Shown: positions 1 to 58,759 of the stretch, piece after piece
Layout: the number at the start of each line of letters is the position of its first letter
Position numbering within the stretch: the first letter of the stretch is position 1
Source: Thraustochytrium aureum
Taxonomy: Eukaryota
DNA length: 58,759 nucleotides
Direction of reading: 5' to 3'
NCBI GenBank assembly: GCA_012862495.1
Contig: BLSG01000180.1
Location: forward strand, 1 to 58,759
Made by a program: the position numbers and the translations under genes
Notes under the pieces: generated by a model
What the model saw: only the letters and a program-made list of their open reading frames with translations
Database searches by the model: none
What the model was told of the DNA's origin: nothing

Positions 1-208
1 TCTACTACTACACGACGGCACCAACAGTGCGCGGGTGACTCCCACCGCGCGCCTTTTTTTCTGAAGCCGAGCCTAAGCATGCTTGCCCGCTTCGACTTGA
101 CTGGCTTGCCGGTTGCGGCCCGGCTTGAGGAGGCACCGGTTCAAACCTACTTGGCAGGTTGCTCGGCAAACGAGTGCCGGCTTGACGATCCAGAGTCGCG
201 GAGACGGC

Positions 209-3200
209 TCAGTCTCGCCCTTTACTCGACGTGCGGCGCTTCTTCAGTGGCTTTGTTTTGGACGTCTCCTCCGAAGACTCTCGTTTGTAGCTTTTCGTCT
301 TGCCGCTTGGTGAACCAGAGCCCACTTCCTGTCCCGAACGAAGATCCTGCGCCGGGTGCGTAGGTCTCGTCGAGGCGTCGGGTGACACCGGTGAGCGCGC
401 GTTGGCTTCGACAAGGATCAGTTTCGAGGGCACTGGCTCGACCACCTGCGCTTCGTGGCTGAAGTTGAGTTTGAGGCCTGTACGGTGCGTCAGCGTAATG
501 CTATCCTGACCCTCGACCAACTCGTCAAAGTCCTTCGCATCTTCACAGCGCAGTACTAGGAGCAGCGTGGAGATGTGCTCTGGCAAATGAAGCGAGACTG
601 CGTTAAAAGCGGGATTTGAAGAACTCTCCAGCACGCAGACTGGAACTGGGGGTTTTCCAGGGAGCCGAGGGACGCTGCGCCGAACTTGTTCTCGCACCTC
701 CGTGGCCCACTGAAAACCTGGCCCTTCAGAGTAATAGTCATGCAAGCGTTTTGAAATCGGCTCAACCAACTCAAGTCCGCCACAAGCACGCCCAAAGTAC
801 GTGAGCGCCTCCTCCATGCGATCAAAGCGGGCTGTCGCCTTGGCTGTGCGCGAAGCGCTACCCAGCTTCAAGTCCTTCTTGTGGTGGAAAAAGCGGTTCA
901 TCTTGAGGCACACCAGCCCAGCCTCATCCACGAGATGGTTGAACTCGATGTCCTCCCAAAACGTTTTGGTTGGGTAGAACGCCCCGGCGTCCACCGTCTG
1001 TTTCACATGAAGATACACGAACGAGTGAACAGAGGCGGAAACCGTGAACGGGAGGTCGGGCTCCGCGCACGCTTGAGCGTTTCGGCGAACGCCAATCAGC
1101 CCGTACTGGTTCGCACCGCCTGTCAGTTCTGCTTTCGTCGTGGCAACAGCTTCACTCGTCCAAGACAGTTGGGCACGGCGCAGCCGGGGAAGATCGCTTG
1201 GGCACGCCATGCGTTGCTCCTCGCGCAGAGTCTCAAGAGCAGCATCGTCGTCATCTACGACACTCTCAACCCCAGACATCACGGTGGCGAATGTGCACGC
1301 CTCAGGAGCCTCGGCCTGCGCTTCACCTGGCGCGCCGTCACTGACCAGTCGTCGCTGGTAGCAAACGTCCACATTGTCGTCCAAAACCCAAACCCAGCGC
1401 AGGCCAAGCTCGTATGCAGCTAGTTGCACGAAAAGCCGCGCGTACCCGATTCCACCGCGAGCTGCATGCACCAGCTTATCCTTGCCTGGAGGCGCGAACG
1501 AAGACGGCATACCGAGAATGAGGTAGGCAGAACCATAGGCCGCGACGTAGTCCTCAAACTGCTTGCCGCTTCGAACGACAATGCAGACGACCGTTGCTTT
1601 GTCTGCGCTAGTCTCAGGGATTGCCTTCTCGTAGTCAAGGAGAGCAACACCAGCGCGGCAGTACGAGGGCACGAAGCACCACCGAACAGACCCCACACCC
1701 TCGCACCCGCACACCTTGCGCTGGGCGAGGTCGACCTCCAGCAATGAAACCAGGGACCGCTCGCCGGTAGAGATTTTGCCGCTGAGCTGCTGCGACTGTG
1801 CGTTTAGGCTCACTCGGACGAGGTCCCCGTCTGCGCCGACCGAAAGCCCGTGAAATCCGTTGTACGGCGCCGAGAGACAAACACCGTCGCCTACCAAGTG
1901 AACCTGGCGCACAATGTACTGCTTGGCAAAGTACGACGCGTCGAAGCTCGACGAGGTCGGTCGAGCTGCAACACTTGCGTAGTCTGCGCGGTGCGACGCA
2001 GAGAGCGAAACCGAGACGATGCTCGCGTCATAGGAGCTCAAGCCCATCGACGTCGTCGCAGAGGCGCCATCAGGGGCGCCAGAATCCCAGACCGAGCGCT
2101 GAACAAAAGACAGGAGGGAGCGCACGCGTTGGGTGAAAGTGAGTGGTAAACGCCTATTGGCCGCCGAGTACGACGATCGCGCCGTTTCCAGATCGCGACG
2201 AGCCGTGGTATCACGGAAGAAGTTTTCGAGCGTTTCACGCCACGCACCCGACAAGCGGCCATCAAAGTTGATGCATTTCCTTACCCTGTCCGGATCTTGA
2301 CACGTTGCGCCAACCAACGGCGGGTCAGTGGTCTCACTGTTCTGCAGATCCCTCTCGAGCGACTTAATCTTGTCTCTGCCAGCCTCACTCTGAATCGCCT
2401 CGCCGTCCGCCGACCGAAGATAAGTGAGGAATCGTTTCTTCCAGTCAGTGCCCCTTTCACTGGCGAGGAAAAGGGCAAGGAGTCGCTGTCGAAAGGCCGT
2501 ACGATGTGCCTGGCTCGGGCCCACTTTGTCATACAATCCACGCAGCGCAGGAAACCGGGCGATTCGGTGGTTACAACAAGGTTCCGCCAGTACGGAAGCG
2601 ACCAAGTGTCACGCGGCACCAGAGGCAGCCTTTCGGGAGGCGCTGGAATTGACACCTCGATGGCGTCTTTGAGCAGGCGGATGAAGTGCAAGTAAGTCCC
2701 CGTCTTGCCCTGCTGACACTGCGCCATGAGCAAGAGGCGGCGCGGGTCCGTCTCGGACGACTCGCGGTCATCGTAATGTGGTGAACGGCTTTTGCTCCCG
2801 CTCCCACTTTCATCACTGCACGTGGGGCGCTGCTGGCGATAAGCACTCAAGTCGTGCAGCGGATTTGTCACGACCACCTCTCCGATGGACGTCCGCTCAG
2901 CAGAGGGCTTCGCAGCCTTCTTTCCCTGGCCACGACCTGACACGTAGAGGTCTATCGGGCCGGGAATGCACTGGTCGACGCGCCGACGGCCCCAGGCGTC
3001 TCGGTACTTGTGCTCAACAGCCTTTTGCACTTGCGCATTGAAGCGCGCAGCGTTCATCAACACCGTGGGAAGAATATGCAGGTAGCGCTTCGCGGTCCAC
3101 GTCCCAAAACGAGCTCTGGGCACGGTAGAAGGCGGCTTCAGCAGTTCCTCGCGCAGTCGCGACCTCAGTTGCAGCTCAGAGTCAAAGTGGAACCGCACCT

Positions 3201-6200
3201 CGTTTCCTGGATCAAGCACCGCGTAGCTCCCACCCTTGGCAAGGAAGGCCCTCGCACTCCTGTCAGCGCAGAATTGCGACAGCTGCTGCTCGAGCTCAGT
3301 GTCGTTCCAGTCTCCAGCGCCCGGATTCTGCGTGTCGACTTCGGCGCGCCTCGTCACTTCAAAGTTTGCGAATGTCGCCTCATCTTCGTTGAGACCAGGG
3401 TAGCGGCAAACTCGTCCGAACTCCTGCACAAATGTTGAATACGTCGGCGAGGAACGCAGGCGAATGTCCAGGAAACGAAACGAGTGCGGGAAAGTGTCGC
3501 CCATGCGCCCCTTCTCGCAGAGGATCACGATCGTTGGCAAGTTTTCTAGGTCCTCGTACTTGGCAGTCATCTGCACGGGCTTCGGCTCGCGGTTCGCTTC
3601 ACGTGCATATCGTTCCTCGCAGGCCTTCGCTTCAGCCAACGATTGATTAACACGGTCCACAAGAGTCTCTTTCGTGCCGGTACCTCGGTTCTGCTTCGAT
3701 GGATGCCTCAGGTCACGTTCAAGCGCCCACGGCTCCAGTTGAGAGAAGAGGTTGGTTGCCCGCCGCATTGCTCTGGCGCTCCTAGTAGGGCTGCTGCANN
3801 NNNNNNNNNNNNNNNNNNNNNNNNNNNNNNNNNNNNNNNNNNNNNNNNNNNNNNNNNNNNNNNNNNNNNNNNNNNNNNNNNNNNNNNNNNNNNNNNNNNN
3901 NNNNNNNNNNNNNNNNNNNNNNNNNNNNNNNNNNNNNNNNNNNNNNNNNNNNNNNNNNNNNNNNNNNNNNNNNNNNNNTCGGCAACGACGCTCAGCACAC
4001 CGCCGTTGACTTTCATTCGAGAGGCCGAGCTTTTTGAGGGCGCTGCGGAGGCCGTCCTGAATGGACAGGTTTTCGTCCGTCTCATAGACACGGATTACAG
4101 CCATCCGCCCCGTGCGGAAGCGGGGGTGTACGTCCAACAGGTCGTGCAGGAGGCGATCGGTCTCGTTGTACCAAGCCTCTATGGTATTCGCCTGATTTTC
4201 TGTGAGATCCTCGCGATTGCATGCAAGCTTCTCCGAGATAACGTACTCCAAGCACATGCGACAGCGGTCGGGGGACATAGCATTGCTATTTTCTTGCAAG
4301 CCCTCCAACTTTTTCACCCACTTTTCGCCGAGTCTCGCACACAGCGCACGTTTTCACCGAGCGCGACTCAAGCTCGTCCCAGGCTGCAACAAGCGTGGCC
4401 TTGAGTAGCTCGTTAAGTACGTGCTGAACCTCGGCCCTCTCGACACCGCCGCCGATGCTAAACGTGCCGACCTGCAGATCTGGCTGGGGTTCGAGTTGCG
4501 GCCACAGCAGGTGTGCAATGTCGAGGTGGAGTGTGAATTTTTGAAGGAGGGCCTCATTGAGAGCAAGCTGACCAACGTCAGCTAGCTCCAGCGGTCGAAA
4601 GATAGTCTCGCGTTCTGTTTCACAGTCCCAGAGGCGCTCGTGGTCAACGCGGTAGACTGCCAAGTACGTGAGCGAGAGAAGGTACTCGGCCATGATGATG
4701 TGGCCGTCGAAGAGAGGCGTCGACTTTGCAACTTTGATGCGATCCGCTCTGCGATTCTTGCTCGTCCGCTTCCCGAAGACGCGCTCAATGCGAGCACGGA
4801 CAGCGTCGAAAGAGTCGTCCCGAACAACCCTCTGCCGTCGACGCGGCAGGCAATCTGCTCCCACGTCTTGTTCCGTATCACACAAGAGTGGGATCCCCCT
4901 CGCGCGCACAGAGTAGGACTTCTTTCGCCCATCGCGCTGGACCTCGCTCCACGCCGCCTCAATCGCACGTTCTTCCGTTGCAAATCCGAGCCAGTGCATC
5001 AACCCACGCTCAGCTTTGAACGCACTCTCGCAGATGCGCACTTCGCCTGGGAGGGTCAGTGTCACCTTCTCCCTCTTGACGTTGAAGAAGCTTCCAGTTT
5101 TGCCAGCTCTTTCAACAACCCCAGCTGGGATCGCGTCTCGCACGGCTTTGTCAAGGACTTGGCAGAAAGCCGAAAAGTCATGCATTGGGTAGCGGAATCT
5201 GCACCCATGGAGTCCTTGGGGGTCCACCTCGACGATGGTTTCGGCACTGCCGCGAGCCTTCACGGCGAGTTGCAACGGCCCGACACACGCTGGTACAGCC
5301 CACGTTGCACTTTCCACAAAGTAGTCCATGCTGCGATAGAGAGAGGTCTCGTTGTGCCATGCGACCACGTTCGCTTCATCGATGCGGGACTTGCTTGTCA
5401 GCACATTCTGTGGAGTCGCCGAGACCAGTAGTCGGAGGACGTTTCCACCCTTTAGCCTCTTATTGTTGAGAAACCAGTCGTGCGCCCCACGCTTTGTCGG
5501 TGCGTAGTGGCACTCGTCCGCGATGATGACCAAGAGCGTTTTTGGATCCGAGGCTTGACTCTCCATCCATTTCCGATGATCGCTCATCACTACGCGGGGG
5601 ACTTTGGTGTGCTTGAGAACGCGACCGCCGTCCAATTTTGCCCGCATGACGCGATCTTCCGTCTGCGTCTGGAGAGAGTTGAAGTTCGGAGTAAGAATGA
5701 CAAAGGCCACACTCGAAAATCGCGCAGCCCATGCCGCCTTCTGCGAACCGAAGAGAGCTGTCTCGGCGATTTGAAATATTTGTTTTGCAACCTCGCGCTG
5801 TTCTGGATGCGCAACGTCCGGTTGGTCCGAGACGGTAAACGCCTCGCCTGTGGTCTCGCGCCTGCCGTCGACGTTAGCAACGGTAACGACAACGCAGAGC
5901 ATGACTTCCTTCTCCTCATTGGAGAGTTTGTCGTCTCTTTCCGCGTCGCGCGACATCGTGACGCTCGCGCCCGGCCCCTCTTGGGCCGTCCGGCCAAAGT
6001 TTGGCAGTCCGCGGGAAAGCTGCTCCCATGCCTTGCTCTTGCACGCCTGCGCAGCAGCGTCATCAGCCTTTGTGAGCAGCTCATTGGCCAGTGTTTCGCG
6101 TTCGCCTTGGTCTTCGGGAAGTGGCGGCATGACTAGCTCAAGTGTTCCTTCTTGCTCATTTCCCTCTCCCAAGCCACGCGTCACATACAGAACTTGTATG

Positions 6201-6381
6201 GGGCGATCCTCCGCTTGCAACTCAGTCTCGTCTTCTGCCTCTTCCGCAAAGTTGGCATCGTCCTGGCTGGCGAGGCTTTTTTCGAGCAACTGTCGAACGA
6301 AGTCGGCTTCATCGGACGCCACTGCCAGCAGCACACTTGCAACGCCCTCGCCATCAGGGTTGAGAATCACGACTATGCGGT
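209..6381 (-). CDS. GREB1-like protein: circularly permuted SF2 helicase fused to a C-terminal TAGT (JGT-like) glycosyltransferase; 5' end lost in a gap, two apparent frameshifts
   Basis: Three overlapping minus ORFs (4286..6370, 2281..4317, 209..2605) read as one protein. Motifs in N-to-C order: Ia-like ILTPNFNSLQTQT, motif II IIADECHY (~5507-5518), motif III LVSATP (~5415), motif V ILCEKGRMGDTFP (~3500), motif VI QEFGRVCRY (~3401-3427), Walker A LLMAQCQQGKTG (GKT 2701-2709), then GT-A-type motifs GGIGYARLF (~1445), WVLDDNV (~1380) and WEDIEFN (~950). Confidence 0.8.
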
Positions 6382-7091
6382 NNNNNNNNNNNNNNNNNNN
6401 NNNNNNNNNNNNNNNNNNNNNNNNNNNNNNNNNNNNNNNNNNNNNNNNNNNNNNNNNNNNNNNNNNNNNNNNNNNNNNNNNNNNNNNNNNNNNNNNNNNN
6501 NNNNNNNNNNNNNNNNNNNNNNNNNNNNNNNNNNNNNNNNNNNNNNNNNNNNNNNNNNNNNNNNNNNNNNNNNNNNNNNNNNNNNNNNNNNNNNNNNNNN
6601 NNNNNNNNNNNNNNNNNNNNNNNNNNNNNNNNNNNNNNNNNNNNNNNNNNNNNNNNNNNNNNNNNNNNNNNNNNNNNNNNNNNNNNNNNNNNNNNNNNNN
6701 NNNNNNNNNNNNNNNNNNNNNNNNNNNNNNNNNNNNNNNNNNNNNNNNNNNNNNNNNNNNNNNNNNNNNNNNNNNNNNNNNNNNNNNNNNNNNNNNNNNN
6801 NNNNNNNNNNNNNNNNNNNNNNNNNNNNNNNNNNNNNNNNNNNNNNNNNNNNNNNNNNNNNNNNNNNNNNNNNNNNNNNNNNNNNNNNNNNNNNNNNNNN
6901 NNNNNNNNNNNNNNNNNNNNNNNNNNNNNNNNNNNNNNNNNNNNNNNNNNNNNNNNNNNNNNNNNNNNNNNNNNNNNNNNNNNNNNNNNNNNNNNNNNNN
7001 NNNNNNNNNNNNNNNNNNNNNNNNNNNNNNNNNNNNNNNNNNNNNNNNNNNNNNNNNNNNNNNNNNNNNNNNNNNNNNNNNNNNNNNNNNN

Positions 7092-8253
7092 NGAAGGCCT
7101 TGGCGATCGGACTCGGACTCGGAGGGCTCTTCAAGTTGGTCTTGCTTGTTTTTCTTGAATCAAGATGTTGTTTTTCAAGATGAAATCGCCTCGCCTTCTC
7201 TGGATTTGTTTCGTGCGCGGGGATACCACCTATCCGTTGCGTTGCTCTTGTGCGTTTGTGTGTGTGTCGCGCAACGCTCAGAAGGACAAAACACCTCTCC
7301 TGAAGTTTTAACCTTTTTGATGAAACTCTCATCTATCATCCTCACGGAAAAAGTGCGTGGCTCGAAATGCTCCTCGGAAGCCGAGGGCCTCGGCTATTCC
7401 GGGAAAATATCGATCCGTCATCGCAACGTGGAGCAGCTCTCCGGCGCGATTGGCTTGGAGGACCTCCATCGAATTGAGAACAAGATCGCGAAGACTTCAC
7501 GCGCCAGCCATGCCGTTTAGCAGCTTCACGAGATGCCCCATCCGCATTTGAGGCCTGCTTGGGCACTCCAGAACCATATGCATGGCCACGTTCCAAATCT
7601 TGCAAGGACCGCAAACGTCCTGCAAAACCTGCCCCGGACATCCAAGCTGTCAAGTTCAGCTCCAGCCTGAGTAACGCGTGCTTGAGGGTCCCAGGAGCAT
7701 GTGCCTTGTCCGCAGCGCCACTTTACTTCATCGCACGAGACATGGATAGGCTGCTACCAGCGCCCAATTGAAATGCAGGCTGCAACGAAGCGGCGAGCAG
7801 GTGCTCTACTAGGCAAGGACTTGGATTGACCAGGTCCCGGAAGGCTCGTCCCAGAATCGCTCGAACTGACTTGCGAGGCCCGCGGTCTTCATGAGCTGGG
7901 CAGGGCTGGGCATGACTGGGTCCACGTGCTGCATCGTTGGAGGCACGGCGCCGTGAAACGTGCTGAGCACAGCGGCTCGTGGCAGCCCCACTTGCTCCTC
8001 GTACGCCTGCGAGTATAATCCCGCGACGGGGTCCATCGTTGCAGAGGGGCCTGCCTCGACGCCGACGATAGGTGCGCGGTTGGCGTGCTCGGCGAGCAGC
8101 CCCACAAGTCCGCCGGGCGGGCGCAGCGCGGCGGCGGTTGCCCATGAGCCGACGCTGCCTTGCGCCACCCGCACCTCGGCAGCAGGCACCCGCAAGCAAA
8201 CGCCGCGGCCAGCCCGCTGCGCATCTCGCAACAGCCTGGACTTTCGAAGTGTG
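7092..8253 (-). other. Fragmented coding-like sequence, possibly the N-terminal part of the GREB1-like gene or a separate degraded gene
   Basis: Same strand as the GREB1-like gene and flanked by gaps. Protein-like stretches (7809..8231; MEVLQANRAGELLHVAMTDRYFPGIAEALGFRG near 7350-7470) are broken by stops and frame changes. No recognisable domain. Confidence 0.3.
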
Positions 8254-9454
8254 NNNNNNNNNNNNNNNNNNNNNNNNNNNNNNNNNNNNNNNNNNNNNNN
8301 NNNNNNNNNNNNNNNNNNNNNNNNNNNNNNNNNNNNNNNNNNNNNNNNNNNNNNNNNNNNNNNNNNNNNNNNNNNNNNNNNNNNNNNNNNNNNNNNNNNN
8401 NNNNNNNNNNNNNNNNNNNNNNNNNNNNNNNNNNNNNNNNNNNNNNNNNNNNNNNNNNNNNNNNNNNNNNNNNNNNNNNNNNNNNNNNNNNNNNNNNNNN
8501 NNNNNNNNNNNNNNNNNNNNNNNNNNNNNNNNNNNNNNNNNNNNNNNNNNNNNNNNNNNNNNNNNNNNNNNNNNNNNNNNNNNNNNNNNNNNNNNNNNNN
8601 NNNNNNNNNNNNNNNNNNNNNNNNNNNNNNNNNNNNNNNNNNNNNNNNNNNNNNNNNNNNNNNNNNNNNNNNNNNNNNNNNNNNNNNNNNNNNNNNNNNN
8701 NNNNNNNNNNNNNNNNNNNNNNNNNNNNNNNNNNNNNNNNNNNNNNNNNNNNNNNNNNNNNNNNNNNNNNNNNNNNNNNNNNNNNNNNNNNNNNNNNNNN
8801 NNNNNNNNNNNNNNNNNNNNNNNNNNNNNNNNNNNNNNNNNNNNNNNNNNNNNNNNNNNNNNNNNNNNNNNNNNNNNNNNNNNNNNNNNNNNNNNNNNNN
8901 NNNNNNNNNNNNNNNNNNNNNNNNNNNNNNNNNNNNNNNNNNNNNNNNNNNNNNNNNNNNNNNNNNNNNNNNNNNNNNNNNNNNNNNNNNNNNNNNNNNN
9001 NNNNNNNNNNNNNNNNNNNNNNNNNNNNNNNNNNNNNNNNNNNNNNNNNNNNNNNNNNNNNNNNNNNNNNNNNNNNNNNNNNNNNNNNNNNNNNNNNNNN
9101 NNNNNNNNNNNNNNNNNNNNNNNNNNNNNNNNNNNNNNNNNNNNNNNNNNNNNNNNNNNNNNNNNNNNNNNNNNNNNNNNNNNNNNNNNNNNNNNNNNNN
9201 NNNNNNGGACGGGCAGCTTTGCGTGCCAGGCCCGAGCGGCGGGCGGGCGGCTGCGGCACGTTGGGCAGCCAGTCTCGGTGGTCCAGTCGCCAGCCGGCCA
9301 GGACGCGCATCGCGCTCTTGTCGTCCGCGACGCGCGCTCGCCAGCCCGCGAGGCCGCCTGGGCCTCCGTCGCTCGGCGCACCCTGGTCCCCCAGAGCGTG
9401 CCCTCCCTGCCCAAGTCCCTGACAGCCTCAGCGATCCTTCTCACATCCCCTCGG

Positions 9455-9557
9455 CCAATAGGGAACCCGCACGGCCCAATCCGTCCCAATAGGGAACCCG
9501 CAGTGCGATTCCCCACACAGCCGCGGCCCCTTATCGGCAAACCACCCGCTTTTTGAA
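9455..9557 (+). promoter_or_regulatory. Tandem CCAAT boxes plus a CHR-like TTTGAA element
   Basis: The 17-mer CCAATAGGGAACCCGCA occurs at 9455-9471 and 9486-9502 (31-bp spacing). A third CCAAT is at 9476-9480 and TTTGAA at 9552-9557. Confidence 0.4.
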
Positions 9558-9851
9558 AGCTAGCGAAAGCTGCCAGCTCTCGCACAGTGTAGTCAAGACT
9601 TGTCTGCAGGATTCTTGTTCGTTCTCGGAAGTGGCGCATTGAGGAGTCGCTGAGGGCTGCGACCAACCAGAGCCGCAACGGAGCCGCGCAAGAACGAGCA
9701 GAGCTGCAGCGCGCCTGGCGGAGGCAGCCGAGCGCAGGACGCGAGGCCGCGGCGCCTCGTTCTTGGTTTCTGGTTTCTTGGTTTCGACGAGGCAGGCAGG
9801 CAGCCAGCAGAGGCTCGGACGCACGCCGCGCTGCGTACGTACCTCGCTGGT

Positions 9852-10366
9852 TTGTTCCGTTCTGCAGACCTCCAAGGTCTCGTGCGCCGCGCCCGCGGCC
9901 TGTTCGAGAATGATGGCAGCGGCCTCGAGTGCGGCGACGGCGCGGCAGAGCGACACGGTGGCCGCGCAGCCGGTGCTCGGGGGCGGGGACGGCCGCTGGG
10001 CGAACCGGATGACTGCGAGGTTTTTGCAAGGGAGGATGAGAGGCAGGACCTCGCCGCCTACGGGGGCAGGGGCTTGGGCCCGAGAGCGCCGCTGGAGTGC
10101 TCCGGCGCGGCGCCGGGGAGCGCGGACGGGCGCAGGGGGTCGAGACGGACGACGAAGATGATGCCAGCCAACAGCCATTCTTTGAGATGGATGAGGAGGA
10201 CCCCGAGTTCGAGGCGCCCGCAAGGGACCGGCTCCCGGACGCCGACGCGAGCCGCGCTGTGGCGCGAAGCACGGAGGCGGCGCGGAAGGGCAAGCGGCCA
10301 GCCCCACGCAGCGCTAGCGCCACTGCGGCTCCGACTGCGGCCGCCACTGCCACCGCGAGTCGGTGA
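9852..10366 (+). CDS. Hypothetical acidic, low-complexity protein fragment running toward a gap
   Basis: Overlapping plus frames with an acidic tract (ETDDEDDASQQPFFEMDEEDPEFE) downstream of the CCAAT cluster. Frame uncertain. Confidence 0.25.
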
Positions 10367-11345
10367 TCNNNNNNNNNNNNNNNNNNNNNNNNNNNNNNNN
10401 NNNNNNNNNNNNNNNNNNNNNNNNNNNNNNNNNNNNNNNNNNNNNNNNNNNNNNNNNNNNNNNNNNNNNNNNNNNNNNNNNNNNNNNNNNNNNNNNNNNN
10501 NNNNNNNNNNNNNNNNNNNNNNNNNNNNNNNNNNNNNNNNNNNNNNNNNNNNNNNNNNNNNNNNNNNNNNNNNNNNNNNNNNNNNNNNNNNNNNNNNNNN
10601 NNNNNNNNNNNNNNNNNNNNNNNNNNNNNNNNNNNNNNNNNNNNNNNNNNNNNNNNNNNNNNNNNNNNNNNNNNNNNNNNNNNNNNNNNNNNNNNNNNNN
10701 NNNNNNNNNNNNNNNNNNNNNNNNNNNNNNNNNNNNNNNNNNNNNNNNNNNNNNNNNNNNNNNNNNNNNNNNNNNNNNNNNNNNNNNNNNNNNNNNNNNN
10801 NNNNNNNNNNNNNNNNNNNNNNNNNNNNNNNNNNNNNNNNNNNNNNNNNNNNNNNNNNNNNNNNNNNNNNNNNNNNNNNNNNNNNNNNNNNNNNNNNNNN
10901 NNNNNNNNNNNNNNNNNNNNNNNNNNNNNNNNNNNNNNNNNNNNNNNNNNNNNNNNNNNNNNNNNNNNNNNNNNNNNNNNNNNNNNNNNNNNNNNNNNNN
11001 NNNNNNNNNNNNNNNNNNNNNNNNNNNNNNNNNNNNNNNNNNNNNNNNNNNNNNNNNNNNNNNNNNNNNNNNNNNNNNNNNNNNNNNNNNNNNNNNNNNN
11101 NNNNNNNNNNNNNNNNNNNNNNNNNNNNNNNNNNNNNNNNNNNNNNNNNNNNNNNNNNNNNNNNNNNNNNNNNNNNNNNNNNNNNNNNNNNNNNNNNNNN
11201 NNNNNNNNNNNNNNNNNNNNNNNNNNNNNNNNNNNNNNNNNNNNNNNNNNNNNNNNNNNNNNNNNNNNNNNNNNNNNNNNNNNNNNNNNNNNNNNNNNNN
11301 NNNNNNNNNNNNNNNNNNNNNNNNNNNNNNNNNNNNNNNNNNNNN

Positions 11346-13680
11346 CAAAACAGGGCAACATTCGCGCCGTCCAGCGAAGCAGAGCAAGTGCGGCACCAAA
11401 GGCTCGCGAGCCCTGCCTTGGACGGCCCTGGGCTAACAACCGCGAATCCAGGATTCGCGGCAACATTGAGAACCCCAAACCCGAGTTGGACGGGGTTGCA
11501 GCGCTGCCGCAACTCTACCAGCAACGGTTTGTCAACACTGCCGGCGCCCGAAACGTAAACCTTGCCGCGCCCCATCGCGCTCTGCAGCACGCCGTCCTGC
11601 CCGCGAAAAGTAATGATGACCTGCTCGCGCACGCTAACAACACAACCGGCGGTTTCCGCAAGGGCCGCTCCCACAGGAACCAGACCCTGCACTACTGAGC
11701 GCCTGGGCGTCACGGGGGAGCGCTCAAAGCCAGGAACAGCCGGCGACGCTGGCAGGTCCGCTCGACCAGATTCGAGGCGCGGTTCGTCCGTCGCAGGGTC
11801 GTTTGCCTCGGCAAATGGGTTGTCCTCGAACGCTCCTCCAAGCGCGTTTATCTCGGTACCATTCAGAGGCGTCGAGCCGCCAAGCGCCGCATCGGGCACG
11901 CCGCGCTCCAGTGCTGCCGCCTCCGCCGCAGCAGTAGCAGCGGCGCCGTCGTCCGCCCAGTCGGTCTCCGCGATTCCGTCCGCACAGGCGACTAGATCTG
12001 CAAACGGATCGTCGTGCATGCCGTCCCCAAACGCCACGTCAAACGCAAGGCAGCCCTCTGTCGCGGCTGCCGCCTCATGTTCTGTCGCGGATCCCGCCTT
12101 CAAAGTGGCATCTTCGTCGTGGCGTCTAGGGCCCGTATCGGCGATGGCTTCGACTGGAAAAGGTTCAGCGTCCGAAGAGAACGGGTCCGCAGAAAACGCG
12201 TCAGGGCAGAACGGGTCCGTCGAGAAGGGGTCCGCTTCGAACGCGTCGGCCCCGGCCGGCTCCAGCTCGGCATCAGCCGAGAGTTTTGTTCCGTCCTCGC
12301 AAAATGGCGCCAGTGCGGCTTCTGGGGATGGCCCGTTGCTCTCGGAGGGGAAGGCAGGGTCAAAAGAATTCTCAAAGTCCGCATCAAAGCCAGCGCCCGC
12401 CTCCTCCGCGGCGGGCCCGATGCAAAGCGCAGGCTCGACGGGCAGTAACGGCGCGGTTTTCGCGTCTGCTGGAGCGGGTGGGGCCTCGAACGCGTCACCA
12501 AAGTCTGCCTCGAAGAGCGCCTCGAGGCCCGCCGCGCGGTCCGCTTTGCGCTGCTTGCGCAGCTCCTTTCTGCGCTTGAGGGCTTTGCGCGACGACGCGG
12601 CCGGCTCGCTTGTGATGGCATCTTGGCCCTCGCTTGGCTCGGCCGCGAACGGCAGGCACCGCTCGCTAGGGATGGAGAGGTCGCGCTCGCGTTGCAGCAC
12701 GGGACGCAGGCCGCGCCACCCTTCCTGAGCGCGCAAGAGCAGTGAGTTCCACTCCCGTTCGCGCAGCGCCTCGTCCAGCGCGGGCCCGCAAAGCGCTCCC
12801 GGCAAAACGGCCCCTCCGCCGCGAGCTGGGGACTGCGACCCGTTGCTAGAGGGCGGGGTCCGGTCGCCGCCGGCACCGCCCGTCGACGCGGCCAACTGGG
12901 GCGCGTCGGCCCCAAACAGCGCTGGCTTGGCCACGTCGAGCGCGTCGCGACCCGTCAAAAGAATCTTTTGCAGGCCCAAGTAGAGCTCGAGAAAGCTTCG
13001 GTCGAGGCGTTTGGCGCCCACCTTGCCGTCGCAGAGCGCGAGAACGAGATCCAGGACGTGACCGAGGACAGCAGCGGAGGCCCAGACGGTGTCGCGGGCT
13101 ANNNNNNNNNNNNNNNNNNNNNNNNNNNNNNNNNNNNNNNNNNNNNNNNNNNNNNNNNNNNNNNNNNNNNNNNNNNNNNNNNNNNNNNNNNNNNNNNNNN
13201 NNNNNNNNNNNNNNNNNNNNNNNNNNNNNNNNNNNNNNNNNNNNNNNNNNNNNNNNNNNNNNNNNNNNNNNNNNNNNNNNNNNNNNNNNNNNNNNNNNNN
13301 NNNNNNNNNNNNNNNNNNNNNNNNNNNNNNNNNNNNNNNNNNNNNNNNNNNNNNNNNNNNNNNNNNNNNNNNNNNNNNNNNNNNNNNNNNNNNNNNNNNN
13401 NNNNNNNNNNNNNNNNNNNNNNNNNNNNNNNNNNNNNNNNNNNNNNNNNNNNNNNCATACTCCACCACGCCTGCGCCGCGTCAGGGGCCATTCGCGGTGC
13501 CAAACGGGTCGTTGTGCCAAGCAAGGCCGCCCGAGTCGCAGGAGCGAGCGGCCGATGCACAAGCAAGTGCACAAGCGCAGCGTCCTGCGCGCTGGCTGGC
13601 CTTCGACACGTACCTGAGTGCTGCTGGCACACCACGCGCCCGGCCTCGTCCACGACGGCGGCCGCGACAGCGCCGCTCAT
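11346..13680 (-). CDS. Adaptor medium-subunit-like protein (longin domain, DPF/NPF-rich linker, mu-homology domain); TCUP/TML (TSET) or muniscin-like; 3' end in gap
   Basis: ATG at 13680. A GT-AG intron at 13613-13471 (CTGAC branch-like motif) splices into the long ORF frame, giving MSGAVAAAVVDEAGRVVCQQHSGVVEY. A longin-type helix (KRLDRSFLELYLGLQKIL) is followed by an acidic linker with repeated DPF, NPF and FDADF motifs, then the MHD-like start VVSVREQVIITF...GKVYV. Confidence 0.55.
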
Positions 13681-13729
13681 CCTCTTCAGGCTGACTGCTC
13701 GAGTGTCTGACAGCCGGCGCTCGGGCCCT

Positions 13730-14018
13730 CGTCACATTGGGGGGCAAAATGACGACGGTGCCCTCGTTCCGATTCTGTCCCTTGCTGTCTCGTCATTTAG
13801 GGGTTAACGTCACGGGTAGCGAGTTACGAAAGGCCCGCAAATGACGTGCCGTCCTGGAATCACGACCAACCGTCCGCTCACAAAACCGCCACAAGTGACG
13901 TAATCCTCCACTCGTCACCAAACCCCAAGTGACGTGCCGCGCGTCGACGAAAGCCCCTCGTCACACGTCAATACCACTGTAGCGCCCCTTGGGCGAAAAC
14001 GACGTACATTTCACGTCA
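13730..14018. promoter_or_regulatory. Bidirectional promoter with a dense TGACG/CGTCA (CRE/ATF half-site) cluster
   Basis: 11 TGACG/CGTCA hits counted in ~290 bp between the divergent adaptor-like gene and RPE; several extend to TGACGT or GTGACGT. Confidence 0.55.
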
Positions 14019-14251
14019 CCAAGGTATTTTCGTTTCGCAAGGCGGCGTCCTTGTCGTGGGCCGCGCGACTGGACGCGCGACAGCGGAACAGGAGAGACTC
14101 GGACGCGCGCGTCTGCAAAGCTATCCTCGGTGGCTGACGGGAGCTAGCCTTGGCGAGAGCCTTCTAAGCTAGACGCGCGCCAAAAGAGTCGCGGCCGGAA
14201 TCAGCTGCGGGGTTCGTGTCGTTGGCGGCTTGGTCTGCTGTGGAGAGGACG

Positions 14252-15069
14252 ATGCACCACTGCTGCGAGGCCAAGGTTGGCCCGTCCGTGCTGGACTGTG
14301 ACATGGTGAGTGGCGCTCGGAGGCGGAGTGCGAAGATGTGCGCTGGCTGACGGCGGTCCTTGGAGCGCGTGGCGGGGCAAAGGCAAACCTCGCAGAGGAG
14401 GTGCATCGCGTGCTGCGCGCCGGCGCAGACTACGTCCACCTGGATGTCATGGATGGACACTTTGTGCCGAACATTTCGTTCGGGCCGTACGTGATCGAGT
14501 GCCTGCGCAAGCACGTGCCGGACGTTCCTTTTGACTGCCACATGATGACAAGCGAGCCCGAAAACTGGGTCTCCGGCGTGGCCAAGGCGCAAGGCAGCCA
14601 GCCCGGGCTTCTCACCTACACATTCCACCTCGAGACCACCGAGGCCCGAGGCAAGACGCAAGAGGTTATTGACATGATCAAGAGCCACGATATGCGCGTC
14701 GGGCTCAGCATCAGCCCCGACACCCCGGTGGAGGCGCTGCTCAAGTATGCCGACCAGATCGACCTTGCGCTCATCATGACTGTCCACCCTGGCAAGGGCG
14801 GCCAGTCTTTCATGAAGGAAATGATGGACAAAGTCAGGGCCGTGCGCGCCAAGTACCCAGACATGGACATTGAGGTCGACGGAGGCGTCAAGCCGGCCAC
14901 TGTGGACGCGGCGGCCGAGGCTGGGGCCAACCTCATCGTCTCCGGGTCTGGAGTCTACAAGGCCAAGGACATGGCTGAGAGCATTGCGCACATGAAGCGT
15001 AGCGTGGAGATGCTGGGACAGGGCAAAGCTGAGAGCGAGCTTTCCCCGATGCGCTCCGACAAAGACTAA
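14252..15069 (+). CDS. RPE: Ribulose-phosphate 3-epimerase (exons 14252-14305 and 14383-15069)
   Basis: Splicing the GTGAGT...AG intron at 14306-14382 gives MHHCCEAKVGPSVLDCDMANLAEE. Signature motifs HLDVMDGHFVPNISFG, DCHMM, MTVHPGKGGQ and IEVDGG are present. Confidence 0.96.
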
Positions 15070-15292
15070 CCTCTTCACGAACAACAAACAAGAAGCTCTT
15101 CCATCTTTCTCTCCTTGACACTGCCTCTCTTCAGAGCATGCTGGCGTGCACAGGACAGGCAGCGGGAGCGCCGCGCCGCCTCTGTGGCAGGCAAACGAGC
15201 GGCTCTCCGCAGCGCTCTCGTTGCTTCGCTCTCTTGTGAAATTATGGCGACAAAGCAACAATGAAAATGCCCGAGCGCGCAAATTGCTCTAT

Positions 15293-16056
15293 CTAAAGAC
15301 GAAGCGAAGAGTCCCACACAAGCAGAACGGAGAGCGCCGCGGCAAGCGCGGCCGCCCGGCCTTGGCCCGGGCGGCTTGCTGCTCCGACCTTGATGTGGAT
15401 GGTCTCGGTAAACACATCAGTGGCAACGGCCTCCGCGCTGTCAGTCTCCACCGCGAAGGCCTCGCACTTGCTTACGCCACGCCAAAACGTGACAACGTTG
15501 TCATATTCCTCGACCCAAATTGTCAATTTGTACCCAATGACGTACTTGGACGCATCGGTGCGGGTCAGTGGGCAATATACGACGCTATTATCGCCAGCGG
15601 TCGCCCTTCGCGCGAAACGAAATCCCATTCCTTATTCTTGAGCGAGTCAAAGCTGAGCACCACGCCGACAGTTTCCAAGCTCCTGCTCATGTCACAGTCA
15701 AAGACGAGGACTTCGTCGACCTCGAACGTGAGCCGCCGGTTCGAGCAGCAGGTGATGCAATAGGTTTTGTTGACGGGAAACTCGGTCTCCGCGTTGAAGT
15801 CTACAAAGACGCCGCTCAGGTCGTCCGTGTTTCCAGCACTAGATGCGCCCTCGTTGTAGTTGCACGACAGCATCCCGATCCCCGCAAAGCACCGAAACGT
15901 TTGCTGGTCCTCTTGCGGGTCTCTCGGTTCGCTCGGCTGCGCCAGCCTGCCCCATACCTCCTCCGACCAAGAGTTCGCTGGCCTTTGCTGGCCCACCGTG
16001 CTCGTCAAGCTTGTCCCCAGCAGCGCCGTCGTCAAGGCCAGCCGCAGCGGCGCCAT
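15293..16056 (-). CDS. Secreted, probably GPI-anchored Cys-containing protein (frameshift near 15630)
   Basis: Signal-peptide-like start MAPLRLALTTALLGTSLTSTVG. ORF 15565..16194 joins ORF 15293..15628, which ends in a hydrophobic tail (AAALAAALSVLLVW). Confidence 0.6.
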
Positions 16057-16596
16057 CAGACCGGACGTCAAGACCGAGAGTCTTGCACGCTCGTCCCGCT
16101 CTCCAAAACCCCGAAATGCGGACCGAGCTGCCAATCCCCGTGGCGCTCGACCTCGTCTGCAAGGCCTGCCTGCATTCCATGTCTGCCGTCGCATGGCTGG
16201 CCCAAGTTTCGAAACGAGCGCATTGCCCCTCGTCTACGTTACCGTTTCGATCGATCCGTTGACAATCGGTCGTTGCAGCGTGGAGAACTAACTCTTCTCG
16301 CGCATCATCATGTCAGGCACGAACGGCAATCTCAGCTCTCGCTCACGCTGTGTGAGCTGGCTTTCGCACGTCGCTTGCGGCGAGGCACTTTTAGGTCGGC
16401 CTCCTTCGCAGCGACTTCCGGCATCGCACAGAGGCGTAATCTCTCAGGTCCGCGCGAGTTGATTAGCAAACCTGACATGCTTGACTACTGGAGCTTGAGA
16501 AAGCAGTTGAATCGTCGCGAATGCGGTTTCCGCTCTGCCATCCGAGCGGCAAAGCAGCAGCGCTGGCAGTACCGCAGCGCGGCCACGACCGGCACG

Positions 16597-18304
16597 ATGA
16601 GCAAGGTGGGCCCGCTTACTGCCGGACGAAGCGCGGCTTCCGAAGCGCCGCCAGACGGCCTGGCACAGGTCAAGTCAGCACGGCGGTCTTGCATGCAGGA
16701 AGTTCGCGCTGCGACATGGTTGACAGCCGCAATTGTTGTGCATGGAGTGCCGTGCTTGCTCGCGCTACTCCTGTTCTGGTACCCAGTGTATCTCACAACG
16801 CCGTTTGCCGTCGTGCAAGTAAACCGAACAGTCATCACGCCCGAGTTCTCCAAGCAGCCGCCGACGCAACCCGTGTTCGACATCCCCTTGTACGGGTACC
16901 TACCAGCTTGCTTTATGTTGCTGGTTTGCTGCAATGCAAAGGTGAAGGCTGGGATTCTCCTGGGCAATTTGGCGGGCTACCTCCTCCGCCTTGTCGTCCA
17001 TAAAACACCATACCAGCCAATCGGAGTCAGCTTTCCTTTGATAGGAGTCGCGATTGCGCTTTGGATCACGCTTCCCCGTGGAACCCGGCTGCCGCACGAG
17101 GCGATCAAGCAGACGCTAGCGGTCGTGGTTGCCATCTGCCTCTTCATGCTTTCAACCGCGCTGCGCGGCAGGGGTGAGATGGCCAAAGTGGTCGAAATCT
17201 GTGTAGTCTTTCCAGTCGTGCGGGAGCTAGGTTTCACGATCGTCAAAGACAGCACGATGTCGCTGGCGATAGGCAACGCCGTCACCGGAAACAACGCGGT
17301 GCGTTTGCGGCGCAAGTACGTGTGGCTCTTCTTTCTGTGGTTTCAATTCCAGCTCTCGATGCTCGTTCGGTTCTTCTTCTCGGAGCTGAGAAGCAGTTCC
17401 GTTCTCGTCGCTGTCGTCATCCTCCAGTCGGCGCTCGAGCTGGCGATGCGTCTTTCTTTTGTGTGGCGAGACACGCAAATGTTGCGCCTCAAGGCGTGGC
17501 TGTGCGGCGCTGGGCCATATTTGCGATTCGTCTCGGCAGTGCAGTCCTCCGCTTATGCGACTCGTTTTTCCTGAGTACAAAAGTTCACGCGGAGGCACAG
17601 CTCCGTCGCAAACCGAGTTGACCGAGGAGGGTCTCAAGACGGCTAGATACGCGTGCTACGCGCAGTTCGTCATCGGGGAGATGGTTTCGGAGTACGCTGC
17701 CATCTTCATGGTCCCTTGCGTCATCTTGATGTTTCAGAAGCGCAAGTTTTGGGTTACCTTCGATGCCTACAATGGGATAGACGNNNNNNNNNNNNNNNNN
17801 NNNNNNNNNNNNNNNNNNNNNNNNNNNNNNNNNNNNNNNNNNNNNNNNNNNNNNNNNNNNNNNNNNNNNNNNNNNNNNNNNNNNNNNNNNNNNNNNNNNN
17901 NNNNNNNNNNNNNNNNNCTGGGCTCTCGGAATTCGTGCGCCCTGCAGTTTGTCGGAGAGGTCATCGTCGACATCATTTGTGTGGTCATAGAGCAGCGCCG
18001 AGGTCTTGATATTGAAGCAGCGTGGATGAAGCGATGCGACAGGTCCCCTCTCACCTTTGCAATGCTTTTGGTGCTCGTGGCTTGGATCGTGGGCCCAGCC
18101 GTGCTCGCTTTCGCCTCAATGCGCCATTCCTTCACCGAATGCGAGGGTCGCGATCTGTGCTACTGCATCGACTCGTTCGCGTTGGATTCGATTCAGCGCA
18201 AGCTCTGTGACATGGTCTACCCCAACTCCAGCGGGATGCCGCTTGACATGGCTTGCGCCGCCGCGGCCAACTTTACGGCCTGCATGAGCAGCTTTGGGGC
18301 TTAG
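16597..18304 (+). CDS. Multi-pass membrane protein of unknown function (frameshift near 17560, internal gap)
   Basis: Many hydrophobic helices across ORFs 15568..17574 and 17459..18304, with a Cys-rich C-terminal tail. ATG chosen at 16597. Confidence 0.65.
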
Positions 18305-18452
18305 GTGCTTGTTGCGCGGCCCAATCTTCGACGCGGTTGTCCTTCAGTTGACATCAACCGCATGGACCAAGAGAACCACACTTGACTCAACCTGATCTGA
18401 ACTGATTTCTTTCGTTTGTGTGCTCTTTCGGGCGCGTGCGAGGAGAGCTGCG

Positions 18453-19125
18453 CTAGGATCCCGAGTCGTCAAACCGGTGCAAGATGCCCACTTGCTCCAT
18501 CAATGAAGTCACCGTGCCGTCGCTGAGGCCCTTGACAAGCTCCGTGTACCCGCCGACCGGCGTCTGACCAACGTAGATGTTTGGCACTGTGCGCTGCCCG
18601 CTGTACGCTAGGAGCGCCTGTTGGTAGTACTTGCCATCTTCGATGAGGTCCAGCTCGCGCACGATCGGCACGACCCCTCCCATCGCGAGCACTCGCTTCG
18701 CCTCGGCGCAGTACGGGCAAGTAGACTTGCTGTACACGAGCACGCCCGTGTTGGACTCAATCTCCTCCACCAGCGCATCAAACTTGGAGCTGATCGGCCG
18801 AGTCCCCGCCACTGCGCTCGCCGACGCCGACGCAGCACTCCTGCCAGGCTGCGCGCGCCACTGCACGTCAAAGCCAAGCGTTGTCCGTCCCGCCCTGGCC
18901 AGCTGGTGAACGCTGCGCGTTTGCCCAACTTGCGCCATTCCTCGCTCCAGTTCCCGCGGCCCCGGCAGAGTGGCGGCATTCTGCTGCGTGTCCGCCTGCT
19001 GCCTCGTCAGGGACCACCACGCCTTCGGCGGGCCGCGTCGCCGCGCCGCCGTCCGCGACAAACCCCGACGTCGCCGTGGCCCATCGCCGCGAGCATCTCG
19101 ATGTCCACCAGCTCGACAGCATCAT
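18453..19125 (-). CDS. Dithiol glutaredoxin (CPYC), likely with an organelle-targeting N-terminal extension
   Basis: Motifs VYSKSTCPYC, QRTVPNIYVG and VGGY. An Arg-rich, acid-poor leader is reachable from ATG 19125 with one frameshift near 19061; start uncertain. Confidence 0.9.
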
Positions 19126-20470
19126 CCCGCCGCCGGCCCGCGAGAGCCGCGGGGAACCCCGCCGCCGCGCGCGCGAGCTCCTGCTGCGTGGCGTCCCGGG
19201 AGAGCGAGCTGCGCGCCTGCCGCTGCTGCGTGCGAGGAACGTGCTTGGTTTGCTTCGCGATTCTGGATTCCTGTGCGCGCGATGGACGTCGGGATGGACG
19301 AGCAGGCTTGTGGCCGCCCGACGCTCGCCGCCTCGGCGCACCGGCCCTCGGTGGGGCGGAGGGGGCCGCGTCCACACCCGTGAGGGGCGCACTTTGCTTT
19401 TATTTGCGGCCTGGATGGGCGGACGGGCTCGACGTATGGAAATGATGGGATGGATTCTGGGATGGAATGGAATGTTGCCGCCCGATGCTCGCGGCCTCGG
19501 CCGCGCGGCAGGCCGGCACGGGCCTGTCTTGGGAGTCTAGCTCCAGAGAGAGCTGGCTGGCTGGCCGGCTGCGAGCAAGCAAGCGAGCGAGCGAGCGAGC
19601 GGGACTGGTCCCGGGACCGGAGCCGGCCAAGACGGCGAGGAAGGCGCGACGGCGGGAGCGGGTCGCGCGCGGGACGGTGGGGTTGTCTTGCGTTCTGCTC
19701 TCTACTGCGAGGCTGGCGCCACGGTGTCCGCGCAGAGCGTTGGTTGGTTGGTCGAGCCCGCGGTTTCCTCTCAAACTGCTCGAGTCTGCTGGAGTTGCCT
19801 TGCAAGCCTCTCAGACGCACTTGGCGCTTGCCAAATGCGGCCGGCCTCGCCGAGCTGAATCTGCAGACCTTGCCGAGTCGGATCATGCTAAAACCGGCCA
19901 GATGATGCTTGCAGGGTTGGTGAGGCCCAGACCAACAAACGTGTGTCCAAAGCGCGCGCCTGCGCCTGCAGCAGCAGCCCGGCCCCACCAACGCCACCAA
20001 CTCCGAGCCATCAGCTCTCTCTCTCTTGTATGTAAGTATGGCGCTCGGGCCAAGCAACGAGCCAATGAAAGAGCTGCGCGTGGGATAAGATCCCCGCTCG
20101 TTCGTATGCGGATCACCGCTCTCGAATCCGAGTCTCGATCCCGGCCCGTCGAGCAACCTTCTCGAGAACAAGCCAACCCGAAACCCAGTGAGCCATCTCG
20201 ATGGCACGACGCACGCGAGCGCACAGGCACCAATCACGCAAGTCGAGGACCACGTGGCCGTGGCAGGTGGCCGTTCGGCGAGAGCGCGCAGCTTGGATTG
20301 CAGACATTTACTGCGCGCACCGCTCAACGTACGAAAACGTTACGATAATAACTCGTGGATTATTTTACCCGTAGACGACGAAATAGTGCCCAGTGGCAAT
20401 CGAGTGGAGTTGCGGCACCTGCTGCAGACCCCAAACCGAGACTGTGCGAGCCACCAGGCGTCGGGCGGGA

Positions 20471-20546
20471 GACCGAGACGCGGGTCCAGGCAAGGCAGGC
20501 TCGGCTTCGAGCGACCGAGACGCGGGTCCAGGCAAGGCAAGCTCGG
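20471..20546. repeat. 34-bp direct repeat, 2 copies, period 42
   Basis: GACCGAGACGCGGGTCCAGGCAAGGCA(G/A)GCTCGG at 20471-20504 and 20513-20546, upstream of MOG1. Confidence 0.85.
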
Positions 20547-20676
20547 ACGGACGCACAGGAGCCTCGGGCGTCGCTGACCAAGCAAGAGCCCGACTCGACC
20601 AAGCGGAGCCCGGCAGGAAAGGAGCAAGGAAAGGAGCGAAGGCGAGAGGAGGCAGCCGCAAACCGAGGCAGGCGAC

Positions 20677-21288
20677 ATGGCGACCAGCGAGCCCAACTTT
20701 GTGCGGCGCGAGCTGTTTGGCGGCGCGATCACGGCCTGCATCCCTGTCGAGTTTGTGGACATTAGCGCAGTGCGCGCTGTTCCGGACAACCAGGAATGCT
20801 ACGCACACCAAGACACCGACCGGTCGCTGATCGTTGAGATCCTCGAGTACGAGACCGGCCAGAGCGACAAAGATGCGCCTGCGTTTTTTTTCGGCGACCT
20901 GGCAGAAGCGAACGGGTCGCAAAAGACGGAGATCCAAGTCACCGAGGGCGTCGCGCCCGAGATTGCAATGCCGAGCCTCGCGGCAGGCGACGCATCGCAC
21001 GTGGGCATCGCCATTGGGACACAGCTTGTGTCAAAGTTTCGCGAGTCCGCGGCCAACTCCATCCGCGTTTTCCTTGCCGACATCCGCTTGCCCAAGTACA
21101 GCACGGACATCCTCGTGTCGCTCAACGTGCCGGTCGCGCTGGACCCGCACAGCAGTAGCGCGGAGGCGATGCAGGCCGCGGGCGTCTCGTTCACAGACTC
21201 GCCAGACAAGCAGGCGGAGGAGATGCTCATCTTTCGCCGGTTCCTGGCGACCTTTGTCATCGCCAACCCGGGCCTCTTCGGCTCTTGA
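20677..21288 (+). CDS. MOG1: Ran guanine nucleotide release factor (Mog1/PsbP-like)
   Basis: RELFGGAI...FVDISAVRAVPDNQECY...DRSLIVEILE and RLPKYSTDILVSLN match Mog1. Ends in NPGLFG. Confidence 0.92.
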   Translation: MATSEPNFVRRELFGGAITACIPVEFVDISAVRAVPDNQECYAHQDTDRSLIVEILEYETGQSDKDAPAFFFGDLAEANGSQKTEIQVTEGVAPEIAMPSLAAGDASHVGIAIGTQLVSKFRESAANSIRVFLADIRLPKYSTDILVSLNVPVALDPHSSSAEAMQAAGVSFTDSPDKQAEEMLIFRRFLATFVIANPGLFGS

Positions 21289-21896
21289 GCAACGCCCCGC
21301 CCGGTTCCTGTTTTCGCTGCATCTTTTTCTCCTGTTCTCCAAGCTGCGACCGAGCGAGCGGGAGCAGCCCCGGAGTTGCTCGCAACAGCCTGCGGACAAG
21401 CTGGGCNNNNNNNNNNNNNNNNNNNNNNNNNNNNNNNNNNNNNNNNNNNNNNNNNNNNNNNNNNNNNNNNNNNNNNNNNNNNNNNNNNNNNNNNNNNNNN
21501 NNNNNNNNNNNNNNNNNNNNNNNNNNNNNNNNNNNNNNNNNNNNNNNNNNNNNNNNNNNNNNNNNNNNNNNNNNNNNNNNNNNNNNNNNNNNNNNNNNNN
21601 NNNNNNNNNNNNNNNNNNNNNNNNNNNNNNNNNNNNNNNNNNNNNNNNNNNNNNNNNNNNNNNNNNNNNNNNNNNNNNNNNNNNNNNNNNNNNNNNNNNN
21701 NNNNNNNNNNNNNNNCGACAGCTCCGCCACGAGGGCGCCGCGCCTCTGGCTGAATCCTGCGCCTCCCTCGTAGCGAGCCCGGCAGACACCTGCGCTGCTC
21801 GAGAGGGCTGCGGTCGACCGAGCAAGGTTGTTGCGGCCCGAGCGCACGCGCGCNCCGGGGGGGGGGTCGCGCGAGCCGCGGGCGAGAGGCGCAGCA

Positions 21897-23240
21897 ATGT
21901 ACGCCGTTGCGCAGCTGTACGTGATGAGCCCGCGCGGGGACACGATCCTGTCGCGCGAGTACCGCACGGACGTACCGAAAGGGACCGCCGAGATCTTCTT
22001 CCGCAATGCCAAGTTTTGGCAGGGCGGCGGCGAGGCGCCGCCCTGCTTTCACCTCGACGGCGTGAGCTACATCCACATCAAGCAGAACGGGCTCTACTTT
22101 GTCTGCACGACCAAGTTTAACCTGGCGCCAAACTTTACGCTCGAGCTCCTGGCCCGGCTTGCCAAGCTGTTCAAGGACTATTGCGGCGTCCTCTCGGAGG
22201 AGTCGCTGCGCAAAAACTTTCTGCTGCTGTACGAGCTCCTCGACGAGGTGCTCGACTACGGGTACCCGCAGTGCACCTCGACAGAGCAGCTCAAGGTGCA
22301 CGTGCATAACGAGCCGGTCGTCGTGGACATGATCAAGCAGGCAAACGCCTTCAAGGTCCCCAGCATCAACCAGAAGACGACGCCCTCGTCCTCCGTGTAC
22401 AAGCCAGTCACGATGGCTTCGAAACCCGGCCAGCAGCGCAACGAAATCTTTGTAGACATCTTGGAGCGGCTCACGATGCTGTTCAACAGCGAGGGCTACA
22501 TCCTCAGCTCGAGCATCGAAGGCAGCATCCAGATGAAGAGTTACTTGGCAGGCAACCCGCCGCTGCGGCTTGCCCTCAACGAGGACTTGGTCGTCGGGGC
22601 CGCGGGTGCCGCCGCGAGTTATGGTTCGGTGGTCCTCGACGACTGCAATTTTCACGAGTGCGTCCGACTCGACGATTTTGAGTCCTTGCGGACGCTCAAC
22701 TTTGTGCCGCCGGACGGCGAGTTTGTTCTCATGAACTACCGCATTTCGGGCGACTTTGTGGCGCCTTTTCGGATCTACCCGTTCATCGAAGAGAGCAGCC
22801 CGACGGAGATCGTCGTCACGGTCAAGATCCGTGCCGACCTGCCGCAGGCCAACTTTGGGGGCAACGTGCAGGCCACCGTGCCAGTGCCGGGCAAGTCGTG
22901 CAACGGGGTCTCTACCAAGCTAGACTCGGGCACCGCAGCGGCGGGCCAGTCCGCAGAGTACCGCGCCAAGGACAACAAGGTGGTGTGGACCGTGAAGAAG
23001 TTTACCGGCGGCGCAGAGCACACGCTGCGCATCAAGATCTCGCTCAAGGAGCCCATTTCACCGGGGATCCGCCGCGAGATCGGGCCGATCTCGCTCTCGT
23101 TCGAGATCCCCATGTTTAACGCGTCCAGCCTCCAGGTCAAGTACCTTCGCATCGTGGACCAGCACCGCACGTACAACCCGCACCGCTGGGTTCGGTACGT
23201 TTCCCAGTCAGCCTCGTACGTGTGCCGAATTGGCCACTAG
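21897..23240 (+). CDS. AP4M1: AP-4 complex subunit mu
   Basis: Intact ORF with SPRGDTILSREYR, FKDYCGVLSEESLRKNF, LDYGYPQ, NEIFVDILERL, VLDDCNFHECV, PPDGEFVLMNYR and HRWVRYV, as typical of mu4. Confidence 0.93.
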   Translation: MYAVAQLYVMSPRGDTILSREYRTDVPKGTAEIFFRNAKFWQGGGEAPPCFHLDGVSYIHIKQNGLYFVCTTKFNLAPNFTLELLARLAKLFKDYCGVLSEESLRKNFLLLYELLDEVLDYGYPQCTSTEQLKVHVHNEPVVVDMIKQANAFKVPSINQKTTPSSSVYKPVTMASKPGQQRNEIFVDILERLTMLFNSEGYILSSSIEGSIQMKSYLAGNPPLRLALNEDLVVGAAGAAASYGSVVLDDCNFHECVRLDDFESLRTLNFVPPDGEFVLMNYRISGDFVAPFRIYPFIEESSPTEIVVTVKIRADLPQANFGGNVQATVPVPGKSCNGVSTKLDSGTAAAGQSAEYRAKDNKVVWTVKKFTGGAEHTLRIKISLKEPISPGIRREIGPISLSFEIPMFNASSLQVKYLRIVDQHRTYNPHRWVRYVSQSASYVCRIGH

Positions 23241-23743
23241 CCACCAACCAACAAAGCCAAACCTGCACCATCACCAATCACAGTGCATTCCCTTTAGCAA
23301 GCACTTTGCATCGGTGGCCACCCTCTACCCGCGCGCCCACCAGCCAGCGCCGCGTCGAGCATCGTCGGCGCGCCGCCGCCACCATCGGCTTGCCCGTGTC
23401 CTCGAGCATTCCTCAGCGCGCCGCATCGAACGAACGCGCACAGTAGACCACACGTGGCGTTTACTCAACGACATTCGTGCGCAGGAGCGCAAGTCAGCGC
23501 AAGCGGCAGAGGCACCAGCAGCGGCCGTGGTGCTGTTTTTGCGGGTGCTCGAGGCCTGCGGGCAGGCGAACAGCGTCGGCGGTCGGTTGGGCTTGCGGGA
23601 TTGGACGGGTGCAACGGCGGTGTTGACGCGCCTGGGCTGGACTGCAACTGCGCACGCAGCCCGCGCCGCCCGCCCGCGACAACAGCTGCACCGGAGTGCG
23701 CTTGGCGGTCCTCGCGACGGCGAAGCGAGCCGTTCTTGAGACG

Positions 23744-24006
23744 ATGCAGGGACAAGGCTATGCATACGGCGGCCAGGCTGGAGGGCAGCTGGGCAACGGA
23801 CCGCCGGGGTTTGCGAAGCCGTCCGTGGGCTTGGGTGCTCAAGGCCCGCAGGCGGCGTACCCGACCCAAGCGCATCAATACCAGCAACCGACTCACTTGC
23901 AGCCACAGGCTATGCAGGCGCCGCAGCAACCCCCGTTTCATGTCGCGCAACCGGCCCCTGGAAACTACAGCTACTATCAGCAGCAGCAGCAGCAGCCTTA
24001 CCAGCC

Positions 24007-24037
<31 letters not shown>

Positions 24038-25669
24038 TCCAGCAGCAGCAGCAGCAGCAGCCTTACCAGCCGCAGTGGCAGCAGCAGCAGCAGCAGTCGG
24101 CTCAACATCAGGCACGCAATNNNNNNNNNNNNNNNNNNNNNNNNNNNNNNNNNNNNNNNNNNNNNNNNNNNNNNNNNNNNNNNNNNNNNNNNNNNNNNNN
24201 NNNNNNNNNNNNNNNNNNNNNNNNNNNNNNNNNNNNNNNNNNNNNNNNNNNNNNNNNNNNNNNNNNNNNNNNNNNNNNNNNNNNNNNNNNNNNNNNNNNN
24301 NNNNNNNNNNNNNNNNNNNNNNNNNNNNNNNNNNNNNNNNNNNNNNNNNNNNNNNNNNNNNNNNNNNNNNNNNNNNNNNNNNNNNNNNNNNNNNNNNNNN
24401 NNNNGCGGCGCCACCGTTTGCCCCAACACCGTACCTGACGGCCGCATCTCCCGCTTCTGCGGCCTCTCCGGCAGCGCCGCAGAACTTTGTATCGAGCACC
24501 CCTTTTAGCAGCGTCCCTCTTGGCGCATCGCTGTCGACAAGCAGTTCAGTCCCGAGTGGGCTCCTACAGCAGTTTGACCCACTCGCCCCGCCCAAGCCCA
24601 TCACTATGCCCCGTCTCGACCCGGACGGCGTTCGCGACCGCTTGCACAGCTTCGTGAAGCGTGGCATGCTCAGCGAGCCAGAGTTTAACGCAATCAAGAC
24701 CCAGGCGGCGCACCTCCCAACGAAAATTACTCTGGCGCTGGACCAGCTCGAGCAAACGGGCGATCGAACTGGTGTGTTCGAGCTTGTGATGAGCTCGCAG
24801 GCGAGCGCGGTGTTTTCGTCGGAAACGCTTTACTCTGGCGCCGGCACCAGGGCGAGCAGCAGCTCGGCCCCAACTACGTCGTGGTCAGGCGGCTGGGGAA
24901 GCGGGGCCCGCCCACGAGCACTGGCGGCCAGAGCCTGGCGGCGGCGAACCCTGGCGATGAGTCGGACTCGGACTCGGACTCGGAGGCGGGCGGCAGGCGC
25001 GACTCGGTGCCGACCATTCAAGGGAGTAGCGAGGATGATAACGACGAGAAGCTGGCGCGGCGCCTGCAAGACCAGTTTGACGAGGAGACGCGCATGATGG
25101 AGCCGCCGCACCCAAGCGCCGGCGGGTTTAAGAAGGAGATGCCTTCAAATTTTGTGCTGGTCAATGGCGAGCTGATAGGCAAGATCCTGGTGCGCGTGAG
25201 CAGCAAAATGCTGTTCCGCAAGTGGAAAGACATGTTTTTCGTGATCAACAAGGACCGCGTTTGCCTGTACGAGTCGAGCATCGACTACGAGGCGCGGCGA
25301 CCGCCTCGTATTGTCTACCGGATGCATCCGTGCATGTACATCCGCAAGCCGGCTGTCAAGCAGACCTACTCGATCATGGACGACGGTCGCCGGGTCTACT
25401 ACACTACGTTCCGCGAGAACATCACGGAGAGCGGCTCGTCGCACGGCTACACGGGGACGCCTTCCTCGCGCAACACTTACTCCTTCGACGATCGCTCGCA
25501 CCGGATTTGCAAGTTTGGCGGGGGGAGCCTTCTGGAGATCTCCGCTTTTGCGCACGCTCTGCACGGCGTGATCCTCGGCAAGCGCCGCGAAGCAAACGCG
25601 GTGCTGGGCGAGGGCGCTCGGAAAGCGGCAGGCTCTGCGACCACGGACGTCGCAGGCCGCTACCAGTAG
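23744..25669 (+). CDS. Gln/Pro-rich protein with a C-terminal PH-like domain (gap and frameshifts)
   Basis: Q/P/Y-rich N-terminus, FDPL motif, UIM-like DEKLARRLQDQFDEE and PH-like ILVRVSSKMLFRKWKDMFFVINKDRVCLYES. Confidence 0.6.
23978..24095 (+). repeat. Interrupted CAG microsatellite encoding polyQ
   Basis: Multiple (CAG)n runs interspersed with CCTTACCAGCCG. Confidence 0.9.
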
Positions 25670-26429
25670 AAGAAGCACAACAAACAAGCACAACAAACAA
25701 AACAGCGCCACCGAGAGCCGCCGCATTGACCGGCAGAAATGTCCCGTGGTGAGCACGAGAACCAGCCTCAGCGGACCGTCCTCGCCAGCTTGAACGCCAA
25801 ACAAGTGCGCATGTGCCGTCCATCCACGGCGCTCTGGCAGGCTGGCAGGTTGGCGTTCGTCAACTGGCTGCACTTTCTTGAACTCGGGCTCGTCCGTACC
25901 TATCGAGTCTCGGGTCTACCTCGCCGGCAGCGCTGCATGCCCTCAAGACGGCTCTCGGCCGCCATCGAGGCTCTGCGACTGCGGCTGGCTGGCTGGTTTG
26001 GATGCGTTGCAAAACCTGCCCAAAGCAGCTGTGGCAAGGCCTTCCTCGCTCACAAGTACTCGCTCACGCCGGGAGAGGCGTGTGCACCTCCTCCTCCCCA
26101 TTGATCTTGAAGAAGCGGCAAAGCCACGACTTGAAGTTGCCGCACCTGGCGGACAGCAGCGCGCTCTCTCCAGGCAGCAGCAGCAGCAGCAGCAGCAGGA
26201 GCAGACGGCGGTGGGCTCTGGCGCAANNNNNNNNNNNNNNNNNNNNNNNNNNNNNNNNNNNNNNNNNNNNNNNNNNNNNNNNNNNNNNNNNNNNNNNNNN
26301 NNNNNNNNNNNNNNNNNNNNNNNNNNNNNNNNNNNNNNNNNNNNNNNNNNNNNNNNNNNNNNNNNNNNNNNNNNNNNNNNNNNNNNNNNNNNNNNNNNNN
26401 NNNNNNNNNNNNNNNNNNNNNNNNNNNNN

Positions 26430-27356
26430 GGTCGTGGCGCTCGCCGTCGCCCTCGCGGGCGGCCTGGCGTACGCCGGCAAGGGCCCGGCCGACCCGTGGC
26501 TCGGGTCGGTGATAACGCCGTTCTGGGGCACTCTGACCATCTTGGAATCGGTCGCGCTCCTGTCGTTTGCGATCAACTTTGCTGCGTACATCCCGGCGTT
26601 CGCGCTCCAGACCGAAAAGTTTTACGACCTCACCGGGTCGCTACCTACTTGACCTGCACAGCCTACAGCTTCGGCGCAGGCTATGTGGCATCCGGGCGCG
26701 AGCTGCGGCTCCGGCCCGTCCTCGCGAGCGCGCTGACCTGTGTGTGGGCGCTGCGGCTCGGGAGCTTTCTGTTCGCGCGCATCCTCAAAGACGGCAAAGA
26801 CGACCGCTTTGACGCGATCAAGCCCAACCCGGTGCGGTTTCTTGTGGCGTGGACGCTGCAAGGGCTCTGGGTTTTTCTCACCGCCTACGCGGTGTACATT
26901 GCCAACGCGAGCACGGACGACTCGACGCTGGGCGTGCTGGACATCGTGGGCATCGCGATCTGGGCCGTCTGCTTCGCAGGCGAGGTGCTCGCCGACTACC
27001 AGAAGCGCGTCTGGCGCAGGGACCCAGCCAACAAGGGTAAATTCATCGAGTATGGGCTCTGGTACTACAGCCGGCACCCGAACCACTTTTTCGAGGTCGC
27101 GCTCTGGACGGGCATGTTTCTGCTCTGCGCGTCCACCTTCACAGGCTCGCAGTGGGCCGCTGTCATTTCGCCAGTGTTCATTTTCTGCCTCATCTTTTTC
27201 GTCTCTGGGGTGCGCCTGCTCGAGCAGAAGGCCGACCGCAAGTGGGGCGGCCAGCCCGACTATGAGAACTACAAGGCCACCACGAGTATCTTCGTGCCGC
27301 TGCCCAAGCTCGGCAAGCGCGTGCACGCCGAAGATGCGCTCGCCATGCAGTATTAG
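26430..27356 (+). CDS. DUF1295 / steroid 5-alpha-reductase-like membrane protein (5' end in gap, frameshift near 26640)
   Basis: TEKFYDLTGS, WALRLGSFLFARILKDGKDDRFD, WTLQGLWV, ADYQK, GLWYYSRHPNHFFE and YENYKATTSIFVP. Confidence 0.9.
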   Translation, partial: GRGARRRPRGRPGVRRQGPGRPVARVGDNAVLGHSDHLGIGRAPVVCDQLCCVHPGVRAPDRKVLRPHRVATYLTCTAYSFGAGYVASGRELRLRPVLASALTCVWALRLGSFLFARILKDGKDDRFDAIKPNPVRFLVAWTLQGLWVFLTAYAVYIANASTDDSTLGVLDIVGIAIWAVCFAGEVLADYQKRVWRRDPANKGKFIEYGLWYYSRHPNHFFEVALWTGMFLLCASTFTGSQWAAVISPVFIFCLIFFVSGVRLLEQKADRKWGGQPDYENYKATTSIFVPLPKLGKRVHAEDALAMQY

Positions 27357-27895
27357 CGCAGTCTAAGCTGAAGAAAGGGTCGTTGCAGTTCAGGACACAC
27401 CCTGCAGAGTTCAGATCGAGCAGGCTTTTCAGTGCCATCCAGCGCTTCTCCGCGGCGCAGCGCGTCGTCGCAGTCGCCTGTCACGCGGCTCAACTCGTAG
27501 GCCGTCACGCGGCTCAACCGTTGAGCCGCGCCTCGGCAGTGAAAAGCCTCACCAACCGCATGGAGCATCGAGCAGACTCGGCGATCTGCGAGCACCCAGA
27601 CGGCGCTCCATCGCGCGACACCGCAGCACGCTCCATCGCGCGCATCGCGCTCGAATCTCAGAGATTCGGCCCCAGGCCGTCTTCGTTGATGGTGATGGGA
27701 GTCATGGGACGGACACCCAAATAAATCAGCTTCTTCTTCACACCCAAAAAAACAAGAAAAAAGAAAAAAAAGACTCTGCCAAAAAAACGCGTCTACAAAA
27801 ACCAAACAAAAAAAACCAAAGCAGAAACATAGCAGACGCCAATCGGCACCCGCGCAGCTGCTGCAGGCGGCCAGGACGAGCGCCTGCGCGGCCCC

Positions 27896-27959
27896 ATCCG
27901 CTCGGCCTCGTGCGGTCTGCGCGGCTCGATCCGCTCGGCCTCGTGCGGTCTGCGCGGCT
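27896..27959. repeat. 31-bp direct repeat, 2 copies, period 33
   Basis: ATCCGCTCGGCCTCGTGCGGTCTGCGCGGCT at 27896-27926 and 27929-27959. Confidence 0.85.
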
Positions 27960-28030
27960 GGCTTTCTGCGCCGGCCTCGACTCGGGGGGGCCGCAAGGAC
28001 TGGGAAAAGGTGAGGCGGCGGTTTCGGGCG

Positions 28031-28408
28031 ATGGAGGCCGTCGCGCGCGCGCGCCGCAGGCGCAGGGCGCTCGTGAACTGGCGGGATGTGCATGGGTCGG
28101 TTGGGCCGGCGCTCGCGAGGCTCAGAGGCGCGCTGGAGACGATACCGGAGGAGTCGCAGATGAGCTTTGAGTGGGAGGTGAAGGGCAAGTGCTGGGCTGG
28201 GGCGACCCAGTCGCCAAGCGCGGCCAAGCCGACGAAGAGGAGGAAGAGGCGCGTGACGGACTCGCTGAGGCAGGCCAAAGACGAGCTCATGCGCCTGCGG
28301 CAAGTCTCCTGCGAGGCGAGCCCGAGGTCGCCGGTCGAGGTCCTTTTTGACGTGGTCATGATGCTCGCTTGCATGATGATTCTGGTGGTCGTGTCGCGGT
28401 CTGCATGA
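28031..28408 (+). CDS. Small hypothetical protein with a C-terminal hydrophobic anchor
   Basis: ATG-initiated ORF of ~125 aa ending VLFDVVMMLACMMILVVVSRSA. No family recognised. Confidence 0.35.
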   Translation: MEAVARARRRRRALVNWRDVHGSVGPALARLRGALETIPEESQMSFEWEVKGKCWAGATQSPSAAKPTKRRKRRVTDSLRQAKDELMRLRQVSCEASPRSPVEVLFDVVMMLACMMILVVVSRSA

Positions 28409-28741
28409 CAGCGCGAGGGTCTGGGCCGCACTTGCTCCCGCCCCCGCTCGTTGTTGAAGAACGGGAGGGGCATAGAGAGCGAGATAGCGCAGACCGAGCC
28501 CTGGGCAGGGGGGCGCTGCTCAGACGTGGTGTTGATAGTAGTTCTACAGCAGTGTGGATTTGATTGATTTTGCTTGGTTTTGATTGAGATTCGCTTGGTT
28601 TGCGTTGTGCTGTGTTGTTCCTTCTCTATCGCTAATGGCCATGGGCGACGAAAGCGGACCTGGATCAGCAGGCTAGATGGCGAGGATGCCGAGCACCACA
28701 GGACGAGCATGTGCGCCAGGTCGCGGCACATGCGAGCGCTG

Positions 28742-30106
28742 TCACTCAAGCAGGCCCGCGACCTCCTTGGCGCGCTCGAGCATCTCTGCCTTGGACGCCG
28801 AGTCCATGTGGCCCTTTTGGCCCACGTAGGCGTCAAAGATGGCCCAAGAGAGGGCCTCGGACTTTAGCGCAAGCTCCTCGCGGCCATCGATGCGCACCTG
28901 GACAAAGCCCTCGGGCAAGCGCACAAACTNNNNNNNNNNNNNNNNNNNNNNNNNNNNNNNNNNNNNNNNNNNNNNNNNNNNNNNNNNNNNNNNNNNNNNN
29001 NNNNNNNNNNNNNNNNNNNNNNNNNNNNNNNNNNNNNNNNNNNNNNNNNNNNNNNNNNNNNNNNNNNNNNNNNNNNNNNNNNNNNNNNNNNNNNNNNNNN
29101 NNNNNNNNNNNNNNNNNNNNNNNNNNNNNNNNNNNNNCAAGCGCACAAACTCGAGCACGGAGCCCTTCTTCCAGACGCCCTTGCGCTCGATATGGCGATT
29201 CAAGGTCCGCAGCGCGTTCTTGCCGCTCCCCTCGCGAGAGTTGCCCTGCACCGCGCGCACGCGCTGGAGCAAGGTGCGGTCGAATCCGTGCGCGATGTGC
29301 GTTCCGTCGACGTCGCGAAGCATCACAAGCCTGAGGGAGATGCTCGGGTACGACACCTGGCTCTCGCGCGCGTCGTAGACCATCGTGGCCGTGTCGCGGT
29401 AGTAGCCGAGGCCTTGCGCGTCCATCTTGAACACGTAGCCGGGCTTGCGGCCTTGGAACTTTGGCGCAGAGAGAAACGAGGGGTTTTCTTCCTCGCGGCG
29501 AAACTCCTCTGCCAGGTGGTCGGCTTCGATCTCGCACAGGTGCTTGGGCAGCAGCTTCTCTGCGACCTGGGCCGGCGTCGAGCAGCCCTGGCAGGCCTTG
29601 GCTGCTTCGGACGAAAAGTACAGGGCGTAGCTGTACGCGCGGGCGCGTTCGAGGGAGCAGAGCCCGAGCATGCACCGCACCGTATGGGACACGAGCCAGT
29701 GCGTGCTCCCGGCGCAAGAGTAGTTGAGCAGAGTCAGCGGGAACCGCGTGTTCGTGATTGGCTCGGTCGCAAACAAGACCGAGTCGGCGTCAAGCGAGGC
29801 GTCGCACTGCGCCGAGGCATTAAACACGATCACCGACATCGCTCCTGCGGCGATGCCAAAGGCCAGGGCACCGACGACCAGCTTGGGCTTGTGCTCGACA
29901 GAGCTCCGCTGGAGCCTGCGATATCCGGCCGGGGGCTCGGAGCTCGGGGCTTTGGCAGCCTTGCTTTCCTTGGCGCCTTCGCTGAGCCACCGCTTCGCCG
30001 TCGCTCGGCTCGCGCTCATCGCCAGCCTCGGGGGCGGGCCGAGCACCGCGCCTCTCTTCGTCATCGCGCAGCGCCCATGTCGGGCAGCCCACGCGGCGAG
30101 AGCCAT
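28742..30106 (-). CDS. Chalcone-isomerase-fold protein (Aim18/Aim46/FAP-like), probably mitochondrial
   Basis: Basic presequence-like N-terminus, one TM segment, EPITNTRFP, VRCMLGLC...AYSYALY, LRLVMLRDVDGTHIAHGFDRTL, KKGSVLEF and LSWAIFDAYVG. Confidence 0.75.
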   Translation of the reverse strand: MALAAWAARHGRCAMTKRGAVLGPPPRLAMSASRATAKRWLSEGAKESKAAKAPSSEPPAGYRRLQRSSVEHKPKLVVGALAFGIAAGAMSVIVFNASAQCDASLDADSVLFATEPITNTRFPLTLLNYSCAGSTHWLVSHTVRCMLGLCSLERARAYSYALYFSSEAAKACQGCSTPAQVAEKLLPKHLCEIEADHLAEEFRREEENPSFLSAPKFQGRKPGYVFKMDAQGLGYYRDTATMVYDARESQVSYPSISLRLVMLRDVDGTHIAHGFDRTLLQRVRAVQGNSREGSGKNALRTLNRHIERKGVWKKGSVLEFVRLXXXXXXXXXXXXXXXXXXXXXXXXXXXXXXXXXXXXXXXXXXXXXXXXXXXXXXXXXXXXXXXXXXXXXXFVRLPEGFVQVRIDGREELALKSEALSWAIFDAYVGQKGHMDSASKAEMLERAKEVAGLLE

Positions 30107-30644
30107 TCTACGGTGTCGAATCCGGAAGCTGAGGCACGCCGGAGTCCAACCTCTCCGACCGCAGCGTTCGCTCGCCTTGCCTCTCCGAGCTCGTCGATCT
30201 CCCTTTGCTCCGGGCGCCAGCGCCCGCTTCGCAGTCTGCGCCTCCTGCAGGTGCCGCGGACTGCCGGGGATGGCGACCAACTCGTGGTCTGGACGGAGTA
30301 CAGTTGTTGTGCGTCTTGCAAGTTCGAGTCCGAGCTGGTGTTTTTCGCGCTCGACTCGCTCTCTCTCGCGCGGCGCGGCGCTCTGGCCGGCGATACATGG
30401 CAGGGCTGCTGATAGCAGGGCTGCTGATAGCAGGGCTGTTGCCGCCGTTGTTGTCGGTGCTGTGGCTGCTGCTATTGTTTTGTGGAGACCGAGGTGAGCG
30501 AGAACACAGCTGTACCGCGCGCTGCGCTGGTCTCGCATCGCTCGTGCGGCGGCGTGGCTCGCTGCGCCTCGCGGGGACGGGTGCGAAGCGCTTTTTTGCG
30601 GCGCGGCGCAGCTCGTTCTAGACGAAGAAGAAAGGGACGGATTT

Positions 30645-31432
30645 TCATCTGGCATTTGGCTCTAGGAAAAGGGAATGCGCGGAAACGAACAGGACGGCGT
30701 GGTTGGGCCTTGGGCCGGTGTTTGCGAGCGCGCATGAGACGCGAGCTTGGAGGTAGACCGCAGGGCCCTTGCGATCTCCATGAAGCGTGCCAACGGCATG
30801 CCGGGCGAGCGCCAGTCGCCGGCCCGACCGCCCCAGGCGCACCAGGTCCGCGCAAAGCAACCACGGGCGTTCGCCGTCTCCCCNNNNNNNNNNNNNNNNN
30901 NNNNNNNNNNNNNNNNNNNNNNNNNNNNNNNNNNNNNNNNNNNNNNNNNNNNNNNNNNNNNNNNNNNNNNNNNNNNNNNNNNNNNNNNNNNNNNNNNNNN
31001 NNNNNNNNNNNNNNNNNNNNNNNNNNNNNNNNNNNNNNNNNNNNNNNNNGTGCTGGACTATGTTGCAGGACCGTCCCCCGGCCGTCGCCTCGGCAAGCAT
31101 CTCCTCGACCGTCCTCAACGCCGCCCTGAGCTGCTGCGGCAGATCCCGGGACACAAAGTACGCGTCTAGCGCCGCCGTCTTCTCTGGCGCATCCCTGGCG
31201 AGCTTGTACGTGGACTGCATGATGGGTTTCAGCTGCGCTCGCGCATGTGCCAGTCCATCTTTCTCCTTGGCGAGCGCGCCTCTTCCGCCACAATCTGTGC
31301 GTCGAGCTCGCGAACGGCGCTCTGTCGCTCAGCGACCTGCGACCTCAGCGTCAGCAGCAGCTCTTCCACGCGCCGCGGGTCCATCGCTCGCGCAACTGCG
31401 TCCACCGCATCGGCCGACGCCCGCGCGTCCAT
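30645..31432 (-). CDS. Hypothetical protein with an N-terminal coiled coil (frameshift near 31230, internal gap)
   Basis: ORFs 31229..31489 and 30645..31220 are adjacent and protein-like. No family recognised. Confidence 0.45.
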
Positions 31433-32073
31433 GCATGCATGCCACCCTTTCCAAGAAGGTATACTTTTAACCGTTACGAAGCGCAGCACAACTCTTGACT
31501 CTCAATACTCGCGGCCTGTTCCGCGCCGCGCGTGGTCCCGTAGCAAAATGCATTCGCATTACATAGCGCTTCCGCTTACCCAGCACAGTGTGGTCGGAAA
31601 TACACCGGGATTTGTGCGGTTGTGCCACCGCACCTCAGCGCGGTTTCCCGTACGAGGAAGCTGTGCGGTGAAACGGGACACTGCATTAGCGTTTATGGTA
31701 GAAGTGCAGTAGGCCGTGCTGGTGCTGCTGCGACAGACCACACACAAGCGCAGCAGGAGAGAGAGAAGCCGCAGACCGCAGAGCAGCCGCGAGAGACAGA
31801 GAGAGACAAGGTAAGTGCGGCGCGCGGGCGCGGCGTGGCTGGGCGCGGCGAGCGCGCGGGGCCTGCGACGGCTGGTGCCCTGGTCGGCGACTGCGACGGC
31901 AAGCTCGTTCGGACTGGATGTGTGATGGATTGATGCCTCAGATGGATGGACGGATGGATGGATGGATGGCGCAGGCCTGGGCGCTGTGGCGGCGCGGGCG
32001 GATGGGACGCGCGCTGATGTGCCTGTGGTCGCGAAGGAGCAGTTTGATTTTCGACGTTTTACAGCCAGAGACC

Positions 32074-32445
32074 ATGTTTTCGCTCGCCCGTGTCGCGGCG
32101 ACTCGGTAAGTGTGGTGAGGTGGCTGGCTTGTGTCGGTGACCCGGGGCCATGGCCGGCTGACGAGATTGGTGCTATGGCGCCCGCGACTGTCTCTGCGGC
32201 CCTGCACATGCTCATTCCTCCCGCAGCAGCCTTCCCGCCGTTCGGGGCGCCCAGTCGCGCAGCCTCGTCACCGCCACCAAGCCCAAGCTCGGCGGCCACG
32301 GCGACCACGGCGACCACCGCGTGTTCCAGCCGCCGTTCACCAAGCTCTCGTCTGCCATCGTCGTCTTCGGCGTGGCCGCGCTCGGCGTCATCATCCCGCT
32401 CTGGTCGTCCGGTACCAGAACAAGAAGCACGGCTTCTCCAAGTAA
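32074..32445 (+). CDS. COX7C: Cytochrome c oxidase subunit VIIc-like (yeast Cox8-like) small mitochondrial protein; exons 32074-32105 and 32227-32445
   Basis: Splicing GTAAGT...CCGCAG (32106-32226) and correcting one indel near 32409 gives MFSLARVAATRSLPAVRGAQSRSLVTATKPKLGGHGDHGDHRVFQPPFTKLSSAIVVFGVAALGVIIPLWSVRYQNKKHGFSK. The PF...FG..A.G...P.....Q.KK.G pattern resembles Cox8/COX7C. A probable 5'UTR intron lies at 31811-32064. Confidence 0.65.
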
Positions 32446-34270
32446 AGCAGCCCCTGGCCCTCGCTGGCGGCACTGCGGCCCTTTGCCGCGCCGCGCATGG
32501 CCGCTCTAGCCCTGCTGCCGGCACGTCAAGCATAGCGTAACAAAACATTGGACAGTCAAAGCCGTGCCTTCCGCCGCGCAACCCTCGCACCCGTAGCCGC
32601 CTTGTGCGTTGCACTCTCGCTGTTGATCTTGATCGAAAGCAGCGCGCTCTGCCGATCGACCTGCTTTCCCGCGCGCGCTGCGCGTTCCGGGCCGCGACGC
32701 CAGCCCGATGAGAATCGGCACCGTCACGGCGGCGCGCGCCACGAGGGCTTTCTTGCAAAACCCCAAGCCAAACCCCCCCATCCGGCGCGACATCGCACGG
32801 CAACGCGGCACGAGAGGCAGCGGGAGCGGCTCTGAGCGCGACGCGCGAGCCCTACTCGGGTGCTGTGCGAGGCGCCTTTTCAAGATGGGCGGAGAGGCGC
32901 GCAAGCGACCGAGGGAGGTGCAGGATGCTCGAAATGTGGCAGACCACCACGACGACCGGCCAAGCGCAAGGCAAAGGNNNNNNNNNNNNNNNNNNNNNNN
33001 NNNNNNNNNNNNNNNNNNNNNNNNNNNNNNNNNNNNNNNNNNNNNNNNNNNNNNNNNNNNNNNNNNNNNNNNNNNNNNNNNNNNNNNNNNNNNNNNNNNN
33101 NNNNNNNNNNNNNNNNNNNNNNNNNNNNNNNNNNNNNNNNNNNNNNNNNNNNNNNNNNNNNNNNNNNNNNNNNNNNNNNNNNNNNNNNNNNNNNNNNNNN
33201 NNNNNNNNNNNNNNNNNNNNNNNNNNNNNNNNNNNNNNNNNNNNNNNNNNNNNNNNNNNNNNNNNNNNNNNNNNNNNNNNNNNNNNNNNNNNNNNNNNNN
33301 NNNNNNNNNNNNNNNNNNNNNNNNNNNNNNNNNNNNNNNNNNNNNNNNNNNNNNNNNNNNNNNNNNNNNNNNNNNNNNNNNNNNNNNNNNNNNNNNNNNN
33401 NNNNNNNNNNNNNNNNNNNNNNNNNNNNNNNNNNNNNNNNNNNNNNNNNNNNNNNNNNNNNNNNNNNNNNNNNNNNNNNNNNNNNNNNNNNNNNNNNNNN
33501 NNNNNNNNNNNNNNNNNNNNNNNNNNNNNNNNNNNNNNNNNNNNNNNNNNNNNNNNNNNNNNNNNNNNNNNNNNNNNNNNNNNNNNNNNNNNNNNNNNNN
33601 NNNNNNNNNNNNNNNNNNNNNNNNNNNNNNNNNNNNNNNNNNNNNNNNNNNNNNNNNNNNNNNNNNNNNNNNNNNNNNNNNNNNNNNNNNNNNNNNNNNN
33701 NNNNNNNNNNNNNNNNNNNNNNNNNNNNNNNNNNNNNNNNNNNNNNNNGGCCTTCATCGGGGCATCCCTGCACGCCGCAGGAGCCGCGCGCCCAGGCGAC
33801 GCCCGGCCGGCCGCGTAGAAACCGGAATCACTAAGCAAACCATCCAAGATAGCAAAGGCATCAACAGCTGTCTGGCGTGAGTTGGCCACGGGACGTCCGC
33901 GACGAGCTTGCTTGTTGGCTGACGACCGCCCCCAGATCGAAATCGTTGCAGCGACCAAACAACCCCGTGGCGAAACAGACGAGCGAACAGTGCCGGCCGA
34001 TGCCTGCGACTCGGGCTGCGCGCCCAGGAGGTCGGCGAGCGGCCGCCTCGCGTTGTTTCGCCGAAACCCCCGACCGCCTGCCTGCCTGCTGCCCTGAGGA
34101 GACAGCCATTCCTCGAAGGCGACCAGGCAGGGCGCAGCCTCTCGCGACGGCTGGCTGGCGCCGCTGCGGCCTTGGTCGTCGCTTGCGACCTTGGGCCTTC
34201 GCGCTGTCGCACGCGCTGACGCCTCGCCTCCACGGTTGCTGGCTGGCGCGGCGCGGGCTCCGCTGCGGCC

Positions 34271-35604
34271 ATGGCTACGCAGCTCGCCACGCAGCGGCGC
34301 GGCGCAAAGACCGCGGGCGAGGACGGTGGTGCCGAAGGGCCAGTGGAGCGACCAGGCGGTGGCGCGCCGAAGGCGCCTGTGAAGGCGCCTGTTGAGCGCG
34401 CGGCGAAAGGGAAGCGAAACCCGAACGAGACCAAGCTGCAAAGGTTTGTTGGCGCCGCCGTTGCGCTGCTGACGCGACACGCAGGCAAGTTCGGGACGCT
34501 GTTGTTCCTTCTCGGCCTCGTCTGGGTCTGCCTGTTCCCGCTGGTGTGCATCACGACCGGGGAGCTCAAGTGCCGAGGCACCTACTTCTCGGAGAATGCG
34601 CTGTCGCCAATGTCGGGCGAGAGCGGCTTTCGAGCCTCCACCATTGCGCAAGCAGAGCTTGCTGACAGCGCGTTGGCGGCCGCGCAGTCTGCGGCAGCGC
34701 GCAAGGCTGTGAGCGCCAACCTGCTGCGCTCGGCCGGCCTCGATGCGCAGGTCCACGACCAAACCGGCGCCGTGTACGGGGTGCTGTGGCCTCTTGGCGG
34801 CGCGGACCGGCGCGAGGCCGTGATCGTCGTGGCGCGGCTCAAAGCTGTCCGGGGAGGCGAGACGTGCTGCTCTGAGGCGGGAGCCGCAATCGCCTTGGCG
34901 CGCGTCCTGAGGGAGAGCGAGTGGCTGAGCAAGAACGTAATCGTGCTGCTCGCGTCCTCGGGGGCCGAGGTGCGCGACTGGGTGGCCCACTACCACTCCA
35001 GCGACGCCCGGTTTGCCAACATGACGCGCGCAGGCGGCATCATCGGGGGCGTCGTGCTGGACTTTGGCGTGCCTGCAAGCAAGCCAGTGGCCGGCTTGGG
35101 CGTTCTTTCTCAAGGGACAAACGGCCAGCTGCCCAATCTGGACCTCGTCAACGTAGCCGTGATGGTTGCGCAACGCCAGTCGGCCCCTGTGCTTCTTTCG
35201 AGGAGCAGCTCGCAGGGCAGCGTCCGCGGGGGCTCAACCGGATCCTAGCGAGCGCCGCGCCGCACATGGATCGCGGGGCGCAGGCCGCAGCGCAGACCTG
35301 GGCTTTGCGGATGGACCGGATGGGTCAGTTCCTCCGCGGGGCTGCGTTCGGGCCGACGGGCTGGCACTCGCACCTACTCCCGTACGACATTCACGCGATT
35401 ACGCTCGCCATGGTCGAGCCCGGCGATTTGCTGCCGCACGGCGCAACAGGCAAGTCCCGTCGCGAGCTGGTCGAGGTGGCGGCGCGCTCGACGGAGCACG
35501 TCGTGCGCAGCCTGAGCAACCTCGAGGAGAGGTTTCACCAGTCGTACTTTTTGTACATTTTGCCTGATATTGGGCTTTTTGTCTCGATCGGCGAGTTTTC
35601 GGGC
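34271..35604 (+). CDS. GPAA1: GPI transamidase subunit Gaa1 (frameshift near 35230; 3' end in gap)
   Basis: TYFSENALSP, WLSKNVIVL, GTNGQLPNLDLVN and RSLSNLEERFHQSYFLYILP...FVSIG. Confidence 0.92.
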
Positions 35605-36470
35605 NNNNNNNNNNNNNNNNNNNNNNNNNNNNNNNNNNNNNNNNNNNNNNNNNNNNNNNNNNNNNNNNNNNNNNNNNNNNNNNNNNNNNNNNNNNNNNNN
35701 NNNNNNNNNNNNNNNNNNNNNNNNNNNNNNNNNNNNNNNNNNNNNNNNNNNNNNNNNNNNNNNNNNNNNNNNNNNNNNNNNNNNNNNNNNNNNNNNNNNN
35801 NNNNNNNNNNNNNNNNNNNNNNNNNNNNNNNNNNNNNNNNNNNNNNNNNNNNNNNNNNNNNNNNNNNNNNNNNNNNNNNNNNNNNNNNNNNNNNNNNNNN
35901 NNNNNNNNNNNNNNNNNNNNNNNNNNNNNNNNNNNNNNNNNNNNNNNNNNNNNNNNNNNNNNNNNNNNNNNNNNNNNNNNNNNNNNNNNNNNNNNNNNNN
36001 NNNNNNNNNNNNNNNNNNNNNNNNNNNNNNNNNNNNNNNNNNNNNNNNNNNNNNNNNNNNNNNNNNNNNNNNNNNNNNNNNNNNNNNNNNNNNNNNNNNN
36101 NNNNNNNNNNNNNNNNNNNNNNNNNNNNNNNNNNNNNNNNNNNNNNNNNNNNNNNNNNNNNNNNNNNNNNNNNNNNNNNNNNNNNNNNNNNNNNNNNNNN
36201 NNNNNNNNNNNNNNNNNNNNNNNNNNNNNNNNNNNNNNNNNNNNNNNNNNNNNNNNNNNNNNNNNNNNNNNNNNNNNNNNNNNNNNNNNNNNNNNNNNNN
36301 NNNNNNNNNNNNNNNNNNNNNNNNNNNNNNNNNNNNNNNNNNNNNNNNNNNNNNNNNNNNNNNNNNNNNNNNNNNNNNNNNNNNNNNNNNNNNNNNNNNN
36401 NNNNNNNNNNNNNNNNNNNNNNNNNNNNNNNNNNNNNNNNNNNNNNNNNNNNNNNNNNNNNNNNNNNNNN

Positions 36471-37926
36471 GGCCTCGTTTCCAAGCTGTGGAGCGTGGAG
36501 GACTCCAAGCTCAGCGTGCAAGTCAAGGTCGAAGAAGACGCGTGTCGAACGCGCTGGCCGTTTTTGAAGCGGCGGGCAGCGGAGCCGGACAGCGTGGTCT
36601 TCGCTGGCAAGAAGCAGAGGCTGGCCACGGCGGCGTCGGGCAGCTCGAGCACGGCGAATACTGGTCAGGGATCTGGGGAGCAGGCTCGGGGACGCAAGGA
36701 TCGGGAGGCGGCGGCTTTGCGACGACGCAGGTAAAGGATGAGGACGTGGTCTACATCGGCAGCAAGCCGGCGATTGCCAAGATGCCAGAGTGCAGCTTTT
36801 GCAAGGAGGATGTCTCGATAAGGGAAAGCATCTCGTGTGCCAACGGCCACTATCTTTGCACCCCGTGCGTGAACAGGTGGCTGAAAGAGTGGCTGAATCC
36901 GGCCTCGGCACAGCGCATCGACATAAACTTGACCAACGCCTCCGTCAAGTGCCAGATGTGCTCCTCGTCGCTCTCGTCGCAAAGGGTCGCGCAATGTGCA
37001 GAACCCGCAGTCTGGCAACTCGTCCTCACGGCGGTGCACAACAGGGTCGCAGCGGAGGCAGATCGACGTGCCGAGGAGCGCGTCGCAGCCCTGACCAGGC
37101 CGACGAGGTCCATGTCGTCAAGCAGTGAGGCGGGCGCGATTGTCGAGAGGCACTCCGAACGATCGAGGGCAGCTTGCTGTGCCTGTCGTGCCCGCGATGC
37201 AAGAGCGTTTTTGACGAGTTCCATGGCTGCTTTGCGGTCAAGTGTGGCAACCACTCGTGCGCTGCACACTTTTGCGCTTGGTGCCTTCGCGACTGCGGTG
37301 ACAACAGCGACGCAGCGCACAGGCACGTGGTTGCATGCAGCGAAAATCGAACCAAGGCCATCGACCCGCTCTATGGTGGGAAAGCGGAATGGAGACTTGC
37401 GATGAAGGACTTGCGAGCAGCTCGACTGACTCGGTACTGGAAAAAGAACGTGATGTGCGAGCGGGAAGCGGTGCGCGAGCGCCTCGCCAAAGCGCTCGCC
37501 CCCGCTATTGCTGACGAGCAGCGTTTTCCGAGCCAGTATGTCTTGCCGACAAAGGCACAACCGCGAACTGTTCGCGCTGCGACAGCCGTGTCCCCGGAGC
37601 GTGCGAGCGCGTCTTCACAAGGCGTCCGGGTTGAGAGCCCTGTGCGTGAAGACCTGTTAGTGACGGTCGACGTTGAGCGCAAGACATGCTCTTGCAAGAC
37701 ATTTAGGTTTGGATACGGTATCTGCGAGCACCTCAGGGCGAATGGCATCACAGAGAGTGCGTTGCAATATGAGCCGACGGGGTTCTACGGCAGCTGGGGC
37801 GGTGCTTGCTACCACGCAGACCCCAACTGTGTTGGTCTTGAAAATGCGCAGAATGTGATGGAGCTGTACAGCACTGTGAGCCTGCGTGGTTGCTATTTGT
37901 GCCGTCCAAGCGTGAGGCGGAGCTGA
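36471..37926 (+). CDS. RING/RBR-type E3 ligase with a C-terminal SWIM finger and a further metal-binding module (5' end in gap, frameshifts)
   Basis: RING1 CSFC...CANGHYLCTPC...CQMC; Rcat/RING2-like CPRC...GCFAVKCGNHSCAAHFCAWC...H; SWIM CSC-x9-CEH; terminal YHADPNC...CYLC. Confidence 0.7.
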
Positions 37927-38616
37927 GCAGGAGGAGCCAGCCAGCGGTTCGAAGACCCAAACTCGTTCGCACAAAAGGCCGAGCTGCTGCGCGATGACGG
38001 CGGCCCGTTTGTTTTTTTCGCCCTGATGCAGAAATAACGCAAGGAAAAAAATGGCTTCCACGTTGAATCCGAGCAGGAATGTCCCCAGTAGATCTCTGCA
38101 GCCGGCATGCCGGCTGCTTTTATCCGCCTCTGTGGCGGCCCTTGGCCATGCTTTTTTTCCCCCGCCGCCGGTGAGTTGCTCGCAGCAGGAAACGACGGTC
38201 CCCAAAAAGGCATGACCCGCGCCGACGCCGAGGGCAGACCCTGGCAGTTGAGCGCCGCCACGTGGTTTGACAAGTTTCGTCCCGGAGAAAGACGAGCAGA
38301 GTCGAGTTGGCTGAGTGGTTGGTTATGTTTGTTTATGCAAAAGGCAGGGCAGGCAACGCGGGATCTTCCGCGTTGCCGTGAGAATGGTCGTTCATTACAG
38401 GGATTCAGAGCACACAGCGTTGAGGAGCGATGATCCAGTCGCTCCCACGGCTTGCGCTTTGCTGGTCGAAAAGAGAAGGGGTCCGGCGCCGAAGAGGCCC
38501 CCTCGGCGCAGACAAGGACAGGGCAGGACTGAGTAGAAGAGCAGAGCAGAGCAGAGCACGCACCTAGAGCGCAGATACTCGAGAAGAGACAAACTGTGCA
38601 GGGGCTGGGCGAGCGC

Positions 38617-40436
38617 TCAGACGAGGAAGGAGGACTTGGCCTCCGAGTTGCGAAGGAGCGGGCAATGGTCGCGCATGGCCTGCGACGAGATGCCGCGAAG
38701 AGAGCGCGGGAGGTGCTTTGCGACCTCGTCGATGCGGCATTCGAAGCGCACGGCAATTTCGTGCAGCTGCCCCTCGAGCTCCGCGGTCCAGACGACCTCC
38801 TTGACCTTGGCCCGCGCGCGCTCGATGCTCTTGAAGCGAGTCTTGACGCCGTTCTCTGTGCGGCCGTTGAGGTGGCGCTTGATCTCGGCCCAGCGGTTGC
38901 CGAGCTTGACATGCAGCTTGAGGAGAAGCTCGTCCTCCTCCTGGGGTCCAGGCGCCCCGGTTGATGGAGGGTCGAGGTTGAGGCTCCAGCGCTCGCGGCA
39001 CTGCTTTGCGGTGCGGCCGGGGACCTTGGCGGCGATGTCGGCCCAGTTCTGGGCTGGCTGCTGCTCATGAGCTTGAGGAGGGGTCGTCCTCTTCCTTGCT
39101 CCACATGCCCTTGACNNNNNNNNNNNNNNNNNNNNNNNNNNNNNNNNNNNNNNNNNNNNNNNNNNNNNNNNNNNNNNNNNNNNNNNNNNNNNNNNNNNNN
39201 NNNNNNNNNNNNNNNNNNNNNNNNNNNNNNNNNNNNNNNNNNNNNNNNNNNNNNNNNNNNNNNNNNNNNNNNNNNNNNNNNNNNNNNNNNNNNNNNNNNN
39301 NNNNNNNNNNNNNNNNNNNNNNNNNNNNNNNNNNNNNNNNNNNNNNNNNNNNNNNNNNNNNNNNNNNNNNNNNNNNNNNNNNNNNNNNNNNNNNNNNNNN
39401 NNNNNNNNNNNNNNNNNNNNNNNNNNNNNNNNNNNNNNNNNNNNNNNNNNNNNNNNNNNNNNNNNNNNNNNNNNNNNNNNNNNNNNNNNNNNNNNNNNNN
39501 NNNNNNNNNNNNNNNNNNNNNNCCTTCGCCGGAAAAGTCGGGGAGGGGCGGCGCGGGCTCGCTCTTAATTTTGCGGCCAAGGAAGGTCTTTGCGAGGCGA
39601 GCCTTTTTCGTGGCGAGCGCGTCTTGGCCGTCGCAGCCGTCGGTTTGGGGCGCTGTGGCGAGGTCGAGGGCGTCGAGTCGGCGCTTGTTGCCGATCAGGT
39701 TTGATGGGCTCGCCTTGGGGGCCGGCTTGGACGAGGCTACGGTGGCGGCTGGGGTGGTCGGCGAGGCGTTGTTGGCCTTGGCGGCGGTGGCGGCGACGGC
39801 GGACGGCACCGGCTTGATGGAAAGCTCTGCAAGGGCGGTGGGTGCGGGTCCTTGCTCGAATTTCGGCTCGGCTTTGATTTGCGTCTCGGTCTTTCCTGCG
39901 TCGGTTTCCTCTTCGTCGTCGCTGCACGCGTCGGTTACAATGGGCTCGATGCAGTTGGAGCCCGGGGCGGGGGACCAGCACTCTTCAGGGCCGTTGTTGA
40001 CAGCGTTGACTGCCTCCTCGACGATGCGCTCAAAGTCGTCGTTTCCGGCGGCGTCCGCGTCTGCTGTTTCGGACTTGGCCTTGGCGCTGTCCTTGGTGCC
40101 CTTGAGGCGCTCAATCTCGTTCTCCTTGGCGCGGAGCTGCGCTTGCAGGTAGCTGATCATCTTCATGGCGGAGTCCTTGGAGGCCAAGTCCTCGGCCTCG
40201 GCAGTGCCGATCGTGTCGAGGATGTCGACGCGCTTGTCGTGCCGTGGCTCGAACATGGGGCTCTCGTCGAACACGGCCATTGAGGTGAGTGGGGTCTCCA
40301 TGCCTTGCAGGAACTCGTCCTCCATCTCCTCGAGCATGCTCATGTCCTCGGTATCCACACCCAGGAGGTTTTCCGCATCGAACATGGACTCGAGTCCTTG
40401 GAACTCCCTGACTTCCTCGATGTCGAGGAGTCCCAT
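38617..40436 (-). CDS. R2R3-type Myb transcription factor (gap and several homopolymer frameshifts)
   Basis: KGMWSKEED...NWADIAAKVPGRTAKQCRERW...LDPSINRGAWT.EEDELLLKLHVKLGNRWAEIKRHLNGRTENAVKTRF reconstructed across frames. Acidic N-terminus from ATG 40436; TGA at 38617-38619. Confidence 0.9.
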
Positions 40437-40990
40437 CCTGGCGAACTCTGCGTGCGCGGGCCCGCTCTCGCTAGCTCGCCTCGGTTTGTTGTCTTCCGCG
40501 TGAAACCTGTGCCAGCGGCCGCGCGACTCTGCAACAGACGCTGCTGTCACGACCACACGCTATCGTCCGTCTGTTGGAGGCTGCTCCTGCTGCTGCTGCT
40601 TCTGCTTCTGCCTGCTTCTGCTTCTGCGACTGCTTCTGCTCGTGGCGGGCGGCGGCAGTTGATGCTGATTGGGGTTTGCTGGTGCTGCCGCCGGTGGTGG
40701 CCACTTGCTTGCCACCATTTCAAAAGGGGCGCCATTGTTCTCTTCCTCTCTCTGCTCTCGCCCTCACATCCGTCGCCCCCTCAGGGCCCCGCGCGCTCCC
40801 TCACATGGGGCGACCGGAGGGCCACCTCCAGCCCAGGCGTTGCCCTCACAGCATCGGCCTCGCACCGCCGCCTCCTACTTTGCTGTGAGGGCGCGGCCCC
40901 GCCTCACAACCTGCCTGAGAGGGCAGGGCCGCTCCTCAGAGCCCCGGTTCCGACGCGCTGTCCTCTCGTTTGCAAGCAAGTGAACGAACG

Positions 40991-41070
40991 AAGAGAAGGA
41001 GAGAGAAGGGGAGCGAGAGGGAGCGCGCGAGAGAGAGGGGGAGAGAGAGGGAGAGGGAGAGAGGGAGAGA
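40991..41070 (+). repeat. Purine-rich (GA)n low-complexity tract upstream of the Myb gene
   Basis: Near-continuous G/A runs. Confidence 0.7.
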
Positions 41071-44000
41071 GGCGGCGGGCTGCGTCGGGCCTCTGCTCAC
41101 TGGGGAGGGAGGCCGACCGGCCGGCCGCCCAAGCCCAGCCGCGCGCGTTCTGAGGAGGGAGGGAAAGGGCTGGGCCATGCATGCATGTATCCGATGTCTG
41201 CTGCTTGCCGCTTGCACGCTTGCGCGGCCTCGAATCGGATGTAAGNNNNNNNNNNNNNNNNNNNNNNNNNNNNNNNNNNNNNNNNNNNNNNNNNNNNNNN
41301 NNNNNNNNNNNNNNNNNNNNNNNNNNNNNNNNNNNNNNNNNNNNNNNNNNNNNNNNNNNNNNNNNNNNNNNNNNNNNNNNNNNNNNNAGGGAGGGCGAGA
41401 GGAAGACGCGAGCTGCGAGTCGATCCACCAGGAGCACTCGCGCCTGCGCGACTATGGCGCCCCGCTGCAGCCAGCGAGGATCCAGCCGCCGGCCAAGCAA
41501 GCAGGGGCGCCTGAGGCATTCGTTCTCTTGACGTGTCGTCGCTGGAGGCAGTAGAGTACCGTTAGCGAGCGAGCGAGAGGAGAGCGGTGCTTCCGTGCGT
41601 CTCCCCTCTCTGCCCGGCTGGGAGGGAAGGGACGGCGGGAGGAGGTGGGAGGGAGGGGTCGGGAACCTGAGCCTGGAGCGCTTCGGAGAACAAAGCGAAC
41701 TGCCGCGCACCCCGAATGAGTGGACAGCGCGCCCGCTGGGCTCCTTCCTCTCCTTCCTTCCTTCCTTTTCCCCCCTCTGCCAGAGCGAGGAAGCAGGCGC
41801 GTTGGCCGTTGCGCTGTCTCCTCTGGCGGAGTGCGTTAGGTACTCTGCTTGTAATTACTCCGTAGACCCCCTCTACTAGGAGCTGGAGTAGTGAGCGCGC
41901 TGTCCACTGGCGCGCCTCCAGGTCCGTTTGTCTGCCAGTGTTGTGGTTGTCTGCTGCGCAAAGAGCGGATGCAGTGAGGGGCGACAGCTGGCTGGGACGC
42001 CCCCGTGCTCCAGCAATGTTTCCGATCCAGGTGGGACTCGCCACACGACTCGCTCGTTCGTTTTTTGTTCCCCCATTTATTTCGCTTGAAAGGTGGGTGG
42101 GCGCCGTAAGTACTCTCGGCCCTTCTTTTTGTTTCCGAGGCGAATCTACGGCGGTTTTTCGACGAGCTCCGCGAGAGATTCCAAGTCCTCAGCGCCTACT
42201 AGTATCCAGAGCAACACGGCTGATGATGCCAAGCCAGCGGGAGCGGCCCGCTGTCTCCTGTTCGCCCTCTCCACATCGGAGCGCTAGCAAGGTAGGGAGG
42301 TACTCCGTACAGGTGGGGTACTCATTGCACTGGCGGGCAGGAATCCGAGAAATGCATTCTGCAAGGCTCGAAGCGCGCGTTCGCTGCCTGCCAAACACTG
42401 GCGGCTTTCGTACCTACTCTAGCGTGACAACTCGTCCGGCCACGACGCATGTGGGGGGCGCTTGTTCCCAGCAAGTCAAACTTGACGCAGCTCTGACAGG
42501 GCCTTCAACGGATCACACTGCAAAGGACCAATCCAGTTGAATCCAGACGTACGAACGAACGAGCGAACGGCGGCGCGAATCAAGGCGGACCCCACCGACT
42601 CGGTGTCGCCCGGTCGGGTCCGCCGCGGCTCCGTGATGGTGGAGAACGGCATGCTGCCCAGAGGCGTGCTGTACGGTTTGACGATCCAAGCTTTAGCATC
42701 GGCGGCATTGCGCAACCGACAATCGCGTGCGAAGCCGCTCAAGCCTCTGCAACCCGTTTCCAAGCAGCGTCACGCGTTTGCTGTCATTCAAAAGGGTCTT
42801 CTCAGCACGTGCCTCTTTTGTTGCGCGTGTGCCAGCTTTGGCAGCTCGAGTTGGCCGCGCAGCCTGATGAGGTATACAACAGGCTTCAGACCCCCCCGTT
42901 TGGTTGGTTGTCAGTGGTGTGGTGTGGTGGAGATCGCGACGTACATCCGTGGACGAGGCGGACGAGACGCGATCGGGCTGGCGGCGCTCCATCATCGGCA
43001 CGTTAGATGAGAGCTTGGACAACAATCGCACTTCCAGCAAGCCGCACAATGCGCCTTGCGCGTCGACACAGCGGGCTGCGGAGGGCCGGGCCGCCGCTGC
43101 TCGAGACGAGTTTGGTTTTGGTTCAGCGAATGCTGGAGTGGTGCGCGGCGAGTTCAGCACAGGGACGTGGGTGGCGACGGATCACCATGGACGACCAACC
43201 GACATGACACGCGAGGAGAAACGAGTACGGGAGGTAAGTACCCTGCTCCTGCGCTCACGCGACTGACTACCTACCTATCCTCCTCCAAGTTGCTGCCTAC
43301 TCTGTCAGTTTTTCAAGAGCAAAAGGGGACAGCGCGGCTTTCGTTTTCGCGCGCAATTTCCAACATCGTTTTTGTCTTCGTTTTTCGCAAGCGAAACGCT
43401 GAATTTCTAACAAAAAGAGAGAATTGGGCAGAAACAAGGCAGGAAAAGTAAAGTAATGCAAAACGTTTTTCAAGAAAAAGGAGGAGGACGCGACCGGAGC
43501 AGGCTCCGACCTTCAAGTTCGCGCCGCTTGTCGCGCAGATGCCCTGGGTTGTGCGGGATTCGAGTGCGACGCGCCATCGAACAGCAGCCGCAGCTCGTCG
43601 TTCTCTCGCGCGCGACAGTACATCGTTCGCAGGCGCAAGCGGAGGAGGCTTGAACGAACAGTGAGTGAGCGGAGACACGCTCCCCGTCGCCGGTGTGCAT
43701 CCAGCAAATTTCCGGACGGATGCTGGAGGATTTTGATTGGTCTGCCTGCCACTGTGCCAGACTCGCGCCAGCCCGGACTGGTTGGTGGTGGTTGGCGGCG
43801 TGGCTCGTTCGTTGGCCAGCCAGTGGCGCCAGGAGGATCTTCCTCCAGGCCGCGGCGCGAAGGCTCGAAGGCGCGAAGGCTCGAAGGAGGACCGACCGGC
43901 CAACTCGCCAAACAAACGTGGAGGGAAGGAAGGGAGCGCTTTTCTGGAGATCCTCTGGCGCTGTGCTTGTGCGTCATCGCGCTGTCCCCTCCATGCGATC

Positions 44001-46239
44001 TATTGCCGACCGCGCTTGCGGTGCGGATCGCGGCGCAGGCCTGCAAGGAATTTCTGCAAAAGCTCGTTTGCGAGTGCAGCGTTTGCGAGTGCAGCGTTTG
44101 CTCTCGTTCTGCGACCAACTCGAAGAAAAAAACCAACCGAGCACAACCAACCGGTGCACCGGCGCGTCGCGTCGCGGCTCACAACAGACCGAGCCTGCGG
44201 TTGAGCCAACACGCACGACACGCAACTGAACTCGTTGCGCCCTGCGTCCGCTCGCGCCTACCTGCCTGCCTGGGGCTTTGCGCAGCTGGGTCGCGGTTGG
44301 GCGGAGCTGTGCATATTTCCATTCTTTCAGCGTGCGGCCCGGCCGTTGCACCCAACAGTCAACGCTGTCGGTCGGGCGCCCTTGCTGCGTTTTCACGACA
44401 CGATGCGTGCACCCGAGCGAGCGACCGAGCGAGCAACCGGCCTCTTCGTTCGCTCTGGCTCCTGCTGCGGCCGCTAGTGCGCATCCGAGGCGTGCTGTCC
44501 TCAGCCTGGCCGAGCAGTGCGGTCGCTGAACCAAACAAGCGATCAGTGAGCGGTAGGCGGTTGCTGTGGACAGCGCGAGTTCAGCGCCAAGTGCACGAGG
44601 GCGTCTCTTCATTTCCACTGCTTCCCTTTCCTCGCAACCCCAGCGAAGTGTGAAGCGCTCCACATTCCTTCCCCAAATATTCTCCTTTTTCCTTCTTTTT
44701 TTCAGCCGTTGCGCTGGATTCTCTCTCCTCAACTTCCGCGAGTTCAAAACGAGCTCAAAACGAGGCCGACGAATCAAGAGTTCTTTTTTCAGGAAAAAAA
44801 AGAAAAAAAGTAGTAAAAAAGGGCTGGATCCCTCTGTTCTTTTCGTCGTCGCTTTGGCGTGTTTGCAAAAAACTCTTTTCTCCTCGTTGCCGGCCGCCAA
44901 AAACCCAAAAAAACACGATGGTGCAAAGCCCGTTTTTTTCGCTCTGACGATTTTTCTCGTTTTTCTGAGGTTTTTCTGAGGAAAGGCGCAGCGTCCCATG
45001 ACGCGGTCGGACTTGCTGCTCAGTTCAAAAAACTGGGACAGATCACTCTCGTGTCCCCTGTCGCGGGCCGCTGCCTGCACGAGTTGGTCGTTGCTGCGAG
45101 GCCCACGGGGCGGGCGGGCGTCCCACAGCTGNNNNNNNNNNNNNNNNNNNNNNNNNNNNNNNNNNNNNNNNNNNNNNNNNNNNNNNNNNNNNNNNNNNNN
45201 NNNNNNNNNNNNNNNNNNNNNNNNNNNNNNNNNNNNNNNNNNNNNNNNNNNNNNNNNNNNNNNNNNNNNNNNNNNNNNNNNNNNNNNNNNNNNNNNNNNN
45301 NNNNNNNNNNNNNNNNNNNNNNNNNNNNNNNNNNNNNNNNNNNNNNNNNNNNNNNNNNNNNNNNNNNNNNNNNNNNNNNNNNNNNNNNNNNNNNNNNNNN
45401 NNNNNNNNNNNNNNNNNNNNNNNNNNNNNNNNNNNNNNNNNNNNNNNNNNNNNNNNNNNNNNNNNNNNNNNNNNNNNNNNNNNNNNNNNNNNNNNNNNNN
45501 NNNNNNNNNNNNNNNNNNNNNNNNNNNNNNNNNNNNNNNNNNNNNNNNNNNNNNNNNNNNNNNNNNNNNNNNNNNNNNNNNNNNNNNNNNNNNNNNNNNN
45601 NNNNNNNNNNNNNNNNNNNNNNNNNNNNNNNNNNNNNNNNNNNNNNNNNNNNNNNNNNNNNNNNNNNNNNNNNNNNNNNNNNNNGCCATTTTCTTGAACC
45701 TTCAATTGAACCTTCGACAACTGATAGGATTTTGTTTGGTCGTTGGGCTTGCGGTGGGCGGGCTGGGCTGTACCAACCAGGCCTCTGCGGGCGGGCGAGC
45801 TGGAAAGTTGAAACGCGGTGTGCCGCCCCGTCCCAAACGGACACGGAAAAGCATGTGTGCTGTCCCCGCGTGGGACGACGGGCTCTGCATGGTGGATCGA
45901 ACTCTCTGGAGCTGCTGCTGGGCTGGTTCTCTATGAACGAGCGCGGTCCACGTGCGGTTGGCGGACTGGTCTGCTGGCTGATGAGCACTCACTGCAATCA
46001 CTCACTCGTGCACAGCAGGCGCAAGGCGGATGGATGATCGATCCTCCCTGGCAATAAAGAGCAAATGCATCGCGACCGATGCGCGCGATACCAAAGTACC
46101 GAAGAACTCTAGGGTGCCTCGTTTTCTTCTTGTTTTCCAGCAGGCCGCGTGCATCGCGATTCGCGACCGATGCGCGAGACTGCATCTCCCCCCCCCCCAA
46201 GCCTGCGTAGCGCAACGCAACCGCTGCCAGTGCTCACGA

Positions 46240-48757
46240 CTACTGGCGGGGCCGTGCACAGCTGCGCGAGGTTATAATCGCCTCTAGCAGCTCGGCGCGC
46301 GAAAAACGGCTTGAGCACGACATCGTCAAAGCCGACGGCAAGCAGGTGCCTGACGTCGTCCGGCGTGCTGTTCCCCGTCGCGGCGATGATGGGGATATCG
46401 TATCCCTTTTGGCGCAAAATCGCGCAGACGTCGTCGCCACGCGAGCGCTTCATCACAATGTCCAAGACCACCACATCCGGCTGGTCTTCTGGCGCCGCCT
46501 TGCGCAAGTAGTCAAGCAAGTCGAGCCCATCGTAGAAGAGCAGAGGGTCGCGCGTGCCCCGGAGCGCCTTCTTCAGGATGATATAGTTCACGGGCTCATC
46601 CTCGCAAGCAAACACCCGAATCTTGGCCGCCGCGGCCGCCAGCGTGGCGCTCGTCGAAAGGTCGCCCGCCGTCGCGGCCACGAGACGCTCGCGCTTGGTG
46701 TGGAATCGCAACGCGAATCCAAGCGCCTGAGCCAGACCGTCTTCCGGAAGCACGATGCGGTTCATCTGGCTGTAATTGCTGCCGATACCGCCCCCCCCGC
46801 CGCCCGGTGCAGCGTGGGCCTCCCCACTCGTCGCACAGGGGCGACCCGCGTCCGGATTTGGGGCGCCTGCCGCGTCGCTAGCAGGTCCTGCACGCGTCTT
46901 TCGCTTGTCCGGAGCGAGCTCGATGAGGTCTACACGCAGGCCCGCCGCGGCGCGCTTGTCGAGCAGCGTCGCGCACGGCCCGGACAGGGCGCCGTCCGAG
47001 AGGCCAGCACCCCGCGGATCTGGGCGCCGAGTAGCGCATCCAACTCGTCCGCGCTTGCCGCCCTCAAGACCTGTCGTGAGCGGCCCCCAAACTGGGCGAC
47101 TGCGCGCTCCACCAAGAGCTTGCGATGTGCGTCAAAACGCCCGACCAGAACCGCGGGCTCCATGCCGTGCGTCGCCTCGGACACCTGGGTCTCCAACTGG
47201 TACACGGACGAAACCACGGTCTTCAGCGAGCCGTCTGGGCACCGAAGTGGCGCGAAGGGCAGCGTCAGCGTGAACGAGGCCCCGCGCACCCCGTCTCTGC
47301 GGTTCTCCAGCTGGACTTCACACTGCATCTCCCGTGCAATCTGCCGAGAGAGGCCCAGGCCCGTGTTCCGCAGAGCCCCGGCAGCACGCTCGACGTCCGC
47401 GCCTTCCAGCCGGCCCGCGTCGCCGCGCCACTCTGTCGGCTGCTCCCAACGCGCCGAGCTTTCAANNNNNNNNNNNNNNNNNNNNNNNNNNNNNNNNNNN
47501 NNNNNNNNNNNNNNNNNNNNNNNNNNNNNNNNNNNNNNNNNNNNNNNNNNNNNNNNNNNNNNNNNNNNNNNNNNNNNNNNNNNNNNNNNNNNNNNNNNNN
47601 NNNNNNNNNNNNNNNNNNNNNNNNNNNNNNNNNNNNNNNNNNNNNNNNNNNNNNNNNNNNNNNNNNNNNNNNNNNNNNNNNNNNNNNNNNNNNNNNNNNN
47701 NNNNNNNNNNNNNNNNNNNNNNNNNNNNNNNNNNNNNNNNNNNNNNNNNNNNNNNNNNNNNNNNNNNNNNNNNNNNNNNNNNNNNNNNNNNNNNNNNNNN
47801 NNNNNNNNNNNNNNNNNNNNNNNNNNNNNNNNNNNNNNNNNNNNNNNNNNNNNNNNNNNNNNNNNNNNNNNNNNNNNNNNNNNNNNNNNNNNNNNNNNNN
47901 NNNNNNNNNNNNNNNNNNNNNNNNNNNNNNNNNNNNNNNNNNNNNNNNNNNNNNNNNNNNNNNNNNNNNNNNNNNNNNNNNNNNNNNNNNNNNNNNNNNN
48001 NNNNNNNNNNNNNNNNNNNNNNNNNNNNNNNNNNNNNNNNNNNNNNNNNNNNNNNNNNNNNNNNNNNNNNNNNNNNNNNNNNNNNNNNNNNNNNNNNNNN
48101 NNNNNNNNNNNNNNNNNNNNNNNNNNNNNNNNNNNNNNNNNNNNNGATCCGGGCTTGAGACGAACTGTCCGTCGTCGTTGCTGGGGTCCTGGATTTGAAC
48201 AGTCTCGTTCGCCCCGAGTCGGCCTGCTTGCCGGTACAGCACAGTGATGTTTTTCTCCCAGCTCGCCCTGTCTTCGCGTGGGACCACTTGGGAGGCAGCT
48301 AGTCGGTAGCCGGCTGGGAGAGTGGTGAACAGCAGGTCTGCGACCTGGTCGAGGACCGGCGACATCGCCAAACGACGTAGAGTTGAAAACTCGTGCGCGT
48401 CTGGGAATAGGAGTGCCGCAGCCGTCCCCATCGCCCTCACGCTCTCCTCCATTGTGGACCACACCGCGCTGCTCCCACTTCAGCAAAGGTTGAAAGCCGC
48501 AAGGCCGCCTCCCGCTCCTCCTGGCGCATCATCGCAACCGCCAAAAGAGCTGTGATGATAGCGCCGCTGGCCAAAACAAATATGACAATGCACCTGGACG
48601 TCGTCTCGTTTCTTGCTGCACGGCAGCGCCCACCGCCCGCGCCAGCCTCGTCGTGGACCTCGACAGAGACGTGGCCCTCCTGGAACGACCATTTTTCCAT
48701 CGACGACCTGCGCGGCACTAGGCGTGCACTCGCGAGAAATGAGCCAGACTGGGCCAT
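46240..48757 (-). CDS. Membrane hybrid histidine kinase: TM, CHASE-like sensor, [gap], HATPase_c, degenerate receiver, receiver
   Basis: TM IVIFVLASGAIITALLAVAM; CHASE-like VVPREDRASWE; G2-box NTGLGLSRQIAREMQCEVQL...GASFTLTLPF; receiver ACEDEPVN...VVLDIVM...IIAATG...GFDDVVLKPF. Frameshifts near 48470, 46990-46770 and 46305. Confidence 0.8.
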
Positions 48758-49362
48758 CGCGACCGGCCTGCTGCTGCCCTTCGCCTGACGCAGGTCCCCC
48801 GGCTCGCTGTGCTGGGCTGCGTGTGATGCTTGCTCGCTTGCAAATGGCCACGCGCGCGCGGGGTATGCCAACGATGCGCCCCGAGACGCGGATGTCGAGA
48901 GCTTCCTCTCTAGAGCTAGCGGGCAGCGACCTCCTCGAGCGAGCCTAACGGACACGCCAGAACCAGAGCCCCCCAGGCGCGCTGACACTGCGATTGATAG
49001 ACTCACTCTAGAGCTAGTTGCTCGAGAGCTTCTTCCACAATTGTTCTGCTTTTGTTGAACAGTGCGGTAAAGTCACCTCAAACCTGCTTCGGACGGCCGT
49101 GCAAGGAGGCGTCATATTTCCGCTGCCAGTCAATTGCTCAGCAAGTACTGACCGGACAAGCCGCTTTGCCGAGCGTCGGCGGTCCAGCCCCAAGCCGCGC
49201 CAAGCCGACGCACTAGGCTCAAGAAGTGAGGCCGAGCCCAGCCCGGATATATCCGTTGGAGGCGCGAATGCGGTGACGCCTCTCGAACTGCGCGCCACGG
49301 CACCTCTCGACTGAGCTAGCAGGTAGTTACGCCCATTAGGTTAGACTGCAAGCTACTACTAG

Positions 49363-51380
49363 CTAGAGAGCGGACTTGCCGCGCATTGGAGCCGAGTCGC
49401 TGTAGCCTGGCGTTTCCATCAGCGACCGCACATAGCCGTCAAAGTCCTGGGGCTTGGGCTTGTGCGTGGCAATGCCAAGCTTGTACGCCCGCTCGGCGAC
49501 CTTGGCCGCCAGGTTGGCCGAGACCTCGCGAATGCTCGAGAGCGGCGGGTACATCGAGCCGCGGTCCCGGTCCGCCTCGGTGACCTGCTCGGCGAGCGCC
49601 TGCGCAGCGACGTAGAGCAGCTCATCCGGGACCACCTTGGCCTTGGCCGCCAGCACACCCAGCCCGAGCCCGGGGAAAATGTAGGCGTTGTTGCCCTGGC
49701 CAGGCTCGAAGACCTTCTCGGTGCCGTCCGGCAGCGTCACCGGGACGCGGCCAAACGGCGAGCCAGAGGCGAAAATGCACCGGCCGCCGGTCCACTCGTA
49801 CGCCTCTGCGGCCGTGCACTCGGCTTGCGACGTGGGGTTGCTGAGCGCAAAGATGAGCGGGGTCGGGCACGTCTCTGACATGAACCTCAAGATGCTCTCC
49901 GTGAAGGTCTTGGGGATGGCCGACACGCCAATGAGCGAGGTGGGCTCGAGCATGCGCACCGCGTGCTCGAACGGAACGTCGCTCTTGTCTCTGATCTCAA
50001 AGTCAGTGCCCTTCAGGTGCGCCACGAGATCGTCCGGGATGGCGTGCGCAAAGTCCTGCTTGTGGTGGGCCAGCTTGTCCTTGCGGCTCGCGGAAACGAG
50101 GCCGCGGCTGTCCACAAGCCANNNNNNNNNNNNNNNNNNNNNNNNNNNNNNNNNNNNNNNNNNNNNNNNNNNNNNNNNNNNNNNNNNNNNNNNNNNNNNN
50201 NNNNNNNNNNNNNNNNNNNNNNNNNNNNNNNNNNNNNNNNNNNNNNNNNNNNNNNNNNNNNNNNNNNNNNNNNNNNNNNNNNNNNNNNNNNNNNNNNNNN
50301 GTTGCGCCGCGCCTCCTCGATGGAGAGCGAGCCTTCGCTCTCCTCGAGAATTGCATGCGCGATCAAGTTGGCAATGCCGGTGCCGGCCTCGCCAGCGCCG
50401 AGGAACACAAAGCGGTGGTCCGCGAGGCGGCTCACGCCGCCGTCCGAAGCGGACGTCTCCGGGAGCGAAGCCAGGATACCGGCCAGCGTCACGCTCGCAG
50501 TGCCCTGGATGTCATCGTTGAAGGTCGTGTAGCGCTCGCGCGAGTTCTCGAGCAGGTGGAAGGCGGTGCTGTTGCCAAAGTCCTCAAACTGGATGAGAAC
50601 GGTGCGGCCCCAGCGCTTGGCGGCAGCGGCCATAAACTCCTCGATGAGGCTGTCAAATTTTTCGCCGCGCACGCGCTCCTGGCGCAGGCCCATGTAAAAT
50701 GGGTCCTCCAAGAGCTTCTTGTTGTTGGTGCCCACGTCGATGCAGACGGGCAGGCAGTGGTGCGGGTTGATGCCCGCGCAAGCCGAGTAGAGCTGCAGCT
50801 TGCCGACGGGGATGCCCATCCCGTTGGTGCCGAGGTCGCCCAGGCCGAGGATGCGCTCGCCGTCCGTGAACACGATCACGCGCACCTCGTCTTCGGGCCA
50901 GTTGGCCACCACCTGAGCGACGCGCCCGGCATCATTGATGCTCACGTAGAGCCCACGCGGCGTGGTCCAGCGAAAGCCGTACTCTTGGCAAGCTTGGCCC
51001 ACGGTCGGCGTGTAGACGATCGGCATGAGCTCCTCGACGTTGGTGCAGAGCAGCCGGTAGAACAGTTGCACGTTCCGGTCCAGCAGACTCATCATGTACT
51101 CGTACCGCTCGATCGGTTCGCGCTTGCGCCTGATCTGGTCCAGCTCGCGCGCGACCTGGTGCTCGATGTCCTCCACCACGGGCGGCAGAAGGCCTTGGAG
51201 CCCGAGCGCCTCGCGCTCCTCATAGCTGAACGCCTGGCCCTTGTTCGTCTTAGGGTTGACGATGAGGTGGTGCCCGCTGCCGGACCGGACGATCACGTCC
51301 GAGACGTCCTCGTGCTTGGTCATCGCGTGAAACTTGGCGGAGACCTTGGACATCATGCCAGACATGCGGTGAAGCGACAT
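49363..51380 (-). CDS. Malic enzyme (NAD(P)-dependent, decarboxylating)
   Basis: NKGQAF, PIVYTPTVG, TDGERILGLGDLG, QFEDF, FNDDIQGTA, GAGEAGTGIA, FALSNPTSQAEC, ASGSPF and GQGNNAYIFPGLGLG. Confidence 0.97.
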
Positions 51381-52857
51381 TGCTGCTGCTGCTGCTCGCG
51401 TGCGCTCCTGCCCACTTGATCTCCAAGTAGGAAGGGAGGACGGGGAGAAGGAGGGCGGTGAAGGTGGCCCTTGGTTTCAGGGCGACTTTCGCTCGGAAAA
51501 GCCGGACTCGATGCCTGGTCCAGCTCACTGATGGCCGCGACTGTGCGGGTCGGATCCGGCTCGCCCTCTTGCTCGTAGAAGAGAGGCAAGGTCGGGAGGT
51601 ACTCGGCCGTAGGTATGAACGGGTTTGGTTTGGTTGCTCGCACGATGACGACAGACTTGGGCCGGACTGGGTGGTGGTGGTGGTGGTGATGTTTACGCCT
51701 GTCAGAGCGCAAGCTCGATCAGATCGACTGATTGTCCACCGCGAGCAAAAAGCAAATGGACGGACACCGTCGCGTCAGTCGCGCCTTGATGGAGCGGGGC
51801 TCTTTCCCAGAACGCCGCTCTCTGTCCAGACCGCCCGCTGTCCAGACCCGGGTGCGGATCTCAGCAGATAGCTAGCTGAGCAAGCTGCCCACGCACTTCC
51901 GGCACGCCGCGCACCTTGCTTTGCCTTTGCAGCCAGCGGGCAAATGAGTGGTGGTCGACAGCTCGCGCGTCGTCGTCCGTCGCTGCGCTCAGCACCTGCT
52001 AGGCGCGCTGTCAACCAGCAAGGTCGAACCGATCGCAAAATCCGCTGACGACAAATGGGGTCTGCAGCCGGCAGCGAGCGAGCGAGCAAGCCAGCCAGCC
52101 GCGTCCTGCTGCTCGCCTGCATCGGCGGCGCGCACGCCAGCCTCAGCGCCGCATGGAGGGCTCCTCTGCTCGGAGCTAGGCTCGCAGCGACAAAAAGCGT
52201 GAAAAATGGCCAGCGCACACCCATTCCTAGCAAATCGCGTAGCCGCCCCTAGCGCGGCGGGCGGGGTGTGCCGCCGTCTCGGAGCAAATGCCAGCCTCCA
52301 GGAGCAACATCGCGCGACGCGGCTGCTGTGGGGCGCTCTCAAGTGCGCACAAACCTCTGCGAGTCCGTCGGCTGCGCCATGCCCCGGCGAATCCCAGGAC
52401 GGCGGCGCCCCGAGAGCAGCATCGCCATTGGCTCGCGGTGGCCCCTACATGCCCACCCACTCGCATGCACAACGACGTTCGGCCTTGCTTCGCTCTCAGG
52501 CACGCGCTCGGGCGACCAGGACGCCGCGAGGCGCGTGCCTGCTGGCCGCCGAGCGGGCAAACACGCTGTTGGACGGAGCGGTCGATGAAACCCTCGAATC
52601 TCACGAGATTGTCGCGGTGCGCGCCAGGAGACCTCGCAGTCCTTGATGGTGTAGAGTGGACGCAGAGGCGATGATTGTGCAAAATGTAGCCGTTCGTGGC
52701 GTTGGCGATGATGGTGTGATGTCGCGCCCAACGCGCGCGACAGGGCCGAGCACAACATCGTGGGTGGACAAGGTCAATCACTCGGCGCGCGAGGAAGGCC
52801 CGTGCCCGCGACGGGCCTTTCGAAAGGCGCCGCTAGGGCTGGTATTGTTTGGGTAGT

Positions 52858-53385
52858 ATGGGACTGCGACGCAGGCAGTGTGAAAAGGCGAACGAGCGCG
52901 GCGAGCAGGAACACATGAAGGCCAAAGGGATCAGGGGGGTCGCCATCGCACCTAGGGTGCTTGCCATTGCAAGGGAAGAGGGTCTCGGTAAACCGCAAAG
53001 CTCGCAGACGCTGCAGTCGGATGCGTCCTGCAGCTTTTCGTCAGCTGGAACTGGCCCCGGCTCTGAGACAAGGCGATCCAGCGCGGTGTCATTAGGAGGT
53101 TGGACCGACGCCCCCCTCGACGAGCGCGATGTCGCTGTTGCGGCGGAGGCCTCGCTATTCCAGGAGCGGGAGGAGACGATGCGGTTCCGGCTGCGGCTTC
53201 TGGATGCCAGGCGCAAGTGGAAGTGGCAAGACATCCCGATGGACGTGTTCGTTGACGAGTACGTCTCGGTGAGCTCCTCCGACTCGGACGAGGCGCTGGC
53301 TAGCGCGCCGGTGGCGCAAGCCCAGAGCGGCCTCGATGAGGGCTGCGCGATGCTCTTCTTACCATGTCTCGCGTTTTTCCAGTAG
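52858..53385 (+). CDS. Hypothetical protein
   Basis: ATG-initiated ORF of ~175 aa with protein-like composition. No family recognised. Confidence 0.3.
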   Translation: MGLRRRQCEKANERGEQEHMKAKGIRGVAIAPRVLAIAREEGLGKPQSSQTLQSDASCSFSSAGTGPGSETRRSSAVSLGGWTDAPLDERDVAVAAEASLFQEREETMRFRLRLLDARRKWKWQDIPMDVFVDEYVSVSSSDSDEALASAPVAQAQSGLDEGCAMLFLPCLAFFQ

Positions 53386-53550
53386 ACTCTCCCCCAGGCC
53401 TCTGCTTCTGACACACCTGGATTTTCGCTCATCGCGCCGCAAGCAGAGCAGCAAAGACATGCCGGAACGGATCGGGCGCCCTAAATGGCGATCAGCCCAG
53501 CAGCGCAGTAGCGAGGGCTCCCTTGCGACCTCGCGCGCAAGCGGTGCCAA

Positions 53551-53605
53551 GACGAGCTCGAGGCGCAGGCGGCGACCAAACGACGAGCTCGAGGCGCAGG
53601 CGGCG
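53551..53605. repeat. 24-bp direct repeat, 2 copies, period 31
   Basis: GACGAGCTCGAGGCGCAGGCGGCG at 53551-53574 and 53582-53605. Confidence 0.8.
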
Positions 53606-54236
53606 TCCCAACGACCCGCTCTCGGCGACCCGCTTTGCGGTTTGCTGGAGGCGAATTGGTGTGCACGCCAGAGCGCAAGATGGAGGCAAAACCGTGCGCC
53701 AGAGCGCAAGCAAGTCTGCCTCATTGCCCGCGCTTTTTTTTAAACAGAAAGAAAGATCTTGGCAGCCCTTTGGTTCGCTGCAGGCTCCCAGGCCCCATGC
53801 GGCCGGTCTTTGTCCTCTCCGGCGTGCAACCTCAATTGCGCAGCAAGACGCCCCAGTTGGTACTGCCCAAGCCTCGGCAGTCCCGTTTCGTTCATCCTTG
53901 GCATGTCGCGCCTTCCGGCCCTCGTTTTTAGCGAATGCCTTCCAACCTTCAAGCTCGAGCGTGGCGACGCAGCTGCTACATGGGGAAGATCCGGATGTCC
54001 ACCATGACGTGAGCCGCCCACAGCGACCCCGAGAGCCACACAGACCAGCCAAGCCGGAAGCGGCTGGCGCAATAAAAGCTGCTCGCCAACAACGGGGCTC
54101 ATCGTTGTTGTCCTGACCGGACACAGAGTGGTCTGCCTAACGGCTATGTGCAGAATTGCTGTCTCCATCGATCGCAACAGGCATGCTGCGCAGGCCGCAC
54201 GAGCCGCGCTCGGGGGCGAACGCGAGTGGACAGTCC

Positions 54237-54346
54237 CAACACGCAAGCAAGCTCGGCGGGAGACTTTGGAGCTCGGCAACACGCAAGCAAGCTCGGCTGG
54301 CGGCAACACGCGAGCAAGCTCGACGGGAGACTTTCGAGCTCGGCAA
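54237..54346. repeat. Imperfect tandem repeat (~43-bp unit twice plus a partial copy)
   Basis: CAACACGC(A/G)AGCAAGCTCG at 54237, 54277 and 54304; CGGGAGACTTT(G/C)GAGCTCGGCAA twice. Confidence 0.8.
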
Positions 54347-54421
54347 AGCGCCGCAGGGTCAAATATTTCGCGGCAAGGCGAGTCGGTCAACGAGCACCGC
54401 CAAACATTGTTGCCTGCTGAC

Positions 54422-54892
54422 ATGATTCGGGGTGGGTTCGCTGCCGTGGCGATTGGCGCGATGCTGGCCGCGGCCCCGACGGAGGCCCAGCTCCTAAAAG
54501 GCCACTATACGTACCTGTGTGATGATCCTGGCAAACTTGACGGTATCCGGCTCCAGCGGACCGTCGACTTTTCACTGTGTCGCGACAACCACGGGAGCGA
54601 CTATTGCAGCGTGTGCCGGTGCGAGTGGGCCAGGTACTGGGAGTCTGCGACCGCTTGCTTTTCAGTTGACGCTGACTACGAGGCGCGCGTGCTTGCAGCG
54701 CGGGACAAGTGGCAGGCCGACTACGCCGTGCTTTGCCTCGGCCTTGGCGAGGACGATCGACCAGACGAAGCCCTAAGCTTCTCCCTGGACGCGGATAGCG
54801 CTAATTTCTGCAACCCCGCGAGTCGCCTCCGCCCTTTCAGTTTGGGCGCCTTTATTGCGGTGCTCTGGTTGGGGCCCCGCCAAGGGACGTGA
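54422..54892 (+). CDS. Small secreted Cys-rich, probably GPI-anchored protein
   Basis: Signal peptide MIRGGFAAVAIGAMLAAAPTEA, 8 cysteines, and an omega-site-like NPAS followed by a hydrophobic tail. Confidence 0.65.
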   Translation: MIRGGFAAVAIGAMLAAAPTEAQLLKGHYTYLCDDPGKLDGIRLQRTVDFSLCRDNHGSDYCSVCRCEWARYWESATACFSVDADYEARVLAARDKWQADYAVLCLGLGEDDRPDEALSFSLDADSANFCNPASRLRPFSLGAFIAVLWLGPRQGT

Positions 54893-55395
54893 GAATTTAG
54901 CCGCTAGGTTTCTCTCTCGCGATTAGCCCAATGACCAGAGTAGTGCCGTCCATGCAGCCAGGGTTGGAGGTCACAGCGCGCAACAGGGCTAGCGTTCTGG
55001 AGAGTAGCCCAGTGGTTGCGACTGTTATCGACAAGCCTGGGAATCGTCCTTCGCACAACCCGTTTCACTCGCACCCTCACACTCGCCGCCAAGCTCCCCG
55101 TCGATCGCCCTGTCGAGCTCGTGCAGATCAGTCTGAGCAAGGATTCCCTTGCCAGGGCGTCAGGGGAGTCGTACTAGTGCTGTCGCAGACCCGACTGAGC
55201 GGTAAAGCACGCCACCCCCAAGCACCAACACGGGGAGGGAATCAACCGAACGAGGCTCGCGCCCAACCCGCTCGTTTCCTCGTCACACCCACTCTCCCGA
55301 GAGAGCTAGCTCTTGCCTGTGAAGGATTGTGACCGGGCTCGCCGCTTTCAAGTTTCTCAGTTGATTTTTTTTGTAAAAACATGCCTCCGGCACCG

Positions 55396-57283
55396 CTACA
55401 CTCGCGCCACAAATCCCTGCTCTTGCTCAAAGTGGGTGACGTGCGGATCAAACGACATCGAGCTATTGCGCTTGTTCCGATTGGAAATCATTCGCTCAGA
55501 AAGGCCCAAGCTGTTGTCGCCGTTGCGCGGTTCGAGCTCCGCGCCGCTACCTCTCGTCAAGTCCTGTGACGGCTGAGAGTAAAGGCCATCCGTCTCGAAC
55601 GAGTTGAAGAATTCTTGGTCATCGTCGTCGTCGCCAATGTCGCTGGTCTCGTCTTGGAGCTGCCACGCTTGATCGCGCTTGCGGCGCTTGCTCTTTCGCC
55701 GGGCCGCGAAGACGAGAAACAGGATGAGGAAGCACGTGGCGAGCAACAGGAAAACAAGTGCGATCGTGAGCTCCTTGATCCCCTCGCGAGAGGTGTTGCT
55801 CGGCGGTGCGGGGCTTTCGACTCGCCCTGCAGGCGTGGGCTTCTGGGTCGACTTGGAGTCCGTCCCCTGTTGTGTTGGCGCCGGCGTTTTTGTCGTTTCT
55901 GTTCTTGTAGGCTGTCGCACGGGGCTCGCTGTTGTAGGCTGTCGCACAGGGCTCGCTGTGGGACTCTCCGAGTGCAGGTCAGCGTCGCGGATGACAAACA
56001 GCTGCTCAGTATCGTGCAGTGGATTGCACTGCATTATCTTCATGTAAGCACCAGGCTGCAAGTCGCAAAGCTTGCCATTGTCCTCGCACGCCGGCCTGCT
56101 CTCTCGCTTGAGGCATCGCGTCCCGTTGGACGGCGGATCGGCATGATACGCCTCGCAGCGCGAAACGGTCATACAGTAGCGCGCGCCATCCTTATTCACG
56201 TTGCGTAGCCGTAGCTTAAAGTAGCCAGCGTCTCCCTGGTGAGCCATCTCCCACACGATCTTTCGGTCATCTTTCTTGTGCGTTTCCTCCCTCGCGAGGA
56301 TGAGCAAATCGCTGCCGTGGATGGTGGTGGGGTTGTTCGGAAACGCGCCGCCATCCAGGAATACAATCAATTTCCGGCGCGTTTGGGTGCAGGTGGCCGT
56401 CCGTTGTCATTGTCCAGAGCATCTTTTTGATGGCTAGGTCACTCTTGCTGGACAGCCGCGAGAACGACTTGAGCTGCACGTCCTCGCCTTGCACCGGTAT
56501 CAGCTCGGTGTCTCCTGTTGAAACGCCAAGCCCAAGCATTTCGCCTGTGACGGCACTGCTATGCGCCAGCAGCACGAGCTCTGCGCTAAACTTGCCTTGC
56601 ACCGTAGGAGAGGCGGACGGCGAGGGCGACGGCGCTCGGGTTGGCTGTTTCAGCGTTGGCGACTCGGTCGGTGAAGGCGTCGTCGGCGATGCAGAGGGAC
56701 GGCCGCTTGGGGAGGTCGATGGACTGCGAGTGGGCAGGGTCTTGGTGTATCCCAAAAGCAGCCAAATGCCTTCGTCGTCGTGTTGGCTGCCGTGTGCCTC
56801 GCAGTGGCGTCCCACCAAGAAGGTGCCTTCGACCGCCAATTGAGCTTCGTCGTGCTTGTTTAGCCAAACGCACTGGAGATCCAGGCCTTTGATGTGGAAT
56901 TTGGGGTTGTGGAGGCTGTTATCCGCCACAGTCGAGGCAAGCCCATACGTGAGCTGGCCGTCGCGGCATGCTTTTGTCTCTAAACGGTTATTCTGGGTGT
57001 TTTCCACGCACCGGCCAGACGCCGCAAACACAATTCTCAGTGCCATGCCGTCGTTCGGATCCATTGTCACGTTCCAACGGAGCCTGGACTCGTCCACGTC
57101 GCCTTGTGCCCTATCAAACATTTTGACCCGATCCTTGGTTGTCTCGTGAAGCCCCATGCACCAGTTATGGTTGTACTTGCTGCACACCATCGCGTTCGTA
57201 AACACGGCCTTCTGTTCGCCAACCACTGTCACAGCGGCGCCAGCGGCAGCAGCCAGTGCGGCCCACACCGCGGCTGGCGCCAT
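55396..57283 (-). CDS. Type I membrane surface protein with ricin-B/beta-trefoil-like domains and PT-rich mucin-like linkers (frameshift near 56370)
   Basis: Signal peptide MAPAAVWAALAAAAGA; C-x-C...W repeats (NWCMGL...WNV, GRCVE...AC, QCVW...HC...W); PTRSPSTSPS and QPTTASPVRQPT tracts; TM LTIALVFLLLATCFLILFLVFA followed by RRK. Confidence 0.6.
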
Positions 57284-58167
57284 CCCAGGCAAGGTCGTGC
57301 GAGCCCAGCCTTCCTTCGCAAGAGCCAGCCCTAGCCCAGCCGATCCGCTCGCGCCTCGAGCACCTGCCTGCCTGCCTGCCTGCCTNNNNNNNNNNNNNNN
57401 NNNNNNNNNNNNNNNNNNNNNNNNNNNNNNNNNNNNNNNNNNNNNNNNNNNNNNNNNNNNNNNNNNNNNNNNNNNNNNNNNNNNNNNNNNNNNNNNNNNN
57501 NNNNNNNNNNNNNNNNNNNNNNNNNNNNNNNNNNNNNNNNNNNNNNNNNNNNNNNNNNNNNNNNNNNNNNNNNNNNNNNNNNNNNNNNNNNNNNNNNNNN
57601 NNNNNNNNNNNNNNNNNNNNNNNNNNNNNNNGCTGCCTGCCTCTCGTGGCGAGTCTGCCAGTCAGTTGATCGTGCTCTGGCTGATGGATGACTGACTGAC
57701 TGACTCCTGGGCGCACATCGGATGCTTTGGAGAACAAACAAGCCTTCTTTCGCGCAGGAGACAGCGCGCCTGGGACGACGAACGTGCGGTACGCGAAGTA
57801 CTGAGTAAGTACGATGCGCTGCCAAAGCTGCTCGAAGTGCGGAGTGCACCAGCAGGTCTCCACTTTGAAGACTACTCTAAGGTACTGCGTCCTGGGGACA
57901 GCGTAGGTACCTACTTATGTTGAATCCAGGTCGAGCCCTGCCGCGCTGCGCTGCACATGTTCGCTGGGGATCCATAGATCGGTGATGCGACGTGACTTGC
58001 TTTCGTGCAACGAAGGCCACGCGCAGAAGAGACCCCAGAACAGCCCCGTAGGAACCGGACCCACAGCCAAAGGCTTGAGATGGCGATGGCGCATGGAAGA
58101 GGCTGACACGATTTTGTTGTTTAGCTGGCGAGGATGCGCAACCTATCTGCTGTTCTGCGCTTTGAGC

Positions 58168-58759
58168 TTAATTCTTTGCGAGGTCGCTAGTTGTTTGCGC
58201 GCCCGCTTCGCACGGCGTTCCCGGACTGACTGTAGCAGTCATCCTACTTGGGGATATCTCTGGTGCGAGGACCGGTGCCAGCTTGGCGTGCGCTGCGAAC
58301 ACGCGCGAACCAGCAACAAGGGCAACCGTGACGATAGTGGACAAGGCGACGCAAACAACGACAGCCACCGTCTTTTCCGCGACGCTGAGGCCGTCGAGCG
58401 TCGAGATGGCAAGCGAGAAAGTGGTCGCCGTCGCCGCATTGTAGGTGCTGAAGAACATGAACTTGGCCTCGCTGAAGATCAGTCCGGAAAAGTGGCGCGT
58501 CTGCTGCGCGAGGACGCCGGAAATGGCCATGACCATATATGCGACAAAGCGCACGACAAGGAGCAGGTTGCCTTCCGAGGGGCATGTTCTCTCTGTGACT
58601 CCGTAGATGTCGTTCGCGATAGACTCGACCGGCTCAAAACCAGCCACAAAAGCCCAAAGCCCGAACCAGAACGAGCCACAAGCTGTGAGGAGCGTCACGG
58701 GAAAGCGCAGCGGGGTTAGAGGTTTGGTCGATCTGCGCTGGTCAATGTGGTACTTGTAG
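58168..58759 (-). CDS. C-terminal part of a class C (GABA-B/Grl-like) 7TM GPCR; continues beyond the window
   Basis: The frame is open to the window edge. LAQQTRHFSGLIFSEAKFMFFSTYN matches the class C TM5-ICL3-TM6 pattern, with an ECL2 Cys before TM5. Confidence 0.7.
   Translation of the reverse strand, partial: YKYHIDQRRSTKPLTPLRFPVTLLTACGSFWFGLWAFVAGFEPVESIANDIYGVTERTCPSEGNLLLVVRFVAYMVMAISGVLAQQTRHFSGLIFSEAKFMFFSTYNAATATTFSLAISTLDGLSVAEKTVAVVVCVALSTIVTVALVAGSRVFAAHAKLAPVLAPEISPSRMTATVSPGTPCEAGAQTTSDLAKN

Follow-up and report, generated by a model that had tools for sequence, protein, structure and literature searches.

A GREB1-like gene of the protist Thraustochytrium aureum joins a motif-intact, circularly permuted helicase to a TAGT domain related to phage DNA-base glycosyltransferases

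GREB1-like proteins have been named in Heterokonta and other protists (PMC7968844); the family is pan-eukaryotic and its heterokont presence is already in print. Animal GREB1 and GREB1L carry a cpSF2 and a TAGT domain, and animal GREB1 additionally has the GREB1_N, GREB1_2nd, and GREB1_C domains. The helicase of human GREB1 is described as inactive, having lost its catalytic motifs. Human GREB1 is mostly cytoplasmic and O-GlcNAcylates oestrogen receptor alpha (PMC7968844), the only measured activity found in the family; a functional test of any protist GREB1-like member was not found in the literature. Related transferases include the kinetoplastid enzyme JGT and the phage TET-associated GT-A enzymes, for which the motif R...DDD...EDY/F has been given (bioRxiv 10.1101/2023.12.21.572611), and the phage enzymes cluster with a hydroxylase.

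The window analyzed in this study was a 58,759-nucleotide stretch of T. aureum contig BLSG01000180.1 (8,324 of the 58,759 bases being N). Its minus strand carries a single gene at 209-6381, encoding approximately 2,100 amino acids, with the Pfam domain cpSF2-GREB1 followed by TAGT in the same order as in animal GREB1 and GREB1L. Three consecutive pieces matched cpSF2-GREB1 (E-values of 2.8e-47, 1.7e-8, and 1.2e-50; 162, 34, and 173 bits versus a Pfam cut-off of 26.2), and the fourth, C-terminal to the helicase, matched TAGT (E-value of 5.1e-12; 46.6 bits versus a cut-off of 27.5). All scores exceeded the curated cut-offs and the domain matches are therefore not chance. The initial annotation, made from the letters alone, had proposed a GREB1 family architecture and suggested profile searches against GREB1 and TAGT; both domains were recovered in one gene, and the motifs it had pointed out lie where it placed them, on the minus strand. 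The features of the gene are:

209..6381, minus strand: GREB1-like gene, readable part (approximately 2,010 codons after correction; stop at 209-211; start codon in the upstream gap)
6382..7092, no strand: assembly gap, likely holding the first approximately 120 codons; contigs of three runs extend into it
5810..6381, minus strand: N-terminal region, conserved with the Hondaea relatives; no Pfam match
5411..5809, minus strand: first RecA-like lobe, lacking Walker A
5798-5809, minus strand: Q-type motif of the first lobe
5660-5701, minus strand: motif Ia
5507-5527, minus strand: Walker B, IIADECH
5411-5425, minus strand: motif III, VSATP (SAT)
4361..5389, minus strand: extended insertion separating the two motor lobes, for which the protein atlas gave no usable match
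3400..4170, minus strand: second RecA-like lobe, with motifs V and VI
3487-3513, minus strand: motif V
3400-3426, minus strand: motif VI, QEFGRVCRY
2695..2721, minus strand: Walker A, QCQQGKTGT (GKT), lying after motif VI, i.e., a circular permutation
863..1684, minus strand: TAGT glycosyltransferase domain of GT-A fold (Pfam, predicted structure, and fold matches)
1655-1657, minus strand: candidate active-site R, the putative matching arginine
1436-1456, minus strand: GGIGYAR
1370-1390, minus strand: WVLDDNV (DDN)
941-958, minus strand: WEDIEF (ED)
212..862, minus strand: C-terminal region that matches no family and closes with a basic cluster

The alignment with the Hondaea fermentalgiana relative P0001 begins at its residue 122, opposite position 6379, which places approximately 120 residues probably in the gap upstream. 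The readable part of the gene had no intron, no domain beyond cpSF2-GREB1 and TAGT, and no transmembrane segment (no hydrophobic segment above 1.65). A protein atlas search with the C-terminal region gave no usable match; we take its closing basic cluster to resemble a nuclear localization signal. No convincing terminal repeats of transposon ends were found around the gene within positions 1-13000.

In the assembly the gene is broken by three frameshifts and a gap, and a pseudogene, or a helicase and a transferase encoded as separate genes, had to be weighed. Some relatives are likewise truncated or rearranged, with P0004 lacking TAGT and many metagenome loci being in pieces. Correction of the frameshifts with reads had been suggested, and comparison with contigs from four public runs of two studies, none of them recorded as RNA, identified all three as assembly errors:

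4350..4351, no strand: one surplus base within a T run, not present in the contigs of four of four runs
4011..4011, no strand: one surplus base within a T run, not present in the contigs of four of four runs
3799..3978, no strand: gap of 180 N in the assembly, bridged by 43 letters in the contigs of four of four runs
2554..2555, no strand: missing base, present in contigs of three of four runs (one study)

The contig of the fourth run stops at 2554/2555 with eight loose letters that fit the insertion. By arithmetic, the three indel corrections and the gap length bring every piece into one frame, and P0001 is collinear with the gene over its whole length at 44-60% identity. Two indels and the gap are thus mended by four runs of two studies and the third indel by three runs, leaving a broken or divided gene very improbable and already largely refuted; the view of the initial annotation that the region encodes one long protein holds after correction. 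Contigs of three runs guessed to be RNA (one study) covered the gene and did not cover 6975-7291, which was covered by a run of DNA type.

The motor retains all of its motifs, with GKT, DECH, SAT, and QxxGRxxR being the SF2 motifs I, II, III, and VI, respectively. The order of cpSF2 then TAGT, in which Walker A follows motif VI, is shared with other GREB1-like relatives: of 60 long relatives examined by pattern search, 53 had Walker A downstream of motif VI and none had it ahead of Walker B. Both Walker motifs and motifs III and VI were all kept in 51 of these 60, a set that includes approximately 26 similar coral-type sequences, indicating that the motor has been maintained as an enzyme. In contrast to human GREB1, the T. 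aureum gene keeps its motor motifs; the cnidarian GREB1 P0031 kept Walker A alone under the same motif patterns. GREB1_2nd and GREB1_C, present in P0031, were absent in four Hondaea proteins, and none of the four pieces of the window gene matched them at E-values of up to 1. The N-terminal, Zn-binding GREB1_N was also lacking in the four Hondaea relatives, and in the window gene the N-terminus falls within the gap. With its intact motor and no readable intron, the gene is of value as a test case, being a good version to assay for an ancestral GREB1 activity.

Structure prediction of the motor was carried out on the relative L020, not on the window's own protein (pLDDT 79, pTM 0.77). This model was closest to duplex translocases such as HsdR, RIG-I-like helicases, and FANCM, with Foldseek E-values of 4e-5 for HsdR and 7e-5 to 1e-3 for the RIG-I, MDA5, LGP2, and Dicer helicases. 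The highest-ranking matches by Z-score (9.2 to 10.1) were tied and included DEAH RNA helicases, and with RIG-I-like dsRNA helicases standing beside HsdR the comparison does not separate a DNA from an RNA motor. The same matches raise the possibility of a motor acting on duplex RNA, or sensing foreign nucleic acid of either kind, with the transferase marking the nucleic acid or making a signal. This would also fit the 10 of 72 scanned relatives that are fused to leucine-rich repeat (LRR), WD40, ankyrin, caspase, kinase, or OTU domains. However, the matches are weak (TM approximately 0.3) and common to most SF2 motors, no extra domain was seen in 58 of the 72, a set with many fragments, and no RNA-acting TAGT was reported in the literature examined; such a role is considered quite unlikely.

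The TAGT domain was predicted with a GT-A fold (pLDDT 83, pTM 0.84), in agreement with the GT-A-type C-terminal domain proposed in the initial annotation, which had also suggested a structure prediction. The model matched predicted phage proteins with E-values of 8e-11 to 1e-7, many of them named TAGT and one named beta-glucosyl-HMC-alpha-glucosyltransferase, and solved GT-A enzymes with a best E-value of 1e-5. The only PHROG match of the domain was phrog_842, also beta-glucosyl-HMC-alpha-glucosyltransferase (E-value of 2.5e-8). By profile and fold, its closest kin are phage DNA-base glycosyltransferases. Sequence searches returned no solved relatives, JGT and the solved DNA glycosyltransferases were absent among the fold matches listed (which excludes neither), and the one stand-alone TAGT relative was a 381-amino acid match, probably a fragment. 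The domain falls by profile and fold in the same TAGT clade as JGT and the phage TET-associated GT-A enzymes and keeps the arginine, DD, and ED in the order of their motif, with JGT compared via the published motif. It differs in reading R...DDN...EDI instead of the literal R...DDD...EDY/F, the third aspartate being asparagine and the Y/F isoleucine, and in being fused to a motor.

The gene is tentatively predicted to encode an ATP-driven duplex-DNA motor bearing a base glycosyltransferase. The C-terminal Walker A would fold back to complete the ATP site, and the motor would hydrolyze ATP and likely track along duplex DNA. The transferase would likely move a sugar from a nucleotide-sugar to a hydroxymethylated pyrimidine, with both acceptor and sugar proposed by analogy, in a presumably nuclear location; candidate targets are the cell's own chromatin, transposons, or viruses. 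This prediction draws on the Pfam matches to cpSF2-GREB1 and TAGT, the motor motifs retained by 51 of 60 long relatives, the TAGT matches to phage DNA-base enzymes in fold and in phrog_842, the order of R, DD, and ED, the nearness of the L020 motor to duplex translocases, two relatives carrying a bromodomain, the basic C-terminal cluster, and the lack of a readable transmembrane segment. If DNA is glycosylated, base-J-type chemistry would reach beyond its known lineages and would be linked to an ATP-driven motor. Against it stand the mostly cytoplasmic, protein-directed activity of human GREB1 (PMC7968844), the DDN and EDI substitutions, and motor fold matches that come from a relative and do not discriminate DNA from RNA.

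The main rival is a protein O-glycosyltransferase, cytosolic or nuclear, as in human GREB1, where the motor might bring the transferase to nucleic-acid-bound protein targets or switch it on. The O-GlcNAcylation of oestrogen receptor alpha by human GREB1 (PMC7968844) favors it, as do the alignment of the protist-type TAGT profile with cnidarian GREB1 (probability 97.9%), the kinase, OTU, and caspase fusions of relatives, which act on proteins, and the lack of a detected base hydroxylase partner. It is nevertheless rendered somewhat doubtful by the motor motifs kept in the clade of the window gene as opposed to the inactive human helicase, by a processive motor being better suited to a polymer substrate, and by the best profile and fold matches being phage DNA glycosyltransferases.

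The phage enzymes lie in clusters that include a hydroxylase, whereas none was found beside the window gene. No TET/JBP was detected in 216 frames of the readable part of the window, as the initial annotation had stated, nor as a fusion in the 72 relatives scanned, nor among 40 open reading frames scanned from related loci. These findings count against the DNA-base prediction, as does Sphaeroforma arctica, a holder of a relative with full motifs whose genome lacks 5mC. A literature search for thraustochytrid TET/JBP proteins or modified pyrimidines gave nothing relevant. Given the Sphaeroforma member, a 5mC-to-hmC route cannot be the general substrate of the family; a thymine-derived route is unaffected. 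Overall, the GREB1 architecture, the single gene, the intact permuted motor, and the TAGT domain, which is closest to phage enzymes, are supported, while the base-J-like "system" of the initial annotation is unsupported so far.

As a gene find the locus is ordinary, with both domains in Pfam, nearest relatives already annotated, and a published protist range. The surprise expressed at its lineage was overstated, given the protist forms in PMC7968844 and the "GREB1-like protein" annotation of the closest relatives. These are six Hondaea fermentalgiana records (P0001, P0002, P0004, P0032 = GBG30820.1, P0033 = GBG35105.1, and P0034 = GBG35118.1) with the same architecture and motifs, one of which has two complete units, whereas the window shows one copy. 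In a quick tree, the window protein and the Hondaea records formed one clade (SH-aLRT 98); the backbone was unsettled with long branches, and hence neither an order of events nor a transfer is claimed. Iyer et al. 2013 reportedly defined the family, and protist forms with intact motifs may already be described there.

The motif-intact GREB1-like proteins may alternatively be an unrecognized eukaryotic defense enzyme, with animal GREB1 as a domesticated, motor-dead descendant, although this is held to be unlikely. An ATP-driven motor would load on duplex nucleic acid of viral or transposon origin, and the nucleic acid or its bound proteins would be glycosylated and thereby silenced or flagged. 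Such a role would account for the patchy distribution across supergroups, for the GREB1-like genes duplicated and rearranged in Hondaea and Guillardia, for the fusions named above (LRR, WD40, ankyrin, caspase, kinase, and OTU), and for a member occurring in a species that lacks 5mC. Should invading nucleic acid prove to be its target, the protein would represent a novel type of defense enzyme in eukaryotes and the origin of GREB1/GREB1L would be recast. Pattern searches, which needed near-exact motifs, confirmed no relatives in viral contigs (0/600, 0/38, and 0/42 pattern matches), prokaryote genomes (0/19), or annotated phages. In total, 13 of the 72 relatives scanned carried an extra domain, a difference from the readable part of the window gene. 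The neighboring open reading frames of related loci, most of which are short, had RINGv, enoyl-CoA hydratase, and ABC domains as their only Pfam matches.

Pfam placed cpSF2-GREB1, a circularly permuted SF2 helicase domain, on three consecutive pieces of a minus-strand gene (E 2.8e-47, 1.7e-8, and 1.2e-50) and TAGT, the TET-associated glycosyltransferase domain of GT-A type, on the last piece (E 5.1e-12). Every match exceeded its curated cut-off, and the architecture is the one that the initial annotation had anticipated. The motifs that it quoted were all present, and their order was Q-type, Ia, Walker B (DECH), III (SAT), a long insertion, V, VI (QxxGRxxR), and Walker A (GKT) followed by TAGT. 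The gene is a real, intact member of the GREB1-like family and is not animal GREB1 proper. The window was compared with contigs of the best four of eight listed public runs, six of the eight containing the stretch or part of it, and the following features were obtained:

209-6381, - strand: GREB1-like gene split over four frames, three long and one short, with a 180-N gap among them
180-N gap: 43 letters in the contigs of 4/4 runs
4011, T run: base absent from the contigs of 4/4 runs
4350/4351, T run: base absent from the contigs of 4/4 runs
2554/2555: one extra base in 3/4 runs, all three from one study

The contig of the fourth run stops at 2554/2555, where eight loose letters are consistent with the extra base. 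By arithmetic, the four changes (three indels and the gap) bring all pieces into one frame. The indels were attributed to assembly error rather than decay in the strain because the fourth run, with few differences from the window, also carries corrections; a pseudogene or split gene, as the interrupted frames might otherwise indicate, is very improbable. No joint was listed besides two N gaps and, therefore, no intron was seen. Residues 122-2053 of the Hondaea protein P0001 aligned collinearly with the gene (44-60% identity), and since this alignment begins at residue 122, about 120 residues were placed in the gap at 6382-7092, giving a whole protein of about 2,100 aa. Thirty loose contig letters at 6381, read by eye, were open in the gene's frame. 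The same kind of assembly error is suggested elsewhere in the window, where malic enzyme (49366-51476) is interrupted by an N gap and the Gaa1 match (34220-35604) falls in two frames.

Among the matches listed, the closest were six Hondaea fermentalgiana records already annotated "GREB1-like protein". A quick 58-row tree, restricted to proteins passing the motif filter and excluding near-duplicates and proteins without either anchor motif, placed the window protein and three Hondaea rows in one group (SH-aLRT 98) on an unresolved backbone. A search with the motor's first half gave 187 representatives at E <=0.001 (best 150 listed), and the organisms named among 30 matches looked up were Hondaea, Phaeothamnion, Heterococcus, Mallomonas, Chlorochromonas, Guillardia, Cyanophora, Planoprotostelium, Naegleria, Willaertia, Capsaspora, Sphaeroforma, Stephanoeca, and Sanderia; a further search added Acropora and Stylophora. 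The metagenome pattern scan returned 156 matches that reduced to 38 loci, and pattern scans, which demand close motifs, confirmed no viral or prokaryotic relative. The gene lay in several pieces at metagenome loci L002-L005, L007, L009, L012-L015, L017, L025-L030, and L034-L036, where introns, decay, or assembly error may be responsible. Locus L020:1-16194 (39% GC) holds a gene that combines OTU, cpSF2, and TAGT (P0157) among long ORFs of 245, 415, 615, and 1,334 aa, none of which matched Pfam. The contig is gene-dense and may represent a viral or mobile element.

Motor motifs were counted by pattern search in 60 relatives of at least 1,400 aa, about 26 of them similar coral-type sequences, with 15 cluster duplicates and later additions excluded. 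Walker A, Walker B, motif III, and motif VI were all kept in 51 of the 60, in contrast to cnidarian GREB1 proper (P0031), where the same search found Walker A alone; Walker A followed motif VI in 53/60 and preceded Walker B in none. The helicase of human GREB1 is described as inactive in two reports (PMC7968844; PMC6163654). The structural model represents the compact motor of the relative at L020 (24 sequences in the alignment) rather than the window protein's own, with pLDDT 79 and pTM 0.77. Its confidence for the strand and helix of the C-terminal Walker A (pLDDT 82-89) fits the packing of this element back into the motor fold. Foldseek ranked HsdR of EcoR124I first (E 4.3e-5) alongside LGP2, MDA5, and RIG-I, and VIA-align tied the DNA repair protein 6jde, HsdR, DEAH RNA helicases, and FANCM at Z 9.2-10.1 (HsdR: Z 10.0, rmsd 5.9, 343 aligned). 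From these matches the modeled motor is SF2 and nearest in predicted fold to duplex translocases, the matches fitting DNA and RNA motors alike. An RNA-directed or nucleic-acid-sensing activity is improbable.

The window protein's own TAGT domain was modeled with pLDDT 83 and pTM 0.84. It gave broad matches to solved GT-A enzymes (Foldseek E about 1e-5; VIA Z 12-14; 8bz4_A at Z 13.1, rmsd 3.2, 190 aligned), but these were surpassed by predicted viral proteins, the first 16 of which had E 8e-11 to 1e-7 and whose named members include five TAGT-domain proteins and one beta-glucosyl-HMC-alpha-glucosyltransferase. The latter family was also the sole PHROG match (E 2.5e-8). Long viral proteins in BFVD, A0A6G6XN95 (890 aa) and A0A2H4UV75 of Bodo saltans virus (644 aa), matched at E about 1e-7. 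Phage DNA GT-As and JGT, the kinetoplastid base J glucosyltransferase, share the active-site motif R...DDD...EDY/F according to 10.1101/2023.12.21.572611, whereas the gene here has R...DDN...EDI, DDN being the usual form in the GREB1-like family. A secretory-pathway enzyme was argued against by the absence of a hydrophobic segment >1.65 from the readable part of the product and by a basic cluster at its C-terminus; P0001, standing in for the N-terminus hidden in the gap, also had none.

From architecture, motifs, fold, and kinship we infer, as the most likely reading though at somewhat less than an even chance, a motor that would track along duplex DNA, its ATP site completed by the C-terminal Walker A, while TAGT would move a sugar onto a hydroxymethylated pyrimidine. 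Protein O-glycosylation, which human GREB1 performs, is the rival for the transferase and is rather unlikely. The initial annotation favored a more specific version, in which the host genome carries a base-J-like mark and a TET/JBP hydroxylase is the partner; this stands as one form of the DNA-directed reading and a candidate role, but the partner was matched neither in 216 window frames nor in 72 relatives. The window search covered 34 frames and 182 other stop-free stretches of at least 110 aa beyond position 6400 (8,324 window bases are N), and for these readable stretches the earlier statement that no TET/JBP partner is visible holds. Sphaeroforma arctica has a family member with all motifs and lacks genomic 5mC (PMC11244446); the family is therefore not generally dependent on host 5mC, and hydroxylated thymine, foreign DNA, RNA, and protein are possible substrates.

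Pfam found extra domains in 13 of 72 relatives, many of them fragments, one further relative being GREB1 proper: ankyrin (3, one below cut-off), caspase (2, both Guillardia), OTU (2, one below cut-off), bromodomain (2), LRR (1, Capsaspora), WD40 (1), kinase (1, Cyanophora), and EF-hand (1). TET/JBP or methylase domains occurred in 0/72. A bromodomain precedes the motor in relatives P0121, P0160, and P0188, the first also with a sub-threshold Pfam match to a CW zinc finger, and these fusions point to a putative chromatin role. Among Hondaea records, P0032 (4,793 aa) contains the complete helicase-transferase unit twice, one has a partial duplication, and one has no TAGT. P0036 of Planoprotostelium (2,887 aa) has two motor motif sets, and in either protein the doubling may be a genuine fusion or a merger of tandem genes. 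Two Guillardia copies, located on contigs of equal length, carry nearly adjacent locus numbers. Erroneous gene models in draft genomes may account for part of the duplication and fusion pattern. Immune proteins of eukaryotes typically show repeat sensors, caspases, and lineage-specific duplication. That motif-intact members glycosylate viral or transposon nucleic acid, or proteins bound to it, is an unlikely but conceivable defense role. The GREB1-like family was reportedly predicted by Iyer et al. in 2013, which may already cover motif-intact protist forms. The literature searched, with subscription papers mostly outside it, yielded no test of a protist member or proposal of a defense role; general background is found in PMC8256090 and PMC12695648.

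The window is a eukaryotic contig poor in introns, probably of thraustochytrid-like lineage to judge from this one gene's relatives and the arrangement of genes. Its other genes are ordinary: ribulose-phosphate epimerase, glutaredoxin, Mog1, adaptor medium subunit, DUF1295, Gaa1, a Myb protein, a response regulator, and malic enzyme. It holds one copy of the gene, around which no convincing terminal repeats were found. Third-position GC of the gene (0.65-0.69) compares with 0.78-0.90 in eight Pfam-matched neighbors and 0.64-0.71 in three other ORFs; low expression would fit, and later arrival equally. Other features were:

7330-8253, upstream of the gene: contigs from the same runs extend over it; frames without Pfam match
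11348-13099, - strand: 584-aa acidic low-complexity frame without Pfam match; 15-base tandem repeat at 12168-12242
15541-17571, + strand: 677-aa open frame with low GC3 (0.64), without Pfam match on either strand
9455-9500: 16-base word starting CCAAT in two copies about 30 bases apart (by eye); it may belong to the promoter of the gene that follows

What the first reader, a model, noticed from the sequence alone, without database searches (positions are those of the whole stretch)
2701..5700. Circular permutation of the SF2 helicase with apparently intact catalytic motifs
The Walker A (AQCQQGKTG, ~2701-2725) lies about 230 aa C-terminal to motif VI, while Ia, II (DECH), III (SAT), V and VI precede it in normal order with large insertions. 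GKT, DExH, SAT and QxxGRxxR are all intact, so this permuted helicase is probably an active ATPase and a tractable model for the GREB1 helicase module.
Basis: partly seen in the sequence, partly recalled or inferred. Interest (0 to 1): 0.7.

Follow-up and report, generated by a model that had tools for sequence, protein, structure and literature searches.

The report
Protist GREB1-type helicase with relocated P-loop
This is a protist gene of the already catalogued GREB1 family, in which a helicase-like motor with its ATP-binding loop moved to the far end is fused to a sugar-transferring domain; its motor residues are intact, as in most relatives, so it is likely an active ATPase, and the three reading-frame breaks in this assembly are probably sequencing errors.

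Summary
Real but known. The minus-strand gene (about 6380 to 209) is a GREB1-like protein: Pfam cpSF2-GREB1, the 'circularly permuted SF2 helicase', followed by a TAGT glycosyltransferase. Its nearest named relatives are Hondaea paralogues (69-73%). The Walker A lies 227-234 residues after motif VI. The same order holds in 96 of 96 full-span relatives, and all four motifs are intact in 89 of 96. The two most decayed are deuterostome GREB1L-type proteins. A complex model docks the C-terminal strand, P-loop and helix into RecA domain 1 (0.84, best control 0.00). The window breaks the gene at three one-base indels, which public contigs and a homologue lack. A Q-motif-like helix stays at the N-terminal end (Gln in 108 of 111), so only strand-P-loop-helix moved, which is not a plain one-cut circular permutation. 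It is likely an ATP-driven nucleic-acid motor serving the glycosyltransferase; activity and substrate are untested. The scan noted this family before on other DNA.

The parts
209..6379 (-). GREB1-like gene, about 2,010 residues from 6379 to the stop. About 120 more N-terminal residues are probably hidden in the N run 6382-7092, so the start codon was not located. No intron seen.
   Evidence: Pfam; Hondaea P0023 aligns colinearly from its residue 122 in four blocks; contigs of X1-X4 show no joints
5786..5809 (-). Q-motif-like helix start HPEQREVA (Gln at 5798-5800), 37 residues before the Pro of motif Ia
   Evidence: Gln in 108 of 111 homologues; spacing 30-63, median 36; start of the structural alignment puts it on HsdR Gln276 if ungapped
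5660..5698 (-). Motif Ia
5507..5518 (-). Motif II / Walker B, DECH
   Evidence: DExH/D in 91 of 96 full-span homologues
5414..5422 (-). Motif III, SAT; the strand before it is predicted to pair with the relocated strand
4350..4354 (-). Frame break 1: one extra base at a run of four A
   Evidence: left out in X1, X2 and X4, the 3 of 4 runs that cover it; P0023 changes frame here
4010..4013 (-). Frame break 2: one extra base at a run of three A
   Evidence: left out in X1, X2 and X4; P0023 comparison
3799..3978 (.). Run of 180 N inside the gene; X1 and X2 contigs bridge it with 43 letters, so it behaves as an over-sized assembly gap
   Evidence: record coordinates (X1 record 1301 = window 3796, record 1353 = window 3985; X2 has the same offset)
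3487..3510 (-). Motif V, GRMGDTFP
3403..3426 (-). Motif VI, QEFGRVCR, with both arginines
   Evidence: QxxGR in 92 of 96, last Arg in 75 of 96
2656..2742 (-). Relocated element: strand RRLLL, Walker A AQCQQGKTG (2698-2724) and the following helix
   Evidence: QxGKT in 96 of 96; complex model 0.84 against best control 0.00
2554..2556 (-). Frame break 3: one base missing
   Evidence: put in by X1, X2 and X3 (3 of 4 runs); the 8-letter loose end of X4 agrees; P0023 comparison
857..1711 (-). TAGT glycosyltransferase domain, GT-A fold, with DDN (1373-1381) and WED (950-958)
   Evidence: PF20691 46.6 bits against cut-off 27.5; DD in 84 of 84 and ED in 67 of 75 homologues; model matches GT-A enzymes, best Z 13.7, rmsd 3.5, 182 aligned

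Best explanation
The gene encodes a GREB1-family protein of a protist, an SF2 helicase-like motor with its Walker A placed after motif VI and a TAGT glycosyltransferase behind it, which is likely an active ATPase that probably moves along nucleic acid and brings the glycosyltransferase to its target. Shown: family, motif order, intact motifs, and an open frame in public contigs. Predicted: the C-terminal strand-P-loop-helix folds back into RecA domain 1, beside the motif III strand, against the DECH strand and the N-terminal Q-like helix, rebuilding a normal ATP site. Inferred from SF2 biochemistry: Gln reads the adenine, GKT holds the phosphates, DECH binds Mg and activates water, and the motif VI arginines close the site so that the two RecA domains step along a duplex without unwinding it. 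Inferred and weakest: the TAGT domain sugars a base in DNA or RNA reached in this way. My odds are 0.97 for the family, 0.85 that the gene is intact in the species, 0.8 for an active ATPase, and about 0.45 for a nucleic-acid acceptor.
For: Pfam PF20692 and PF20691 above cut-off. Order II<III<V<VI<A in 96 of 96 full-span homologues; four motifs intact in 89 of 96 across lineages about 35-45% identical to the window protein, which argues for selection on catalysis. Complex model of the window's own pieces with ATP and Mg: 0.84 against best control 0.00, runs agree in at least 71% of contacts, partner pLDDT at least 54. The mark was reached by 51 of 78 solved and 2 of 108 mismatched pairs. In the model, residues 354-357 pair with the motif III strand 316-318, and the Asp of DECH is in the interface. 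AlphaFold model of homologue P0055: pTM 0.71, relocated strand and helix at pLDDT 92-96. Best structural neighbours are HsdR of EcoR124I (Z 9.9, rmsd 5.5, 334 aligned), Dicer/RIG-I helicases, RadD and Snf2 motors. HsdR translocates duplex DNA without unwinding (PMC4454674 passages). A Gly-to-Gln Walker A works in the CglI DEAD-Z1 dsDNA translocase (PMC5861437 passages). The frame breaks are absent from contigs of two studies and from P0023. None of 74 variants scored makes a stop.
Against: No ATPase, translocation or glycosylation was measured, and phmmer/hmmsearch found no solved family member. The complex pass joins two halves of one domain, so it may reflect likeness to solved SF2 folds; pLDDT is only 54-64 and ATP contacts were not reported. 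The top structural Z values are tied within 1 and only middling, so they do not fix the substrate. The one tested family member, human GREB1, was reported to O-GlcNAcylate a protein in the cytoplasm (PMC7968844 passages). The 89 of 96 count is biased, because the profile came from intact members and only the best 150 of 1,392 hits were listed. Variants are 51 non-synonymous to 23 synonymous (pN/pS 0.71, inflated by likely window errors) and GC3 is 0.65-0.69 against 0.78-0.90 in 8 neighbouring gene segments, so constraint may be weak. Hondaea paralogue P0002 has DDCH and no TAGT match, so copies in this clade do decay.
Confidence: 0.65

Rival explanations
1. The motor is an ATP-gated clamp or switch rather than a processive translocase, and the glycosyltransferase modifies proteins, as reported for human GREB1.
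For: Human GREB1 was reported to O-GlcNAcylate ER-alpha (PMC7968844 passages). Structural neighbours include RIG-I/Dicer-type sensors, and the GT-A hits include protein glycosyltransferases. No TET/JBP Pfam match was seen among 116 of the 163 other window ORF segments scanned.
Against: TAGT is described as related to DNA-base glycosyltransferases. The intact motor is kept next to TAGT in many lineages, and vertebrate GREB1, the protein-glycosylating case, is the one described as helicase-dead.
Confidence: 0.22
2. In the strain behind this window the gene is a fresh pseudogene: the three one-base indels are real and cut the protein before motifs V, VI and the Walker A.
For: Three breaks in 6 kb; high pN/pS and low GC3; partial and degenerate paralogues in Hondaea.
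Against: Every run that covers a break lacks it. The breaks sit at short single-base runs. X4 differs from the window by 0-2 letters per contig except around 3989-4801, which holds 11 substitutions and 2 of the indels. The window has 20 N runs, and a Gaa1 housekeeping gene also changes frame.
Confidence: 0.1
3. The motifs are relics of a dead motor that only binds nucleic acid, as is said of vertebrate GREB1.
For: GREB1's helicase is called inactive in print; the Walker A has Gln where SF2 usually has Gly (PMC5861437 passage).
Against: The decayed state is seen in stickleback greb1l and Saccoglossus (DNSH/DQAH, no SAT, no QxxGR), not here. The Gln is invariant in 127 of 127 rows and has a working precedent in CglI.
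Confidence: 0.03

Closest known systems
Protist GREB1-like proteins (Pfam PF20692 cpSF2-GREB1 + PF20691 TAGT), nearest Hondaea fermentalgiana P0023, P0024, P0002, P0027
   Same: Domain order, motif order, the same AQCQQGKTG Walker A, 69-73% identity over the helicase core, one clade with support 1.0
   Different: A further member; no second copy in this window; three indels in this assembly; host lineage not established
Animal GREB1/GREB1L (stickleback greb1l P0147, Saccoglossus P0167)
   Same: cpSF2 followed by TAGT, a relocated QxGKT, and the DD pair of TAGT
   Different: The animal proteins lost DExH, SAT and QxxGR and carry GREB1_N, GREB1_2nd and GREB1_C domains that the three window ORFs do not match; they lie in another clade
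HsdR motor of type I restriction enzyme EcoR124I
   Same: Two-RecA SF2 fold, best structural neighbour of the homologue model (Z 9.9); Gln, GKT, DE and two Arg are available for ATP
   Different: Canonical motif order, a nuclease instead of a glycosyltransferase, 14-15% identity; tied within 1 Z with other SF2 families
DEAD-Z1 motor of CglI
   Same: Walker A with Gln for Gly; an active dsDNA translocase (PMC5861437 passages)
   Different: Not permuted, shorter motif VI spacing; no Z1 Pfam match was listed for 15 members scanned, so kinship is a lead only

Membership tests
GREB1-like (cpSF2-GREB1 + TAGT) | PF20692 match above the curated cut-off | tested here: met
   162.2 and 201.9 bits against 26.2
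GREB1-like (cpSF2-GREB1 + TAGT) | Walker A after motif VI, none before motif Ia | tested here: met
   about 120 N-terminal residues are hidden by N, but the slot between Q and Ia is fully visible
GREB1-like (cpSF2-GREB1 + TAGT) | C-terminal TAGT domain in the same polypeptide, with acidic catalytic pairs | tested here: met
   PF20691 above cut-off; frame joined in X1-X3; DD and ED kept; GT-A fold
Animal GREB1/GREB1L subfamily | GREB1_N, GREB1_2nd and GREB1_C domains, and a decayed helicase | tested here: not met
   absent from the three window ORFs, present in P0147 and P0167; the hidden N-terminal part was not testable
SF2 helicase-like ATPase | Motifs Q, I, Ia, II, III, V and VI present | tested here: met
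   the Q assignment rests on pattern and alignment register; motif IV was not assigned
SF2 helicase-like ATPase | P-loop strand completes RecA domain 1 | tested here: met
   prediction only: 0.84 against best control 0.00; pLDDT 92-96 in the homologue model
SF2 helicase-like ATPase | Nucleic-acid-stimulated ATP hydrolysis, translocation or unwinding | not testable with these tools
   needs purified protein
Strict one-cut circular permutation | Everything N-terminal of the cut (Q motif and Walker A) moves together | tested here: not met
   a Q-like helix precedes Ia at the N-terminal end while Walker A is C-terminal; this holds if the Q assignment is right
DEAD-Z1 motors | Z1 domain and H/H motif | tested here: inconclusive
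   no Z1 family listed in Pfam scans; no profile-profile comparison was run

The most novel reading that the evidence does not exclude
Ancestral GREB1 is an ATP-driven nucleic-acid glycosylation machine: a restriction-type translocase whose P-loop was moved by duplication and selective loss (Q motif from the first copy, Walker A from the second), feeding a base glycosyltransferase. Protists keep it active, here in a fast-evolving, multi-copy clade consistent with antiviral defence. Animals kept the ATP-binding half, lost hydrolysis and turned the enzyme onto proteins.
Probability: 0.25. Interest if true: 0.7.

Novelty: new member of a known kind. Interest (0 to 1): 0.3.

Why it matters
GREB1 and GREB1L matter in hormone-driven cancer and development, and the papers read here call their helicase inactive. 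The data show that this is a derived state: most relatives examined keep a complete, predicted-competent ATP site, so the module can be assayed. An active motor with a nucleic-acid acceptor would point to an unrecognised eukaryotic DNA or RNA glycosylation route. The split of Q motif and Walker A to opposite ends is a tidy case of fold rearrangement. This locus itself adds little beyond the 1,392 representatives already in public data.

Tried and rejected
Introns or programmed frameshifting at the three breaks: rejected, because contigs show single-base indels and no joints. A CxxC..CxxC zinc ribbon across break 1: rejected, because the first pair is out of frame once the extra base is allowed for and all four runs read Trp in place of one Cys of the second pair. 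Expression: no RNA holder is on record and X1-X3 are only guessed to be RNA, so nothing is concluded. No whole genome is held, so copy number and TET/JBP partners were not tested. Viral or mobile origin: no relative in viral contigs, metagenome contigs or phage records; two weak plasmid matches (E 5e-4 and 0.4) were not followed up; BFVD gave only distant SF2 hits. These searches reach close relatives only, so the phage versions noted are neither confirmed nor excluded. Host lineage from a neighbouring malic enzyme: one unnamed hit, unresolved. A leftover Walker A between Q and Ia: GK[TS] in 3 of 115 rows against 2.6 expected, with no strand before it. No solved relative by sequence. The Atlas held neither query. 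Iyer et al. 2013, the source of the permutation claim, is not held, so I cannot say whether it already notes active protist members or the Q-motif position. Searches for GREB1-like + stramenopile and thraustochytrid + GREB1 found 0 papers; searches listed none whose title or abstract start concerns protist GREB1 enzymology. The alignment figure in the PMC7968844 supplement is a picture and could not be seen.
Full report
What is there. The window is eukaryotic DNA with ordinary housekeeping genes and 20 runs of N. The finding lies in a minus-strand gene that the window shows as three overlapping ORFs: 4286-6370, 2281-4317 and 209-2605. The first two match Pfam PF20692, 'circularly permuted SF2 helicase found in GREB1 proteins' (E 2.8e-47, profile 2-268; E 2.7e-59, best stretch profile 346-703 of 716). 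The third matches PF20691 TAGT (46.6 bits, cut-off 27.5). Residue numbers below refer to W1 (6379 to 4352), W2 (3798 to 2557) and W3 (2551 to 212).

Observation. DECH is at 5507-5518, SAT at 5414-5422, GRMGDTFP at 3487-3510, QEFGRVCR at 3403-3426 and AQCQQGKTG at 2698-2724. Motif VI and the Walker A are 227-234 residues apart in one frame.

The breaks it missed. Contigs of five public runs were laid on the gene in two calls. X1, X2 and X4 lack one base at 4350/4351 and one at 4011; X5 covers neither site. X1, X2 and X3 have one more base at 2554/2555, and an 8-letter loose end of X4 agrees. X1 and X2 bridge the 180-N run with 43 letters (record coordinates). Together these give one open frame of about 2,010 residues from 6379 to the stop. 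No joints were seen. The Hondaea homologue P0023 switches frame at the same three places and aligns from its residue 122, so about 120 N-terminal residues are probably hidden in 6382-7092. The breaks lie at short single-base runs, and a Gaa1 gene in the window also changes frame. Assembly error is the simplest reading. Limits: the four informative runs come from two studies, X4 may be the window's own source, and contigs drop rare alleles. The RNA label of X1-X3 is a guess, so nothing is claimed about expression.

Family. The nearest named proteins are Hondaea fermentalgiana GREB1-like paralogues: 69-73% identical over the core, one clade with support 1.0 in a 97-row FastTree tree; the next relatives are at most 44% identical. 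A profile search found 1,392 representatives at E up to 0.001, of which 150 were listed. Of 166 homologues held, 96 span motifs II, III, V, VI and A. All 96 have that order, all 96 have QxGKT, and 89 keep all four tested motifs. The other 70 did not span all five motifs and were left out. The count leans to intact members because the profile was built from them. The two most decayed are stickleback greb1l and a Saccoglossus GREB1-like protein, which keep GKT but lose DExH, SAT and QxxGR. Salpingoeca and Capsaspora members, intact, fall in the large clade (support 0.995) that holds those two; the nodes joining them directly are weaker, 0.86 and 0.45.

Does the P-loop fold back? W1 180-400 and W2 330-414 were folded as two chains with ATP and Mg. 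The score was 0.84, best of 3 controls 0.00; runs agree in at least 71% of contacts; partner pLDDT was at least 54. The mark was reached by 51 of 78 solved and 2 of 108 mismatched pairs. W2 354-357, the strand before the P-loop, pairs with W1 316-318, the strand before SAT. The helix after GKT packs on the strands leading to Ia and DECH and on the N-terminal helix 198-205, and Asp288 of DECH is in the interface. That this is the canonical slot of strand 1 in an SF2 RecA domain is my recalled knowledge. The pass may come from likeness to solved SF2 folds, since these are two halves of one domain. An AlphaFold model of homologue P0055 (101 rows) had pTM 0.71, with the relocated strand and helix at pLDDT 92-96. 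It matches SF2 motors, best HsdR of EcoR124I (Z 9.9, rmsd 5.5, 334 aligned), tied with Dicer/RIG-I, RadD and Snf2 types. The sequential alignments mostly stop at 795-825, just before the Walker A at 829.

A refinement. The helix where the Pfam match begins, HPEQREVA (5786-5809), follows (Y/H/F)PxQxxVA with Gln in 108 of 111 homologues, 30-63 residues (median 36) before Ia. Two structural alignments start with model residue 154 on HsdR 271, which, if ungapped, puts this Gln (159 in P0055) on Gln276, an ATP contact of HsdR (PMC4454674 passages). The name 'Q motif' for it is recalled. The order is then Q, Ia, II, III, V, VI, I: only strand-P-loop-helix moved. A single cut cannot give that; tandem duplication with loss of the first Walker A could (inference). 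Repeated helicase units occur in the family (P0024, P0027, P0034). GK[TS] between Q and Ia occurs in 3 of 115 rows, about what chance gives (2.6). The Gln in place of the first Walker A Gly has a working precedent in the CglI DEAD-Z1 dsDNA translocase (PMC5861437 passages); kinship was not shown.

Glycosyltransferase. W3 keeps DD (84 of 84 homologues) and ED (67 of 75). Its model (pTM 0.61) has a GT-A domain at 281-565 (best Z 13.7, rmsd 3.5, 182 aligned). The GT-dead mutant of human GREB1 included an adjacent Asp pair, D1645/D1646 (PMC7968844 passages); equating it with the DD here is my inference.

Mechanism. Most likely an ATP-driven motor that tracks nucleic acid and positions the glycosyltransferase (0.65 overall; ATPase 0.8; nucleic-acid acceptor about 0.45). 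The second RecA domain's two arginine fingers are described in PMC10853773 (passage), and both are present. The main rival is a clamp with a protein acceptor, as for human GREB1. Against strong constraint: 74 variant rows scored (all 36 and 38 of the 40 shown; 23 rows were not shown) gave 51 non-synonymous, 23 synonymous and 0 stops, and GC3 is 0.65-0.69 against 0.78-0.90 in 8 neighbouring gene segments. This fits either fast evolution or relaxation, and includes likely window errors.

Literature and novelty. PMC7968844 (passages; supplement text) and PMC6163654 (passages) describe GREB1's circularly permuted, catalytically inactive SF2 helicase and TAGT, citing Iyer et al. 2013, which is not held and which I did not read. 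Searches for protist GREB1 found 0 papers. Earlier notes of this scan report the same family in two protist fragments and two phages; I tested the family-norm claim myself and could not confirm the phage cases. Verdict: a new member of a known kind. Interest 0.3, earned by the testable active state and the Q/Walker A split, not by the permutation.

Noticed in passing
window 34220-35604 (+): A Gaa1 (GPI transamidase) gene changes frame near 35200-35250: probably another assembly indel, though a 20-base GT..AG stretch lies there.
   Followed up: partly
window 4261-4634: Seven substitutions and one indel are shared by runs of both studies against the window, while X4 is nearly identical elsewhere: a locally poor or different haplotype segment.
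   Followed up: partly
window 2346-2526 and 106-345: X1 and X2 hold two versions of these stretches, one matching the window closely: two alleles or strains, or a very recent copy.
   Followed up: no
proteins P0001, P0002, P0023, P0024, P0027, P0094, P0123: Hondaea has at least seven GREB1-like entries, some partial, some with duplicated helicase units, one with DDCH and no TAGT: a lineage expansion.
   Followed up: partly
proteins P0147, P0167: The animal GREB1L-type proteins keep the Q-like Gln and QxGKT while losing motifs II, III and VI, so they may still bind nucleotide.
   Followed up: no
proteins P0075, P0108, P0113: GK[TS] at the same spot about 20 residues after the Q-like Gln; at chance level and without a strand, but where an ancestral Walker A would lie.
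   Followed up: partly
proteins P0157, P0046, P0034, P0008, P0013: Variant fusions of the permuted helicase: a methyltransferase and no TAGT match (P0157), WD40 repeats, four or five helicase repeats (Planoprotostelium), PF00505 (HMG box by its source name) and PF12796 (ankyrin, name recalled).
   Followed up: no
window 14302-58758: Other genes: ribulose-phosphate epimerase, glutaredoxin, Mog1, adaptin medium chain, DUF1295, Myb, response regulator, malic enzyme, and weak SWIM and 7tm_3 matches; 116 of 163 ORF segments scanned.
   Followed up: no
window 440-780 (-): A poorly predicted mixed alpha/beta segment after TAGT (about W3 580-700), also aligned in Hondaea P0023, has no Pfam match.
   Followed up: no
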